Positions 1 to 64,000 of a DNA stretch of 64,000 nucleotides are shown here, in pieces. Both the position numbers and the translations under genes were made by a program. The stretch spans positions 27,776,001 to 27,840,000 of the forward strand of contig NC_043006.1 of assembly GCF_006345805.1 (NCBI RefSeq), given 5' to 3'. The notes below the pieces were generated by a model. That model was not told the origin of the DNA. It worked only from the letters and a program-made list of their open reading frames with translations, and did no database searches. This stretch comes from Octopus sinensis (lineage: Eukaryota). Position 1 is the first letter of the stretch. Each line of letters begins with the position of its first letter.

Positions 1-1863
1 TCACTTCAGGTATGTGTGACTGCTTTTAACAAAGGTAAACTTAAAGTACTTGCTGTGGCTTTTGACTCTCATCTTGGAGGTCGGGATTTTGATCAAGTTC
101 TTGTTGAATACTTCATAGAAGATTTCAAACAACGTTACAAACTGGATGTTCGCAGCAAAGTTAAACCTCTCATTCGTCTTAAGTCTGAATGTGAGAAAAT
201 GAAAAAGCTAATGAGTGCCACTACGCAACCCGTACAGCTCAATATTGAATGCTTTATGGAAGATAAGGATGTTACTGGAAAACTAGTACGGGAAGTATTT
301 GAAGACATGTGCCAACCTTTGTTTAAAAGAGCGGAAGAGACAATGCGTTCTATTCTACCCCTGTCAAAATTACATTTAGACGATATTCATTCTGTGGAAG
401 TTGTAGGCGGTGTTACGAGAATACCTGCTATAAAAAGTCTTATCAAAAAGATATTTGGAGTTGAACCAAGCACCACATTGAATGCTGATGAAGTGATTGC
501 TCGTGGTTGTGCATTGCAATGTGCTATACTATCGCCAACTTTCAGGGTTAGAGATTTTTCTATCGTTGATTGTCAACCGTATGCTGTTTCAATGAAATGG
601 TTAGGAGGTGGTACTAGCGAAGATAACGTTCTTGAAGTTTTCCCAAAGTTTCATGTTTTCCCTTTTACTAAAATGATGACATTTTATCGGAAAGAATCCT
701 TCCAACTTGAAGCTTTCTATTCCCAGCAAGAAACTATTTCTACTTGTCAGCCCACTATTGGCTCTTTCAAAGTCCAGAATGTTACTCCTCAAGCCACTGG
801 GGAAAGTTCGAAAATAAAAGTCCATGTAAAAATTAATATTCATGGAATATTCAGTGTTCCTTCTGCTTCAATGGTAGAAAAGTTGGATAGTGCTGATTCT
901 AGTGGAGAACCAATGGATTTAGATGAGAAAAAGGAAGAGGAAGATGACATGGAAGCTCAAACTAATACTAGTAAAAATCCTGAACAAACAGACTCTTCTG
1001 AATCAGCAATGCAAACTGATGATGGAGGAAAGCAGTCGGGCGACAAGAAAGAGCAGACCAATAAGAAAGTAAAGAAAGTGAAAATGATCGATTTACCTGT
1101 TGAAAGTATTGTTCCACAACTTAATAAAACCCAGCTTCATGCATGCGTTGAAAAAGAAAACCAAATGATAATGCAAGACAAGCTTGAGAAAGATCGTGTA
1201 GATGCTAAAAATGCCGTTGAAGAGTATGTTTATGAGATGCGTGATCGTTTATATGGTGCATTTGAGCAGTTTGTTGAAGAAAGTCACCGAAGCGAGTTCA
1301 GTAAAATGTTGGATGATGTAGAAAATTGGCTTTATGATGAAGGAGAAGATCAGTTAAAACAAGTGTACATAGACAAACTTGCACATCTTCAGAAATACAG
1401 TAACCCTATTTGTAAACGATATCAGGAAGCAGTAGAGAGGCCGGCTGCCTTCCAATCACTGGGTAGTGTGTTACAACAAATACGTAAGTTTTTAGATTTG
1501 TATGCCAAGAAGGATGAACAATATAGTCATATTAGTGATCAGGATGTGAATACAGTGACAAAGGCTTTGAAAGAGAAGAGCGAGTGGTTTGAAAAAAGTC
1601 AAAATCAGCAGAACCAAAGAAGCCTTTTCGAAGACCCTATTGTTACTTGCTCTGAGATCAATTCTCAACAGCAGAGCTTGGAGTCAACATGTATGCCAAT
1701 TATAAATAAACCAAAACCGGAACCAAAGAAAGAACCACCACCTCCTGAAAGTCAAGAAAAGAATTCTGTTCCAAATGAACCAACAACACAGCAACAGAGC
1801 CAAACTGACCCATCTTCTAAGCCCAAACCTGAAGAATCGGATCCAACTATGGAAGTTGATTAA
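1..1863 (+). CDS. HSPA4: Hsp110/Hsp70-4 family chaperone and nucleotide-exchange factor (HSPA4/HSPA4L/HSPH1-like), 5'-partial
   Basis: Frame is open from base 1 (SLQVCVTAFNKGKLKVL). Hsp110-type motifs: LGGRDFD, ECEKMKKLMS, LNIECFMEDKD, VEVVGGVTRIPA, TTLNADE..ARGCALQCAILSPTFRVRDF, acidic loop, DAKNAVEEYVYEMRD, ENWLYDEGED, C-terminal MEVD then TAA. The N-terminal ~200 aa lie before the window. The symbol indicates family, not a resolved ortholog. Confidence 0.95.
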   Translation, partial: SLQVCVTAFNKGKLKVLAVAFDSHLGGRDFDQVLVEYFIEDFKQRYKLDVRSKVKPLIRLKSECEKMKKLMSATTQPVQLNIECFMEDKDVTGKLVREVFEDMCQPLFKRAEETMRSILPLSKLHLDDIHSVEVVGGVTRIPAIKSLIKKIFGVEPSTTLNADEVIARGCALQCAILSPTFRVRDFSIVDCQPYAVSMKWLGGGTSEDNVLEVFPKFHVFPFTKMMTFYRKESFQLEAFYSQQETISTCQPTIGSFKVQNVTPQATGESSKIKVHVKINIHGIFSVPSASMVEKLDSADSSGEPMDLDEKKEEEDDMEAQTNTSKNPEQTDSSESAMQTDDGGKQSGDKKEQTNKKVKKVKMIDLPVESIVPQLNKTQLHACVEKENQMIMQDKLEKDRVDAKNAVEEYVYEMRDRLYGAFEQFVEESHRSEFSKMLDDVENWLYDEGEDQLKQVYIDKLAHLQKYSNPICKRYQEAVERPAAFQSLGSVLQQIRKFLDLYAKKDEQYSHISDQDVNTVTKALKEKSEWFEKSQNQQNQRSLFEDPIVTCSEINSQQQSLESTCMPIINKPKPEPKKEPPPPESQEKNSVPNEPTTQQQSQTDPSSKPKPEESDPTMEVD

Positions 1864-2455
1864 TTTTCCATTTTCTTCCAAATCAAAGTTGCTGTTAGTT
1901 ATGTAAGTTTGTGTTGTTGTTTATTTCACATCTTTTTTGTTCTTATTATTCAGCTAGATCAGCATATATTTTCAGAATATTTTACCTTTGAAACCAAAAA
2001 ATATTTCAGTGTGAAAAAACAACCACTCTGCATTATTTGAATTTTCAGTAAGATTTTAATCTTCATCTAAATCTTGTGAAAATGACTGAAAATATATTAG
2101 AACATTATTTTTTTAAAACTGTCTAGAACAAGGGAAAAAAAAAAAAAGAAATGCTTCTAAAATGCTAAGGAACATTGCACATGTAACAAAAGTTTCCTTT
2201 AGGAAAATATTTGATGGAACTGTACCAATTTCAATTTACTGTTTTTTTCTAATTTTTCAATGGATTGGATAATTCCACAATTGAATTATTTGTAAAAATT
2301 TATAAATATCTGTAAGACTTTTTTTTAATTATACATTGATAAAAATACAAATAACCTCAAAAATATTGAGTTGTTAGTTCATGTTGATAGTAGGTTTGAC
2401 AGTATTTTTATTGAGACTACAAATAATTTTTCTTTTTTGTCTTTGAAAATTTAAA

Positions 2456-2482
2456 AATAAATTATTTAATTACGCCAATAAA
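2456..2482 (+). promoter_or_regulatory. Candidate polyadenylation signals for the Hsp110 gene
   Basis: AATAAA at 2456-2461 and 2477-2482, ~600 nt after the stop and followed by T/GT-rich sequence. The AT-rich background makes chance hits likely. Confidence 0.3.
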
Positions 2483-3717
2483 ATTAGGGATGATTAATAA
2501 TTACAATCTGATATGTTTTATGTTTACATCGATTTAGTAACTATTGTAGTGCCTGATTGTTGCAAGGCATCTCTAAACAAGACTTTATTCAACGAATAAT
2601 GCTACGACTTAAGGGAGGTTACTTGCCCATTACGTTAGACAATTGTCTAAGTAATGCAGAATCACAACAGAAGAAAAACTATAAAAGTAGCAATAGCAAA
2701 ATTCTCACTGGAATTGAATTTTATGTTTATACAATTTAATGTAATGAATGTGAAATGAAAATATTACAAATGAAGTCTTTCAGGTTTGATAGTTCTGTTT
2801 GAAAAATAAAATTTACCAGTAGGAGTGATAAGCATTGCAGAGTTCAATGAGATAATCTCAGTGTCTCTGCTGCTCTAATGGTCTTTGTCTTGAGAAGTAG
2901 TATTATCATGGAATGAAGAATAAGAGCCAGGAATGTTACTGAGATCTGGAATAGAAAAAAAAATGTTAAGTCCAAATTTGCAATATTAAATGTTTCACCT
3001 GGAGACATTCAACATCATCACAAGTCCTGAAGTGAGACCATCTTTACAAGTTCTTTACTTTCCACACAAAGCAAACTTGTTATATATTTCAATAGTTCAC
3101 TTTCCTCTGCTTAAGGATTCACTTTTGCATGCTGTGCATGTTTTTTTTTTATAAGAAAAGGTTTTGGGAGAAACCAACCAAGACGGCAAAGAAACATCAT
3201 GTGAAGTACAGTGTCTAAAAACGAAAGGAGTGTCATTGGCAATAGTTAAGAGCAGATACTGAATTGGATGTAGTTCCAAAAAGAATATCTTCCCAATGAA
3301 AGTCTTGTAGATTCTCTGACTTTGAAGCTAAAATATTGACTTCCATACTATTTGATTACTTGTTTCCTCTAGGGTGTAAGGGTTAGTTTGTATGCATTAT
3401 ACAATTTCTTGTTTTATAAAATTTCATACTTTATGACTTGTGTTCCTCTATCACTGTGGACAGCTAAAGGATAGTTTTTTGAGATGTCAAGCATGTGTTT
3501 GAGAAAAGATATCAGCTCAAGGAAAAAACGAATAGGTAGTGGTGAGTTTTCATCAACTGCTGTTAAAATATTCGCATTATCCTTTCTTTTAAGGTCTCCA
3601 AAATACAATGAGATGTGTTTCATAGTTGGTATATCCTTTTCCGGGTGTTGACATTAAGAATTGTAAAATTTAGGTCTTATTTCAGCATATTTGGTAGTCG
3701 TAATAAATTTATGTATA

Positions 3718-3870
3718 CAAGTGTGGTTGTAAAGCTTGCTTCCCAACCATATGGTCTTGAGTTCAGTTCTACTGCACAGCACCTTGAGCATCTTCTACCT
3801 ATAGTTTTGGGCTACCCAACACTTTGATAGTGAATATTTAGATGGAAACTAAAAGAAGCCCATTGTATAT
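3718..3870 (+). mobile_element. tRNA-derived SINE, family 1 (CORE-like), degenerate copy
   Basis: Aligns by eye with 34883-35046 (gcttcccaaccat..gagttcagt..gcaccttg..gatggaaactaaaagaagcc). Confidence 0.7.
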
Positions 3871-4639
3871 CTCACATATAAAATGCAATGTTTCACAATT
3901 TGGTCATGCTAGTAGAGGGAAACTAAAATGACAAATAGAATGGGAGTGAGTGACAGTCAATGATGCTAAATGCAAATGAAATGTAGTGAGTAATTGTGCT
4001 CTGAATTAGCTGCTGCAATATGTTTCAGATCTAATCATGTTGGTAGAGGGGAAAGTAAAATGACATTGGAGTGGAAGTGAATTGGGAGGAAGGGGTGTAT
4101 AAGAAATAAAGTGAGTGGGATATATGAATTTGTGTTTACCCTTGTCTAGGCATCATTTGATGGTTGTAAATGAGTAGCATCACTGTACAAGTAATGTTGT
4201 TTGTTTCTAGCTTTCCATGAAAAACATGTCTAGCTGTGGGAAAATATTACCTTACTTGGAAACAGGTGAGTGTTGGTAACAAGAAGGGGCATTTAGTCAT
4301 AGAAAATCTGCCTTGACAGATTCTGTCTGAGTCATGCAAGCATGGTAAAGAGTATGTTAAAATGGTGATTAATAGAAAATGGAAGATTGTTTTTTTCTTT
4401 TACATTATGCAACAATCTTCTTTTCCCTGGCCTGCACATCAAATTTTATCACAAATTGTAAATTTCTTCATAATTTATGAAGGATTGCAAAGCATTTTAT
4501 TGAGCAGCATAGCCCACTAATTAATACAAGACATTAATTAATACATTCATTCTCTTTTCTATGTGAATAAAACTATAGGAAGAAGTTCAATTCTCCAACG
4601 TAATATTTTTCATTCTTTATCTTACATTTTACAAGATTT

Positions 4640-4860
4640 TATCATCGTTATTCAACATTTGTCTTCTGTGCTGGCATGGGTTTGGCAGGTCAACAGGTTC
4701 TGATGAACATGAAGATTGCATTGAGTTCCAATGTTTTCTTTGGTATGGTTTCTATGACTGGATACCCTTCTTAACACTAACCACTTTACAAGATGTGCTG
4801 GATTTTTTTCATGCCACTGGCAGTAGTAATGTCACCAAGTAACTTGTAAGACACAACCCA
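4640..4860 (-). repeat. RTE-LINE 3' tail family fragment
   Basis: Reverse complement resembles the recurrent tail gtggttggcgttaggaagggcatccagc...aacccatgccagcatggaa...gatgatgat. Confidence 0.55.
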
Positions 4861-5669
4861 ATGACATTGTAGGGTGCATAACTGAGGGAGTGGGTTTGTG
4901 TCAAGATTTGAAAGGCTAAAGTATGATAGAGGGACAGGAACAGATGTCTTGCAGTGGAGGAGATACATGGCTACACCACCAATAAAGGGAGTAAAGAAAT
5001 GAGGTTTTAGGGTGTACCTTCAAGGTACAGGAAAGTGGATAAGCAGAGAATTGAGGATGACTGGGTCGGTTGGTGAGAATGTGAACGGAGAGTAACAAAT
5101 GGTTAGAGATGGGGATAAAGGTGAGTGACAAACATTGGTGGAGGCATGGCCAATGGTGACTCAGTTTGGGGAAGTTAAAGGAAATTAGGAGTCAGGAAGA
5201 AGGAGGTAGTAGGTAGCAATACATAAAAAGGTGGAAAGGTAGAGAGCAACAATATAATAAAACCTAGAGATAGATGGGAAATAGATCATGTGAAGTGTGA
5301 GGGAAAGGAGATGCAAAGAGGCACTTAAAAGATGGATATAACGAATGACAAAACAAAATAGGGGATGCTGCTAATGACACATGAATAGTTGTTCTGAGAA
5401 AAAGGGCATTTGGTAATAAAGTGGTAAGGGATGTCAAGTGTGCAGGATGAATGACAAGAGAAATGGTTCCAAGAAGCAAGCTGACTAGTAGCACAAATAT
5501 GGGGATTGACTATGTGCACTTCTACTCTCATAATTACAACAGCTGGGCAAATAGTGCCAGTGTTAAAAAGGTGATTGAGGGATGGGTGTTATGAAGATGA
5601 GTTGTGGAGAAGGCTTGACATGTACAGATTTGGTAGGGAGCATAGACAGTGATATGCTTTTAGATCTTA

Positions 5670-7670
5670 ATTTTTGCTGAGCTTGATGTGTCTTCTCAAG
5701 CATGGTGAATTGTCAACCAACTTGGCCTTTGTCATCTCTTACATGAGGCTCAACAACCTGAGGTTGGTCTTTATTTCATTTCTTGTCTTCTTGAGCTTCA
5801 CCTCAACAAGTTCCAGATACATCAAATGGCTATATCAGCACAATCTTCTCTCTTGCACACTACACCCAATTTCTCTTACAACTAATTTTTTTGTCAATAC
5901 ATTTGCACTTTGTCATACATTCTCACTGACATTGGTCATCCAGCAGAGTGTACTTGCTTCATTTATTTCTAGTCTTTGCATATCCTCTGCATTCATAGCC
6001 TACCATTTCACTACCATGTACCATTGTTCATACACAAGCATCTCATCAGCTTTTCACTCTGTAGGGCCTTTTGTTACTAACAGACATTATACCTCTGAAC
6101 TTTCTTCAGCCAATTCATATCCTAGCAACTATAAGTCATCTAAGTAACAGAAACTGTTTACTATGTCAATGGGTCTTCTTGGGCATTCAGGGGAGTTCTT
6201 GGTGTTTATTACTCCTATGCATAAGCCACAAAGTCTTTCTGTGTTAATCATCTTGTAATTCTATTGCACCTCTTGTGTCTAAACTTTGGTACTGGGTACA
6301 CAGTATGGAATTTTTCTACTTACACCTTTTCTACATATCGAACAGTGCTGTTTTCCTGCTTTGTAAGACTTTGGTCTTTGTCAAGCTAACTGTAAAGGCC
6401 TTTGATTCCAGGTTTTGCTTCCACACCTCAAATTTCTTTTCTAATTCTACTGCAGACTCGGTTATGGACAACTGGTCCTCAGTTATTCCTGGATGTCTTT
6501 GATAAATGGGAGGAGATTGAGAGCCAAGCCTTGGTGAACTCTTACCTGCATTTCAAATTTTTTGCTGCTCTTATTACTAACTTTCATCCTACTGACTACA
6601 TCTCTATACATTGCTGGGACAGCTCTTGCCATTCATTTATCTGCTAGCTTTTGCCATGACTACAGATCAAGGCGTGAGAGACTGTCAAAGGCTTTCTCCA
6701 GGTTAGTGAAAGCCAAGTACAGTAAATACTTCTGAAATTGCCTTGCTACAAAGACAACAGTAGTAATTCTCCCTGGCACAGAACCAAACTGCATTTCATC
6801 TAGTCTAATTCTCTTTCCAATTAGAACCTCTTTCTGTAACACTCGTGACATGGTCCAGCAATTTGATACTTCTTTAACTAATATTCTATAAGACATTCCT
6901 ATACAACCCGATTGATGATAAGGTGACTTGGGTATATCCCACTCTGCCAAATATTTTAAGCTCCTCAGCTATAATTGCTGATGGATCAGGACTTTCTCTG
7001 TTTTCATATCTTTAATTGCTTTATCCATCAAACTGCTGTAAACTAGAATTGCTGGTCTCTGTGTTGGGTTCACATTTGGAAGGCTCTATTTCTTCCAGGC
7101 ATTCTCCACATTTAGTAGCCTTTCATAATGGCATTTGCTTTCCCCTTCCTTTTCAGAATCAAGTGCAATATACTATAACCCCATGATAAATCCATACACA
7201 TTTTTCTCCCTTAATCTCTCCATCTTCTTCGACACTTTGTCTTGCAATGCAATACACCTTGTGTGTCTTTCCTCTGGTATTCATGCTGTAGAACAGGGCT
7301 GGCCAACCTGAGGGCTGCATGTGACCTGCAGACTTATCTTGCGGCCCACTTGATACTTTCTTGAAATGAGTTTATTTAAGCAAACCTTTTTAAAATTTTA
7401 TCAAAAATTAAAGATTGTAATAAAAAGTAAAAAAGATACTACTGTTTTTCCAGTGATAATATTTCATGTTGAATCAACAATCATTCATTTATTCATTATT
7501 GTAATAATAGCATGAGAAAGCAAAATGCTTTCAATTCTGTCAGTATACAAGCGGCCCTCAAAAAACTTTTTGTGATTAAAGTAGCATGCAATATAATTTG
7601 AGTTAGCCAGGCCTGCTGTAGAACATCAGCAAACCTCTTCCTTTCTGCATCTCCATTTGCTATTTTTACT
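5670..7670 (-). mobile_element. RTE-clade LINE, decayed (RT and C-terminal part), copy A
   Basis: Minus-strand remnants LDEMQFG.VPGR.TT and YLAFTNLEKAFD. Homologous by eye to 7840-10900 and 38850-41645. Many stops and frameshifts. Interrupted by a hAT MITE. Confidence 0.8.
7294..7615. mobile_element. hAT (Charlie/Buster-like) MITE, 322 bp
   Basis: TIRs cagggctggccaacc / agttagccaggcctg (15 bp, 3 mismatches). Exact 8-bp TSD CTGTAGAA at 7286-7293 and 7616-7623, with central TA. Confidence 0.9.
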
Positions 7671-7839
7671 TATCTATCTATTTATGTTTATATCAGTAAT
7701 GCTTATATAGTACTCACTTCGAATAGATGCAGTAATTGTAACATGAATGAATGATGGTAGATTAATACGGGGAGAACTGATACAATATGTCTGTTGGCAA
7801 ATGCTCATTGAAACCTTCTTTTCAGATACTGAATGCTAT

Positions 7840-10800
7840 CCCCCCTCTCCATATTTCCTCCAATGTCCCTTCCATTCTCAGTTGGTACAGTCATTGTAGG
7901 CATATTGAAAGGTAGGTCTGGAGAGATTGTTCAGATGCTTGACTGGAGGCATGTTGATGTGTGTTTGTTGCATTCAAGAAGTAAGGTGGAGGGGAGCTTC
8001 AGCCAGGTTCTCCACAGGCAAGAAACATAAGTATAAAATCTTCTGGGAAGGTAACAGTGACAGAGTAGGTGTGTGGGCATACTTCTAGCAGAGAAAGTGG
8101 GTGGATAAGGTGATTGAGGTAGTAAGAATGTATGATAGAGTATTTAAGCTTAAACTAGTTTTGAAGAGTAGTACAGCAACAATTCTGCCTATGCCCCACA
8201 AGTGGGTCTGCCAAATGAAAAAAGTGACCGTTCTTATGATATTCTTTTGCAGGCTACCTCAAAGACAAATGATAATGACCTCATCTTCAGGGCTGGTGAT
8301 TTCAGTGAACGTGTTGGGCAGAACATGGGTATCTTCTATAGTGTACATGGGGGTCATGGAATTGGTTCTTGAAATGAGGAAGGAACAAGTTTACTGGAGT
8401 TCTGTGATGCAAATAACCTAATGGTCTGAAACATCAACTTCAGGAAACCAGCCAGTTACCTGATAGCATCAATCAAGTGACCATGCTAGCCAGGTTGATT
8501 ACATTCTCACCATAAAGCGAGATACATGGTTGCTCATAAATGCAAAAACTTTCTCTGGTGAAGTGTGCATCCTCCAGCATAGATTAATCACTAGTGACTT
8601 CAGGCTAGAAGGATTCAAAGAAGCAGACCAGACTGGAAATGAAGGATTTGGAAGCTTAAGGCTCTTTTAAATGATCAGAGATTTTGGGGCATTTAATTGA
8701 GAAATTTAACGAGGAGGAACTACAGACATGTAACATAGAGGGCAACTGGGTGTCCCTATGGAACAGCATGCTGAGTGTTACAGATGGAATCTGTGGCTAG
8801 TGCAAAGTCCCAACCAAACCTAGGGTGATGTGATGGTGGAACAGTGTTGTTGACAAGGCCATCAGTGAACTACATCAGGTAGCTAGTAGATAGGCATACT
8901 TAGCCAGGGTAGAAGTTTATCAATGTTCTGTGGCTTGAGGTGTTTTGGATTGCAGGACAGTGTGTCAGAGAAAATTGTGATGTAGGAAAAAGGTGTGTGT
9001 TCATATGGATGGCTCACTTGCAGTTAGTGATTTTGCAAAGAAGGAAGCTTGAAGTGTGCCACTATGAAAGGTTGCTGAATATAGAGAATTCATGGATGGA
9101 GAGCCTGCCTGACCTGGACCAAACAGAGGGACTGGCTTTCCAAATCAACATTAACTTAATGGATAAATTTAATTAAGGATATGAAAATGGAAAATCTTTG
9201 GCCCTTCAGGAATTACCACTGAGATGCTTAAAATATATGGCAGTGTAGGTTATGATCTAGTCATCAGTATAGTTAATCAGGTTGTTCACAAGGGAGTCAT
9301 ACCCAACAACTGGTGTAGCAGCATTATAGTCAACTGCTACAAAGGTAAAGCAGAAATACAGAAGCCAGACGAGATGGTGAAGATGCCGACGACTGCTTTG
9401 TTCAAAGCCTCCCTTAACCTCAAGTGGCCTGAACTCTTTACATGAACACCACCCTGTACTTAACTCCATGTCCCCCTACATGGCCTTGCTATTTGCTTTT
9501 GAGCCAAATTAACTAACTAACTAAATTGCTGGACCAAGTACTGAAAGTTACAGAAAGGGTCATAGTACAGTTGATTAGGTAGAGAGTTAGCCTAGATGAG
9601 ATGCAGTTTGGATTTGTGCCAGGGAGATGCACCACCGATGCTAACTTCCCGGTGAGGCAACTGTAGGGGAAGCAATTGGCCAAAAATAAACCTCTGTACT
9701 CAGTTTTTGTTGACATGGAGAAAGCCTTTGACTGGATCCTCTGCTCTGGTGGGCAATGCAGAAAATAGGGAAAGTTGAGAGCTAGCCATGTACAGGGATG
9801 CTGTCAGTAAGGTCAATGTCACCAATGAGTATAGTAAGGAATTTAGTGAGAGTTCACCAAGGATTCAGTTCTCAGTCCCCTCTTGTTTATCAGTCTATAA
9901 CAGAAATTTAAGGCTGACTGCCCTTGAGAGCTCCTCTGTGCTGATGACCTTGTTCTTATTGCTGAATCACTATCAGAATTAGAGAAGAAATTTCAGCTAT
10001 GGAAGCACAGACTGAAATCAAAGGGTCTTAGAATTAATTTAGCAAAGACCAAAGTCCTAGTAAGTAGAAAAACAAACAAATCACAAGTCCCTTCAGGGAA
10101 ATGGCCCTGCTCAGTGTGTAGAAAAGGTGTTGGTAGAAACTCCATACAGTTTAGTAAGTACAAGGAATGAACACATAAGAGGTGCAGTGGTATCACTGGA
10201 AGATCAACAGAGAATGACCTCTCTACATGTGGCAGATATGCAGGTACATTAAATACCAGGAATGTACAAGAAAAAAAAAGTCTAAGTGGTGGAGGTTGTT
10301 CTGAAAACATAGCTGCTAGAATAAGAACAGGCTGGGCAAAGTTCAGAGAGCTACTACCTCTCTTAGTAACGAAGCACCTCACCTCCAGAGTGAAAAGCAG
10401 ATTGTATGATGCCTGTATACGAAGTTATGCTACCTGGCAGTGAGATATAGGCTGTGACTATTGAGGACATGTGAATGATTAAAAGAAATGAAGTCGGTAC
10501 GCTCTGCTGGATGGGTAGTGTCAGTATGCATATACGACAGAGTATAATAGATTTAAGAGAAAAACTGGGTACATGAGACATCAGAAGTAGTGTCCAAAAG
10601 GGAAGACTGTGCTAGTATGGTCATGTAATGTGTATGGATGAGGACAGCAGCTGCATCAAGAAGTCCTGATCTTTAATTATGGAGGGAATGCGTGGAAATC
10701 GTAGGCCCGGGAAAACATGAGAAAGTATCTTCAGATGTCAGATGTTAGGCCTCACAGAGTTTGCTGTGCTTGAGAAGACATGTCAAGCCAAGTAAAATCA

Positions 10801-10900
10801 TGGTTGTCTTTTGCATACGGGCATGGCCCCAGCATCCCTTTTCAGTTGAGCAGTCCTAATCTTGCAGGCTCGTGGGTGCTGGTGCTACATAAAAAGCACC
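7840..10900 (+). mobile_element. RTE-clade LINE, near full length but decayed (APE endonuclease + RT + Cys-rich C-terminus), copy B
   Basis: APE N-terminus (VGTV.VGILKGRSGEIVQML..RHVDVC). RT remnants (WCSSIIVNCYKGK, LDEMQFGFVPGRCTTDA, FVDMEKAFD, MYRDAVSKV, VHQGSVLSP, ADD). Cys motif WPCSVCRKGVGRNSI..THKRCSG. Frames are broken. Confidence 0.88.
9350..9524 (+). mobile_element. 5'-truncated CR1/L2-like LINE 3' end inserted in RTE copy B
   Basis: Segment absent from the other RTE copies. Encodes KPDEMVKMPTTALFKASLNLKWPELFT*, resembling the CR1-type ORF2 end (LPxEVVxAxxxxxFKxxLD), then a short UTR and a (TAAC)n tail. Confidence 0.6.
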
Positions 10901-11620
10901 CATGCTAATACCGCTCGAAACATCAATGAGGTGTTTGGTGAAGATGTGGCAAATGAGCACACTGTACGCCGATGGTTTGAGAAGTTTCGGTCTTGAAAAC
11001 CAGCCTTGTTGTAGACCTAAGACCAAAGTGGATAATGATAAGTTGGAAGTGGATACATCTCAAACTACACGTGAGTTAGCAACAGGGTTTGATGTTTTGA
11101 TTCCAACTGTATTGGACCATCTGAAACAGATTGGCAAGGTAAAGAAGCTGGACAAGTGGGTACCACACCAACTGAGCTAGCATCAAATGACACATTGTCT
11201 TGAAGCTTGCTGTCATGGCATAAAAGCAAACTATTGTTATGTGATGAAAAATGGATTCTTTTCAACAACAGTAAGCATTCTGCATGGTGGTTGGATAGAG
11301 ATGAAGTGCTAAACACAATCCCAAAAAGAATATTCACCAAAAAAAAAGCTAATGGTGTTTGGTGGTCCAGTGCTGGTGTCATCCACTACAGCTTCGTGAG
11401 ACCTGGTAAGTCAATTACAGTGGATGTCTACATCAATCAGTTGGATGAAATGGTAAGTGAACTTGTAATTAAACAACTGAGCTTGGTCAACAGAGACAGA
11501 CCAATTCTCTTGCAAGACAATGGTCAACCACATGTTGCACAAAGACCGCTACTCAAGTTATAGGAACTGAACTAGGAAATACTCTGTCATCCACCATATT
11601 CACCAGACCTTGCACCAACT
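10901..11620 (+). mobile_element. Mariner (Mos1/SETMAR-like) transposase remnant
   Basis: KKLDKWVPHQL, CDEKWILFNN, VWWSSAGVIHY, PILLQDNGQPH, HPPYSPDLAPT across broken frames. No TIRs seen. Confidence 0.88.
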
Positions 11621-12320
11621 CTAGCTAGAGAACTTAGAATCTAAGCATTTTCCGAGAGTGTACAGGTATTATACATTATTTAGTCAGGGTAACTTGAAGG
11701 TGAGCGATATTTGTTGCAAGAACTTTGTCTTGTTAGTAAAGCAATGTATGGGACAAGACTGAAGCTAATGAAAATAGATAAGATCCTATATACAACTGTT
11801 TAATGGTAGGTAATTAGTTGGCTAAAGGAGTAATGCATAGAATTAATGTCCAGATTGCCAGCAGCCCTATTTAAAAAACTTATATCAGAGCAACTGAAAA
11901 CAACTCAAGATAGGATTTTAGCAGCAGAATTCATTTAAATATTCAGAAAGCAGGTCCTTAATGAGTCAGTTCCTTTCAAAATCTATTGGTCAGTTGTAGC
12001 AAGCACAAGACATCAGATGTCCGTTATGTTTATGGGAGAAGTAACTTGCCCTGTTTTAGGATAAATTGCTGATCAGAAGGGGTGGTTAAATGAATTGGAG
12101 CCAGCAACAGTAGCTCACAGATGCCAAAATGAAAATGAAGAGCCGGCAAATGCTAGAAGGTATGCTGTGAGGCAGAGGACATGAACAACTAGATCAAAAT
12201 GAAAATCAGTGCAACAACAAAAGGCAACATACTGCTCAACGAATGAGAGCCAATCAAAATAGAGAACATGTTACAGAAAGTTTATAATTCAACATATAAT
12301 GAAGGAATCATTGAAAAATA

Positions 12321-13550
12321 CGAGGGGCGTTCAATAAGTAATACCTCTGACCCACTTGCAGTTGTTTGATCCAGCTGAAATTTTGCATGAGCAATTATTT
12401 TTATCTCTATAAATTAAGTGACAAATTACAACTCTGAACTAATTGGGGTTTCTGATTTACAGGTGTTTGAACTGAGTCAAGTGTGAAATGGAGCCTTTGA
12501 GTGTCGAGCAGTGATCCGGTCTTTGTATTTGAAAGGATGCACGCCACGGAGACTTTTGATGAAATGAAAGTAACTTATGGTGATGATGCCCCATCATATG
12601 ACCTTGTAAAACGCTGGCATCGTGAATTCAAACATGGTCGGAACTCTGTGGAAACAGCTCCCAGATCTGGTCGCCCCTCTTCTGCCATTGATGAGGCATC
12701 TGTCCGTCAAGATTAGTACCGGGTCTGTGGAAACTATCATTCATGACCATTTGCATATGCAAAAGGTGTCTGCCAGATGGATTCCCAGGTTGCTCACACC
12801 TTTCCAGAAGCAAGAACGCGTCGAGTGCTCGAGGATGAATTTGGAGAGGTGCCAAGAAGATGAGTCAACATTTTTCAAAAGACTGATTACACAGGATGAA
12901 ACTTGGGTTCATCACTATGATCCAGAGACCAAAACCCAGTCAATGCAGTGGAAGCACCGTGACTCATCTCCTCCAAAGAAGGCAAGGGTGCAGCCCTCTG
13001 CTAGCAAGGTCATGCTCACAGTCTTCTGGGACCAGGACGGAGTAGTGATGACAGATTTCCTGGCAAAAGGTACCACAATTACAGGAGCCTATTATGCTTC
13101 ACTTTTGAGGAAATTAAGAGAAGCTATCAAAATCAAGAGGCGGGGCAAGATCAGCAAAGGCATCCTCCTCCTGCAGGACAACGCTCCGGTCCACAACTCG
13201 CGTGTCGCCAGATCAGAAACACAGGCGTGCGGCTATGAACTCCTCCCCCATCCCCCCTACTCTCCTGACCTTGCACCCTCTGATTTTCACCTCTTCCCAA
13301 CAATGAAGTTGTTTTTTTAAAGGAAAGCGTTTCCCAGATGATGCAGCCTTGATTTCTGAAGTCACATCGTGGTTGGAGGACCAAGCTGGGGTCTTCTACA
13401 AAAACGGTCTCCAGAGCTGCATCAAACAATGGGAGAAATGCGTAACTCTGGGTAGTTCCTATGTAGAAAAAGACTAATAACTGTACCAAGTTTCGTTGCT
13501 CTACTGCTATGGGAAGTGGGTCAGGGGCATTACTTATTGAACGCCCCTCG
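12321..13550 (+). mobile_element. Mariner transposon with both TIRs (1230 bp)
   Basis: TIR cgaggggcgttcaataagtaat(a/g)cc(t/c)ctgacccactt (~37 bp, 2 mismatches). TA TSD at 12319-12320 and 13551-13552. Confidence 0.96.
12488..13477 (+). pseudogene. Mariner DD34D transposase, frameshifted
   Basis: HTH region (TYGDDAPSYDLVKRWHREFKHGR..APRSGRP), WIPRLL, ITQDETW, LLQDNAPVH, YSPDLAPSDFHLF. Frameshifts near 12500-12550, 12710 (apparent internal deletion) and 13320. Confidence 0.92.
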
Positions 13551-14454
13551 TATCATTGTGAAAATATATCCTGTGTCAATTTTGCATGGCCAGATATTGT
13601 GTCTGAAGAACCTGACAGCTACTGCAATAACAGCTGCTGTTGAAGAAAATTACTTCCTCTCACTCAAAGAAAATTTCCAGAGTATTTGAAATCCCTCATG
13701 TTAGATCCTAACAATCCTTATGGTAATTTCAAAGAAAATAAATCATATAGCTCAGCATTGTTCTTTCATCAATGGGTGCACACTTGGCAGAACCTGGAAG
13801 AGACACATCTTGTATCAGAGTTCATGGGCAAGTGTACCACAGAACATTTCTTATATATCCAGCTGCTGGTCAACAATTTTGGCTCAACTATATGTTACTG
13901 ATTCTGCTGGAACTCATGATACAGGAACAGTGAATAATTCAGATAAATGATTTATTCATGAAATAATGGCAACATTAGACACAATTATACACAAAAATCA
14001 ACATTTATGCAGCAGCCATTGAAACTAATGAACATAAGTGCAAAAAAGGAAGACTTGTGCCTATAATAAATATTGCCTTTAACAGAAACTGCAGTGGAGA
14101 CAGGAGATATAGTTTACCAACAGTGAATGAAATTTATGGTTTTTAGAAATTCAGATGAAAGGCCTCCATTTAATTGGGATTTTGGGGTTTATCCAAAGGA
14201 TGATATGTCACTGATTAATCTAAACATTTTGGGTCTGAATTTAGACCCAATTATATACTTAATTATTTCTTTTCAGTGAACTAGGATGGCAGGATATGCT
14301 CACAGTAGGCCACATACTTGTCTTCACTCATGGCATTCAGAGATGAGTTCAATCCATTTCTTCATGGGGGTGGTGAGAATTCCAGCAATGGGCATTAGAC
14401 TCCTATTTACAGATGAAAGCAAACAACTTGAATTTTATCAGAAACCAACAACAA

Positions 14455-14845
14455 AGATTAAGAGTGGAACTTAACTGATGTTGTATATGGGTGTAGACAG
14501 TTGCATACAGAACTTCTGAGTAGATGGAACTTGTGGAAGAGGTAGACCTGGGAAGTCATAGGACAAAATACTGGAGGTTGATCTCAAAACACTGAGCCTT
14601 ATGTAGGAGATGACTAGGGACCAAAATATCTGGTACATCGCTGTACTCAAGAAGACCCGTCTGCCATAGCACATTAAAACACCCAGTACACTCTATGGAG
14701 TGGTTGGCATTAGGAGGAGCATCCAGCTGTAGAAACCATGCCAGAACAACCAACGGAGCCTGGTGCAGCCCTTGGCCTTAACAGCTCTGGTTAAACCATC
14801 CAACCCATTCCAGCATGGAAAATGGATGTTAAATGATGATGATGT
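14455..14845 (+). mobile_element. RTE LINE 3' end fragment with (GAT)n tail, inserted in the Helitron
   Basis: ORF-end remnant (GTCGRGRPGK) followed by the gtggttggcattagga...aacccattccagcatggaaaatggatgttaaatgatgatgat tail. Confidence 0.7.
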
Positions 14846-15471
14846 TGCAGAAGATACTGGAGTTCAGGCTGGGTGCACACTTGTTCTCCCATCTTCATTC
14901 CAAGGATCCCCTCACAACACAAGAATGCTATCATGCTGCATTGGCTATAGTATATCAACATGGCACACACCTGATATTTTCATTACAATAACATGTAATC
15001 CAAACTAGCAAGAAACTAAGAATAACTTATTTCATGGCCAAACCTATCAGACCAGATCTGCTAGTAAGTTGTTACAAATTGAAACTAAAACAACTTCTGG
15101 ATGTTAATACAAAAAGGTATATTTTCGGTAGAGTTGTAGCTTATTTATACACTAGTGAGTTTCAGAAAAGAGGTTTGCCGCATATCCTTCTCTTAAGAAT
15201 ATGGTATCCAGATAACAGGTTTAAAGACCTGTTGCAAATAGATTGCTGAAACTTGAGCTTTTGCTTCATGATATAAAAACAACACACGATACATAAAGCT
15301 TGTGGTGAAGAAAACCTGAGAATTTTCATAGAGAACAGACACTGTCAAAGAAGTTCCCTAAAGTAGTTCTTTGAGAAACAAAAAAAAAATAGCAATGGTC
15401 ATCCATGTTACAAGTGATGCCAAAGTACAAGTTGGTAATTGTGCTGCTGATAACAGATATGTAAAGAGTGC

Positions 15472-16820
15472 AGCAAATATAACTGTTTACTGTTGTAAAT
15501 ATAAATATCACCAATTATAAACCTTAGGTTAAGCTGTGTTTATATGTGTATATATATATATAAGTAAAAGTCACTGTCTTAATAACCTAGTTGTAAGAAG
15601 TTTAGAGGTGTAGACAGAATGCTAGATGTAATATACAATCGCAGCAGCATTCAGCATGTATGTTGAAGATACCAATATTTCACCAGCAGGTTATAAGACA
15701 GTTTAAATAGGATAAGAAAATGTATTTTTGATAGCAAGGTGAAACTATCTGTGGAAATGAATTTAAAAAGTCATGTTCTGATCATTGACAGAGCGGTTAA
15801 CCGGCTTCCGTGCCAGTGGCACTTAAAGGGCACCATTCAAGCGTGATCGTTACCAGCATCGCCTTACTGGTACTTGTACCCATGATAGTAGGGTGCCAAG
15901 AGCACTATCCGAGTGTGATCGTTGCCAGAGTAGCCAACTGGCTTCCGTGCCAGTGGCACGTAAAAGGGCACCATTCGAGCGTGATCGTTACCAAAGTCGC
16001 CTTACTGGCACCTGTGCTGGTGGCATGTGTAAAAGGATTCGAGCGAGGTCGTTGCCAGTACTGCCTGACTGGCCCCCGTGCCGGTGGCACGTAAAAAGCA
16101 CCCACTACACTCTCAAAGTGGTTGGCGTTAGGAAGGGCATCCAGCTGTAGAAACTCTGCCAAATCAAGATTGGAGCCTGGTGCAACCATCTGGTTCGCCA
16201 GCCCTCAGTTAAAATCGTCCAACCCATGCTAGCATGGAAAGCGGACGTTAAACGATGATGATGATGATGTTTATCTTAGTGTTATTTCGTTTCTTCATAC
16301 TGGGTTGACTGTATTTTCTCATGTTGACAAAGGCTTGAGTATATCTTCATAAAAGTGCATGCAAATATGTCTTTAATGCATTTTCCTTATCATATGGTAA
16401 GAGTTTGTACAGATAATACCAAGAGAAGGACTGGATTTAACACCAATCATTTATTTACAGAAAGTAAAAATATATACAATGAATTTATTATGATATAATA
16501 GTGATAGAAAAAATTGCAGTACATATTATAATGAAGAAAAACATGTTTTAAAAGGAATCTGTCACAATAATGACAACAGGAAAAAGTTTCTAATCTAGTA
16601 CTTCAAAGCTACACTGAAAAGGTTGAGTATAGCATGACATGTCTTGCTATCAAAAACACATTTTCTTATCCTATTTAAACTGTCTTACACCCTGCTGGTG
16701 AAATGTTGGTATCTTCAACATACATGCTGAACACCACTACAATTGTATATTACATCTAGCGTTCTGTCTACACCTCTAAACTTCTCACAACTAGATCATT
16801 AAGACACAGTGACTTTTACT

Positions 16821-16858
<38 letters not shown>

Positions 16859-16929
16859 TATAAACACAACCTAACCTGAGGTTTATAATTGGTGACATTT
16901 ATATTTACAACAGTAAAGTTATATTTGCT
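15472..16929. repeat. Inverted duplication, arms 15472-15738 and 16643-16929
   Basis: Arms are reverse complements (gcaaatataactg...gatagcaag vs cttgctatc...gttatatttgct) with scattered mismatches and a length-variable TA/CA tract. Spacer ~900 bp. Confidence 0.85.
15770..16268 (+). mobile_element. RTE-tail family element with internal tandem subrepeats and (GAT)n end
   Basis: Repeated ~60-120 bp units gtgccagtggcacgtaaaa.gcacc, then cactacactctc..gtggttggcgttaggaagggcatccagctgtagaaac..ccaacccatgctagcatggaaagcggacgttaaacgatgatgatg. Confidence 0.8.
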
Positions 16930-17754
16930 AACTACCATGACAAATCCACAGCAAGTTATAATTGATAACCCGACATCATGCCTGATTCTATGAACTTTAC
17001 TCCATTGGAAAGAAACTTTTCATGTAGATTAGAATCAATGTATGGACAGTAAAATTTACCAACAAAAAAGCATAAGACATTTACAAACAAAAGTCAGCCA
17101 ACACGACTATGATGTCATACTGCTGCTAAAATCTTATAACCACTACAATACCATTAAAGTTGACATGAATGGATGGTAAAATTGTACATGAAGTAACATG
17201 TCATCTTGATAGGAGATATGTGAATGTACCTGAAGTGATGTAGTAGTTACTTGAAAATAAAATTCATGACCATACGCGTTATCATACACCTGCCAGTACA
17301 TTTGCAACAGCAAGAACCTGTCTTTCAGAGAAGGTAATAAGAAGCACTGGGGAGAGCTACCCATCATAACACTCTAACAGCATAGTTTCACCTTAATCAA
17401 CAATATTAAGACATCTGTAATATACTGTTATTTCTTATCACTATGTGTTAGACAAAGAGATGGCAGTTTCGAAATCATGCAAGAAAGAAAACTATTTTAA
17501 GACTTTATTCTGTAAGTCAAAAGGAAGTAGAAAGATTTAATCTGAGATTGTTATTGTTGCATGTTTAAGGAGCTTGCAATTTTGATGATGTAGTTGAGGA
17601 TATACAATGTATATCAAGAAGCTGCAAAGGAACTTCACCTGTATAACTAAGGCAGGTATTTTTAATACCCCTACAGGAATGTACTTTCAGTCTGAAGACA
17701 ATGACAGAACAAATAGACATTGCTGTTCAGAGATCATTACAAGATATAGGTTCA

Positions 17755-17950
17755 ATTCTTTTCTTACCCTTTTACTTGTTTCAGTCATTTTGACTGTGGC
17801 CATGCTGGAACACTGCCTTTAGTCGAACAAATTGACTCCAGGACTTATTCTTTGTAAGCTTAGTACTTATTCTATTGGTCTCAAACTGCTAATATACAGG
17901 GACATAAAAATACCAGCATCAGTTGTCAAGCGATGTTGTAGGGACACACA
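17755..17950 (-). repeat. Interspersed repeat (SINE family 1-associated 3' module)
   Basis: Reverse complement of 35120-35235 (gctccagcatggccgcagtcaaatgactgaaacaagtaaaag). Also seen at 45720-45870 and 47800-47960. Confidence 0.7.
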
Positions 17951-18497
17951 CACATATATATATCTGCTTCTACTTCTCTCTCTTCTCTTCCCACATGACT
18001 ACTGGTCATCCTAGCCTGTTCTTTCTTTCTTGGTCTGACCACCGTCTGTGCATCATCGATATTCTTTCCTGTTTGTGAAATTTTTGTATCTCTGCCGCAA
18101 GGCTTCATTTCCACACGCACCAGCTTAATTCAATACGTCCTTAGTCGAAAGACACCTGTTGTTATGTCCTGTTATTATTTTTATTGTATTTATTTGTGTA
18201 ACTTTGTCCGTTTTTTTTCCGTCCTTGTTTTTGTATACATTCGCTGCTTTCTTCCAAGGAATCTAATGCTCTTAGCTTAGTTTTTCCTTGGGGCTGGCCA
18301 GATTGGAGCAATCTCAAGAATAATCAGCTGAAATTGCGACGATAATCTGGTGCTTGATTGAGGATAGAGGGCTTCGAATGACCCTTGTTTTTTGTATCGT
18401 CTATCTGGATGTTTTGTTGTCACTTTTTGTATTACCTAGCTGTCTGGATGTTTTGTGTTCTTGTCCCATTTTGTATTTTTATATATATATATATATA

Positions 18498-18630
18498 TAC
18501 GATGGGCTTCTTTCAGGTTTTGGTCGGCTCAAGGCTATAGAAGACATTTGCCCAAGGTGCCACACAGTGGGACTGAACCTGGATCCATGTGGTTGGTAAG
18601 CAAACTACTTACCACACAGCCACTCCTGAA
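18498..18630 (-). mobile_element. tRNA-derived SINE, family 1, internally deleted
   Basis: Reverse complement: caggagtggctgtgtggtaagtag...gttcagtcccactgtgtggcaccttgggcaaatg. Confidence 0.8.
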
Positions 18631-19789
18631 CCTATCTTACATGATTTATACTATCAAGACTAACATCTGCCTATTAAACACATGCAAATCATTGGAGAAA
18701 ATATTGAAAATGACAATTCAAGGAGTGTCAAGACCAAAAAGTGTATAACAATGTTAACTTAAAAGCAATGTGAGGTATCTGATGATATTTTAACTGCTAA
18801 TAAATATGATAATGCAGAAAATAAATTTTTCTTTTTGGACAGACCTGGTGGCTCAGCAAAACATGTTGCTACCACACTTTGATAATTTATCTGATAAGCC
18901 TGAACAAAACTACCCTTTCTTATGCCACTACAGGGATAACTGCAGATTTGGTTACTGAAAGAAGACCCATCCATGGTGGATTGAAACTTCTTGTTCCAAT
19001 TGTCGGAAACTCAGCATCACACATGAGAATACCTTCTGATAGCTTCATGAAAATAATAGCTGTTGTTTTAATAATAGTTGGTGAAGCCTTGATGCTTCCC
19101 AGCAATACTTTGTGCAATTGAAATTGATATCCTGTTGTATGAAAGAGAAAACTATAGAAGGTTGTGATTTTTGAGAAACTAAATTTTTATCCTTTTCATA
19201 CACTAAAAACGAATGTTGTTACCACGAGTGAAAAAACATCAAGAGAGTTTTGAATGTTATTGTTCTTGATGTAGTTGTAACAGCAAATAAAGGGTGATTA
19301 GTTGCTTGCAGTGCAACTGACTTCTAATGTCTTTTGTCCTTTGACTGTTCATTGTCTTTATGTTGTCAGCTGCTCTTGAGCCATTTCCTAGTGTCTGTCA
19401 ATGCTCTTTCTGTGTTGCATCCCAAAGCTCTCTGTCAAGTAGTCACAGTGTGTTGAATTTATACTGATGAATCGACTCAGAAGGAAGTTCACTAAAAGAT
19501 GAAATTGCTGGAGCCTATTCAATGTGAAGTCATGATGGGTTATATTTCGTTGATGATGTGGGCAATATTCTAGTGAATTGCAACACCATGTATACACTGT
19601 GATTGTTGAACATTCCTGCTACACTGTTGAAGGAAATTATGCTATCAGACATGCCATTTGGTAGCAAAGTTCTTTTGAATGGAGACTTTCACCAGTCACC
19701 ATCAGTTATATACCTAGATGTTCAAATACTGTAATTTTAAAGACTTGCATAAAAATGTCAAATCTGACAATTTGTTGTCAAACTAAGCC

Positions 19790-20093
19790 TTACAGAAAAC
19801 GTACACCATCCGATCGTGGCAGTTGCCAGCCTCGCCTGGCCCCCGTGCCGGTGGCACATAAAAAGCACCATCCGATTGTGGCCGTTTGCCAGCCTTGTCT
19901 GGCACCTGTGCCGGTGGTACGTAAAAAGCACCCACTACACTCACGGAGTGGTTGATGTTAGGAAGGGCATCCAGCCGTAGAAACATTGCCAGATCAGACT
20001 GGGCCTGGTGCAGCCTTCTGGCTTCCCAGACCCCAGTTGAACCGTCCAACCCATGCTAGCATGGAAAGCGGACGCTAAATGATGATGATGATG
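19790..20093 (+). mobile_element. RTE-tail family element with (GAT)n end
   Basis: Same tandem gtgccggtggcac.taaaaagcacc units and 3' tail as 15770-16268. Confidence 0.8.
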
Positions 20094-21305
20094 AAATACA
20101 AGATTTCTCTTGATGGCTATTGCAGGGTGGTAATGGCACACACCATAATGACTGTGGTTTGAGTGAGATATAGTAAGAGACATATTTGAATAATCTCTTG
20201 ACGTCACAAATGAGGACCACATAATTCTTGCTTCAAAAATTATTTCCACTCTAAAAATAAAAATGTATTTATAAGTAAATAAGTCTATTATTACACTACT
20301 TCCTAGACAAAGGAATATTCCAGGGTGGGCACTATTTCTTTGGAAGATGACATTGCTATTGTTAATTATCCAGTTGAATTTTTGAATTCTGACTCCTTCA
20401 GGAATGCAGCCACATATATAGCTGAAGCTCAAGACTGGATACCTCATCATGTTATTGCATAATGTAAGTCCACAAAGAGAGTCATTGAATGGCACCTATT
20501 TGTTGATAAATGTCCCTGCATAATTTATGTATGTTTATGGAAAGATACTAAGTGGAAGTATGAAAAGAGAGTAACTGCTTATTCCTAGTTACCAAGTAAT
20601 AGAAATATTCCTTGTGTGGTGGACAGAAGACAATTTCCCATAACTTCAGCATTTGCCATGATCAACAAATCATAAGGACAGTCATTTAGTCAAGTTGGTG
20701 TCTACTTACCTTCTTTTGTGTTAGTCATGAGTAGGTTTATGTCGCTTTAACCAGAACAAAAAATACAAACAATCTTAAGAGACTTGTAAATAATGAGGAA
20801 ACAAGGAAATCACAGTTTTACTATGATTATTATGATAAAAGAACTTTTGAAATAATGATAATTACACAAGATATGTACGCATGTAAACACAAGCATACAA
20901 ATAATCTTAGTACAAAATTTACATGCATGTCTTTCAATGTTTTCTAAATAAAAATGTAAAATTTTTGCAAATACAATATTATCATTTAAAATTAATATTA
21001 TATCATTTAGAGAAACAGTAAAAAGCTATCATTTTTGATAGCACAAGCGACAATATACTTTATATACAAGTACGGCCCATTATTTTTAGCAGGAAGATGG
21101 CATTGTCACATTTAAGAAGTATTGGAAATATTTCATTTTTTTAAATAAAAAACACTAAGTCTTTAAATAAGAAATTTATTAATGGCTTCTCCCATTGTTT
21201 CAATGTGCCATTTTCTTTCATTAATAAAACTTAGCATTTTTCATGATGCTAATATATATATATATAGTGGGTGAATGGCCTATTATGGCCGTTCCTTGAT
21301 TGTTG

Positions 21306-21828
<523 letters not shown>

Positions 21829-22689
21829 CTATCAATGGCACATACTAGATGTATGCATTTTGTTTATCTGCTTTGCTATGATATGGTGCCTGGGGGACGA
21901 CTTCCTCATTATGCTGGGTATTAAAACACCTGAAAATCAAAGCCAGACAAGACAAGCATTACTATCATACACATGATGTTATTCATATCCAGTCTTACAT
22001 GAAACATGTTTGGTGAAGGGGAAATATTACCTTACTTGGAAACAGGTGAAGGGTGGTGATAGAAAGTCTGACTCAACAAATTCTAACTGACCTATGCAAG
22101 CATGGTAAAATGAATGTTAGATGATATTCCAAATGATTTTGAATTCATCTTTTTTTTTATTTGTTTTATTTTATCATATCCAACAAATACAAAACAATTG
22201 TATTACTCTTCACTTACCTTTCTAATTTTCACCTATACTTTCTCCACTTACTTCCATACACACATTACATTTATCCCTATCTTTTTTTTACACACAATTT
22301 TCAGTATACTCTCTCCCCTACTTTATTTTCCATTGCTCACTCTTTCTGTGCTTCTAGATATCTCTTCCTCTCTGAATAACATCTTAGGACTGCCAGACCT
22401 CAACACCATCTCATTATATGCTATCACTCTCAACACCCAACTTATCTGTTGTCAACTCCCCACTATATACCTCTGACCTTTATGTCTCATTTCCACCTTA
22501 TTTTCTTATCTATTCCTATATCTTTTCAAACTGAAGCTTATGTATCAATGTTAGCCTTGCATATACACTTCATTTCAAAGCCTTACAATTTTTATAACTT
22601 CAACTATCTCTTTTTTTTTAAAAAAAAAAGGAAAAAAAAATTTCCTTTTTTTTCTCTCTCTGTACTCCTTCCCTATGAATCTATTTAGA

Positions 22690-23075
22690 TTGGCATGGTT
22701 AAAAACTTGCTTCCCAACCACGTGTCTAACATTCAGTCCCACTGTGCAGCACCTTGGGAAAGTGTCTTCTACTATAGCTGTGGGCTGACCATAGCCTTGT
22801 GAATGGATTTGGTAGATAGAAACTGCAAGAAGTTCATTTTATATATGAGTATGTACATGTTTAATACTCCTTGTCTTGACATCTGGTAGTTGTAAATGAC
22901 AGTTACTATCTTAGGAGCAACATGATTCATTTCCAATCTTCTGTGAAATCATGTCTGGCCTTGAGGAAATATCACTTTACTTGGAAGCAAGTTAAGGTTG
23001 GCAACAGGAAGGGCATTTGGTTGTAGAAAGCCTGCCTCAATAAAACTCTGGGAAAATGGGTGTTAAATGATGATT
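22690..23075 (+). mobile_element. SINE family 1 head plus degenerate RTE-like tail
   Basis: ggcatggtt..cttgcttcccaacc..cagtcccactgtgcagcaccttgggaaagtg..ggatttggtagatagaaactg, followed by ggttggcaacaggaagggcat..gttaaatgatgat. Similar tail at 4130-4370 and 21940-22125. Confidence 0.7.
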
Positions 23076-24127
23076 AGTTGTAGACCCACACTTCAAATTT
23101 ATTTAAAATATTTTCACCATTTACAGAATTTTATATTCTTTTCACTAGTTGCTTTCAATAAAAGCAAATGAAGCCTTCTTAATGATATTGCACAAGTGCT
23201 CCAGGAACATTTAGATTTAATAGTGCAGTTAGAAATATTACTTCATATTGCAATAATATTATCTCATCACATTTCTTAGTGGATGTAAAATTTCAAAAAA
23301 CAACATACTCATTGACTGAAATAGGAAACAATCTTTATTATTGTAAAAAATTAATATAATTCAAATTAAAATGGGAGGGGAATTAGATTTTTTGGCTTTT
23401 TAAATAAAGCAAATAGAAACCATAGAAAGAAAGCAAGTATATGTATTTATAATGAAAAAGAAAAGCAATAAAAATTAGAAATAATTAGATAAAAATAAAC
23501 TTGGCAATAGACTATACTTATAGGTGCCTGACTATATATAAGTATAGATGATAGGTTAAGGGAGAATTCTAGACCGATGAAATAGCTTGTACTTTGCTTC
23601 ATTTAAAATAAAAAGAAAATATTATACATCACACTTTTGCATCTAATATATTCAGAATAAATTAATCTGTTGGAAAGACATAAATACAGTAGCAGCAACT
23701 TTAATTTTTCAGCTGCAATACGATTTTAACAAATGGGAACAATTTCAAAATGAAACTTAAATACCATATTAGAAATAACAAAAAATTTGTGTAGGAGTGT
23801 ATGTTTTCAGAAATCTACAACCAATATGTAGCAGGATTGGTATAAATGGAAGACAGACAAATTTGCTCTATCAAGACATTTACAAAAAGTCTATGTTTAT
23901 AGCTAAGGCAAGTTTCAGTCAGAGATATCCTGAACTTAGCATGTACTCTGTTTTTTAAATAACTTAAATAAATTAACATGAAATTGATCTCATTAAAACT
24001 TACCTTTCAGAGATCAGGATATCTTGTAATTACTTGAACGAACTACTAAATTCTGTGAACTGAAAAAGTTTAATAAACTATACAGAAAAAAAGTTTCTTG
24101 TTAACAACTGATGTATATATAATTCTT

Positions 24128-24345
24128 CTTTCTAATTTTAGCATAAGGCCAGAAATTTTGAGGTGAGCTGGGCAAGTCAATTATATTGACCTCAAGATTT
24201 GACTGGTACTTTATTTTATCGACCATGAAAGAATGAAAGGCAAAGTTGGCCTGAAGCAGAATTTGAGCTCAATGTAAAGAGCTGAAAGAAATGCCACAAA
24301 ACATTTTGTTTGTCACATTAACAAATCTGCCAGTTCACCACCTTA
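24128..24345 (-). mobile_element. tRNA-derived SINE, family 2
   Basis: Minus strand has A/B-box-like ggtgaactggcaga...gctcaaattc, then gcctttcattctttc..gtcgataaaataaagtaccagtc. Related copy at 30555-30735. Confidence 0.6.
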
Positions 24346-26918
24346 TATATAATAACAGCAGAAAAATCCCTTATTCCACTCATTAAGTTTTCAGACCATA
24401 TTTTTGAGGGTGCTGAATACTAAGAATTTAGTAATTTCCCTGATACTAAAATTCAGCACTTATGACTAGTTAACAGGCCTTTGCATGAATGGTGGCAGTG
24501 AAAGGGTTATAGTTAAATGCAAGTAAGGTTATGATGCTATAGCAAATAAACAGACTGATAAATATCAAAAACTCATTGGAACAGCTATTAAACAGATTTC
24601 ACTGAAAATCAAAGAGATTAATGTATTTCTATACTGGGTCCTAATGTCTTTATATATTCCTTACGATTTCAAGTAGATGGGCACTGTAATGTAAATACTG
24701 CCAATATAAAATCACAACTGAAATTTTGAAAGGGGTGGTCTTTAACAAGCCATATTTTAGAAATATATTCATAGTGTATAATATTGCAACAAAATTTTTT
24801 TCTAATGAAAATATTATTTTCCAGTTTTAGAATGGTATCAGTTGTGATAGCTAAGGGCAAATCACTGAATCCAAAGTGTCATGAACATAAAAAACCAACC
24901 ATGCCTAGTTACAGATTCCTGATATGGGAGTCCATCAACCAGTTGCAATTATTATAGAGGACACTATACATGCAAGGACAAGATCTGGTTTAATTGTACT
25001 AATCCATCAAATAAGAAGCCCTAGGGTCACTGTACTGCAGATGGGTTTATCCTATAGATGATGGAGTGTGTAACCAAACAAACAGGCATCTTTTGAGAAA
25101 GAGCTGTTGAATGGAAACAACCTGTTGACAAACACAGACTTCAGATTGACACAAAATCCAAAGCTTGAACATTGAGGATTCAGTGAAGGCAAAAGTAGTC
25201 AAATACTTCCAGCTTATCAAAGTCCACCACTTGCAAGAGCTATGCCTTGCAAATTATGCTACAAAACTATGACTGATTTGGGAGGAGGAGGAAGCTAATT
25301 TATACTGTTAAGAAATGCAGTTATCACTGTTTGAATACATAGCCGTTGAATAAAAACGATGTTGCCTGTAATTTAATGAAATATAAACAAGACCTGCTTT
25401 AAGCTAACAATAGGAAGGGAGTTTAAATTACATGTCCACAAAGGAGGGCTTAATGTCATTCATTTTCTTTTAAGTTACAAAAAACAAACTCAAATTAGAA
25501 TGCAATCAATTTCAGGTAATATCTGCTTGCCTCAATCAACATAATATATTTGGAAAAAGGGAACCACTCCTATTTCAAAGGTTAGTGATTGGCAGTAGGA
25601 GAGGGAGCCAACTCTAAATTTCATGCAAATATGTATTGTTTCAGAACCATCTATCTCATGCTAATATTAAACTTAAAAAAAAATACTGTTTCTTTTAGAA
25701 GATCTTTTGCAAAAAGCATTTATTTTCCTTTAAAACCAGTTCAAAATAAATTTATTCAGCGAAGTATTTAAAGATATATTTTACTCAAATGAGCAATTAA
25801 GGTTCTAATACTGAACCTTGTTCTAATACTGAGCTGATAAATTTGAACATTGTAGTTGAGCTCATTTCTTTTTGACTCTCCTAAATGGAGCAGAAAAAAA
25901 ATAAAAATAAATATTCTTTAATTTAGCATGTTCAACTGATGAAAACTTTTTTTGTTTAAATATTCATGGTTTTTATCAAGAATAATTTACATAATATTGA
26001 AAACAAAAATGTATTGTATGTTTGCATCTCTCTCATATATATATATCTATATATATATACACACACACACACATATATATATCATTCATTATATACAGTT
26101 AAATTATAAAAGCAAAATCTCAAGTATTTAGAGAGCTCATTTTATTAAAGGGAGAAAGAATGTCTATATTGATTCTTGGTCCCAATACAATGTCATGTAT
26201 TTTTAAAGCAGACTCATCTCCATAACTGAACAAAGTATTTTAAAATAAATAAAAATAAACAAAGACTGATTACAGATGAGACTAGATTATTTAAAGCAAC
26301 ATAAAAAAAAAAAGAACTTTTACATGGGTACAATGCCATGCGTAATTGAGACTAGTAGGTAAAAGTGACTGAAATGATGAGTGGCTCTACAACTGGGAAT
26401 TATAAAACCAGATCACTGACTCAGTTCTCCAGAAGTTTGGGAAGAAACAGATATTTTTAATTAGGATAAAAAAACAATTGGATACAACTGGAGAAGAAAA
26501 AAATTATAAAGGAGATAATTTCTTTGGTAAAAAAAAATGTCCAATTACACATATTTTGAACACAAAATAAAAAAAATGTAAAGGAATATGTATGTAAAAA
26601 CATATCGCGTTTTTAACAGTTTCTGACCATTGTTACAAAAACTAGTTATTTGTAGGATTAACAAAAACAAAAAAAAAAACTGTGGGGGAGGGGGCAAAAA
26701 TGAAGTCATGATGGAAGAAATGTAAATGTATTAATACTGGCTAAGTTGAACAACTGTTAGCTTTAGATAATGTTTTTGAAAAAGAAACTATTCAGGACTT
26801 ATCTTCTTTCAGTAGCAACTTCTTCAATTATTTCTGATTTTTTTCAAATGACACGAATGAAAAAAATATAGAAAAGTAAAATGTAAATTCCTGCAATGAG
26901 ATTCAATTTTATTTTTAA

Positions 26919-27142
26919 CCCTTTTGATACCAAAACACCAGAGACCACCCCAGGTTATACGCTAAAAACTTCTTATTTTAAAGTCGTCTAAATTAAAATC
27001 TTGCATCAAAATTTCAAGATAATTTATGTTCCAAGCTTAAGCTTAATAATGACAAAGTTATTTTACTGAATAAATTCTCCATTATGTTAAATTAATTGAA
27101 ACAAAAGCAGTGTATTTCAATGAAAATATGGTAACAAAAGGG
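26919..27142. mobile_element. piggyBac-type MITE (family P1), 224 bp
   Basis: TTAA TSD at 26915-26918 and 27143-27146. TIR cccttttgatacca / tggtaacaaaaggg (14 bp, 1 mismatch). Confidence 0.88.
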
Positions 27143-28355
27143 TTAAACAAGCAGTTTAGGTTAAAGGAGGAAATAAAGAGGATTAACACTACCTTATAAG
27201 GGATAGTTACTTTGTAACACCTACTCCTGTTTTAAGTTCTTAAAAGCAGTTTACACAATTTAAAGGGTAGACAATCAAAGGAAACAAACCATTTCACTGG
27301 TAAAAGAAATTTTGAAAACTTTTTTTTGTTCTTGATGTAATAAGTTAATGTATAGTAGTAGTAGTATAAGACCTATATATCTTATAGATACATATATTAA
27401 TTTTCATGACAATATAATGTCCTCATTTAAAAGTACAGTACATAGCAGGTGTAAAATAAATCATTGAGATAATGATTAACAAACAAAATATTGAAAGAAA
27501 AAAAGAAAAAGAACTTTCAATAATCGAGACGTGTTTGTTTAAGATAAAGTAAACAATTATGAAAAGCAGTTTCAGGGTCAAAAAGAAAAGTATAATCAAA
27601 TTAAAAGGTAAAAAGCTATTTCTAAGAGACTTGATGTGTCTGTGTGTGTGTATATGTGCGTGTGTATACACATACACAATTACAACTGTGCATAGAAATG
27701 CATCTATCTGCATATTTAAATACATATTTTTAAGAAAGTATATGTATAGAAATATGTATACATGTATAAAACAAAATATACAAAACATAACACTTTGTGA
27801 TTCACTTGCACGCTTACATTGATATACATTTGTACATACTGTGAGAAAACCAGCTCTCATCACTAGTGAACAATGTTATGTTTCAGTTTTTTAAACGTAG
27901 CTGGCTTCTTTTCGTACATAATTTCATTATTGTTTAAATACAAGTTAACGTTGGGAGTATTTTTCTTTGTGAAGTTCATAGAAAAATACAAAGCATGTTC
28001 ATAAAGCACCAAAATCATATTGATGCCAAACTGTTTTTTATAGTTTTATTTTCTGTCTCTTAAATTTTAAAATATCCAATTTCAAGAATGGTTGAAAGCA
28101 GAAGGGAAAGAGTGAAGAGAGAAATGTATGCAAATGTGTATTTTTGTATTCTATAAACAGGCACAGCAAATATTTCTACCTTGATACTCATTATTTGAGC
28201 AAGATTCTGGGGGAAAAGAAAAAATTTGCATGCATCATGGCATACAATTAAGGGTGGGTGGCTGGAATTTAAAAGATGTAGGATTTTTTTTGCTTTATTT
28301 ATTGTTTTAATAAAGAGAAGAGAATAAAAGAGACAGCTGTAATGTTCTCAGATAC

Positions 28356-28571
<216 letters not shown>

Positions 28572-28662
28572 TTAGTATTTCAATATTAGCACTGTGTATT
28601 TAAGGCTTTACCTGGAGACTGGCATCTATGTATAAACAGTATGGTAAATATATAACTGTAAC

Positions 28663-28866
28663 TCTTTTGATACCAACCTATTCTCGGTTTTATGATAAAA
28701 ATTTCCTGTTTTAAAGGGATCTAGTTTAAAATCTATCAAAATTTCAAGTTAATTTATATTCCAAACACCAGCTTAACAATAATGACTTATTTTACTAAAT
28801 TCATTGTTTTCAAAATTAATTGAAACAATGGTAGAGTATATCAACAGAAATACACTAACAAAAAGG
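28663..28866. mobile_element. piggyBac-type MITE P1, diverged copy
   Basis: ctcttttgataccaa...ctaacaaaaggttaa; interior matches 26919-27142. Confidence 0.75.
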
Positions 28867-29901
28867 TTAATTTTCTCAAAACACTCAGGTGTGCTTAACA
28901 CACAGAAAATCAAACATAATTAAAGAAAAAATTAGATAAATGTAAATGATAGATTAGAAAAATAAAAAGTTCAATAAACTTGTGATGCTTGCTTAATCAT
29001 TCATTATCATCCATCACTCCTTTTCTGCTTCTTTTTCTTTCGCTGTCCTCCTACCATCAATTCTCCACCATCCATTCATTTCTCTGACTTACCCTTCACA
29101 CACCTCTTTCAATGACTCTTTCTGGAACCTTTCCACTCTTGTCTATTTTCTCTATATTCCCTTCCCCCACACCTACTCTCATCATGCAGAATAGTCCTGA
29201 ACTTGTACACAACCCACCTCATCACAGTTCTTACCTTTCTCACTAACCTCTGACACTAATCTCTTTCTTTTCCTTTATTCATTCCATGCTCCCTTCCCCA
29301 ATAGTAACAACTTTGTTACTCTCTCCATTACCACACTCTCATAGCCATAATTCTGTTCCTCATATCATATTTCACCCTCTTTCATCACCTTGTTTGAAAA
29401 TCATCTCTCCCCCACTCCTCCCACCCATTCAACCTCAGTTATATAGGCTCCTTTGGGCTTTTTAGTCTTGACCTCACTTGTGCACGCATCATAAAAAAGC
29501 ATCTATAAAGTGGTAGAAAGAGCTTAACAGATATGCAAGTACAATTTAACCCTCTAAACTCATCAGATCCTTTTGAACTATCCAATCCATGCTAGTTTAG
29601 AGAATGGACATTGAAAGATAATGGTAAGAAAATATTTACATTTTGACATTTTACAAAGTCAAAAATAATTTTCTTACAAATTTATGTGAAGCCCAGTTCT
29701 TTCCTGATGATTCTTAAAAATGTAAGCAGGTACTCTTCAGTGCTGATTATTAAAAGAATTTTGTATTTCATTGGTTTTTCTTTGCCACCAAATTTCTATA
29801 TTTGGAGAAGAGAATAAATGACAAAGCAAGTATTGATGGAACACACAACTCAAAAGCAGAGTCTAATGACTGAAATCAATATAATAAATTAATAGTCTCA
29901 C

Positions 29902-30138
29902 CTTTCTCGAGGAATTTCTTTGGCATCCATTGAGGTTCAGTGAGATCTGGTCCAGTAGCAGCATACGGATCCTCTTCAGGCATTGGCAGTGGTTGATCAT
30001 CATCTAGAGCATCACTGAACTCTGGTGGTGGTGGAGGAACTCCACCTTGTGGATAATCAAATTGTTGTGGTACAGCTGGACTGCTTGATATCTGTGATTG
30101 CTGGCCAAGATTTGGAGGAGGAGGCAAAGGTGGAGATA
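29902..30138 (-). CDS. ABI2: Abi proline-rich exon before SH3 (237 nt)
   Basis: Acceptor tattttttag, donor AAG|gtgaga, phase 1-1. Encodes (V)SPPLPPPPNL...EEDPYA..EPQWMPKKFLEK, matching the conserved DPYA..P.W.PK..EK linker. Confidence 0.92.
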
Positions 30139-30882
30139 CTAAAAAATATATAAATAATGGTTTCCTACATTACAATAACAATCTCTGATGTTACAAAAGA
30201 AAAAAAAAACTACTAAAGTTTGACAGCAAGAAAAGCAAAAATGAACAATAATTGTAATATCTTACTGGCTTTTCTTAGTTTTTGTGAAATGACACTTTAG
30301 AGAGACTGGAACTCAACATAGGATGTGGGGGTGCTGCCAAGCACATAATCCAGTGATCTATCATTTCTATAATCTTGTTTTGTACACCAAGACAAAGATC
30401 CTAAATTTTAGGGTTGGGAAAAATAAAGAAAAAAGCAATAATGGCATAAACAAAGCGAAATGACATCACTTGGAGATTAAACCAGTCAATTCGAACTCTT
30501 TCAAAGCTACCTTCTTACTAAAAATGCTTCCTACCCAAATCCTAATAACATGTGCTTCTAACATTGGCACAAGGCTACATATTTTGGCTGAGGGTATAAG
30601 CTGACTGAATCAATCCCAGTGCTTAGCTGGTAATTTACCAATCGTAGAAAGACAAAAGTAGAAATTGACCTCAACAAGATTTGAACTCAGAACCTAAATA
30701 CTGCAAGGCTCTAATGAATTTGCCAATCCACCAGATTATTTTCATCAAAGAAAAACTAAGGCTGCACAGTGATTTATTGTCCGTATTTTCTCATCCCAAC
30801 CAACATGACTCTTTTTCAGTACATTATTGGTACAGTTACCTAATTTAGTGAATGTTTGTTAGAATTCTTTCAAAGTACACAA

Positions 30883-31460
30883 TCGGGTTATTAAGAATGG
30901 AATGTCTAATTTTGAACTGAAAGTTTATTTTACTTTATCTCAACAAAAAGCAATGCAGTTAATCAAAATATGCATTTAAATTATCAACACAATTTTGCCA
31001 TTTTGTCAGTAGCTTATTTATGCTGGCAGCAAAGAACTCTGGAGAGCAAGAGCTGATGAAATAACGAAAGGCAGTTTTTGCATCTCCTTCAGATTTGAAG
31101 TTTTTACCTTGCAAAAAGTTGTTTAATGCCTGGAAAATGTGATAGTTGGTGCAAGGTCTGGTGAATATGGTGGATGACAGAGTACTTCCTAGTTCAGGTC
31201 TTGTAACTTAAGTCGCACTCTTTGTGCAACATGTGGTCAAGCATTGCTTTGCAAGAGAATTGGCCTGTCTCTATTGACCAATCTCAGTTGTTTAATTCCA
31301 AGTTCACTCATCATCTCATCTAACTGGTTGATGTATACATCCACTGTAATTGACTTATCAGGTCTCATGAAGCTGTAGTGGATGACACCAGCGTTAGACC
31401 ACCAAACAGATACCATTAGCTTTTTCTGGTGAATATTCTTTTTATGGATTGTGTTTTGGC
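30883..31460 (-). mobile_element. Mariner 3' half, same family as 10901-11620
   Basis: KKLMVSVWWSNAGVIHYSF..RPILLQ.NA.PH..HPPYSPDLAPT. Cut at its 5' side by a P1 MITE fragment (31462-31570). Confidence 0.88.
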
Positions 31461-31621
31461 ACCCTTTTGATACCAACCCACTTGATATTGCCCTTCATCC
31501 TATGATACAAACTTCCTGTTTCAAAGTTATCTGAATTAGATTCTTCCATAAAAATTTCATGTTAATTTGTTCCTGCAAAACTCAGCTGGATTTGAACTTT
31601 GAATGTCAAGGACTATAACTA

Positions 31622-31797
31622 CAAAGGAGTTCTGAAAAGTTCCTGGCTTTGGAAGATTTTATTCAACATACTTCCCTCTCAGATTCACACACTTATTGCA
31701 GCAGTCCTTCAGTTTTTCTACGCCCTGTAAAAGAATTTGGAAGGTTAGGCCTCTAACCAGGCTTTTTGCAATACCAGGAACTTTTTAGCATCCTTTG
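31622..31797. mobile_element. Tc1/mariner MITE, 176 bp
   Basis: TA flanks (31620-31621, 31798-31799). ~24-bp TIRs caaaggagttctgaaaagttcctgg / ccaggaactttttagcatcctttg. Confidence 0.8.
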
Positions 31798-32941
31798 TAA
31801 ATTTCACAAGGTATTCTGGTTGACACTGAAGATTCTGACAATCTACTTAGTAGCAAAAAAGAAACCCAATTCACTGATACAAAATGTTACAGTAAATGAG
31901 CAATCACAGAACCAAAGTACTTGTTTGTATGTGTACCTATGAGTTAGGTAGCTTTAATCATATTCCAGGCATCACCAAACTGTACAGTGTTAGACAAGAC
32001 CTTATACTTCTTATTTTGCTCTCTCTCTCTCTCAGCTGTAAATGATTACTGCACAGACCAGAGAGTAACTGTATGGTCACTCAACCTGCTATGCAGAGCA
32101 CGCACATCTCACCCAAATCACACTATAGTATCTTACAAAAGAACACATTGAATAATATAGTCCTGGATACATTGTAGCGGAAAATAAGATGGGATAATCA
32201 CAGCTGAAGTTCTGATGATAATAGCTTAGTTTGATAAGAAATATAACATCATCTATACACCACAATCAGGAGTCCAACTGTAAAAATACCCACTGCTTAC
32301 AAATCAATAAGCAACAAGTTATCTGGTCATTGGAAACCTGCTTCAATGAATTCTATTTGACACATACAAGCATGGAAAGATGGACATTTTGGTGATGATG
32401 ATGACGATTAATTTAAAAATAAAACCTGCAATTGAAAATACAAACATATGAAAAAAGAAATATTCTTTCATTTTTGTAATAAATAATTCTTGAAATTGGA
32501 AATAATCATAACAGTAATATAGAAATGGAGAAGAGAAGAAAAAAGTTGTGTGATGTTCGTGCATCCATGCTAAAGATTATAGAAAGTAGATCAAGATGCA
32601 TCACAAAAAAACAAGTTTTGATAGTGAACCAATGGAGCAAGAAAACTGGGGTTCAGTATAACAGAGAACATTTAAAGACTATTGAAAAGGATAACAGAAT
32701 GAAAAGATCTGATGCAAAGGATGGGAGGAGGGATAATGAAAAAGTGGGATGTTTTGCTTTTAATAGCCCAAACGATAGAGACAATTTGAGGAACATGGCA
32801 ATATAGATCACATAAAAAAAGACTGACAAAAGTACAAAACACAGTCATAGGAGATTGTGTGTGTGTATATGTATATATATATATACATGTATACAAAAAT
32901 ATATATAAATATACATGTATATTTCCATATACATATAGAGA

Positions 32942-32972
<31 letters not shown>

Positions 32973-32973
<1 letters not shown>

Positions 32974-33401
32974 CCTAAGGTTACAGAACAAACAAATGCA
33001 AGGTCATCCACATAACATTTCATATCTCGAACATTTAATCATAGAATGTACATTTATGACATCATGGAAGATGAAACATAACTCATCTGTACAAGCATAT
33101 AAGAAAGTGCGAGAAAAATGTGTGAATACAGTTCATCACGGTTAATGTTCATACTTTAGCGATTAAGAAATATATATTTTTTAAAAAACATTACAACATA
33201 TATATTTCTTAATCGCAAAAGTATGAACATTAACCGTGATGAACTGTATTCACACATTTTTCTCACACTTTTTATATGCTTGTACAGATGAGTTATGTTT
33301 CATCTTCCGTGATGTCATAAATGTATATTCTATGATTAAATGTTCGAGATATGAAATGTTATGTGGATGACCTTGCATTTGTCTGTTCTGTAACCTTAGG
33401 T
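32973..33401. repeat. Long foldback palindrome (arms ~205 bp, 20-nt spacer)
   Basis: 32973-33177 is the reverse complement of 33198-33401 with a handful of substitutions and one indel. Confidence 0.95.
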
Positions 33402-33507
33402 TGATATATTTGTCTCATTCAATTGAGCACTTCTATAGCAGTCCTATAAAACATTTTGTTCCTGATAAGAAACAATCACTGTATTATTGATATATATATA
33501 TACACAC

Positions 33508-33540
<33 letters not shown>

Positions 33541-33842
33541 GATGTATATATGTCTACACATATATGTAGATGTATTAAGATGAAGCATACTTGGAAATGG
33601 ACGTGTGGCATTCGATCATATAACACAGAGTAGATAAAGTAGATAAAACAGGGAACACCTGATGAAGGGAATGATCTTTATGTTGCCTGTCTTGGTCCTC
33701 TATTTGTTTCTTTCATTGTTCGAAAAAATGTTAATTTTCTATGTTTATGTTCTCATTTGTTTACATCTTTTTGAAGACCTGTACCCACATATACAAGTAT
33801 ATATAGATATTTATACATATATATATATATATATATATACAC

Positions 33843-34151
33843 ACAATTATATGTTACATTACTCGATAGTCAAGATAAAACTCTTGAGTTTCAGATGCCG
33901 AAGTGGGAATCCACGACATCTCTTTGGTTATTTGGCTATTTGAAAACGCTATATCTTTTCTGTAGAAGTTTCTTAGAGTAAAATTCCTTTGATGGGATCG
34001 GTGTATTTTTCATAGAATAATCTATGTGATATGCATCCAGATATAGTGTTTTCAAATAGCCAGATAACCGAAGAGATGTCGTGGATTCCCACTTTGGCAT
34101 CTGAAACTCAGAGTTTTATCTTGACTATTGAGTAATGTAACATATAATTGT
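33843..34151. repeat. Second foldback (arms ~114 bp, 82-nt spacer)
   Basis: 33843-33956 is the reverse complement of 34039-34151 with few mismatches. Unrelated in sequence to the first foldback. Confidence 0.93.
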
Positions 34152-34221
34152 ATAGATAAATTTCCTCTATTTACATAATATTGAGGTCTCTTTCTTTCTT
34201 TTGTTATCTTACCGTTTTATC

Positions 34222-34257
34222 AATATATATATATATTATATATTATATATATATATA

Positions 34258-34327
<70 letters not shown>

Positions 34328-34347
34328 GTGTTATGTGTGGGTGTATG

Positions 34348-34396
<49 letters not shown>

Positions 34397-34413
34397 GTGT
34401 GTGTGTGTGTATG

Positions 34414-34446
<33 letters not shown>

Positions 34447-34460
34447 ATGTATATATATAT
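34222..34460. repeat. (TA)n/(TG)n microsatellite
   Basis: Directly visible. Confidence 0.95.
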
Positions 34461-34651
34461 GAATATTTGAGTAGTTGAATGAATTATCTTGTTATGGATA
34501 ATTCGGTTAACCGATACCTGGGTAGCAAATTCACATCAGAGAAGACACGTTTGAAGTTACGTGCTTTCGTGTGGAAATTTGTATGTTTTTTTTAAAAAAT
34601 ATAAATATATGAAAGAATGGAGTTGAACGATGAATTAACGAAATTCCTTTA

Positions 34652-34734
34652 TTTTCGACATATGTTTCGAAGGCTGCATATTCCTAATTGCGAAGGAATA
34701 AGGAGTATATTATGCCGCTTTCTCATCAGGAAAA
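34652..34734 (-). ncRNA. Type I hammerhead ribozyme (HHR-A), predicted GUC cleavage between 34657 and 34656
   Basis: Minus strand reads uuuuc-CUGAUGA-[gaaagcggcaua...uaugcagccuuc]-GAAA-cauaug-UC-gaaaa. Stem I is 5 bp, the core is intact, G10.1-C11.1 is present, and stem III is the palindrome ACAUAUGU. Confidence 0.85.
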
Positions 34735-34843
34735 GCAAGGAACTTATGTCAACATCAAGATGCACAAAAAACTTTTTTTTTCACTATGGGCTCCATATGA
34801 GCAGTCATCTAAAAGTTTCATATATTTCTTTCATATATTTATA

Positions 34844-34876
<33 letters not shown>

Positions 34877-34882
34877 GTATAT

Positions 34883-35058
34883 AGGTGCAGGAGTGGCTGT
34901 GTGGTAAGTAGCTAGCTTACCAACTTCATGGTTCCGGGTTCAGTCCCACTGCATGGCATCTTGGGCAAGTGCCTTCTGCTATAGCCTCGGGCCGACCAAT
35001 GCCTTGTGAGTGGATTTGGTAGACGGAAACTGAAAGAAGCCTGTCGTATATATGTATG

Positions 35059-35089
<31 letters not shown>

Positions 35090-35238
35090 ATATGTTTGTG
35101 TGTGTGTTTACGTCCCCGTCACTTAGCGGTTCGGCAAAAAGAGACCGATAGAATAAGTCTCGGGGTCGATTTGCTCGACTAAAGGCGGTGCTCCAGCATG
35201 GCCGCAGTCAAATGACTGAAACAAGTAAAAGAGTAAGA
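34883..35238 (+). mobile_element. tRNA-derived SINE family 1 (CORE-like), well-preserved copy
   Basis: A-box-like gtggctgtgtggt, B-box-like gggttcagtccc, CORE-like cttgggcaagtg, then a microsatellite and the 3' module ending gaaacaagtaaaaga. Confidence 0.85.
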
Positions 35239-35385
35239 GTATATATATGTATATGTGCATATATATGTATGTATATATGTGTATGTATATATATGTGCGT
35301 GTGTATATATATATGTATATATATGTGTATGTATGTATATATATGTATATATGTGTATGTATGTATATATATATGTATATATGTG

Positions 35386-35416
<31 letters not shown>

Positions 35417-35583
35417 GTGTATGTATATATATGTATGTATATATATATGTGTATATATGTATGCATATATGTGTATATATATATGCATATATGTGTATAT
35501 ATATATTTATATATATATTTGTATATATGTATATATATAAGTGTATATATATATGCATATATGTGTATATATATATGCATATA

Positions 35584-35636
<53 letters not shown>

Positions 35637-35645
35637 GCATGCATA
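35239..35645. repeat. Compound TA/TG/TATG microsatellite
   Basis: Directly visible. Confidence 0.97.
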
Positions 35646-35649
35646 CCTT

Positions 35650-36020
35650 TCCTTCTGGGGACACAAAACTCTACTTGTGAAGACCTGTTGAGGCAAGTGA
35701 GAAACGAAATCGATCAACATCAATGGAAATTGCAGCTGTGATGCTGGTAACAAGCTGGCCTTCATGCCGATGGCATGTTAAACACGCCATTCGAGCGTGA
35801 TCATTGCTGCTTCGCCTTCCTAGCACTTGTGCTGGTGGCACGTGAAACATTCAAGTGAGGTCGTCGCCAATGCTGCTGGACTGGCTCCTGTGCAGGTGGC
35901 ACATAAAAAGCACCATTTTATATATTTACCATGAAACTGGCCCTCGTGCCAGTGGCACGTAAAAGCACCCACTACACTCTCGGAGTGGTTGGCGTTAGGA
36001 AGGGCATCAAGCTGTAGAAA
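35650..36020 (+). mobile_element. RTE-tail family fragment
   Basis: gtggcacgtaaaagcacccactacactctcggagtggttggcgttaggaagggcatc. Confidence 0.75.
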
Positions 36021-36023
36021 CAC

Positions 36024-36057
<34 letters not shown>

Positions 36058-36239
36058 TTTTGTTATTCCTTACTTTATTCGTGTAACTTTTTATCTTTAT
36101 TTGAATTTTTATCTGAATTATGGCTTGTACTGTAGAGTCCAGTGAAACTAATTCAAACATACCTAATTTAAACATACTTAAGGGTTTAAAAAAATTAAAA
36201 TATAGTTTATTGTATTGAACGTTGATGAAGTTATATAAG

Positions 36240-36334
36240 GGCCTGATGATTGGGGTAGTATCTTAAGAGGGGTTCCAGGGAAACACGGAGTGGTTTAGGA
36301 ACCCGAGGATGTACCTCATGAAACACGTGTTGCC
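36240..36334 (+). ncRNA. Type I hammerhead ribozyme (HHR-B), predicted GUU cleavage after 36331
   Basis: ggc-CUGAUGA-[~70-nt rod: uggggua/uaccuca, uaucuu/aggaug, ggguucc/ggaaccc]-GAAA-cacgug-UU-gcc. Stem III is the palindrome ACACGUGU. Stem I is only 3 bp and 10.1/11.1 is a U-U mismatch. Confidence 0.72.
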
Positions 36335-36449
36335 AAGTAATAAAACAGTAGGCATTTAAAATAAAAATTCTTTTTATTTGGTGAGATGTAGGGGTCTACT
36401 ATCTCTAAATTAAAATATATATAAGTATTTAATCTATTTCTATTCGTAT

Positions 36450-36511
36450 TTTCTACTGAAGAGGAAAAAATCTATTATGAGATTAATTCCGAAATAGATT
36501 CAATATAGAAA
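36450..36511 (+). ncRNA. Type I hammerhead ribozyme (HHR-C), predicted AUA cleavage after 36505
   Basis: uuucua-CUGAAGA-[ggaa aa aaucu auuaug agauu aa uucc]-GAAA-uagauucaa-UA-uagaaa. Stem I 6 bp, stem II 4+5 bp, stem III weak with one A-A mismatch. Confidence 0.68.
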
Positions 36512-36626
36512 TAACGAACTTTGTATTCAGTAGTGGGTATAATAATATGTGGAAATTGATGATTGAAAAGTCTGTTTTCAGCATATTGATATAGAAATAA
36601 TTTTCTTTTGCCCTTGTTTATAAGTT

Positions 36627-36676
<50 letters not shown>

Positions 36677-36771
36677 CGGAAGGTTTACGAAAATAAACAA
36701 AAAACGAAGGCAGGTGGAGTACAAACAAACAAATGTATTAGTATGGCGCTCAGGAATAGAAATAGAACAAG

Positions 36772-36809
36772 TCTTTTACGTTTTGAGCCTACGCTCTTAG
36801 ACAGAAAGA
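36772..36809 (-). ncRNA. Decayed minimal hammerhead (HHR-D)
   Basis: ucuuu-CUGUCUA-a-gagc guag gcuc-AAAA-cg-UA-aaaga. Stems I and II are intact, but the core has several substitutions, so it is probably inactive. Confidence 0.5.
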
Positions 36810-37707
36810 TACACAGAAAAAAAAACAAGGAGAGAAAAAAAAGGAGAGAAACAAGGAGAGAAAAAAATGCGTGTAGGAGCTAACGATCTATCACGGCGTT
36901 CCATGATATATATATATATATATATATATAAATAGTAATTAGGAGATAGAACTGGAAGGAAAGGTGTGGAAACAGAATGAAGAAGGAAAAGGTACAAAGT
37001 AATTTCTGCTTTGTCTATAGAAGGGAACTGCTAAATAGATGTGGTCTTCTAAGATATGAAAGAGTAATATGTAATGAATAGAGAGCAGTTGAAAGCTGTG
37101 TGGCCTTTCTCAGTATACAAGAAACATGTCCACTATACTGATAGGAAAACAGAAATTAAATAAAGAGTGGTATGTTATGTAGCTAAACAGGTATATATGG
37201 TTGTTGTAGGAGTTGTTTCTGTAACATCATGAATTAATTATTTCAATGCTGAACTTCTAACTGAAAGATAGAAAACAAAACCCCTTTAGATTTACCTCAC
37301 TGACAAGGTTTAATTCTTATGAACTACAGGTTACAATGCCAGGAGCAGAAGAAGCATACATGATATTTAACTATAATAATGGTTTTACTGCCTTAATAAT
37401 AATAATAATTAGAAGAATAACAAATGACATCATAAACAGTCAAATTTGTTACTTGAGGTCTCTAGATGAAATCTGGAACAATTTGTATAAAACAAAGCAC
37501 CAATAAAATAGTAATAATAATAATGTTAAAAATGGAGGATATAGCAAACAAGCCTCAGTTTGACTATCAAGCATTGCAGTGCTTGCTTAGATCAGGGATC
37601 ACAAAACTTTTCAGTAGCACAGGCAACATTTTCTAAAAACAAGACATTATTGATGTACAACAGATGTTAATTTAATGCTATTATTGCACTCCAGTTGATC
37701 TACAAAA

Positions 37708-37965
37708 CATATACATATATACATACGTATATACATACATATACATACGTATATACATACATACATACGTATATACATACATACATACGTATATACATAC
37801 ATACATACGTATATACATACATACATACATACGTGTATACATACATACATACGTGTATACATACATACATACGTGTATACATACATACATACGTATAACA
37901 TACATACATACGTATATACATACATACATACATATATACATACATACATACATACGTGTGTGTGT

Positions 37966-38005
<40 letters not shown>
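37708..38005. repeat. (CATA)n-derived minisatellite with 20-24 nt period, plus TA/TG
   Basis: Recurrent atacatacatacgtat / acgtgtatacatacatacat units. Confidence 0.93.
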
Positions 38006-38007
<2 letters not shown>

Positions 38008-38849
38008 TTTAAAGTTATCTGAATTAAAACCTTCCATCAAAATTTCACATTAATTTATGTTCCAAACATCAACTTAAAGTTATTTTACAAAATTCTTCAT
38101 TATTTCCAAAATTAATTGAAACAAAGGCACGCATTTCAATAGAAATTTGGTTACAAAACTTAATACGCTCAATCACAAAATGGATAGCTTCTGTTCCAAA
38201 GATAACCAAAGAAACTGTTGATGCAAGAATGGAGAAGGAAGATCCAAGCTACCACCACAAAGACTACATCTCAGTCGCATATGCTCTTAGGAGCAATCTT
38301 TGGCACAAAATCTATTGATTACATAGTTGAGCTAAACTATCAACTGATTTAGCCATAACATTTACTGGAGTTTACACTATAGCAAGCGCTGGGGTCAGGT
38401 GCCTGTTTAATGTTAATTTCACGCCAATCACAGACATCCTGAAAAGACTAACAGCCACTTTTCTTCCTCCTCTAAGTCCTATAAAGATTAACAAACACTG
38501 GCATCCACAAATTCACATGCACTTGTGTGTGTGTGTGTGTGTGTGTTAGAAATTAGCCCATCTAAATTAACTTGGATGTGTTGTTTATAATGCCTAGGAC
38601 TGCAGTAAATGTCCTGAGAAATCTGCATGTGATGACCATAATATGGTGAAGTTATTTGATACAAAAGTATCATCTGCTGGTGCTGATGAAATATTGTCAA
38701 CCAATATCTGTGATGATTTTTTTTCACATTTGTCATCTAGAAACACATTCCTAGGCATTATAATCAACACATTCAAGTTAGTTTGGATGTGCTAATTAAT
38801 ATTTGTTGCAAAGATTGCTTCTGTTGCTAATCACATATTCACACACACA

Positions 38850-41645
38850 AATCATCATTATTTAACGTCAGTTTTTTACGCTGGGACAGATTGGATGGTT
38901 TGACAGGAGCTGACTAGGCACAAGATTGTGCTAAGTTCTTTTGTCTGCTTTGATTTCTACAGCTGGATGCCCTTCATGCAACCCCAGCACTGGTGAGGTC
39001 ACCAAGTAATATGCAAGACAAAGATCCCTCAGCTGAGGCCAGTCAAGGGGCACTGGCATTGACCATGCTTGAATGGTGCTTTTTATGTGCCACCGGCACG
39101 GGTTCAAGTCCAGTGACACAGGCACCAGTCACGCTCGAATGGAGCTTTTTACGTACCAGTCAGGTAGCACTGGAATCGGCCACAACTATGATTTCACTTG
39201 GCTCAACAGGTCTTCTCAAACACAATATATTGCCTGGTGATTGAATGGATACTTTTAAATAGGCCAGTTATGCGACATTGGCATTGGCCACAGCTATGAT
39301 CTCACTTGGCTTGCTAGGTCTTCTCAAGTACAGCATATCTCCAAAAGTCTCAGCTGCTTGTTGTTGCCGCTATGAGGCCCAGCATTCAAAGGTCATGCTT
39401 CACCACCTCATCCTAGGTCTTTTACAGGCTCCCTCCACAGTTAGGGTGTGACACTTCTTCACAGAGCTGTCCTCCATATGCAACACGTCAGTGCAGTAGT
39501 CTCTCTTGAAGTTTCTTATGTCCAACTTTTCCCTCAAGGTGCTTACACTCTGTCGTGTATGCACACTGACATTACACATCCAGCAGAGCATACTAGCTTA
39601 ATTTCTTTCAAGCCTGCACATGTCCTCAGCAGTCACAGCCCATGTTTCAATGCCATGCAGCATGGCTGTGTGCACACATGCATCATACAGCCTACCTTTC
39701 ATTCTGAGCGAGAGGCCCTTTGTTACCAGCAGAGAGAGGAGCTCTCTGAACTTTGCCCAGCCTATTCTTATTTTAGCAGCTATGTTCTCAGAGCATCCAC
39801 CTCGCTACTGACTTGGTCACCTAGGTTATGGAGGCTATCAACTACTTCTAGTTTTTACCCCTGGCATGTGATGGAATCTGTTTTCTGTACATGTTTGGTG
39901 TTTATTGCCCCTGTGCATCTACCACTCACAAAAACTATCTTACCAGTTAACCTACCTTTGATATTGCTGCACCTTTTATGTGTCCATAGCTTACACAGAG
40001 TACATCTTATGGAGTTTCTACCTACACCTTTTCTACAAATCGAGCAGGACCATCTCTCTGAAGGGATTTATGATTCCTCTGCTTTCCTACTTACTAGGAC
40101 TTGGGTTTTTGTTAGACTGACGCTCAGGCCCTTCGATTCTAGACCCTGCTTCCACACCTGAAACTTCTCTAGTTCTGATAGTGACTCATCTATTAGAGTA
40201 AGGTCATAAGCATAGAGGAGTGCCCAGGGGCAGCCTGTCTTGAATTGCTCTGTTATTACCTGGAGAACTATGATGAATGAGTGGGCGCTGAGGACTGATC
40301 CTTGGTGAATCCCTACTTCTACTCGGAATTCTTTGCTATACTCGTTGCCAACCCTCACCTTACTGACAGCATCCCTGTACATGGCTTGTACAGCTCTCAC
40401 CAACCACTCACCTACCCCTAGTTTCTGAATTGACTACCAGATAAGGGATTGGGGAACCCTGTCAAAGGCTTTCTCCATGTCAACGAAAGCCAAGTACTGA
40501 GGTTCATCATTGGCTAGAAATTACTCCTGCAACTGTCTTAACTAGAAATATAGCATCAGTAGTGCTTCTCTCTGGCACAAACCCAAACTGCATCTCATCT
40601 AAACTAACTCCCTCCCTAATTAGTTGGGCTATGACCCTCTTCGTGGTTTTCATCTCCTGATCCAACAATTTGATACCTCCGTAATTATCACTATCTAATG
40701 TGTCACTTTCACCTTTGTAGCAGTTGACTATTGTGCTACTACACCAGTCATTGGGTAAGACTCCATATATCACCTGGTTGACTACAGGGTGACTAGACTA
40801 TAGCCTACACTGCCAGGTATTTTAAGCATCTCAACAGTGATTCCTGATGGGCTGGGAGCTTTCCCTGTCTTCATACCCTTAATTGCTTTATCTACCAAGG
40901 TACTGTCAATTTGAATAGCTGGTCCCTCTGTTGGGTTAACATTTGGCAGATTCTCTTTCTCCCGTTCATTCTCTTCATTTAGCAACCTTTCATAGTGGCA
41001 TCTCCAAGTCTCTCTCTTTGCAGCATCATTAAATGCAAGTGAGCCATCATCCATGCCAACACTTCTCTCCTATGACATCACAATTCTCTATCGCACTCGG
41101 TCTTGCAATACAAAACACTTCAAGTCTCTGGTCCTTATGACACAGAACATTGGTAAATTTTTCTCATCTGCTTCTCCTCTGGTTAAGTAAACCTGCCTAC
41201 TAGCTTCCCATCCGGCGATCTGCTAGTTCCCTGCTACCACCACACTTCCAGTCCTTCCATGCCTGTTTCTTTTCCCAAATGGCCTTGCCAACTCCATTGT
41301 TCCACCACGTTACCTTAGGTTGAGAAAGGACTTTGCACCAGCCACAGATCTGGTCAGTAGCCCTCAACAGGTTGTCCTGTAGGAACCTCCAGTTGTTCTC
41401 TACATTATGTGATGCTATAACCTCCTCTTTTTTGTCAAAAGCTTCAAGTAATATGTCTGTCCATTCAGAGAATCCTTAAGCTTCCAGGTTCTTTTCCATG
41501 CTGGTCGGCTCCTGGGCAGCCATTTAGTTCTGATCCTGAAGTCACTAACTACTAACCTATGTTGTGGGGTGCATTCTTCACCTGGGAAAGTTTTGGCATT
41601 TACAAGTAGCCATTTTCCCCATTTCCTGATGAGAATGTAGTCAGC
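38850..41645 (-). mobile_element. RTE-clade LINE, 5'-truncated, with its 3' tail, copy C
   Basis: WCSSTIVNCYKG, YGGIKLLD, LDEMQFGFVPERSTTDAIF, FVDMEKAFDRVP, VGIHQGSVLS, LLYAYDL, SCSICRKGVGRNSIRCTLCKLWTHKRC. Continues into the subrepeat tail ending (GAT)n near 38850. Confidence 0.9.
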
Positions 41646-42345
41646 ATATTAGAATATATATATTCTAATATTCCTTAGGTTACTAAACATGTTTTTTTTT
41701 AATATTTATAATTACACTTTCATAAGAGTAATTGATGATGATGAATACATCCATATTCATTCCATGTGTCTTTCAAGTAAATATAGAAAAGTTTTTTTAT
41801 CCACTGTATAAAATAATCTTCATATATAAAGAACAATGGAAAAACCATGCAGTAACAGATGCAAATTAAAATGAGTGTTAATTAGCTCAAGCCTAGAAAT
41901 TTCTTGATGCAGTGATTATTTAAAAATTTGTTTTTAATGATTTAAGTGAAACTAACAAAAAATATGTAGACATGTAGCCAGTGAAACATAGGTTAGGGAC
42001 CCCTGATTTAGATCATAGCTTCATAAACTGAAAATAAGCCTTGAGCAGAAAAAGAGAAGAGGCGGCAGCAATAAATGAAGAGGAAGAGTAGTCAATTAAG
42101 ATGCAGATACCTTCATGATAAATAATCAACAGTTTGTGGTTAAGTGACTCTTGGGTCAGCTATGATCCTTTAGTAATATATAGAATGTCTTGCCAAATTC
42201 CTCTTATACAGACTAATGGACAAGACATCATATAGAAACAGTGGTTGTATTTTGTCAGATAAACCAAAATAAACTTGCTCAAAGATAAATCTCCAGTTTC
42301 TGTAGCAAAATATTTAAACAACTTTGAAGTACCTTGTTTCTTTAA

Positions 42346-42526
42346 CCCTGTAACATTCAGATTATTCTGTCAAATGCAATTATTTATTCACATTGCTTTG
42401 AATTAATCCTGCATTATCTTGTAGTTTTTAGATTTTAAGATTTCAATGATGTGATCATTTGTGTTCACAATGACATTGTAGGGTAGGTATGAGAGGTCAG
42501 ATATGGCTGGTTTAAATGGTAAAAGG
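42346..42526. mobile_element. piggyBac-type MITE (family P2), degenerate
   Basis: TTAA on both sides. Ends ccctgtaacattca / taaatggtaaaagg are imperfect inverted repeats. Confidence 0.55.
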
Positions 42527-42796
42527 TTAAAGAACTCTATCTAAACCACTCCATAGAAAATGGCAATCGAGATTGGAAAGTACAGAACAGGATTTTAAAA
42601 TAGAAAGGATGGAGGTTGTTTTTATATACTAAGAGCTGCAAGAGGACAAAATGTACATAGAAGACATGACCTAAGAAAATTTTTTTAAAAAAAGGTAAAA
42701 GAATAGGGAGGTTTGGAAGGACTTTTCAGTTAGGAAAAGCTGCAAATGGGAAGAGAAAAAAGAAAAGGGCAGAGGGTAAGGAGATTAATTTAAGAC

Positions 42797-42847
42797 CTTC
42801 AAATACTACGTCATCTTCTAAATTTGGTGGTGGTGGTGGTGGCAGGT
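42797..42847 (-). CDS. ABI2: Candidate 51-nt Abi exon (D)LPPPPPPNLEDDVVFE
   Basis: Strong acceptor tttttctccacag. Phase 1-1 and frame-preserving. Polyproline peptide. Donor AAG|gtctta is weak. Confidence 0.62.
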
Positions 42848-44761
42848 CTGTGGAGAAAAATACAAATATCGCATCAAAAGACAGTGCTAAATTTGAAGAA
42901 ATAACAAAATGGGAGGCAAGTTGAGAGAGAAACAACATATAACATAAAATAAACAATTCTGTGTATATATATATATATAAATCATGCAAATAAAATGAAC
43001 ACAAGCTTTACAACAAAAAACGAAAAAAAATTTTACAACAATGACAAAAAACTCCTACAAAATTTACAAATAAAAATAATATTTGTAATTATTTGAGTTT
43101 TCTACAAACTAATAATAGTCAACTGGGATTGGTTGTACCGACATTTAATAGACAGAAACTTTTCATGTAGGTAATAACCTTTTGAAATGAAATTTTCAAA
43201 ATGTTAAAAAGTATTAAATCTAACGAAGCAAAATTGTCACTGTTAGAAGAAATATCTTCTAGTAGAAAGGTTATCATAATAAAATCTAATTTCTTCATTT
43301 TTTTCTTCTCTACAACATAAATGTTACACTAAACACAGCAAGTAACTCTAAACAAAGCTCAAGTGAAACCCACAATGCTCTACTACTTTAGATCACATCT
43401 GCACACAATCAGGTATGAAAATTGATCAATGATTTCACAAATGAAATGATGAAAGATAAAGATGAAAGTCTGTTCTATAACCAAGGCATGGGAAAATATT
43501 TGATGATGACCTCAGATTATATTCAACATTCATCCACCTTGATACATAACAATTGTGAGAACCTGAGATTTGAACTATAGTTTTCAGATTTTCCAAGTCA
43601 AGAGTCATTACCTAATATATGTTTCATACAAAGATGAGTCACCATAAAAGTTATTAATGCCTGTGTGAATGTGGTTTGGCCAATCAGCACTGGGTAACTT
43701 ATTTATGGCTGGTGTAACTTTGCTCTAAGTTGAATTTTCTCACCTTCAAATAACTGTTGACCAAGAAGGTTTTAGAATCAATTTGGTGGGAAAACTTGCA
43801 TACTTCCTAAGAGCTACACCAGATCTATATTGCTCCCCCGCCCCATACAATAGTCTCTCATCATCTCCTGGCAAATTCAATTTAATCAGAGAGCTACATC
43901 AGGATTTGTATGGGACAGTCATTTCTTATCTCTCTTACTTTTCTTATTCACAGGCCTTAACTAGTAGAGTCACTTAACAATATTCATTATATGCAATGAT
44001 TCATATGCCCTATCACAATATTGATTTAATGAATGTACATATGTAAATATAGTGCAGTGTTAAAATATTTTGAAACTCAAATGAATCTTTGTGTGCTTAC
44101 TGTCAACACATGCAACCTAACAGCCTGCAAGATGCGAGATCAGCTGGAAGAGATAAAACTAACAACCACACTAAAATGATTTAATATAAAATGATTTTAT
44201 GGGAATAAATAAACAAAGAAACAAAAAGGCTGATTTTTTGCTCAACATTATTACTATTCTGTTGTGTCTGGGGAGAGTCGTTCTCTTTTAGTGCCTTATT
44301 ATTTAACACACTCGTTACTATTATAAAAGGTATAAATTAAACTCCAACAAATACCTAAGTACTGAACTCTGATTTTAAAAAAAGTAATGAAATTAAAAGT
44401 GAGATTCCTAAATGTTATATATAGTGATAGGGTTAATAGATATAATCATTATAAGCAACAACTCCTTACTTGAATGGAACATGATACCACAAAACTTGAC
44501 TTTAAAATGATTTAACAGATCCTATCAGAATTAAACATGGCTTGGGTCAATCTCTGGCTGAAATATATTTGATTAATATGTAAGAGACAGACAACACTAC
44601 TGACAGAGAAATTTTTTTTTGTTTTTTTGGTTGAACAAAAAATAAATTTAGTGAAGAATATTCTCATAACATTGCTAAACTTTCATAATGCATCAGAATG
44701 AATATTAAGCTAAAATAATTGCAAGATTAAAAAAATTGCTTAAGAAAACATAAATTCCTAC

Positions 44762-45212
44762 CTATTGCTCCCTGAGGCAGCATTTGAGGGGGTATGTGAA
44801 TTCCTTGTGCCATGTTGGGAGAAGAAGGGGTGTGACCACCACTTGCTGTTTGGGGAGTTGGCATTGGCCGTGTCATACCCACAGGTGGAGCCGTTTGACC
44901 CTGACCACCACTCATGACAGCAGATGTGGCTGCATACCCACTCCCATCTCTTCCGCCACGGCCTCCACCACTTCCACGGCCTCCACCTCCCCCACCACCT
45001 TGCATAGCATAGTTGGGAGCATAATGGGAGGGCACAGACGGAGGCGCCACCGGCGGGGCTGGAGTACGGTAGTGGGAAGCACCCTGTGACCGACCTAGCG
45101 TACCACATGCACGGACTGTTGGTGGGGTTGGTGGTTTGGATGTAGGGGCTTGAGTGGAAGTCCCACTGCTCATAGAAGCACTACGACCTGACCGTGGATT
45201 CAAAGTCTGCAC
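44762..45212 (-). CDS. ABI2: Abi central Ser/Pro/Gly-rich exon (451 nt)
   Basis: Acceptor ttcttttgcag, donor TAG|gtagga, phase 0-1. Has the conserved KPPTPP..GTLGR..YRT..PPV.PP.VP..Y pattern. Confidence 0.9.
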
Positions 45213-46883
45213 CTGCAAAAGAAACAAAAAAATAGAAAAATTGAGAAAATTGCATAAAATGCCTGCTAAGAACACTTTCTCTCACAACTCTTGGAATATT
45301 TTCTATCCTATTTTTGATAAGGGAAAAATTTCCCGAAATAAAATAGGATTATTAAACAACTTATGTAGAGTTGTTTCATGTACTTTATTTAATGTACAAT
45401 ATCATGTACATTTATTTAATGGCATCACTTTACATATAGTGCTTAACATCTCACTTGCATTGCTTAAAGGTCTGCTTAAAAATATTTTTTAAATATCAAA
45501 ACTTACACAATGTTTAAAAAAAATACAAATTGATATGTACCAATTTTTAGCAAACACTCCAACAGAGACTTCTACTACAGGCCAGGGCCAGGCTGTGCCC
45601 TGTGAGTGAATTTGGTAGACAGAAACTATGAAGTTTGTCATACATACACATGTATATATGTGTATGTGTGTAGTCCCACCTCCACCATTTGTCAAACGGG
45701 GCTGGTTTGTTTATATCCCCATATTTAGCAGTTCCTCAAAATGAGGAAGATGGAATAAGTATTAGGATTTTTAAAAAAATAAATACTGGGGTTGATATGT
45801 TTTACTAAACCCATCGAGGCAGTGCCCCAGCATGGCTGCAGTCCAATGATTAGAACAAATGAAAGGTTTAAAAATGAATGAATATATAGATAGACAATTT
45901 AATCTGAGATCACATGACAAACTATATTGCCATTGAGGTAGAGTTGGTAGGCTCATACACAAAACTATTTAAATCAAAGAATAAAAATGTGAACACAATA
46001 GCATGCATATTTGGAAAAGCCAAACTCAATACATGAAATCATACCAAATACTTAAATTTCTTTCATTTTCAAATGACAAATACCAATTTACAAAGCTAAT
46101 AATAATATTTGTGTGCATATGCGTGCACACACACACATATTTAAAAGATGGTTTGTGTATGTTCCTCATGCATTTGAAACTGAGTAGCCAATTTTGATGT
46201 ATGTGGTATCAAAAGATTCAGTAATCTTTCAGCTACCAAATAAACTTTATTTTCATTTACATATTCTCTGTGTTATCTCAACAACAAGCTATAGTTATTT
46301 GAAAGACACTGCTTTACAATGTCCAAGTTTCATTAGAAAGTGAAAATAGTTTCACACTTTGAATTTGAATCAAAATTACAAAGTGTTGCATTACGAGACG
46401 ATGTGTGAATACTGAAAGTAATGTTTCTCCGAATTAGTCACATCTGTACTATAATAAAGAAAGCTGTTTGTCATCTATCTACTCTTTTTTACTAATAAAA
46501 TAACCTTGACAACAAAGTTAGGTTGCATAATTTTGAGATAATTTTTGAGCAATATTTTGATTTGCTTCGCATGTTTCACTTTTGTCCAATGTTTCACGCA
46601 TGTGTAGAATTCTACTCAGACAAACATTTATGAAAATCTACACATAAATATTGCATTAAAATAAGTCACAAACAAAAATATTTCATTACAAGCCATCCAT
46701 TTCTCTATATGTTATGAGGAAATACAGTCACTCTCTCTCTCTTGCATGCACACATACAAAAACAATGTATGCATATGTACTTATGTATGTGTATATAAAA
46801 ATGTGTGTGTGTGAGTGAGAGAGTGAGTACCACTTACACATACCTGCAAAAAAAAAAATACACAACACACACTTTTACTTACT

Positions 46884-46914
<31 letters not shown>

Positions 46915-47354
46915 GTCCATAAACTTTCATTTTCTCCCCTCTTTTTGTTCTCATTTCAATGAAAAAGTCATCTTTTCACATTCTTCTCTCTTTAAAGCAT
47001 AAAGAAATAAAAACTTTTTTATGGAAACACATGAACAATCTTATGGTCCCAAATGATCGGGTTGACAACTTTCATGCTTCAAACAAAAGAATGACATAAA
47101 AGAACTTTCTTTGGCACACCCATGCACACACACGAGGGTAAACTTCTGTACAAATTCTTATTTCTTGCCATGTGCACACGCAAAATTACAGTACAAATCT
47201 AATTGAAATTACCTTTTGCTACTCTGTAATTTGTGTTTGTGATGAGTATATTTAAAAACCTGATCTTAGATATAAACTTCAAAGGAAAATTGCACAGAAA
47301 TTCTGTCCTTTACCTGTTGTTTCTAGCATAACTGTGGTATCACTGCCAGGGACA

Positions 47355-47711
47355 CGGATTGGCTCACATGCCGGTGACACATGAAAAGCACCATTCGGGC
47401 ATGATCATTGCCAGCGTCACCTTACCGGCACATGAAAGACAACATTTGAGCATGGTCATTGCCAGTGCCGCCGGACTGGTTCCCGTGCAGGTAGCACGTA
47501 AAAACATCTTTTGAGTGTGGTTGTTGCCAGAGCCGCCTGATTGGCACCCGTGCCAGTGGCACATAGAAACCACCCACTACACTCTGAGAGTGGTTGGTGT
47601 TAGGAAGGGCATCCAGCTGTAGAAACTTGATGCAGCCTCTGGCTCACCAGTCCTCAGTGAAACCGTCCAACCCATGCCAGCATGGAAAGTAGACGTTAAA
47701 CGATGATAATG

Positions 47712-47712
<1 letters not shown>
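47355..47712 (+). mobile_element. RTE-tail family element
   Basis: Same subrepeats and aacccatgccagcatggaaagtagacgttaaacgatgat tail. Confidence 0.78.
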
Positions 47713-47748
<36 letters not shown>

Positions 47749-48451
47749 ATATACTAGCAAAGATACCCAGCATTGCTCCGGATTAAGAAAAAGGCAAAGC
47801 TATTTTATTCTTTCACTTGTTTCAGTCAGGCGGCTATGCTGAAGGTTTGCCTTTAGTCGAAGAAATCGACCCCAGGATTTATTCTTTGTAAGCCTAGTAA
47901 TTATTCTATCAGTGTGGTTTGCCAAATGGTTAATTACAGGGACACAAACACAGCAACACTGGTTCTTGACAAGGAAGCGGGTACAAACCCAGACACACAC
48001 AAATACACACACATATATAGAACATATATGTCTATGTGTCTAGATATGTATACATATATATATAGGAATACACACACACACAGACACATAAATATATACA
48101 CACATATATACGTAGACATTGTTTAAGCCAAATATTGGAAATGAATGACACAGCGTGTATGACAATGGAACACATTTGTGACTATCAGGCAATGTCAATA
48201 CAAGGGGACAAAGATACATGCATACATACACACACATATATATATATATGTTTGTGTGTGCTTCATTAAAAACATGACTGCATTTAAGTTACATCTTTTT
48301 GTGATTTAGATTCTTCATATTTTCATTTTTTTCACAGATGATTGAAACAGTAAAGTTCCTAAATTTATATTCAAATATTTCTAGACCTTTCGTGTCATTT
48401 TCAAGAATTGAAATGACAATGTGTGTATGTGTGCATGCACACACAGAGGTC

Positions 48452-48602
48452 TTTTTGAGTTCCTCTCTACCAAATCCACTCGCAAAATTTTGGTTGGTCT
48501 ACAGCTTTAGTAGAAGGCATTTGCCTAAAGTGCCATACAGTGGAACTGAACCTGAAACTATGTAGCTGTGAAGCAAACCTCACCACACTGCAAAGCTTGC
48601 AC
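48452..48602 (-). mobile_element. SINE family 1 copy
   Basis: Reverse complement of the 34883 family. Further minus copies at ~51190-51320 and ~58955-59110. Confidence 0.72.
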
Positions 48603-49120
48603 CATCTGAGTGGAATTTGGTTATTAAGAACACTGAAGATGCTTGTTATGTGTGTGTGTATTTTATCAATATATATCGGTGGGAAACTGAGAAAATAGTT
48701 CTTTATAAATGAAATCCCTTGAGATATTTGTTCTATACAGTTACAAACACTCCCTGGTCACTATTGCCATCAGAAATGCCCTGAACTTGTAACTGGTTCA
48801 TTAGAAAGATGCAAAATACTATTATTTACCAATTTTGATATAAAATGAAATGAGTAAAAAAAAAAAGTCAAGTGGAAAAAATATTACAGGGAATGTTTGT
48901 TTGAAAGCACCAGTTTATCAATTTTTCTAAATGTTTATGTCTTTCACTAATATGCAACACTGAGACTCACACATGTAATACAGTCTTTCACACACTGCCA
49001 ACTGAATTCCCATTCATGAAGAATTGATCAACCCAATTAATCACATAATTGTGGAGCAAATGTTTTAGACACACAATCAAATTCATATAATAAATCCTAT
49101 GCAAATATCCCATTTTTTCA

Positions 49121-49387
<267 letters not shown>

Positions 49388-50092
49388 TTAATTACAGAAA
49401 TTAAAATGTTAACTAAGTACTACTAGTAATGCATGATTCAAAACAACCTCACCACTTACATAGGGCCAGTGTTCTTGCGGTTAGCATTTGTAAGTTGTAA
49501 AGCTATTAACAAGATTAATGTAGACAAAATTGCAGATCCACTAGGGATAGCTCAACATTAGGCTCTGTAGATATGTTTGTTGTTAGTTAACTAGCTACAG
49601 TGAAAGTATAGAGTATGGAAGAAGATCAAAAGTCTTATATCAATTGGCAACAAAGTATTTTTATATATATGGAAGACTGTGTGAAGTGAAATGCAGCATG
49701 GCATTCAGCTACAGGCACTGAATATGAAAGATTTGTGAAGACTGGAGCAAGCAAGAATAGTGGTTGTAGAGAGTGAATAGTTCTTATAAACATAAGCCAA
49801 TGTTTACAAGAGCAACATTGTACATAAAATGGATTTAAAAATTAGGAGGATGATAAGTATGCCTTTTCGAAAATAGCTGTCCATCCACCTTCTTAAGCAT
49901 GTGAAGTCTTGATGAAGTCAGAGAGTGTGAGACCTATTTTTTTATAATGATAATTGACCTTTTTTCATAGCCATATTTCTGATAAAATACACTACTTTTG
50001 TTTTAATTAATGAAAACTTCACAACAGTAACTTTAAATGAAATTCCAATGGAAAGTTTTGATTTAGCTCAGTTTAAAACAGAGTTTGTATTA

Positions 50093-50368
<276 letters not shown>

Positions 50369-50530
50369 TTAAAATCATAATTACCAAGGATTTAATGACA
50401 AATATTACAATTTAAGTCTGTTTACATTTAAAACAGTTTTAAAACAGATATTTAGAGGAACTTAGGAAAAATAACTTCTGCAATATTAAGTAGAACTTTG
50501 GAATAAAAAAAATGATAATTGAAGAGTTAA

Positions 50531-50753
50531 CCCTTTTTTAAAAATATATTTCTGTTGAAATACACTGCCTTTGTTTCAATTAATTCTGAAAATAATTAAG
50601 AATTTAGTAAAATATCTGACATTTTATAGTTGACATTTGGAACATAGGTTAACATGAAACTCTGACAGATGGTTTTAATTTAGATGACTTTAAAACAGTA
50701 AGATTTTTATCACAGACTTAAGGATGGTCTCAGATGGGCTGGTATCAAAAGGG
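50531..50753. mobile_element. piggyBac-type MITE P1, opposite orientation
   Basis: TTAA|ccctttt...ggtatcaaaaggg|TTAA. Interior is the reverse complement of the 26919 copy. Partial copies at ~38006-38163 and ~49965-50090. Confidence 0.82.
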
Positions 50754-51319
50754 TTAAATAAATATTAAGTTCTGAATCCTAAGACAGATTACAAGAGAAA
50801 AAAAAGAATGTGAAATGAACTGGAGATGGTTGGAAATGGCACATTTGAAATATTTCAGAAGTGGAATAACATATCCTGTTAATGTTAAATGGCTGACAAA
50901 TTACTGTGTGGAGATAAAGTAGTACAGTTCAATTAGAAACAATAAGATTTCATCATAATCATAATTTTAATGTCCAATTTTTCATGCTTGCATAGGTCAG
51001 ACAAGTTTGAGGCATGTTTTTTTCTATGGGCAAATGCTCTTGCTGTTGCCAACCTTCACATTTCCAAGCAATTTCCAAATGGCTTAACACGTTTCCTTAG
51101 AAGAGTGAAAACAAATAACACCACTTCCGTAATGAAGACACAATGCCAAAAGAAGACACAAACATACATACAAAAAAAAAAGTCATAGTCTTCTTTCAGT
51201 TTTCATCCACAAAATTTCTTTCATAGGACTTGGGTTGGTGAAGGTTATAGAAGACATTTGCCCAGGGTGCCATGCAGTGGGAATGAATCCAAAACCATGT
51301 GACTGGGAAGTAAATTTCT

Positions 51320-52992
51320 TACTGCTGTTCCAGGTGGCGTCGTGTGTGTGTGGATCCATGTGGGGCTCGGGAGGGAGAGTTGTCCTTTAAACAAACCCGG
51401 AACCTACGTGATCTTCTGGTCCATAGCACCTTCTCCTCTCCACCCCCCCAGCCCCACACGGATCCTTCCCATGCTCCAGATCCCACAGCAACACCTGCCC
51501 GTTCATCACTAACACTACTTCTCTTACTGGTTCTAATCAGCAAGCTCTTCACATAACAAATTCCTTCTCTTGCACTTCTAACCTCATATACTGTATTAAA
51601 TGCAACCTCTGTGGTAAACTATATGTAGGTCAAACGCGCGCCAACTGGCTGACCAGTTCACCGAACATCTAAGGGATGTTTGTCTACGTCCGAACATACC
51701 TGTCGCCCGCCACTTCCGCCTCTAACATCTCCGTCTTTGGCCTCACCCTACCCCACACACACATGACTCCGCCTGGAACAGCGGTATATCTTTAATCTAT
51801 GGACAGCTATCCCCTACAGACTAAACACAACCCTCCTATTGACTGCTTCTACACCTCCTGCAACAAGCAACCTTATCTCATTTTTCATTTTTACCTGTAA
51901 TTGCGCATTTATATTGCATTAACTTCCTTATCTCCTTTCAACCTTAATTTTTATATTTTATTGTTTCTATAAATTATTGTTTTTATTTCTATATACACAC
52001 ACATACATACGTACATATCCACGAATGCACATATACCTCCCACACACACATACATGCACATATACAAACACATATACAACCACATATGCCCACGTGCACA
52101 CACACATACAAGAATGCACAGATACCTATCCCACACAACCCCCTACACACACAGACACATACACACACATACATACACAATATATGCATACACGCATGCA
52201 CACATGAATGCACACATACCTAAGTCACAACCCCACGTATATATACCCACATACGCGCACACAACTACATGCAGATACACATGTACACGCACATACATAC
52301 ACGCGCAAAAAACGCACCTATACCCTCGTTCACACACATGCACACACAAAATACACATACTCACACATGTATATACACACGCACACACATGCAAATGAAC
52401 CCACACACCACACATACATACACGCACACAATTATACATACATGTACACACACACATACGCACATACAAGCACACACACACACACACAGAGTAAAGTGCA
52501 GTTACTCTCCACACACACAACCCCTACACATACACACATTGCAAACAAAACACACTACATATACATAGATGCACACACACACATACTTCAAACTACAAGT
52601 AACTTCTACTGACCATTCACCTAGGAACATGTATATGTAGACAAACAGGCAGCCACTCCTACCAAAATTCTTACTACAAATTCTTCCTATGACCTTAAAG
52701 GATACTAGCCCAACCACACACATACCTCCTTCTCTTGCACTCTCCTGTCTTTGAAAGAACTTTTTCTTCACCCATTCCCTTCCGGTCATTTCAATATGTG
52801 ACTGTGTGTGTATTATTGGCAATTTTCTTTCCTTGGATCTTTCCTTTTTCTATGTTTCTGACCAAAGAGCTCCGCTTGAAACGTTAAATCTTTATTCTTT
52901 CTTTCCTTTCCTGAGCATCCAACAACACTATACTTGTAACACATCCTCGTGCTGTTGTGTTTTCTCTTTGTTCATGTTTGGATTAACTATAT
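51320..52992 (+). mobile_element. Penelope-like element upstream partial repeat (pseudo-LTR): GIY-YIG 3' end, CA-rich tract and hammerhead-like motif
   Basis: 51380-52042 duplicates 55274-55957 (NLIYCIKCNLCGKLYVGQT). A degenerate CA tract and the motif at 52854-52889 follow. Confidence 0.85.
52854..52889 (+). ncRNA. Penelope-associated minimal hammerhead, mutated core
   Basis: guuu-CUGACCA-aa-gagc ucc gcuu-GAAA-cg-UU-aaau. G8 is replaced by C. Confidence 0.55.
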
Positions 52993-55957
52993 ATACCGCA
53001 CGCTCACATGGACCCTGGCCTTCTGACTGACTTAGATAACCAATTCCTGGAATTTTTACACCTGCGGATTACTGTTACCATTCATCCAAAGTACGCCACT
53101 CTAATCGTGATTGGAAATCATCAAAAATTTGTCTGTGACTCTTCCACTTTTTCTCGTCCTCTTTTCACTTTTCTCTTTTTGTCGCCACCATTTACACCTA
53201 CACGGACATTCACACCCTCTCACCATGCCTGACCTCCACCATCCGTTCCACCTGCTCCCTACTTCACTCTCTTGACCACCAACTTCTCCAGGCTTACCTC
53301 CTCCTCTCCTCCCTCTGCCCTCCACCCTTCACCCAACCCATTCTCCGCTTCATTCTTAATCTCAACCATCAACTCCACAATTTCCTCATACACACAAAAA
53401 ACTCCACCACCTCCTCAACCTTTCACCTCTTTCCTCTCCCACACCCTACACTTCAGCTCTTCCGACCCCTCCCAATCCCTCATCCACCATGCCCCTCCAC
53501 AGACCCATACACACCCCATCCTGACTTTCCCACCCCTACCCCACCTTCACCCAACCATTCCAACGTTCCTCCCCACCCCTCAGCACACCCTCTTCCTGAC
53601 CACACCCACCCCACCACTCTGCTCCCTCGCACTGCTACTATACCACGCAACTTCCCCCTCTCCGCTGCAGGCGCTTACTCCTCTGTAGGGAACTCCGCTT
53701 CATGCCTCTCACACCCCACTGCGACGAATTTGAAACCTGCACCAATATGAGCCAGTTCCTGCGCCGCATCAAACTATGTGCATTTTTCCACACGTCTACA
53801 CAACTTCATGACAATTGAGATTGCTTTTCAGAGCTGGGGCGCCGCCCATCCAACTGGATGCTGCCTCCTGGCCAATTCAGCAACCTAGACTTGTTCATGC
53901 ACTACTGCATGCGTTGGTAAACTGATTCATTTTCAAAAAAAGATCCCTCCGAGCCAACCTCACCCTTGCTGAATCAATTGCCCTTCACGACGTCTGTCGC
54001 CACAATGACATCGTCATCAAACCGGCAGACAAAGGTGGGGCAGTGGTGGTGTGGCACGTGGAGCTATAAAGAGAGGAAGCGCTCAGCCAACTTCAAAATC
54101 CCCTCTTCTATCACCTCCTCCCACCAACAGCGAGTGTCCTCCACCATCCATGACCTCATCTCCTCTTCTGCTCTCCTCCCCACCGCCACCAACCTCATCT
54201 TCCGAACAGCCTGTACCTTCACCATCTATTTCCTTCCCAAAATACATAAACCCAACAACCCTGGCCGCCCTATCGTTTCTGCCTGTAATTGTTCCACCAA
54301 ACTCATTTCCAAATACCTTGATTGCATCCTGTCCCCTTTAGTTGCTGCCCTCCCATTCCACATACATGACGCTAATCATGCCCTTTGCCTCTTCAATTCC
54401 TTTCCCTTCCCTCCCGGCCCCTCATACCTCCTCTTCACCTTGGACATCAAATCCCTATACACGGTGATTTCCCACGACAGTCTCTTAGCCCTCCAATACT
54501 TCCTCGACTGTCGCCCTGACCCCACACATCCACCCTTCTCTGCCAGGCAGAGCTTGTCCTCACCCTCAACTGCTTTACGATCGCCGGGTAAACCTACCAA
54601 CAGGAGTCTGGTGTTGCGATGGGATCGAGAATGGGCCCCAATTTCGCCAACCTCTTTGTTGGTTACATTGAGGCCCAAGCATTCTCCCAATTCTCTGAGC
54701 CAACCCCAGAGCTACACGGTCGCTACAAAGACTGTATAGGTGCCACCTCCCTCTCCCGTGAACAACTCTGACACTTCATCTCTTTCCTCTCTAACTTCCA
54801 CCCTTCTCTCCAATTCACTTCTATCTCTAAAACCTCTGTTAACTTCCTTGATATCTCTCTTACTATTGACCACCCCTCCCACACTCATCACCTCTGCCTT
54901 CTTCAAACCCACAGATTCCCAGCTCTACCTCAACTTCTCCTCCTCCCATCCTTTCCACACCAAACGGGCCATCCCCTACTCCCAGTTCCTCCGCCTCCGA
55001 CGCTTGTGCAGCCAGGACCAGGATTTTGAGACCTAGTCCCAATACCTTGCCCACCTGTTCAGGTATCGAAGGTACTCCTCAATCCTTGTCCAAAATGCCC
55101 TTGCCCGCGCTCGATGAATCAATCGCACCACCACCCTTCTCCTTCCTCTCACCAACCCCCTAACCGCATCCCTTTCCCACCCCTCCACTCTTACCTTTCA
55201 TCAGAGGATACTATGGGCCTTCCATCGTCTCAAGCTCAATCCCACCATCTGCACCATTTTCCCCAACCCACCCTTGTCCTTTAAATGCGCCCGGAAACTA
55301 TGTGATCTTCTGGTCTGTAGCACCTTCTCTTCTTCCTCCCCAGCCCCACATGGATCCTTCCTGTGCTCCAGATCCCACTGCAACACCTGCCCGTTCATAA
55401 CCAACACTACTTCTCTCACTGATATATCAGCAAACTCTTCACATAACAAATTCCTTCTCTTGAACTTCTTCTAGCCTCATATACTGTATTAGATGCAACC
55501 TCTGCGGTAAACTATATGTAGGTCAGACAGGCTGCCGACTGGCTGACCAGTTCACTGAACATCTAAGCGATGTTCGTCTACGTTTGAACACGCCCGTCGC
55601 CCGCCACTTCCGTTTGGCCAACCATTCCCCTCTAACATCTCCGTCTTTGGCCTCGCTCTACACCACGGATCCACAACTCCGCCTGGGACAGTGGTATATC
55701 TTTAATCTATGGACAACTATCCCCTGTGGACTAAGCACAACCCCCTCCGCCAATTGACTGCCTCTACACCTCCTGCAACAAGATATCTTATTTCATTTTT
55801 ACTTGTAATTGCACCATTTATATTGCATTAACTTCCTTATCACCTTTCAACCTTAATTTTTATATTTTATTGTTTTTATTGTAATGTTTTTATTTCTATA
55901 TACAAGCACACATACACAAACATACGTACATATCCACGACCGCGCATATACCTCCCA
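52993..55957 (+). mobile_element. Penelope-like retroelement (RT + GIY-YIG), decayed
   Basis: IVIKPADKGGAVVVW, YFLPKIHKPNNPGRPIVS, LFTLDIKSLYT, GVAMGSRMGPNFANLFVGYIE, FKPTDS.LYLNFSSSHP..KRAIPYSQFLRLRRLCS, CNTCPF, LIYCIRCNLCGKLYVGQTG. Frameshifts and stops throughout. Confidence 0.92.
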
Positions 55958-56279
55958 TCTTGAAAAATGGCAAAATTGTTGGCAGTTGACATCCGAGATA
56001 ATTTTAGTAACAAATCAAACAGGTAAGAAGCATTAAGAATTTCGATTCTAGTGTTTATCCATAATGTTATTGCTTTTACACCTCAATTTACCTACCCATA
56101 AAAGTCAAATTTAATCAGAAAGATTAGCTAAAATTACATAACTATAAACCACTGGTATATAAGCACCAACTGACAAAATTTCAAATCCGTATGTAAAAAG
56201 GTGAAGTCATAAGCAAATATTGTGGACACCCCTCTTGAACCTGAATAATTCGAAATAATGTGAACAAATAAGCATTACA

Positions 56280-56811
56280 AATGAGAGATGAACCCACACC
56301 TGAAAAGATAATGGGGTCAGCTAACCATTATACCATAGCAACACTTCAGTTTTTCTCCATTTATTTTAGAAGTTTTGCTTTATGAGATGGAGACAAAAAT
56401 CAACACTGCTCAATAGACTGGCTAGTTAAAAAGAAAAATAAGGGATCAGAAAATATAGATATCATCATGGAAGTCGATTCTATTGAGATCGCTACTGTGC
56501 AATATTTCTTGTAGTTTTTCAATGTCCTGTCTTCTATGCTTACATGAATCAAATGGAGTTTTATTGAGAAAGATTTTCTTTGGCAAGATGCTCTACCTGT
56601 AGACAACCTTAACCTCTTTCCAAGAAAGGAATATATCCCCATGGTCAGACAAATTTTCACTGAATTTGGAGATTAATGACAATACTTGTATGACAGTGAC
56701 AGACATTTACAACTATCAGGCAAAGGCAAGCAAGACAAAAAAGACACATACATACTCATCACACACACAAACGTACATTTATACGAATGTGTTATATATG
56801 CACACACATAT
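56280..56811 (+). repeat. Local direct duplicate of 58380-58930, flanked by a 17-bp direct repeat
   Basis: Near-identical to 58380-58930 apart from a ~17-nt deletion and a few substitutions. aacaaataagcattaca occurs at 56263-56279 and 56812-56828. Confidence 0.92.
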
Positions 56812-57080
56812 AACAAATAAGCATTACATTACATCTGAACACTAAAGGGTTAAAGTGGACTGTGATAAAGGCAGCCATGAACTAAGTGTTAAACTAGCTA
56901 ATGAAATATGTCTCATCTTTACATCATCAGGCTTTTAAAATAGATGCTTTCTTCAGAATTAGTGGTACTAATATGAAGATCATCTCCAGCAATTTTATAA
57001 CAAGTTAGCATGATAAAACCATGCCAGTCTTGTGTGATTTGATATCGAAAGAGTTAACATGATATTTTCTTTATATGAAA

Positions 57081-57378
57081 CTAGCAGTATCGCCCGGCGT
57101 TGCTCGGGTTTGTAAGGGAAATAACTATATAAGCATTTTTAGAGAGTTACTTTACTTATATAAACCAAGCAAAAAATGCATTAAAAATGCGAAAAAATGA
57201 TGGTAAATTTTTTTTTTGATCGTAGACGCGCGCTAATACCCAGAAGGGCTCGATATGAATCACGACTATAAGATACCCGCTTTTGGTTAAACTGCACCAC
57301 AAAATGTGGGAGTAGTTAGGAATCTAAATCGGAGGAGACAGACTCTCACACACACAACTTCGGTTTTATATATAAAGA
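57081..57378 (-). mobile_element. Non-autonomous Helitron, 298 bp
   Basis: Minus strand starts A|TCTTTATATATAAAA and ends with hairpin cccgagcaacgccggg, 8 nt, then CTAG|T. Inserted between A and T without a TSD. Confidence 0.88.
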
Positions 57379-59702
57379 TATTTCATCACAAAATTCCAAA
57401 AGAGAACGCTTTAGCTATAACTGTAAAACACCAGAATTATCTCCCAGACAATTAATTAATTAAAAAATGCAAATTAACTGGTCATCATTTTTCCATAAAT
57501 AAGGTGAAGGTTATAATAATTATAGCTTTACAATAAAAATTTAGATATTTTTGTGAATATGATGAGTAGGATTTTTGTACTCTGATACAAATCAGTTGAA
57601 GTTATTTTACTGATCCAGGGGGATGAAATATAAAATAAATCTTGGTGGAATTTGAACTCCAAATAGAAAATAATAAAAACATACAATAATGAGAGACATT
57701 GTAAATACTGAAACAGACCTACTGGAAGAGCTGAACAATATACCTACAGCTTGCCAAGCAATCACAAAATGTTTTTAGTTTAATTTTCATTAACGATAAT
57801 GATTTGAAATAAATATATTTCCAAATAAAATTTGTGTACCTTTGTGTATATGATATATGCATCAGTGAACATGAATGAAAAAATTACATCAATTCATTTT
57901 AACTAAAATATCTCTAACAAAGAGTAAAGTGGGAACAATGCCTGATAAGTTCTCACAATGTTATTTCCTAAGTATAAAAATGGTTCCATCAAAATCGTAA
58001 CTACATAGCATAAATAATTAGCTTTGCTGAAGAGAGGTGGGGGACATCACTGAATACTTCATCTCTTGGAGGTGAAGCAAGGAACATTACACTGGAGTGA
58101 TTCTTCATATCCTTCCTATTTCTCAAGTCAATGGAAAGGTTTGAAATCAACACTGAAGCATAACATCAATTATATAATGTCTTTGTTGGCTATACCAGTA
58201 CCTGCAAGGTACATACCTATTTATAGCTAGATGTACTGGGTCCTTAAAAATATATTTACTAAGAAATTTCAGTAAATTACTTTTTTTCTGTTTGTTTTAT
58301 GGTGGAAAACTGAGTAGATAAAGCTATAAATAATAACATGTAGAATAGTGGCTGAAAAAAGAAAACATTTGCTTGAACAAATGAGAGATGAACCCACACC
58401 TGAAAAGATAATGGGGTGAGCCAACCATTATACCATAGCAACACTTCAGTTTTTCTCCATTTATTTTAGAAGTTTTGCTTTATGAGCTGGAGACAAAAAT
58501 CAACACTGCTCAATAGACTGGCTAGTTAAAAAGAAAACTAAGGGATCAGAAAATATAGATATCATCATGGAAGTCGATTCTATTGAGATCGCTACTGTGC
58601 AAGATTCAATTTTTGTCCATATTTCTTGTAGTTTTTCAATGTCCTGTCTTCTATGCTTACATGAATCAAATGAAGTTTTATTGAGAAAGATTTTCTTTGG
58701 CAAGATGCTCTACCTGTAGACAACTTTAACCTCTTTCCAAGAAAGGAATATATATCCCCATGGTCAGACAAATTTTCACTGAATTTGGAGATTAATGACA
58801 ATACTTGTATGACAGTGACAGACATTTACAACTATCAGGCAAAGGCAAGCAAGACAAAAAAGACACATACATACTCATCACACACACAAACGTACATTTA
58901 TACGAATATGTTATATATGCACACACATATACATACACACACACACACACAATAATTTCCTTTCAGCTGCTCTCCACCAGATCTACTCAAGTCTTTGATT
59001 GGCCAGAGGCTTAAGTAGGAAACAATTGGTCAAGGTACTATGCAGAGAGACTGAACCTGAAACCATGTGGTTGTGAAGCAAACTCTGTAACCATATAGCC
59101 AAGCCTGCACATTGTATATTTTAGGCTAAGAACAATTAACGATTCTTCTACAACAAATATTTGTTCATAGATTATAGAAAAGAAGAGCTGGAGAGGACCT
59201 AATCAAAGAGTATTACATTTTCCTTACAGCCACTTTGTAACGTTACTGCAATCAGTAAATTGTAAGCTGTTTAGAAGTTGGTGTAAAATACGTCAGGGTG
59301 CTTGCTTTAGCAAACACACTATGCAGCTACCTAACAGCTCAAATTTCACTGACAGTAAATAACGCAGCAATACCAAAGAAAGAATGAAGAATTATAACCA
59401 TGCAACAATGAAATATGATTAAAAGTTGTTAAAACAGAAAGTGTGTAATCAGAGGAATTAGACTTACAAAAATACCTCAGAGAAGATAAAGATTGGCAAT
59501 TAAATCACACACACATATACGCTTTAAGCGTGCATATGCATGCACACACACACATATATATACATGTGTAAATAGTGAAGAATTTTAGAAAAAGTAGTCT
59601 ATGTCAGAGGTAAAGTATAAAAATAATTACATAAACAACAACCAACATAGTTGAACAAATAAAATTCAATCATAACTAAATGGGTCTCAATTTCCAGTCA
59701 GC

Positions 59703-59753
<51 letters not shown>

Positions 59754-59842
59754 AATCCAAAAGGGAAACAAAAAAACAACAACAACAGGAACAATTACAG
59801 TAGTATTATTATAATAGGCGCTCAGGAGATGGAAGCAGGGAG

Positions 59843-59877
59843 GTATGACGTTTCGAGCGGAGCTCTTCGTCGGAAAC
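59843..59877 (-). ncRNA. Penelope-associated minimal hammerhead, one core substitution
   Basis: guuu-CCGACGA-a-gagc ucc gcuc-GAAA-cg-UC-auac. U4 is replaced by C. Stem III is the ACGU palindrome; GUC site. Confidence 0.6.
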
Positions 59878-60054
59878 ATAAAGAAGGAAGAGAGAGGAAA
59901 GAAAGATCCCAGAGCAAGCAGGGGGCAACAGGGAAAGAGAAAAAAGACGACTGGTGTTTACGAGTTGCACATGGTGAAGGCGGATGTTGACGATAACAAG
60001 AGCAAAGTGGGTTTTTAAAGGCAAAAGAGTGGAGACAAGGTTGGTAACCCAACA

Positions 60055-62820
60055 GATGTGTGTGTATGTGTGAGTGTGTGCATGTGCGTGTGTGTATGTG
60101 TGTGTGTGAGGCGAGATGAAAAAACAAAAAATATAGGTGTGTGTTAGTGTGTGCGTCTGTGTGTAGGCGTGTGAGGTAGGGCGAGACTAGTGGTCAGCTA
60201 GCAGACAGAAGAAAAGAAGGAAGGAGGAGGAAGGGAGGTCAGTAGTAAGAAAAAGAAGGAAGGAGGAAGGGAGGGAGGGGAAGGGGTGGGGGCGTATGTA
60301 GCGTGCCAGCGTGTGTTGAGTAGTAGTGTGTGTGTGTGTCCAGTGTCGTGGTGGTATTAATGAGTAGATTGAATGTGTGTAAGAGTGATGTATATATATA
60401 GGCAAGGTGTGTATATGTGTGCGCGTGTGTGTAACGAAAAAAGGGGGGGGTAAGGAAAAAGGACTCCAGCTGAGGGGAAGATGGAAGAGTGGTACCGCGG
60501 AGACAGGCGTGGGAAAACCCAACGACACGCGACGGTCCCAGGAACGGGCGGGAGGTCTCGTCAGGTCCAAGGGCGAGGTGTATGCGACGCGTATGCAACG
60601 CGAGCCGGCGTAAGTGCGTATGTGCGCGTGCCTGCGAGTATGCGCGTACGTATGTATGTGTGTGGATGTGTGAGTGTGTCTGTGTGTATGTCTGGGTGGC
60701 AGTGTGTGCGATGAATGTATGTGAGTATGTGTGTATGTATGTGTGTGCATAGATGTATGTCCGTGTGTGTGTGTGTATGTGTGTGAGTGTGTATGTATGT
60801 ACGTGTGGTGTGGGGAAGTGTGTGTATGTGCATGTGTGTGCGCGTACATACAGGTGTGTGAGTGAGTGTGTGTGTATGTATGTTGTGAGTGTGTATGTAT
60901 GTGTGTGTCGGATGCATGTATGTGTATGGGTGTATGTATGCGTGTGTGTATGTATGTATGTGTACGTGCGTGTGTGTGTGTGTATGCGTGTAGGTGTGCG
61001 CGTGTGCATGCATGCATGCATGTGCGTATGTGTGTGTTGTGTGCATGTGTGTGGGTATATATGTATGTGCGTATATGTGTGTGTATGTGCGTACATGTGT
61101 GTGTGTGTATGCATGTGTGTGTATGTAGGTGTGTAGGCGTGTGTGTATAGGTGTATGTATGTAAGTATGTGTGGGTGTGTCCGTGTATGTGTGTGTATGT
61201 ATGTGTGTGTATGTAGGTTGGTGGGCGTGTGTGTATGTGTGTGTATGTAGGTGTGTGGGCGTGTGTATATAGGTGTGTATGTCTGGGTGTGTCCGTGCAT
61301 GTTTGTGTGTGTGTGTGTGTATGCATGTGTATGTGGGTGTGTGTGTGTATGTGTAATGTATGTGTGTGTGCGTGTGTATGCGTGCGTGTGTGTATGTAGG
61401 TGCGTGTGTATGTGTGTGGGAGTGTAGGTGTGTGTGTGCGTGTGCGTGTTTATGTTGGTGTGTGTACGTATGTGAGTGTGAGTGTATGGGTGTTTGTCAT
61501 GCATGTGTGTGCGCGTGCAGGTGAGTGTGTGTGTAAGTATGTGTGTGTGTATGTTTGTGTGAGTGTGTAAGTGTGTATGTCTTTGTGTATGTATGTGCGT
61601 ATAGGAGTATGTGGGTATGTGTGTATGTATGTATATGGGTGTATGTATGTATGTGTGTGTGTGTGTGCATGTGTATAAGTATATGTGTGTGTGCGTATGT
61701 GTGTATATGTATATGTGTGTGTGTTTATGTATGTGTGTATGTATGTGTGTAGGCGTGTGTGTGTGTAGATGTATGTATGTATGGGTGTGTGTCCGTGTGT
61801 GTTTGTGTGTGTGTAGGTAGATGTGTGTGTCTGAGTGAGGGTATGGCTGTGTAGGTGTGTGTGTGTATGAATGTAAGTGTGTGTGTATACAAGTGTAATG
61901 TATGTATGTAGGTGTGTGTGTGTGTGTATGTGTACGTGTGCGTGTGTATGTGTGGTGTGTATGCGTGTGAGTGTGAGTGTATGGGTGTATGTCTGTGTGT
62001 GTGTATGTCTGAAGTAGGTATGTATGTGTATGTATGTATGTGTGTGTGTGTGCAGGTATGTGTGTGTATGTGTGTGTGTGAGTAGGTGTGCGTGTATGTA
62101 TGTGGGTAGGGATGCATGCGAGTGTGTGGGTATGTATGCATACATACGTACGCGCACATCCGAAGCAAGCCCACACGCACAAGCGCGCTCACGCACACAA
62201 CGCACAAGCAGTACAACGCAAGCCCAAGGGGCCGACCAAGCCCCCAGCGCGCGCCAAGGCGCGCGAGCGCAAAGGCCCTCGAACGCCCCGCTACGCGGGA
62301 ACCGAGGATCCATCAGCCAAAACCGGAAAGCAGAGAAAAGAGGGGGGGCTGCCTGGATGCAAAAAGGTGTGTGTGTGTGTGCATTCAGTGTAAGGGTGTG
62401 CATGTGTGGGCATGTATGTATGTATGTGCCTACATGTATGTTTGCATGTGGTGTGTGAAGTATGACGTGCGGTGTGTGTGTGTGTGTGTGTGTGAGTGTG
62501 TGTGTATGTATGTGCGTATGTATGTGTGTGTGTATGTGTGTATGTATGTCTGTGTGTGTGTGTGTGTGTAAGTATGTATGTGTGGCGTATGTATGTATGT
62601 GTGTGTGTATGTGCATGTTGGTTTGTATGTTAGTGTGTGCTAGTATGTCTGTAAGTGTGTGTGATTAAATGTGTGAATGTATGTACGTAAATGGGTCTGC
62701 GTATGTGTGTGTGTGAACAGGCGTGTGGGAGGTAGGTGGTGGGTGGTGTGTGGGAGGTAGGTGGGTGGGTGTGTGCGTGTGGGAGGAGGTGGGTGTGTGG
62801 TGTGTGTGTGGGTGGTGTGC
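60055..62820. repeat. Long degenerate (TG)/(TATG) microsatellite region with GC-rich islands
   Basis: Directly visible. Produces the long His/Thr- and Val/Cys-rich spurious ORFs. Confidence 0.93.
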
Positions 62821-62847
62821 AAAAAAAAAAAAAAAAAAAAAAAAAAA

Positions 62848-64000
62848 GCAGATCTCAAGAGGAGGGGGCTGTGTTAAGTCCGTGTGGGGTGGTAGTTTGT
62901 AGGGTGAAGATGTAGCGTTGCTCCAAGTGGAGCCTGGAAAGTGGGCGACCTTGGGGGGGGCGAGACCAAACACTGAGATGTCATCTAGGGAATGGCCGGC
63001 CGAACGGAAGTGGCGTGCGACGGGAGAAAGAGAGTGTAGGCGAACGTCCCTTAAGTGCTCAGTGAAACGGTCGGACAACCGGCGTCCCGTCTGTCCTACA
63101 TACAGCATCCCGCATAGGTTGCATTTAATGCAGTAAATAAGGCCAGACGAGGTGCACGTAAAAGAGTGCCTAATGCGTACAGTGTGCAGGTTGGAGCCGG
63201 TGACAGCGGTGGTGTTGGTGATGAAGGGGCAAGTGTTGCAGCGGGATCTAGAGCAAGGGAATGATCCGTGTGGGGCTGAGGGGGGGAAGGAGAGAGGGTG
63301 CTGTGGACCAGGAGGTCACGCAGATTGCGGGCTCGTTTGAAAGAGGACAGGGGTAGGTTAGGGAAAATGGGGGGGTGGTGGGATCAAGCTGGAGGCGACG
63401 GAAGGCACGTAGTATCTTGCGACGAAGGGGTAGGGTAGAGGGGTGGAAAAGGAGGGGGAAGGGGGTGCGGTTGGGGGGTGGGCGGGGGGAAGGAGACAGG
63501 GCGGTAGTGCGGTCGATGCGACGGGCGCGGGTGAGGGCATCAGAGAGGAGTAGGGTGGGTAACCTCGGAGTCTGAACATGCGGGCCAGGTATTGAGATTG
63601 GGTCTCGAAATCCTGGTCGCGGCTGCACAAACGTCGGAGGCGGAGGAACTGGGAGTAGGGGATGGCTCGTTTGGTGTGGAAGGGGTGGGAGGAAGAGAAG
63701 TTGAGATAGAGGTGGGAATCCGTAGGTTTAAAAAAGGCGGTGGTGGTGAGAGATCTGGAGGGGTGATCGATGCGGAGAGAGATGTCAAGGAAGTTGACAG
63801 AGGTGTTGGAGATGGTGGAGGTGAATTGAAGGGAGGGGTGAAAGTTGGAAAGGAAAGAGATGAATTGGCAGAGAAGTTCACGGGAAAGGGAGGTGGCACC
63901 TACGCAGTCGTCGTCGATATAGCGACCGTATAGTTCGGGGGTCGGCCCAGAGAACTGGGAGAACACTTGGGCCTCAATGTAGCAAGAAAGAAAGAGACTG
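62848..64000 (-). mobile_element. Penelope-like retroelement 3' part (RT C-terminus + GIY-YIG), runs off window
   Basis: YGRYIDD, VNFLDI, FKPTDSHLYLNFSSSHP, CNTCPF, CTSSGLIYCIKCNLCGMLYVGQTGRRLSDRFTEH..VARHF. Same family as 52993-55957, opposite orientation. Confidence 0.93.

Follow-up and report, generated by a model that had tools for sequence, protein, structure and literature searches.

The cluster of hammerhead motifs and hairpins in this Octopus sinensis region is very probably an accumulation of short terminal pieces of Penelope-like elements (PLEs) from five families, together with one ORF-less relative and one further, unassigned repeat, in a (TA)n-rich patch of an intron of Abi (Abl interactor). 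The window, i.e., the whole stretch of DNA analyzed, is 64 kb. The kind of element is already known: for Octopus bimaculoides, Hydra PLEs that carry hammerheads and target (TA)n have been published (PMC8557442). The locus itself is ordinary repeat debris and its value is that of a pointer. The octopus genome contains tens of thousands of PLE hammerheads missed by Rfam. It also has several Hydra families whose open frames are long, and natural core variants fixed across whole families.

Cassettes in the Abi intron and their strand

A first-pass annotation made from the sequence alone had placed the cluster within one Abi intron, and tblastn exons were found to flank it (Table 1). An optional Abi exon near 42726-43007 within this intron is possible. 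The peptides of the Abi exons were not recognized by Pfam, and the Abi identity was settled by other searches including tblastn. For one PLE of the window Pfam gave a weak GIY-YIG match. Among the sequencing runs listed for an Abi exon there was no RNA run.

Table 1. Features of the Abi intron and the repeat cassettes within it.
Feature	Position	Strand	Remarks
Abi exons	50347-50168, 49384-49187, 45218-44763, 30112-29843, 28532-28359	- (all)	tblastn, octopus Abi protein P0003
Abi intron with cluster	30113..44762	-	ends approximate
Hairpin 1	32973-33400		-327 kcal/mol
H6 inverted copy	32973..33174	-	5'-truncated, tail-less; left arm of hairpin 1
H6	33190..33490	+	Hydra-type PLE 3' end, ~85-bp tail
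H7	33638..33790	+	high-copy repeat, CUGAUGA half core, no complete hammerhead; 2339 candidates
Hairpin 2	33843-34152		-211 kcal/mol
H5 inverted copy	33843..33954	-	5'-truncated, tail-less; left arm of hairpin 2
H5	34041..34215	+	Hydra-type PLE 3' end, ~64-bp tail
H5 variant hammerhead	34068-34115	+	C at position 4, extra U before G12
H1	34465..34776	-	pLTR of young Hydra-clade PLE; 3045 candidates, 97-98% identity
HH1	34657-34729	-	descriptor scan; complete CUGANGA/GAAA/UH core; core to cleavage triplet (GUC) 34729-34657, palindromic stem III
H1 inverted upstream piece	about 34782-34818		short
H2	36076..36410	+	Hydra-type PLE 3' end with HH2; 560 candidates
HH2	36243-36331	+	descriptor scan; complete CUGANGA/GAAA/UH core; GUU, U-U at 10.1-11.1
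H3	36419..36633	+	truncated, internally deleted copy of ORF-less ~510-bp head-to-tail unit; 1380 candidates
HH3	36456-36505	+	descriptor scan; complete CUGANGA/GAAA/UH core; AUA
H4	36679..36906	-	Neptune-type PLE 3' end; 1793 candidates
HH4	36772-36809	-	decayed minimal hammerhead

The cluster contains 68 (TA)n runs per 10 kb compared to 12.7 in 60 arbitrary stretches; one arbitrary stretch had 71 runs, yet was without a comparable pile. In the surroundings of 164 anchored copies, ends of other families numbered 0.38 per 10 kb, compared to 0.17 in arbitrary stretches. General clumping is therefore modest, and seven families in 4 kb exceeds what clumping alone predicts.

The cassettes were likely inserted one after another into the (TA)n-rich patch. 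From published PLE biology, the endonuclease of the element would nick AT-rich DNA and reverse transcription would start at one of two RNA sites, so that some ends carry a tail and others lack one. An early stop would result in 5' truncation, often with an inverted second copy left behind. Every insertion would remain (TA)n-flanked, and the patch may therefore attract further insertions. The hammerhead of the pLTR would serve the RNA of the parent transposon, probably in dimeric form or together with the element's protein.

Because Abi is located on the minus strand, HH2, HH3 and the H5 hammerhead are antisense to it. Abi pre-mRNA carries just HH1, which is intact, single and of the dimer type, and the decayed HH4. 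The two long hairpins noted earlier were recovered, and both would form on either strand. Inverted ends of PLEs supply long intronic hairpins and are a plausible source of double-stranded RNA. The animal group of the octopus is known for heavy A-to-I editing.

It is very improbable that the cluster is retained for regulation of Abi, with HH1 cutting the pre-mRNA or double-stranded RNA from the hairpins controlling editing or splicing. The intact, young and Abi-sense HH1 and the strand-independent hairpins speak for such a role. However, stem III of HH1 is palindromic and lacks a loop, the window contains no second copy of HH1, and the predicted minimum-energy fold of HH1 is not a hammerhead; unconstrained folding gave this result for every monomer. 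HH2, HH3 and the H5 hammerhead lie on the wrong strand, and several window copies carry damaging changes relative to their own families. HH3 has a change in stem III and a ~45-bp deletion just downstream, the core of the inverted H5 copy has G5 changed to A, and HH4, correctly annotated as decayed, has G8 and G12 changed and did not match in the type I core test. Published PLE hammerheads are weak alone: a single minimal one was inactive (Cervera and de la Pena, 2014, PMC4209133), and the Anolis PLE hammerhead requires its protein (PMC11167929). The window copies are likely passive, as just HH1 is intact and Abi-sense, and it has no partner. The proposed effect on Abi pre-mRNA is thus unsupported, with one intact sense ribozyme that is single and of a dimer-dependent type.

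Coding parents of the cassette families

Each cassette was found to be a high-copy repeat (560-3045 first-look candidates) with a fixed 3' end abutting (TA)n, and inverted partial copies and tandems were found beside many loci. For H1, H2, H5, and H6 the 5' ends vary, and longer copies are collinear with Hydra-type PLE coding sequence upstream. Longer copies reach PLE coding sequence, and most cassettes are therefore 5'-truncated 3' ends (pLTRs) of autonomous PLEs rather than non-autonomous elements in their own right. The hairpins represent the inverted 5'-truncated copy that is standard for PLEs.

A single ORF with RT and C-terminal GIY-YIG was found in the H1 lineage (L340, L342, L348) and for H5 (L316); in the long H5 copies L173 and L316, RT and endonuclease are located directly upstream. 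The reach of the H2 and H6 parents is limited to the C-terminal part with the endonuclease. The H6 parent L317 has a 420-aa frame ending in the endonuclease, a hammerhead at 5930 and the part matching the window from 6259. The window copy of H6 carries no ribozyme because it is truncated downstream of the H6-family hammerhead. L348 of the H1 lineage has the arrangement pLTR-ORF-pLTR with one frameshift, and sister subfamilies of H1, from 150 scored of 7776 candidates, have open frames of 756-923 aa.

SDKT, with DKT replacing DKG, and IRW(L/V), where the third RWK residue differs, were found in L340, L342, and L344 of the H1 lineage. The parents of H1, H2, H5, and H6 have no CCHH, and in them CxxC and CxH flank the conserved E and N. 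The C-terminal GIY-YIG without CCHH, the DKT and RW motifs and the CxxC/CxH around E and N are shared with Hydra-clade PLEs, and so are the hammerhead in the pLTR, the insertion into (TA)n, the tails and the inverted truncated copies (PMC8557442). The clade as defined by Craig et al. (2021, PMC8557442) includes Hydra-1_Obim from Octopus bimaculoides, which has a hammerhead and prefers (TA)n. The RT of the H5 parent is close to that of Hydra-1_Obim in a comparison by eye. The hammerheads of this cluster differ from the one given for Hydra-1_Obim. Compared to the published Hydra-clade PLEs there are several more families here, in high copy, and the open frames of some are close to 900 aa long. 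The CxCX5C linker was found in the H2, H5, and H6 parents. The H1 lineage deviates from the clade (no CxCX5C linker, a long Asn-rich spacer in its place, >3 kb), and H1 was filed as a Hydra-like variant because the linker is absent.

The H4 parent L321, linked through 2 of 29 copies, resembles Neptune-type PLEs in its CX4CxxC linker (CX2-5CxxC in Neptune) and in a C-terminal GIY-YIG endonuclease with CCHH-type residues. A minimal hammerhead, an extra A after A9 and an ACGU stem III are further likenesses, whereas the U at position 6 of the family core and the predominance of ~220-bp pieces that tend to start at one 5' edge differ from Neptune-type PLEs. Hydra and Neptune were assigned by motifs, tree-free, and the H4 parent may instead belong to Nematis. 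A Naiad PLE was ruled out, as the endonuclease is C-terminal here and hammerheads are present.

The earlier proposal of several unrelated, (TA)n-associated retroelement families with hammerheads and a link to Penelope RT was right. The proposal that they are non-autonomous is mostly wrong: it fails for H1, H2, H5, and H6, with Hydra-type coding upstream, is doubtful for H4, with a Neptune-type ORF in 2/29 copies, and appears to hold for H3. It is very improbable that every cassette represents a non-autonomous, retrozyme-like element of its own, trans-mobilized by Penelope RT. In favor of this view, the best matches are dominated by short copies, the ORF-less H3 unit suits such elements, and the 5' ends of most H4 copies fall within about 30 bp of a common point. 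For the first four families the variable 5' ends, collinear with coding sequence, already refute it, and in H4 upstream sequence is shared by 4/29 copies and 2 reach the ORF. The preferred 5' edge of H4 fits a short non-autonomous derivative and truncation equally.

Two features had escaped the first-pass annotation: the variant hammerhead of hairpin 2, which is the fifth of the cluster, and H7, the seventh repeat family, with its half core. No parent ORF was found for H7 in a search that left out the upstream flanks of its copies.

The H3 unit and retrozymes

H3 alone among the cassette families looks non-autonomous. The start of the unit was reached by 26 of 52 distinct loci, the second search being biased toward tandem copies. 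Upstream of this start, as judged by eye, lay the unit's own end in 23 of the 26 loci, 7-9 matching bases in two and other DNA in one; these loci have no common non-unit upstream sequence. The longest stop-free frame was 50-81 aa in six units, and no parent ORF was found.

In its ORF-less head-to-tail unit, type I hammerhead and low GC, H3 resembles the non-LTR retrozymes (Cervera and de la Pena, 2020, PMC7229834; Li et al., 2026, 10.64898/2026.07.22.740005). It differs in a unit of ~510 bp compared to circles of 170-400 nt reported for these (PMC7229834; 10.64898/2026.07.22.740005), in partial tandems of 1-2 units instead of long arrays, and in PLE marks, i.e., a tail of about 104 bp, inverted 5'-truncated copies and TA flanks. 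The ORF-less unit links retrozymes to PLE-type insertion. We tentatively suggest, at somewhat less than even probability, that H3 is an octopus retrozyme moved by the protein of a Hydra-clade PLE. The tail, the inverted truncated copies and the (TA)n targeting argue for this protein, and the hammerhead, with a 4-bp stem III, might cleave in monomeric form, releasing circular RNA. If so, PLE mobilization of retrozymes would be directly testable, in an octopus that carries roughly 50,000 hammerheads together with intact Hydra ORFs of ~900 aa. A literature search on non-autonomous Penelope together with hammerhead found nothing.

Reads of two raw RNA runs matched a natural H3 copy (L209:1440-2065) on both strands, with 113 and 96 reads and no pile of starts or ends; nearly all were partial and came from a diverged family of another organism.

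Hammerhead motifs compared to chance and to known ribozymes

A strict descriptor found three matches in the window, all within the cluster, and thereby the three hammerheads with complete cores at their annotated places. No match was found in 300 dinucleotide shuffles of 32973-36810, and shuffles free of microsatellites gave a single match in 2/300. The 60 arbitrary stretches held 11 real matches, compared to none in one shuffle each. With 11 hammerheads in 600 kb, or ~1 per 55 kb, the cluster is a local concentration but probably not the only one in the genome. Independent placement would give about 39 stretches of 4 kb with at least three hammerheads genome-wide. Of the hammerhead searches proposed earlier, the descriptor thus succeeded for three motifs and Rfam did not, with no match in the window at the gathering score and no hammerhead in 32500-37500 at E<=10.

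The cores are conserved among genomic copies. The intact pattern was found in 23/29 (H1), 25/29 (H2), and 23/29 (H3) of the best-matching copies, and the variant core of the H4 family was kept in 8/29. In 11 hand-picked, related H1-lineage sequences the structure was kept (89.9% of cells paired; slid controls 35-53%), and compensatory changes on both sides of the stems were found in 8/21 pairs, a count that applies to this lineage only. A chance origin of the motifs themselves is unlikely. The Rfam result and the microsatellite-rich region might suggest accidental hits in AT-rich repeats or an assembly artefact, but either is extremely improbable; the shuffles and the family-wide conservation with compensatory changes speak against accidental hits.

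The motifs resemble the minimal hammerheads of metazoan PLEs (PMC4209133), which are type I with a long stem II and a palindromic stem III, and mostly single motifs from truncated PLEs, with some opposite-strand pairs 100-700 bp apart. H2 (U opposite U at 10.1-11.1), H5 (C4), and H4 (U6) differ from these in being non-canonical family-wide, and are putative ribozymes. A relaxed scan gave one additional weak match at 58027.

Hammerheads and repeat families of the cluster

Three hammerheads in the 64-kb window fitted a strict type I descriptor, all three inside the cluster at 32973-36810. None of 300 dinucleotide shuffles of the cluster region contained a match; when microsatellites were removed before shuffling, 2/300 contained one match each. 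The three folds and two long hairpins claimed in the first-pass annotation are thus present, the folds at strict settings and the hairpins near-perfect. An Rfam search did not recognise the window hammerheads.

All cluster cassettes are high-copy repeats, with candidate counts from a first look at the genome (2.72 Gb) being lower bounds (40 scored per family). Copies have a fixed 3' end followed by (TA)n and a variable 5' side, and many are adjoined by an inverted partial copy or a direct tandem.

Features of the window, with candidate genomic copies of the cluster families
Feature	Position	Strand	Remarks	Copies
H1 (HH1)	34729-34657	-	GUC triplet, stem III ACAUAUGU; strict type I descriptor	at least 3045
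H2 (HH2)	36243-36331	+	GUU triplet, ACACGUGU; strict type I descriptor	at least 560
H3 (HH3)	36456-36505	+	AUA triplet; strict type I descriptor	at least 1380
H4 (HH4)	36772-36809	-	decayed	at least 1793
H5 (hairpin 2)	34068-34115		core	at least 1891
H6 (hairpin 1)				at least 644
H7	33638-33790		further family	at least 2339
Splice-donor-like motif	36419-36425		GTAAGT
Abi intron	about 30113-44762	-	holds the cluster
Abi exon	50147-50335	-
Proline-rich open stretch	42726-43007	-
Neptune-type PLEs	53921-55757	+	degenerate; RT, CX4CxxC linker, GIY-YIG
	62665-63933	-	as preceding
Interspersed repeats	34885-35235, 35650-36020		between cassettes
	15798-16105, 19833-19935, 47356-47577		elsewhere
Mariner-type transposase remnants	12610-13320	+	Transposase_1, E 1.3e-25
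	10893-11563	+
LINE-type RT pieces	39445-41475	-	degenerate, mutually inverted
	9986-10443

Of the checks raised in the first-pass annotation, conservation of the cores was found in the families below and covariation of paired positions in the H1 lineage. The core pattern was intact in 23/29 (H1), 25/29 (H2), 23/29 (H3) and 8/29 (H4) copies, these sets being best matches and hence skewed to the window copy. Free position 7 of H3 varied (A 19, C 7, T 1, G 1; 28 parsed copies). Among 11 hand-picked H1-lineage hammerheads 89.9% of cells were paired (slid controls 35-53%), with both-side changes in 8/21 pairs; as the sequences are related to each other, shuffle figures for this set are not probabilities. 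Family-wide non-canonical cores were observed in H2 (U-U at 10.1-11.1, 25/26 parsed copies), H4 (U at position 6, extra A after A9) and H5 (C at position 4, extra U before G12).

Parent elements and the H3 unit

The cassettes had been described as non-autonomous elements possibly mobilised by Penelope RT. This failed for H1, H2, H5 and H6, whose longer copies carry coding sequence upstream, but seems to hold for H3, in which no ORF was found. Among the H1 parents, L348 has a pLTR-ORF-pLTR layout with one frameshift, and open frames in sister subfamilies measure 756-923 aa. The H2 parents (L318, L319, L324) have 1.5 kb in common, at the end of which lies a Hydra-type endonuclease, separated from the cassette by about 1.1 kb, and the H5 parents (L173/L316) have RT and endonuclease directly upstream. 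The H6 parent (L317) has, from 5' to 3', a 420-aa frame ending in endonuclease, a hammerhead and the window-matching part; judged by sequence, the H6 window copy was 5'-truncated past the ribozyme.

Hydra-clade Penelope-like elements (PLEs) lack CCHH and have CxxC and CxH around E and N, a CxCX5C linker and DKT (PMC8557442). The H1, H2, H5 and H6 parents share both the missing CCHH and the residues flanking E and N; the linker is present in H2, H5 and H6 but absent in H1, and DKT was seen in H1 parents. Many Hydra-like genomic copies with ~900-aa open frames (such as L342:2713-5430, L343:2770-5493, L345:2889-5630) have an Asn-rich spacer replacing this linker and near-identical hammerheads, and from sequence are a young, possibly active subfamily.

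For H4, upstream sequence was common to 4/29 copies, and 2/29 reach an ORF resembling Neptune PLEs in its CX4CxxC linker and CCHH-type endonuclease. The 5' starts of most remaining copies lie no more than about 30 bp from a single position. The two Neptune-type PLEs in the window have 68-71% DNA identity to the H4 parent L320.

Family membership, truncation, inversion and strand of the cassettes were observed. Both hairpins consist of a tailed sense copy and a tail-less inverted copy, the layout described for PLEs in PMC8557442. Going by the literature, AT-rich DNA would be nicked at insertion, and RT would start at two internal sites, defining the tail.

H3 copies consist of a ~510-bp unit, head-to-tail, and some carry a tail of about 104 bp; no stop-free frame >81 aa was found in 6 units. 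The unit start was reached at 26/52 distinct loci, preceded by the unit's own end (23, by eye), ambiguous sequence (2) or other DNA (1), with no common non-unit upstream sequence at these 26; the second H3 search was skewed to tandem copies. An ORF-bearing H3 parent may exist elsewhere in the genome. As an ORF-less head-to-tail hammerhead unit, H3 fits the non-LTR retrozymes of PMC7229834, to which it adds PLE-type insertion marks, agreeing with the PLE origin of retrozymes argued by Li et al. 2026 (10.64898/2026.07.22.740005).

Stem III of the family hammerhead is 4 bp long; in the window copy it is altered, and a ~45-bp deletion follows downstream. L355 contains a diverged tandem of the H3 kind. 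The retrozyme-like H3 unit is probably older than Octopus sinensis, since a diverged H3-like family is present in RNA reads of another organism (runs X22, X23). Aligned to an H3 copy, these reads, almost all partial matches and on both strands, showed no accumulation of ends. Both in the window and in an H3 unit (L209:1700-1712), a GTAAGT motif precedes the H3 hammerhead by ~35 bases. PLEs are known to retain introns near their terminal repeat (pLTR).

Hydra-1_Obim of Octopus bimaculoides has a (TA)n preference and a hammerhead (PMC8557442 supplement), and by eye the H5 parent RT appears to be a near relative. For Octopus vulgaris, a repeat annotation from 2026 reports 31 recently active Penelope-like families, with hammerheads unmentioned in the available main text (PMC13282606). 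The cluster elements are further members of an already known kind; what may be unreported is how many families there are, the core variants fixed in them, and the H3 unit.

Density of the cluster

Sixty arbitrary 10-kb stretches (599,800 bases) contained 11 strict hammerheads and, after shuffling, none. This extrapolates to about 50,000 genome-wide (95% range 25,000-89,000) and 0.07 per 3.8 kb, with P(three or more) = 5.5e-5; assuming independence, about 39 windows with three or more are expected genome-wide. (TA)n runs per 10 kb numbered 68 in the patch, compared to 12.7 for the arbitrary stretches and 3.0 for the remainder of the window, and other-family ends per 10 kb 0.38 beside PLE ends and 0.17 elsewhere (~2x). 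The density is thus real and explained in part by (TA)n targeting, although the excess of (TA)n may itself be an effect as well as a cause. Seven families in 4 kb remains extreme even so.

The arbitrary stretches (L256-L315) contained further hammerhead families (for example L260:7177, L266:1139, L278:7866, L302:6998) whose stem II is long and whose stem III is palindromic, unrelated to the seven cluster families.

Host gene and other repeats

The exon at 50147-50335 resembles Abi2 chains in PDB (E 2.8e-15) and matches an Octopus vulgaris Abi protein at 98%; this protein was placed on the window as five exons, 5/5 on the minus strand. By this similarity the host gene is Abi, and because of its strand only HH1, HH4 and the inverted hairpin-2 arm are in pre-mRNA sense. 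An effect on Abi through cleavage appears unlikely, since HH1 is single, has a palindromic, loop-less stem III and a predicted minimum-energy fold other than the hammerhead, and published PLE hammerheads are weak on their own. The Anolis PLE hammerhead cleaved only with its protein, was dispensable for insertion in vitro and left no read ends in RNA-seq (PMC11167929), and no cleavage was seen for a lone minimal hammerhead of a PLE (PMC4209133).

The proline-rich open stretch may be an optional Abi exon and is missing from the octopus Abi protein P0003. Mariner-type and LINE-type remnants were located outside the cluster. The interspersed repeats, which include D20, a family of ~63-bp units, we take to be probably octopus SINE-like elements.

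Follow-up and report, generated by a model that had tools for sequence, protein, structure and literature searches.

Hammerhead ribozymes of Penelope-like elements lie in the pLTRs, mostly as single motifs of truncated elements, as described in PMC4209133, where the legend of a supplementary table gives one hammerhead per pLTR. Several Penelope-like clades are described as having (TA)n targeting, 5' truncation, an optional tail of 30-40 bp and a pLTR intron, and (TA)n insertion is given as a trait of the Hydra, Naiad and Neptune types (bioRxiv 10.1101/2021.04.23.441226). Penelope-like elements also insert beside existing copies (PMC6765202). For a Penelope-like element of the anole, the RNA that mainly serves as template is reported to be the uncut one, and the start of reverse transcription lies about 85-92 nt beyond the cut (PMC11167929; the distance by subtraction). 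Terminons bear hammerheads in several regions (PMC7761336), and 235 hammerhead loci have been reported in the giant squid (PMC6962438). The second closely related system is that of the animal retrozymes, which have been proposed as pLTR derivatives (bioRxiv 10.64898/2026.07.22.740005) and whose known circles are described as mostly keeping a foldable ribozyme and arising from tandem units (PMC7229834). Our literature search, which covered titles and abstracts and whose scope did not extend to Lunse et al. 2017 or the PMC7229834 supplement, found nothing on the two families described below, on cephalopod two-hammerhead elements or on same-strand heterologous pairs.

The window, the whole stretch of 64,000 nucleotides of octopus DNA analysed here, is AT-rich animal DNA with microsatellites throughout. 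A preliminary description had placed at 36060-36628 one element with two different hammerheads that could release a 174-nt RNA. From the motifs, the seam between two modules, the lack of homology between these modules, their multi-copy status and their unequal abundance, all of which are direct observations, we consider it likely that the block consists of two unrelated, 5'-truncated Penelope-like terminal fragments that each carry a single hammerhead and lie stacked in the same (TA)n target.

The block, its motifs and its copies

Pfam matches on the minus strand to exons of Abi, namely Abi_HHR at 49124-49387 (E 4e-26) and SH3 at 28362-28571 (E 1.5e-18), bracket the block. This puts 36060-36628 in an intron, with the motifs on its plus strand running antisense to Abi pre-mRNA, as had been supposed. 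The block had also been described as lying between two (TA)n tracts. These tracts are present at 36040-36057 (a likely insertion target) and at 36630-36675, the latter a (TA)23 tract, neither of them assigned to a strand, and a third, internal TA run of 9 nt at 36415-36423, also strandless, had been overlooked. Because 307 of 5000 shuffles of the block contained a TA run as long as this one, its location at the seam of the two families, and not its length, is what counts; it is likely a relic of the target microsatellite. The 32-aa ORF at 36120-36215 had no Pfam match, and no further copy of the block was found within the window. Elsewhere on the plus strand, an uninterrupted 620-aa frame at 1-1863, which we take to resemble an Hsp110/HSPA4-type chaperone, is intronless in an intron-rich genome and is possibly one long exon or a retrocopy, and 12610-13320 holds a fragment of a Mariner-type transposase (Pfam Transposase_1, E 1e-25).

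The presence of two different hammerheads on the same strand, with predicted cuts after 36331 and 36505, was confirmed by reading and by a script. HHR1 (36230-36341, plus strand) and HHR2 (36443-36518, plus strand) both have a CUGANGA and GAAA core, an NUH triplet, stems I-III and open stem I ends, as type I hammerheads do. HHR1 lies in module A (36058-36414, plus strand), a terminal fragment of a first family that is multi-copy in four of the four runs aligned and is likely a Penelope-like pLTR end; HHR2 lies in module B (36422-36630, plus strand), a terminal fragment of a second family and likely a 5'-truncated Penelope-like pLTR end. When the block was shuffled by dinucleotides, one or more hammerhead motifs arose in 23 of 20,000 cases and a same-strand pair in 0 of 20,000, and the whole window holds 3 motifs against a mean of 0.18 in locally shuffled windows (60 shuffles, maximum 2), odds that are somewhat generous because the descriptor, which allows a mismatch at the stem II base and a long stem II, was composed after the motifs had been seen. 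Rfam returned no hammerhead match, with 0 at gathering score in the window and 0 among the 15 matches up to E=10 in 36000-36700.

Part of the block was found in 20 public runs (9 studies, 4 organism labels), at least half of its sequence words in only 1 of them, and none of the 20 runs is recorded as RNA. Four of the 20 were aligned at 80% likeness and gave 1738 (X1), 1259 (X2), 36 (X3) and 58 (X10) contigs; the records listed from them, to which all statements below on individual contigs, loose ends and variants refer, are 32 of 3,123 contig records, 24 of 293 loose-end rows and 40 of 98 variant rows. The block contigs were mostly 90-99% alike, X1 and X2 being DNA-sized runs and X3 and X10 perhaps RNA, and so many copies at 90-99% indicate that the block is dispersed repeat DNA. 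Searches with exact 22-base patterns gave 0 loci for HHR2 and for the 3' end of the block in metagenome contigs, 0 loci for HHR2 in viral contigs and 0 loci for the 3' end in prokaryote genomes.

The core of HHR1 is formed by CUGAUGA at 36243-36249 and GAAA from 36320 (36320-36323). Its stem II domain is 70 nt long (36250-36319) with a U.U mismatch (10.1-11.1) at the base, its stem III has 2 bp with a palindromic tetraloop (36323-36330), and its stem I has an inner helix of 3 bp and an outer helix of 5 bp (36230-34 with 36337-41). The stem III homoduplex has a predicted energy of -10.3 kcal/mol, and the strand is strongly self-complementary. The triplet here is GUU, a slower triplet for hammerhead cleavage; in the family, position 17 is A (GUA) in 58% (X1) and 60% (X2) of the depth.

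The variants of the HHR1 family were compared with the fold, using the 40 of 98 rows listed. Of the five changes listed for paired positions of stem II, four preserve the pairing, and a further four changes are located in loops; A>U at 36257 (33-53%) breaks a stem II pair, barring a compensating change among the unlisted rows. In the outer stem I, U>G at 36232 and A>U at 36339 have matching frequencies (0.47 and 0.47 in X1, 0.54 and 0.53 in X2, unphased) and would convert a U-A pair to G.U. None of the 38 listed variant positions falls on the 22 invariant core positions (P 0.15, not significant alone; unphased), and none of the 30 listed variants falls on the 33 core-proximal positions of HHR1 (P 0.021, for a set chosen after the data were seen). 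As far as sequence comparison goes, the family variation fits the HHR1 fold.

That HHR1 is a chance look-alike and HHR2 the sole real ribozyme motif is hardly credible. The inner stem I of only 3 bp, the U.U at the stem II base, the GUU triplet, the lack of an Rfam match and a fold no better than that of shuffled sequences (z -0.45) speak for a look-alike, but the family variants spare the core and mostly preserve the stems, and the axolotl HHR_Amex2, described with the same U.U stem II base and 2-bp stem III, does cleave (22% monomer cleavage in an hour; PMC7229834). Since a hammerhead so similar at these two places cleaves, HHR1 may cut to some extent, provided that the plus strand is transcribed.

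HHR2 has its core at 36456-36462 (CUGAAGA) and from 36491 (GAAA, 36491-36494), and the predicted cut after 36505 follows AUA. Its stem II has 4 bp plus 5 bp, its stem III 2 bp with a 7-nt loop, and its stem I 6 bp plus 5 bp; the stem III homoduplex has an energy of -2.5 kcal/mol. Just upstream on the plus strand, 14 of the 15 bases of 36426-36440 can pair with 36491-36505. The computed probability of this anti-core helix is 0.21-0.72 depending on context, and 9 of 2000 shuffles gave a helix equally strong. HHR2 is predicted to be held inactive by the 14-bp helix with this strand. A reading of HHR2 as type III, with the anti-core strand serving as stem III, was rejected by eye, as no stem I hairpin forms.

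In other module B copies, the preceding letters complete a splice donor of the GTAAGT type (loose ends in X1, X3 and X10), and 36600-36624 holds a pyrimidine tract with AG at its end. HHR2 may thus be placed wholly within a pLTR intron (36422-36624), with the locking strand immediately after the donor; among the contigs listed, none represented a spliced form of module B. Together, the locking helix and the apparent intron position suggest how such elements keep their template RNA uncut.

A third type I hammerhead is located at 34657-34729 on the minus strand, with an intact core, a GUC triplet and a palindromic 2-bp stem III. Placed in another microsatellite-flanked block (about 34470-34838), this hammerhead has the sense of Abi pre-mRNA and so might in principle cleave that RNA; the minimum-energy structure computed locally is a different, inactive fold. 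A possible, heavily decayed hammerhead-like core follows at about 34500-34545 on the minus strand, about 115 nt beyond the cut of the third hammerhead in the downstream direction; by eye it needs several changes and may be due to chance.

The seam between modules A and B

The seam (36414-36425) is reached by nine contigs among the 32 of 3,123 listed, and eight of the nine stop there. The left-hand contigs (records 7 and 8), both diverged A copies, break off at 36414, leaving 29 letters unaligned, and at 36423, leaving 4. The right-hand contigs (records 13, 14, 15, 24, 30 and 31) start aligning at 36418-36425; the four on the plus strand have 100, 13, 74 and 28 unlike letters in front, and for the two on the minus strand we infer the side of the unaligned remainder. 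A joint of record 27 (X3) implies an extra left-hand piece ending at 36423 (side 52). Among the 24 of 293 loose-end rows listed, loose ends before 36422 or 36425 were found in X1 (12 contigs), X3 (2) and X10 (2), and none was found behind 36414-36423. Other module B copies have a different upstream sequence and many continue beyond 36633, where 49 and 47 contigs run on with non-TA sequence.

Modules A and B show no homology to each other, with 271 of 300 shuffles scoring as high, and a reading as diverged tandem duplicates was rejected on this ground. They are also unequally abundant: the ratio of median summed depth of module B to that of module A was 5.5, 5.3, 4.7 and 19.5 in the four runs, with the tool's own warning that summed depth is no copy number. 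Summed depth crosses the seam without a drop in X1 (17,291 to 19,147) and X2 (2,172 to 2,083) and steps up at the seam in X10 (12.6 to 104.5). We had considered the continuous depth as a sign of one element and dropped this idea, as individual contigs stop at the seam.

The sole bridging contig listed is record 28, which has 1 difference in 282 letters (99.6%), no gap and the same TA length. It is probably this same locus in another individual, and since it bridges A and B, it argues against the join being an assembly error. The preliminary description took the two hammerheads as parts of one two-ribozyme element, a view that the unrelated halves and the eight of nine listed seam contigs stopping between them do not support. 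As to co-occurrence of the two motifs, record 28 is the one contig that joins them among the 32 of 3,123 listed, at 99.6% identity and probably from this locus.

It is conceivable, but in our view unlikely, that A and B became joined a single time, through stacking or a template switch, and that the joined unit later multiplied as a minor, non-autonomous chimeric retroposon bearing both hammerheads. Record 28 spans both cores, depth is continuous over the seam in X1 and X2, and bridging copies may exist beyond the 32 of 3,123 contigs listed. On the other hand, a bridge that is 99.6% identical and has the same TA length is what this locus itself would give, and the other eight listed seam contigs, including the diverged A copies of records 7 and 8, all stop there.

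Still less probable is a single Penelope-like family with two different pLTR hammerheads and fast-diverging spacers, in which one hammerhead would set the upstream RNA end and the other the start of the next unit, the 174-nt piece being discarded. Both ribozyme regions do occur with diverged upstream sequence (for HHR1, records 21, 22 and 27), as subfamilies would give, and hammerheads in several regions are described for terminons (PMC7761336). Furthermore, one 7-letter word of the spacer recurs, at a similar distance, in the X3 loose-end consensus before 36422 (2 contigs, agreement 0.67), which hints weakly that the sequence upstream of family B is related to the spacer. Against such a family, the A-side contigs end exactly where the TA run ends, whereas an A contig entering a shared B would be expected to run some way into B and not halt at the TA end. 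The B side is also 5-20 times more abundant, with the step of X10 located at the seam, and the table legend of PMC4209133 has one hammerhead per pLTR.

The predicted 174-nt RNA

The fragment between the two predicted cuts (36332-36505, plus strand) comprises the last 83 nt of module A, the 9-nt TA run and 82 nt belonging to module B. Its release as a linear or circular RNA had been predicted, and the geometry stands, in that double cleavage would free the piece. Among the 5 joints listed for the 4 runs, there was no back-joint from 36505 to 36332, although contigs cannot prove absence, and the spacer between the cuts was not enriched over its flanks. With mobile units that reach well past both cuts and no back-joint listed, the piece cannot be counted as a unit of either repeat.

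The 5' arm of HHR2 is unable to pair with the 3' arm of HHR1, and the HHR1/HHR2 stem III heteroduplex has an energy of +1.0 kcal/mol. Since the cross stems I cannot form, HHR1 and HHR2 make no heterodimer and a ligated circle has no hammerhead. A heterodimeric double hammerhead was therefore rejected, the cross stems I being unpaired and the heteroduplex standing at +1.0 against -10.3 (HHR1) and -2.5 kcal/mol (HHR2) for the stem III homoduplexes. The 174-nt circle lacks a ligation stem, has only 55% of its bases paired and is predicted to lie 5.9 kcal/mol above the linear RNA in folding energy, with z = -2.1 for the circular fold (9 of 300 shuffles). The active secondary structures have a computed probability of at most 3e-3, tertiary contacts not counted.

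We give very little credence to a functional cassette whose excised 36332-36505 RNA, linear or circular, would serve as an intermediate in replication or regulate Abi as an antisense RNA. Apart from the permissive geometry and the z of the circular fold, it can call on a length within the animal retrozyme range of about 170-400 nt and on the circularisation of ribozyme products by RtcB in vitro, both as given in PMC7229834. The missing joint, the unenriched spacer, the incompatible stems I, which leave neither a heterodimer nor a hammerhead at the circle junction, the lack of a ligation stem, the cost of circularisation, the small share of paired bases and the low probability of the active structures all weigh against it, as does the GUU of this HHR1 copy while GUA predominates in the family depth.

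Equally improbable is that the stacked ends act as a natural twin-ribozyme unit, in which transcription from an internal promoter of module A and a double cut would yield a 174-nt circle ligated by RtcB, and the A+B unit would spread as its own retroposon. On the modelled folds, such a ligated circle would hold no ribozyme and hence could not reopen. If true, this would show how retrozyme-like circular RNAs can be born in nature from a pair of heterologous twin ribozymes. We regard the predicted 174-nt RNA as probably coincidental, with no new system behind it, and, as far as structure prediction goes, low-level release of 36332-36505 could occur at this one locus.

Probable Penelope-like fragments and known hammerhead systems

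The TA-flanked block next to module B, module C (36677-36905, minus strand), carries a decayed minimal hammerhead with position 17 at 36777. Homology links module C to the stretch immediately upstream of an element at about 52740-55800 (score 74 against 27.4 +/- 3.7, 0 of 500 shuffles). This element, on the plus strand, is decayed and C-rich, with Pfam matches to RVT_1 (E 0.083) and then GIY-YIG (E 0.012), both below the cut-off; from these weak matches it appears to be a decayed Penelope-like element of RT/GIY-YIG type. A search of the Atlas with its RT-like frame returned only hypothetical and DUF8422 clusters, and a search of solved structures returned nothing. By virtue of the homology of module C to this element, at least one hammerhead block in the TA pile looks like a Penelope-like terminal fragment. 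Modules A and B show no resemblance to this Penelope-like end of the window (177 and 206 of 500 shuffles score as high), and we infer for them a link to an RT gene.

Three further features of the window were noted. Upstream of the element at 52740-55800 is a damaged minimal hammerhead with position 17 at 52885. At about 59840-59880 on the minus strand, another minimal-hammerhead-like motif of this kind has one core change and position 17 at 59847. The TA-flanked block at 33840-34223 has a long internal inverted repeat, by eye like the inverted Penelope-like insertions that have been described.

Modules A and B have several traits of pLTR fragments, being multi-copy and dispersed, with one hammerhead near the end and TA runs at the boundaries. 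The distance from cut to module end is 83 nt in A and 125 nt in B, given the seam as read from the contigs, and about 100 nt in module C, as against the roughly 85-92 nt between the cut and the reverse transcription start in the anole element. Under our preferred reading of two stacked terminal fragments, pLTR ends of two different Penelope-like families would have inserted successively into one (TA)n microsatellite. Each would have been reverse-transcribed from an RNA whose hammerhead stayed uncut, because the copy retains sequence on both sides of the cut, and fragment B, truncated at about 36422, would have joined the TA run that closes fragment A. In the parent elements, the hammerheads may be slow or homodimeric and trim tandem precursor transcripts. 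At this locus, both would be passengers, which we propose are tolerated because they face away from Abi pre-mRNA, and the 174-nt spacing would be an accident of stacking. The locus would enlarge the set of hammerhead-bearing repeats by two families, probably Penelope-like ones, and it cautions that insertions targeted to TA accumulate side by side and may pass for cassettes of several ribozymes.

The arrangement resembles the engineered tandem twister constructs for circularisation described in PMC7229834 in that two different ribozymes flank an insert and cleavage would leave 5'-OH and cyclic-phosphate ends. Unlike engineered twin-ribozyme constructs, it has no end-joining stem, its ribozymes are predicted to be weak or blocked, and the arrangement is apparently accidental. 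Tornado is a named twin-ribozyme construct for circularisation, with a ligation stem.

The block shares with animal non-LTR retrozymes, as these are described in PMC7229834 and bioRxiv 10.64898/2026.07.22.740005, type I hammerheads, low GC, a non-coding nature and an inter-cut distance in their size range, and HHR1 resembles the axolotl HHR_Amex2 in the two stem features given above. Unlike non-LTR retrozymes, the block has no tandem repeats of one unit, with no repeat of unit size found in it; its ribozymes are unrelated, its repeat units do not coincide with the cut-to-cut segment, and the junction of a 174-nt circle rebuilds no hammerhead.

The likeness to the minimal type I hammerheads of Penelope-like elements extends to the type I topology, the (TA)n context and the dispersed, high-copy, variable families. 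As in Penelope-like hammerheads, HHR1 has a long stem II and a stem III whose short palindrome suits homodimerisation, and the ribozymes lie about 80-125 nt from the fragment end. Unlike the minimal hammerheads, HHR1 and HHR2 both retain 2 bp in stem III and have a lengthened stem I, and the stem II domain of HHR1 has 70 nt. In contrast to full Penelope-like elements, no RT/GIY-YIG ORF could be linked to modules A and B. Finally, the close hammerhead pairs (about 100-700 bp) of the published account lie on opposite strands, whereas HHR1 and HHR2 lie on one strand and belong to two families.
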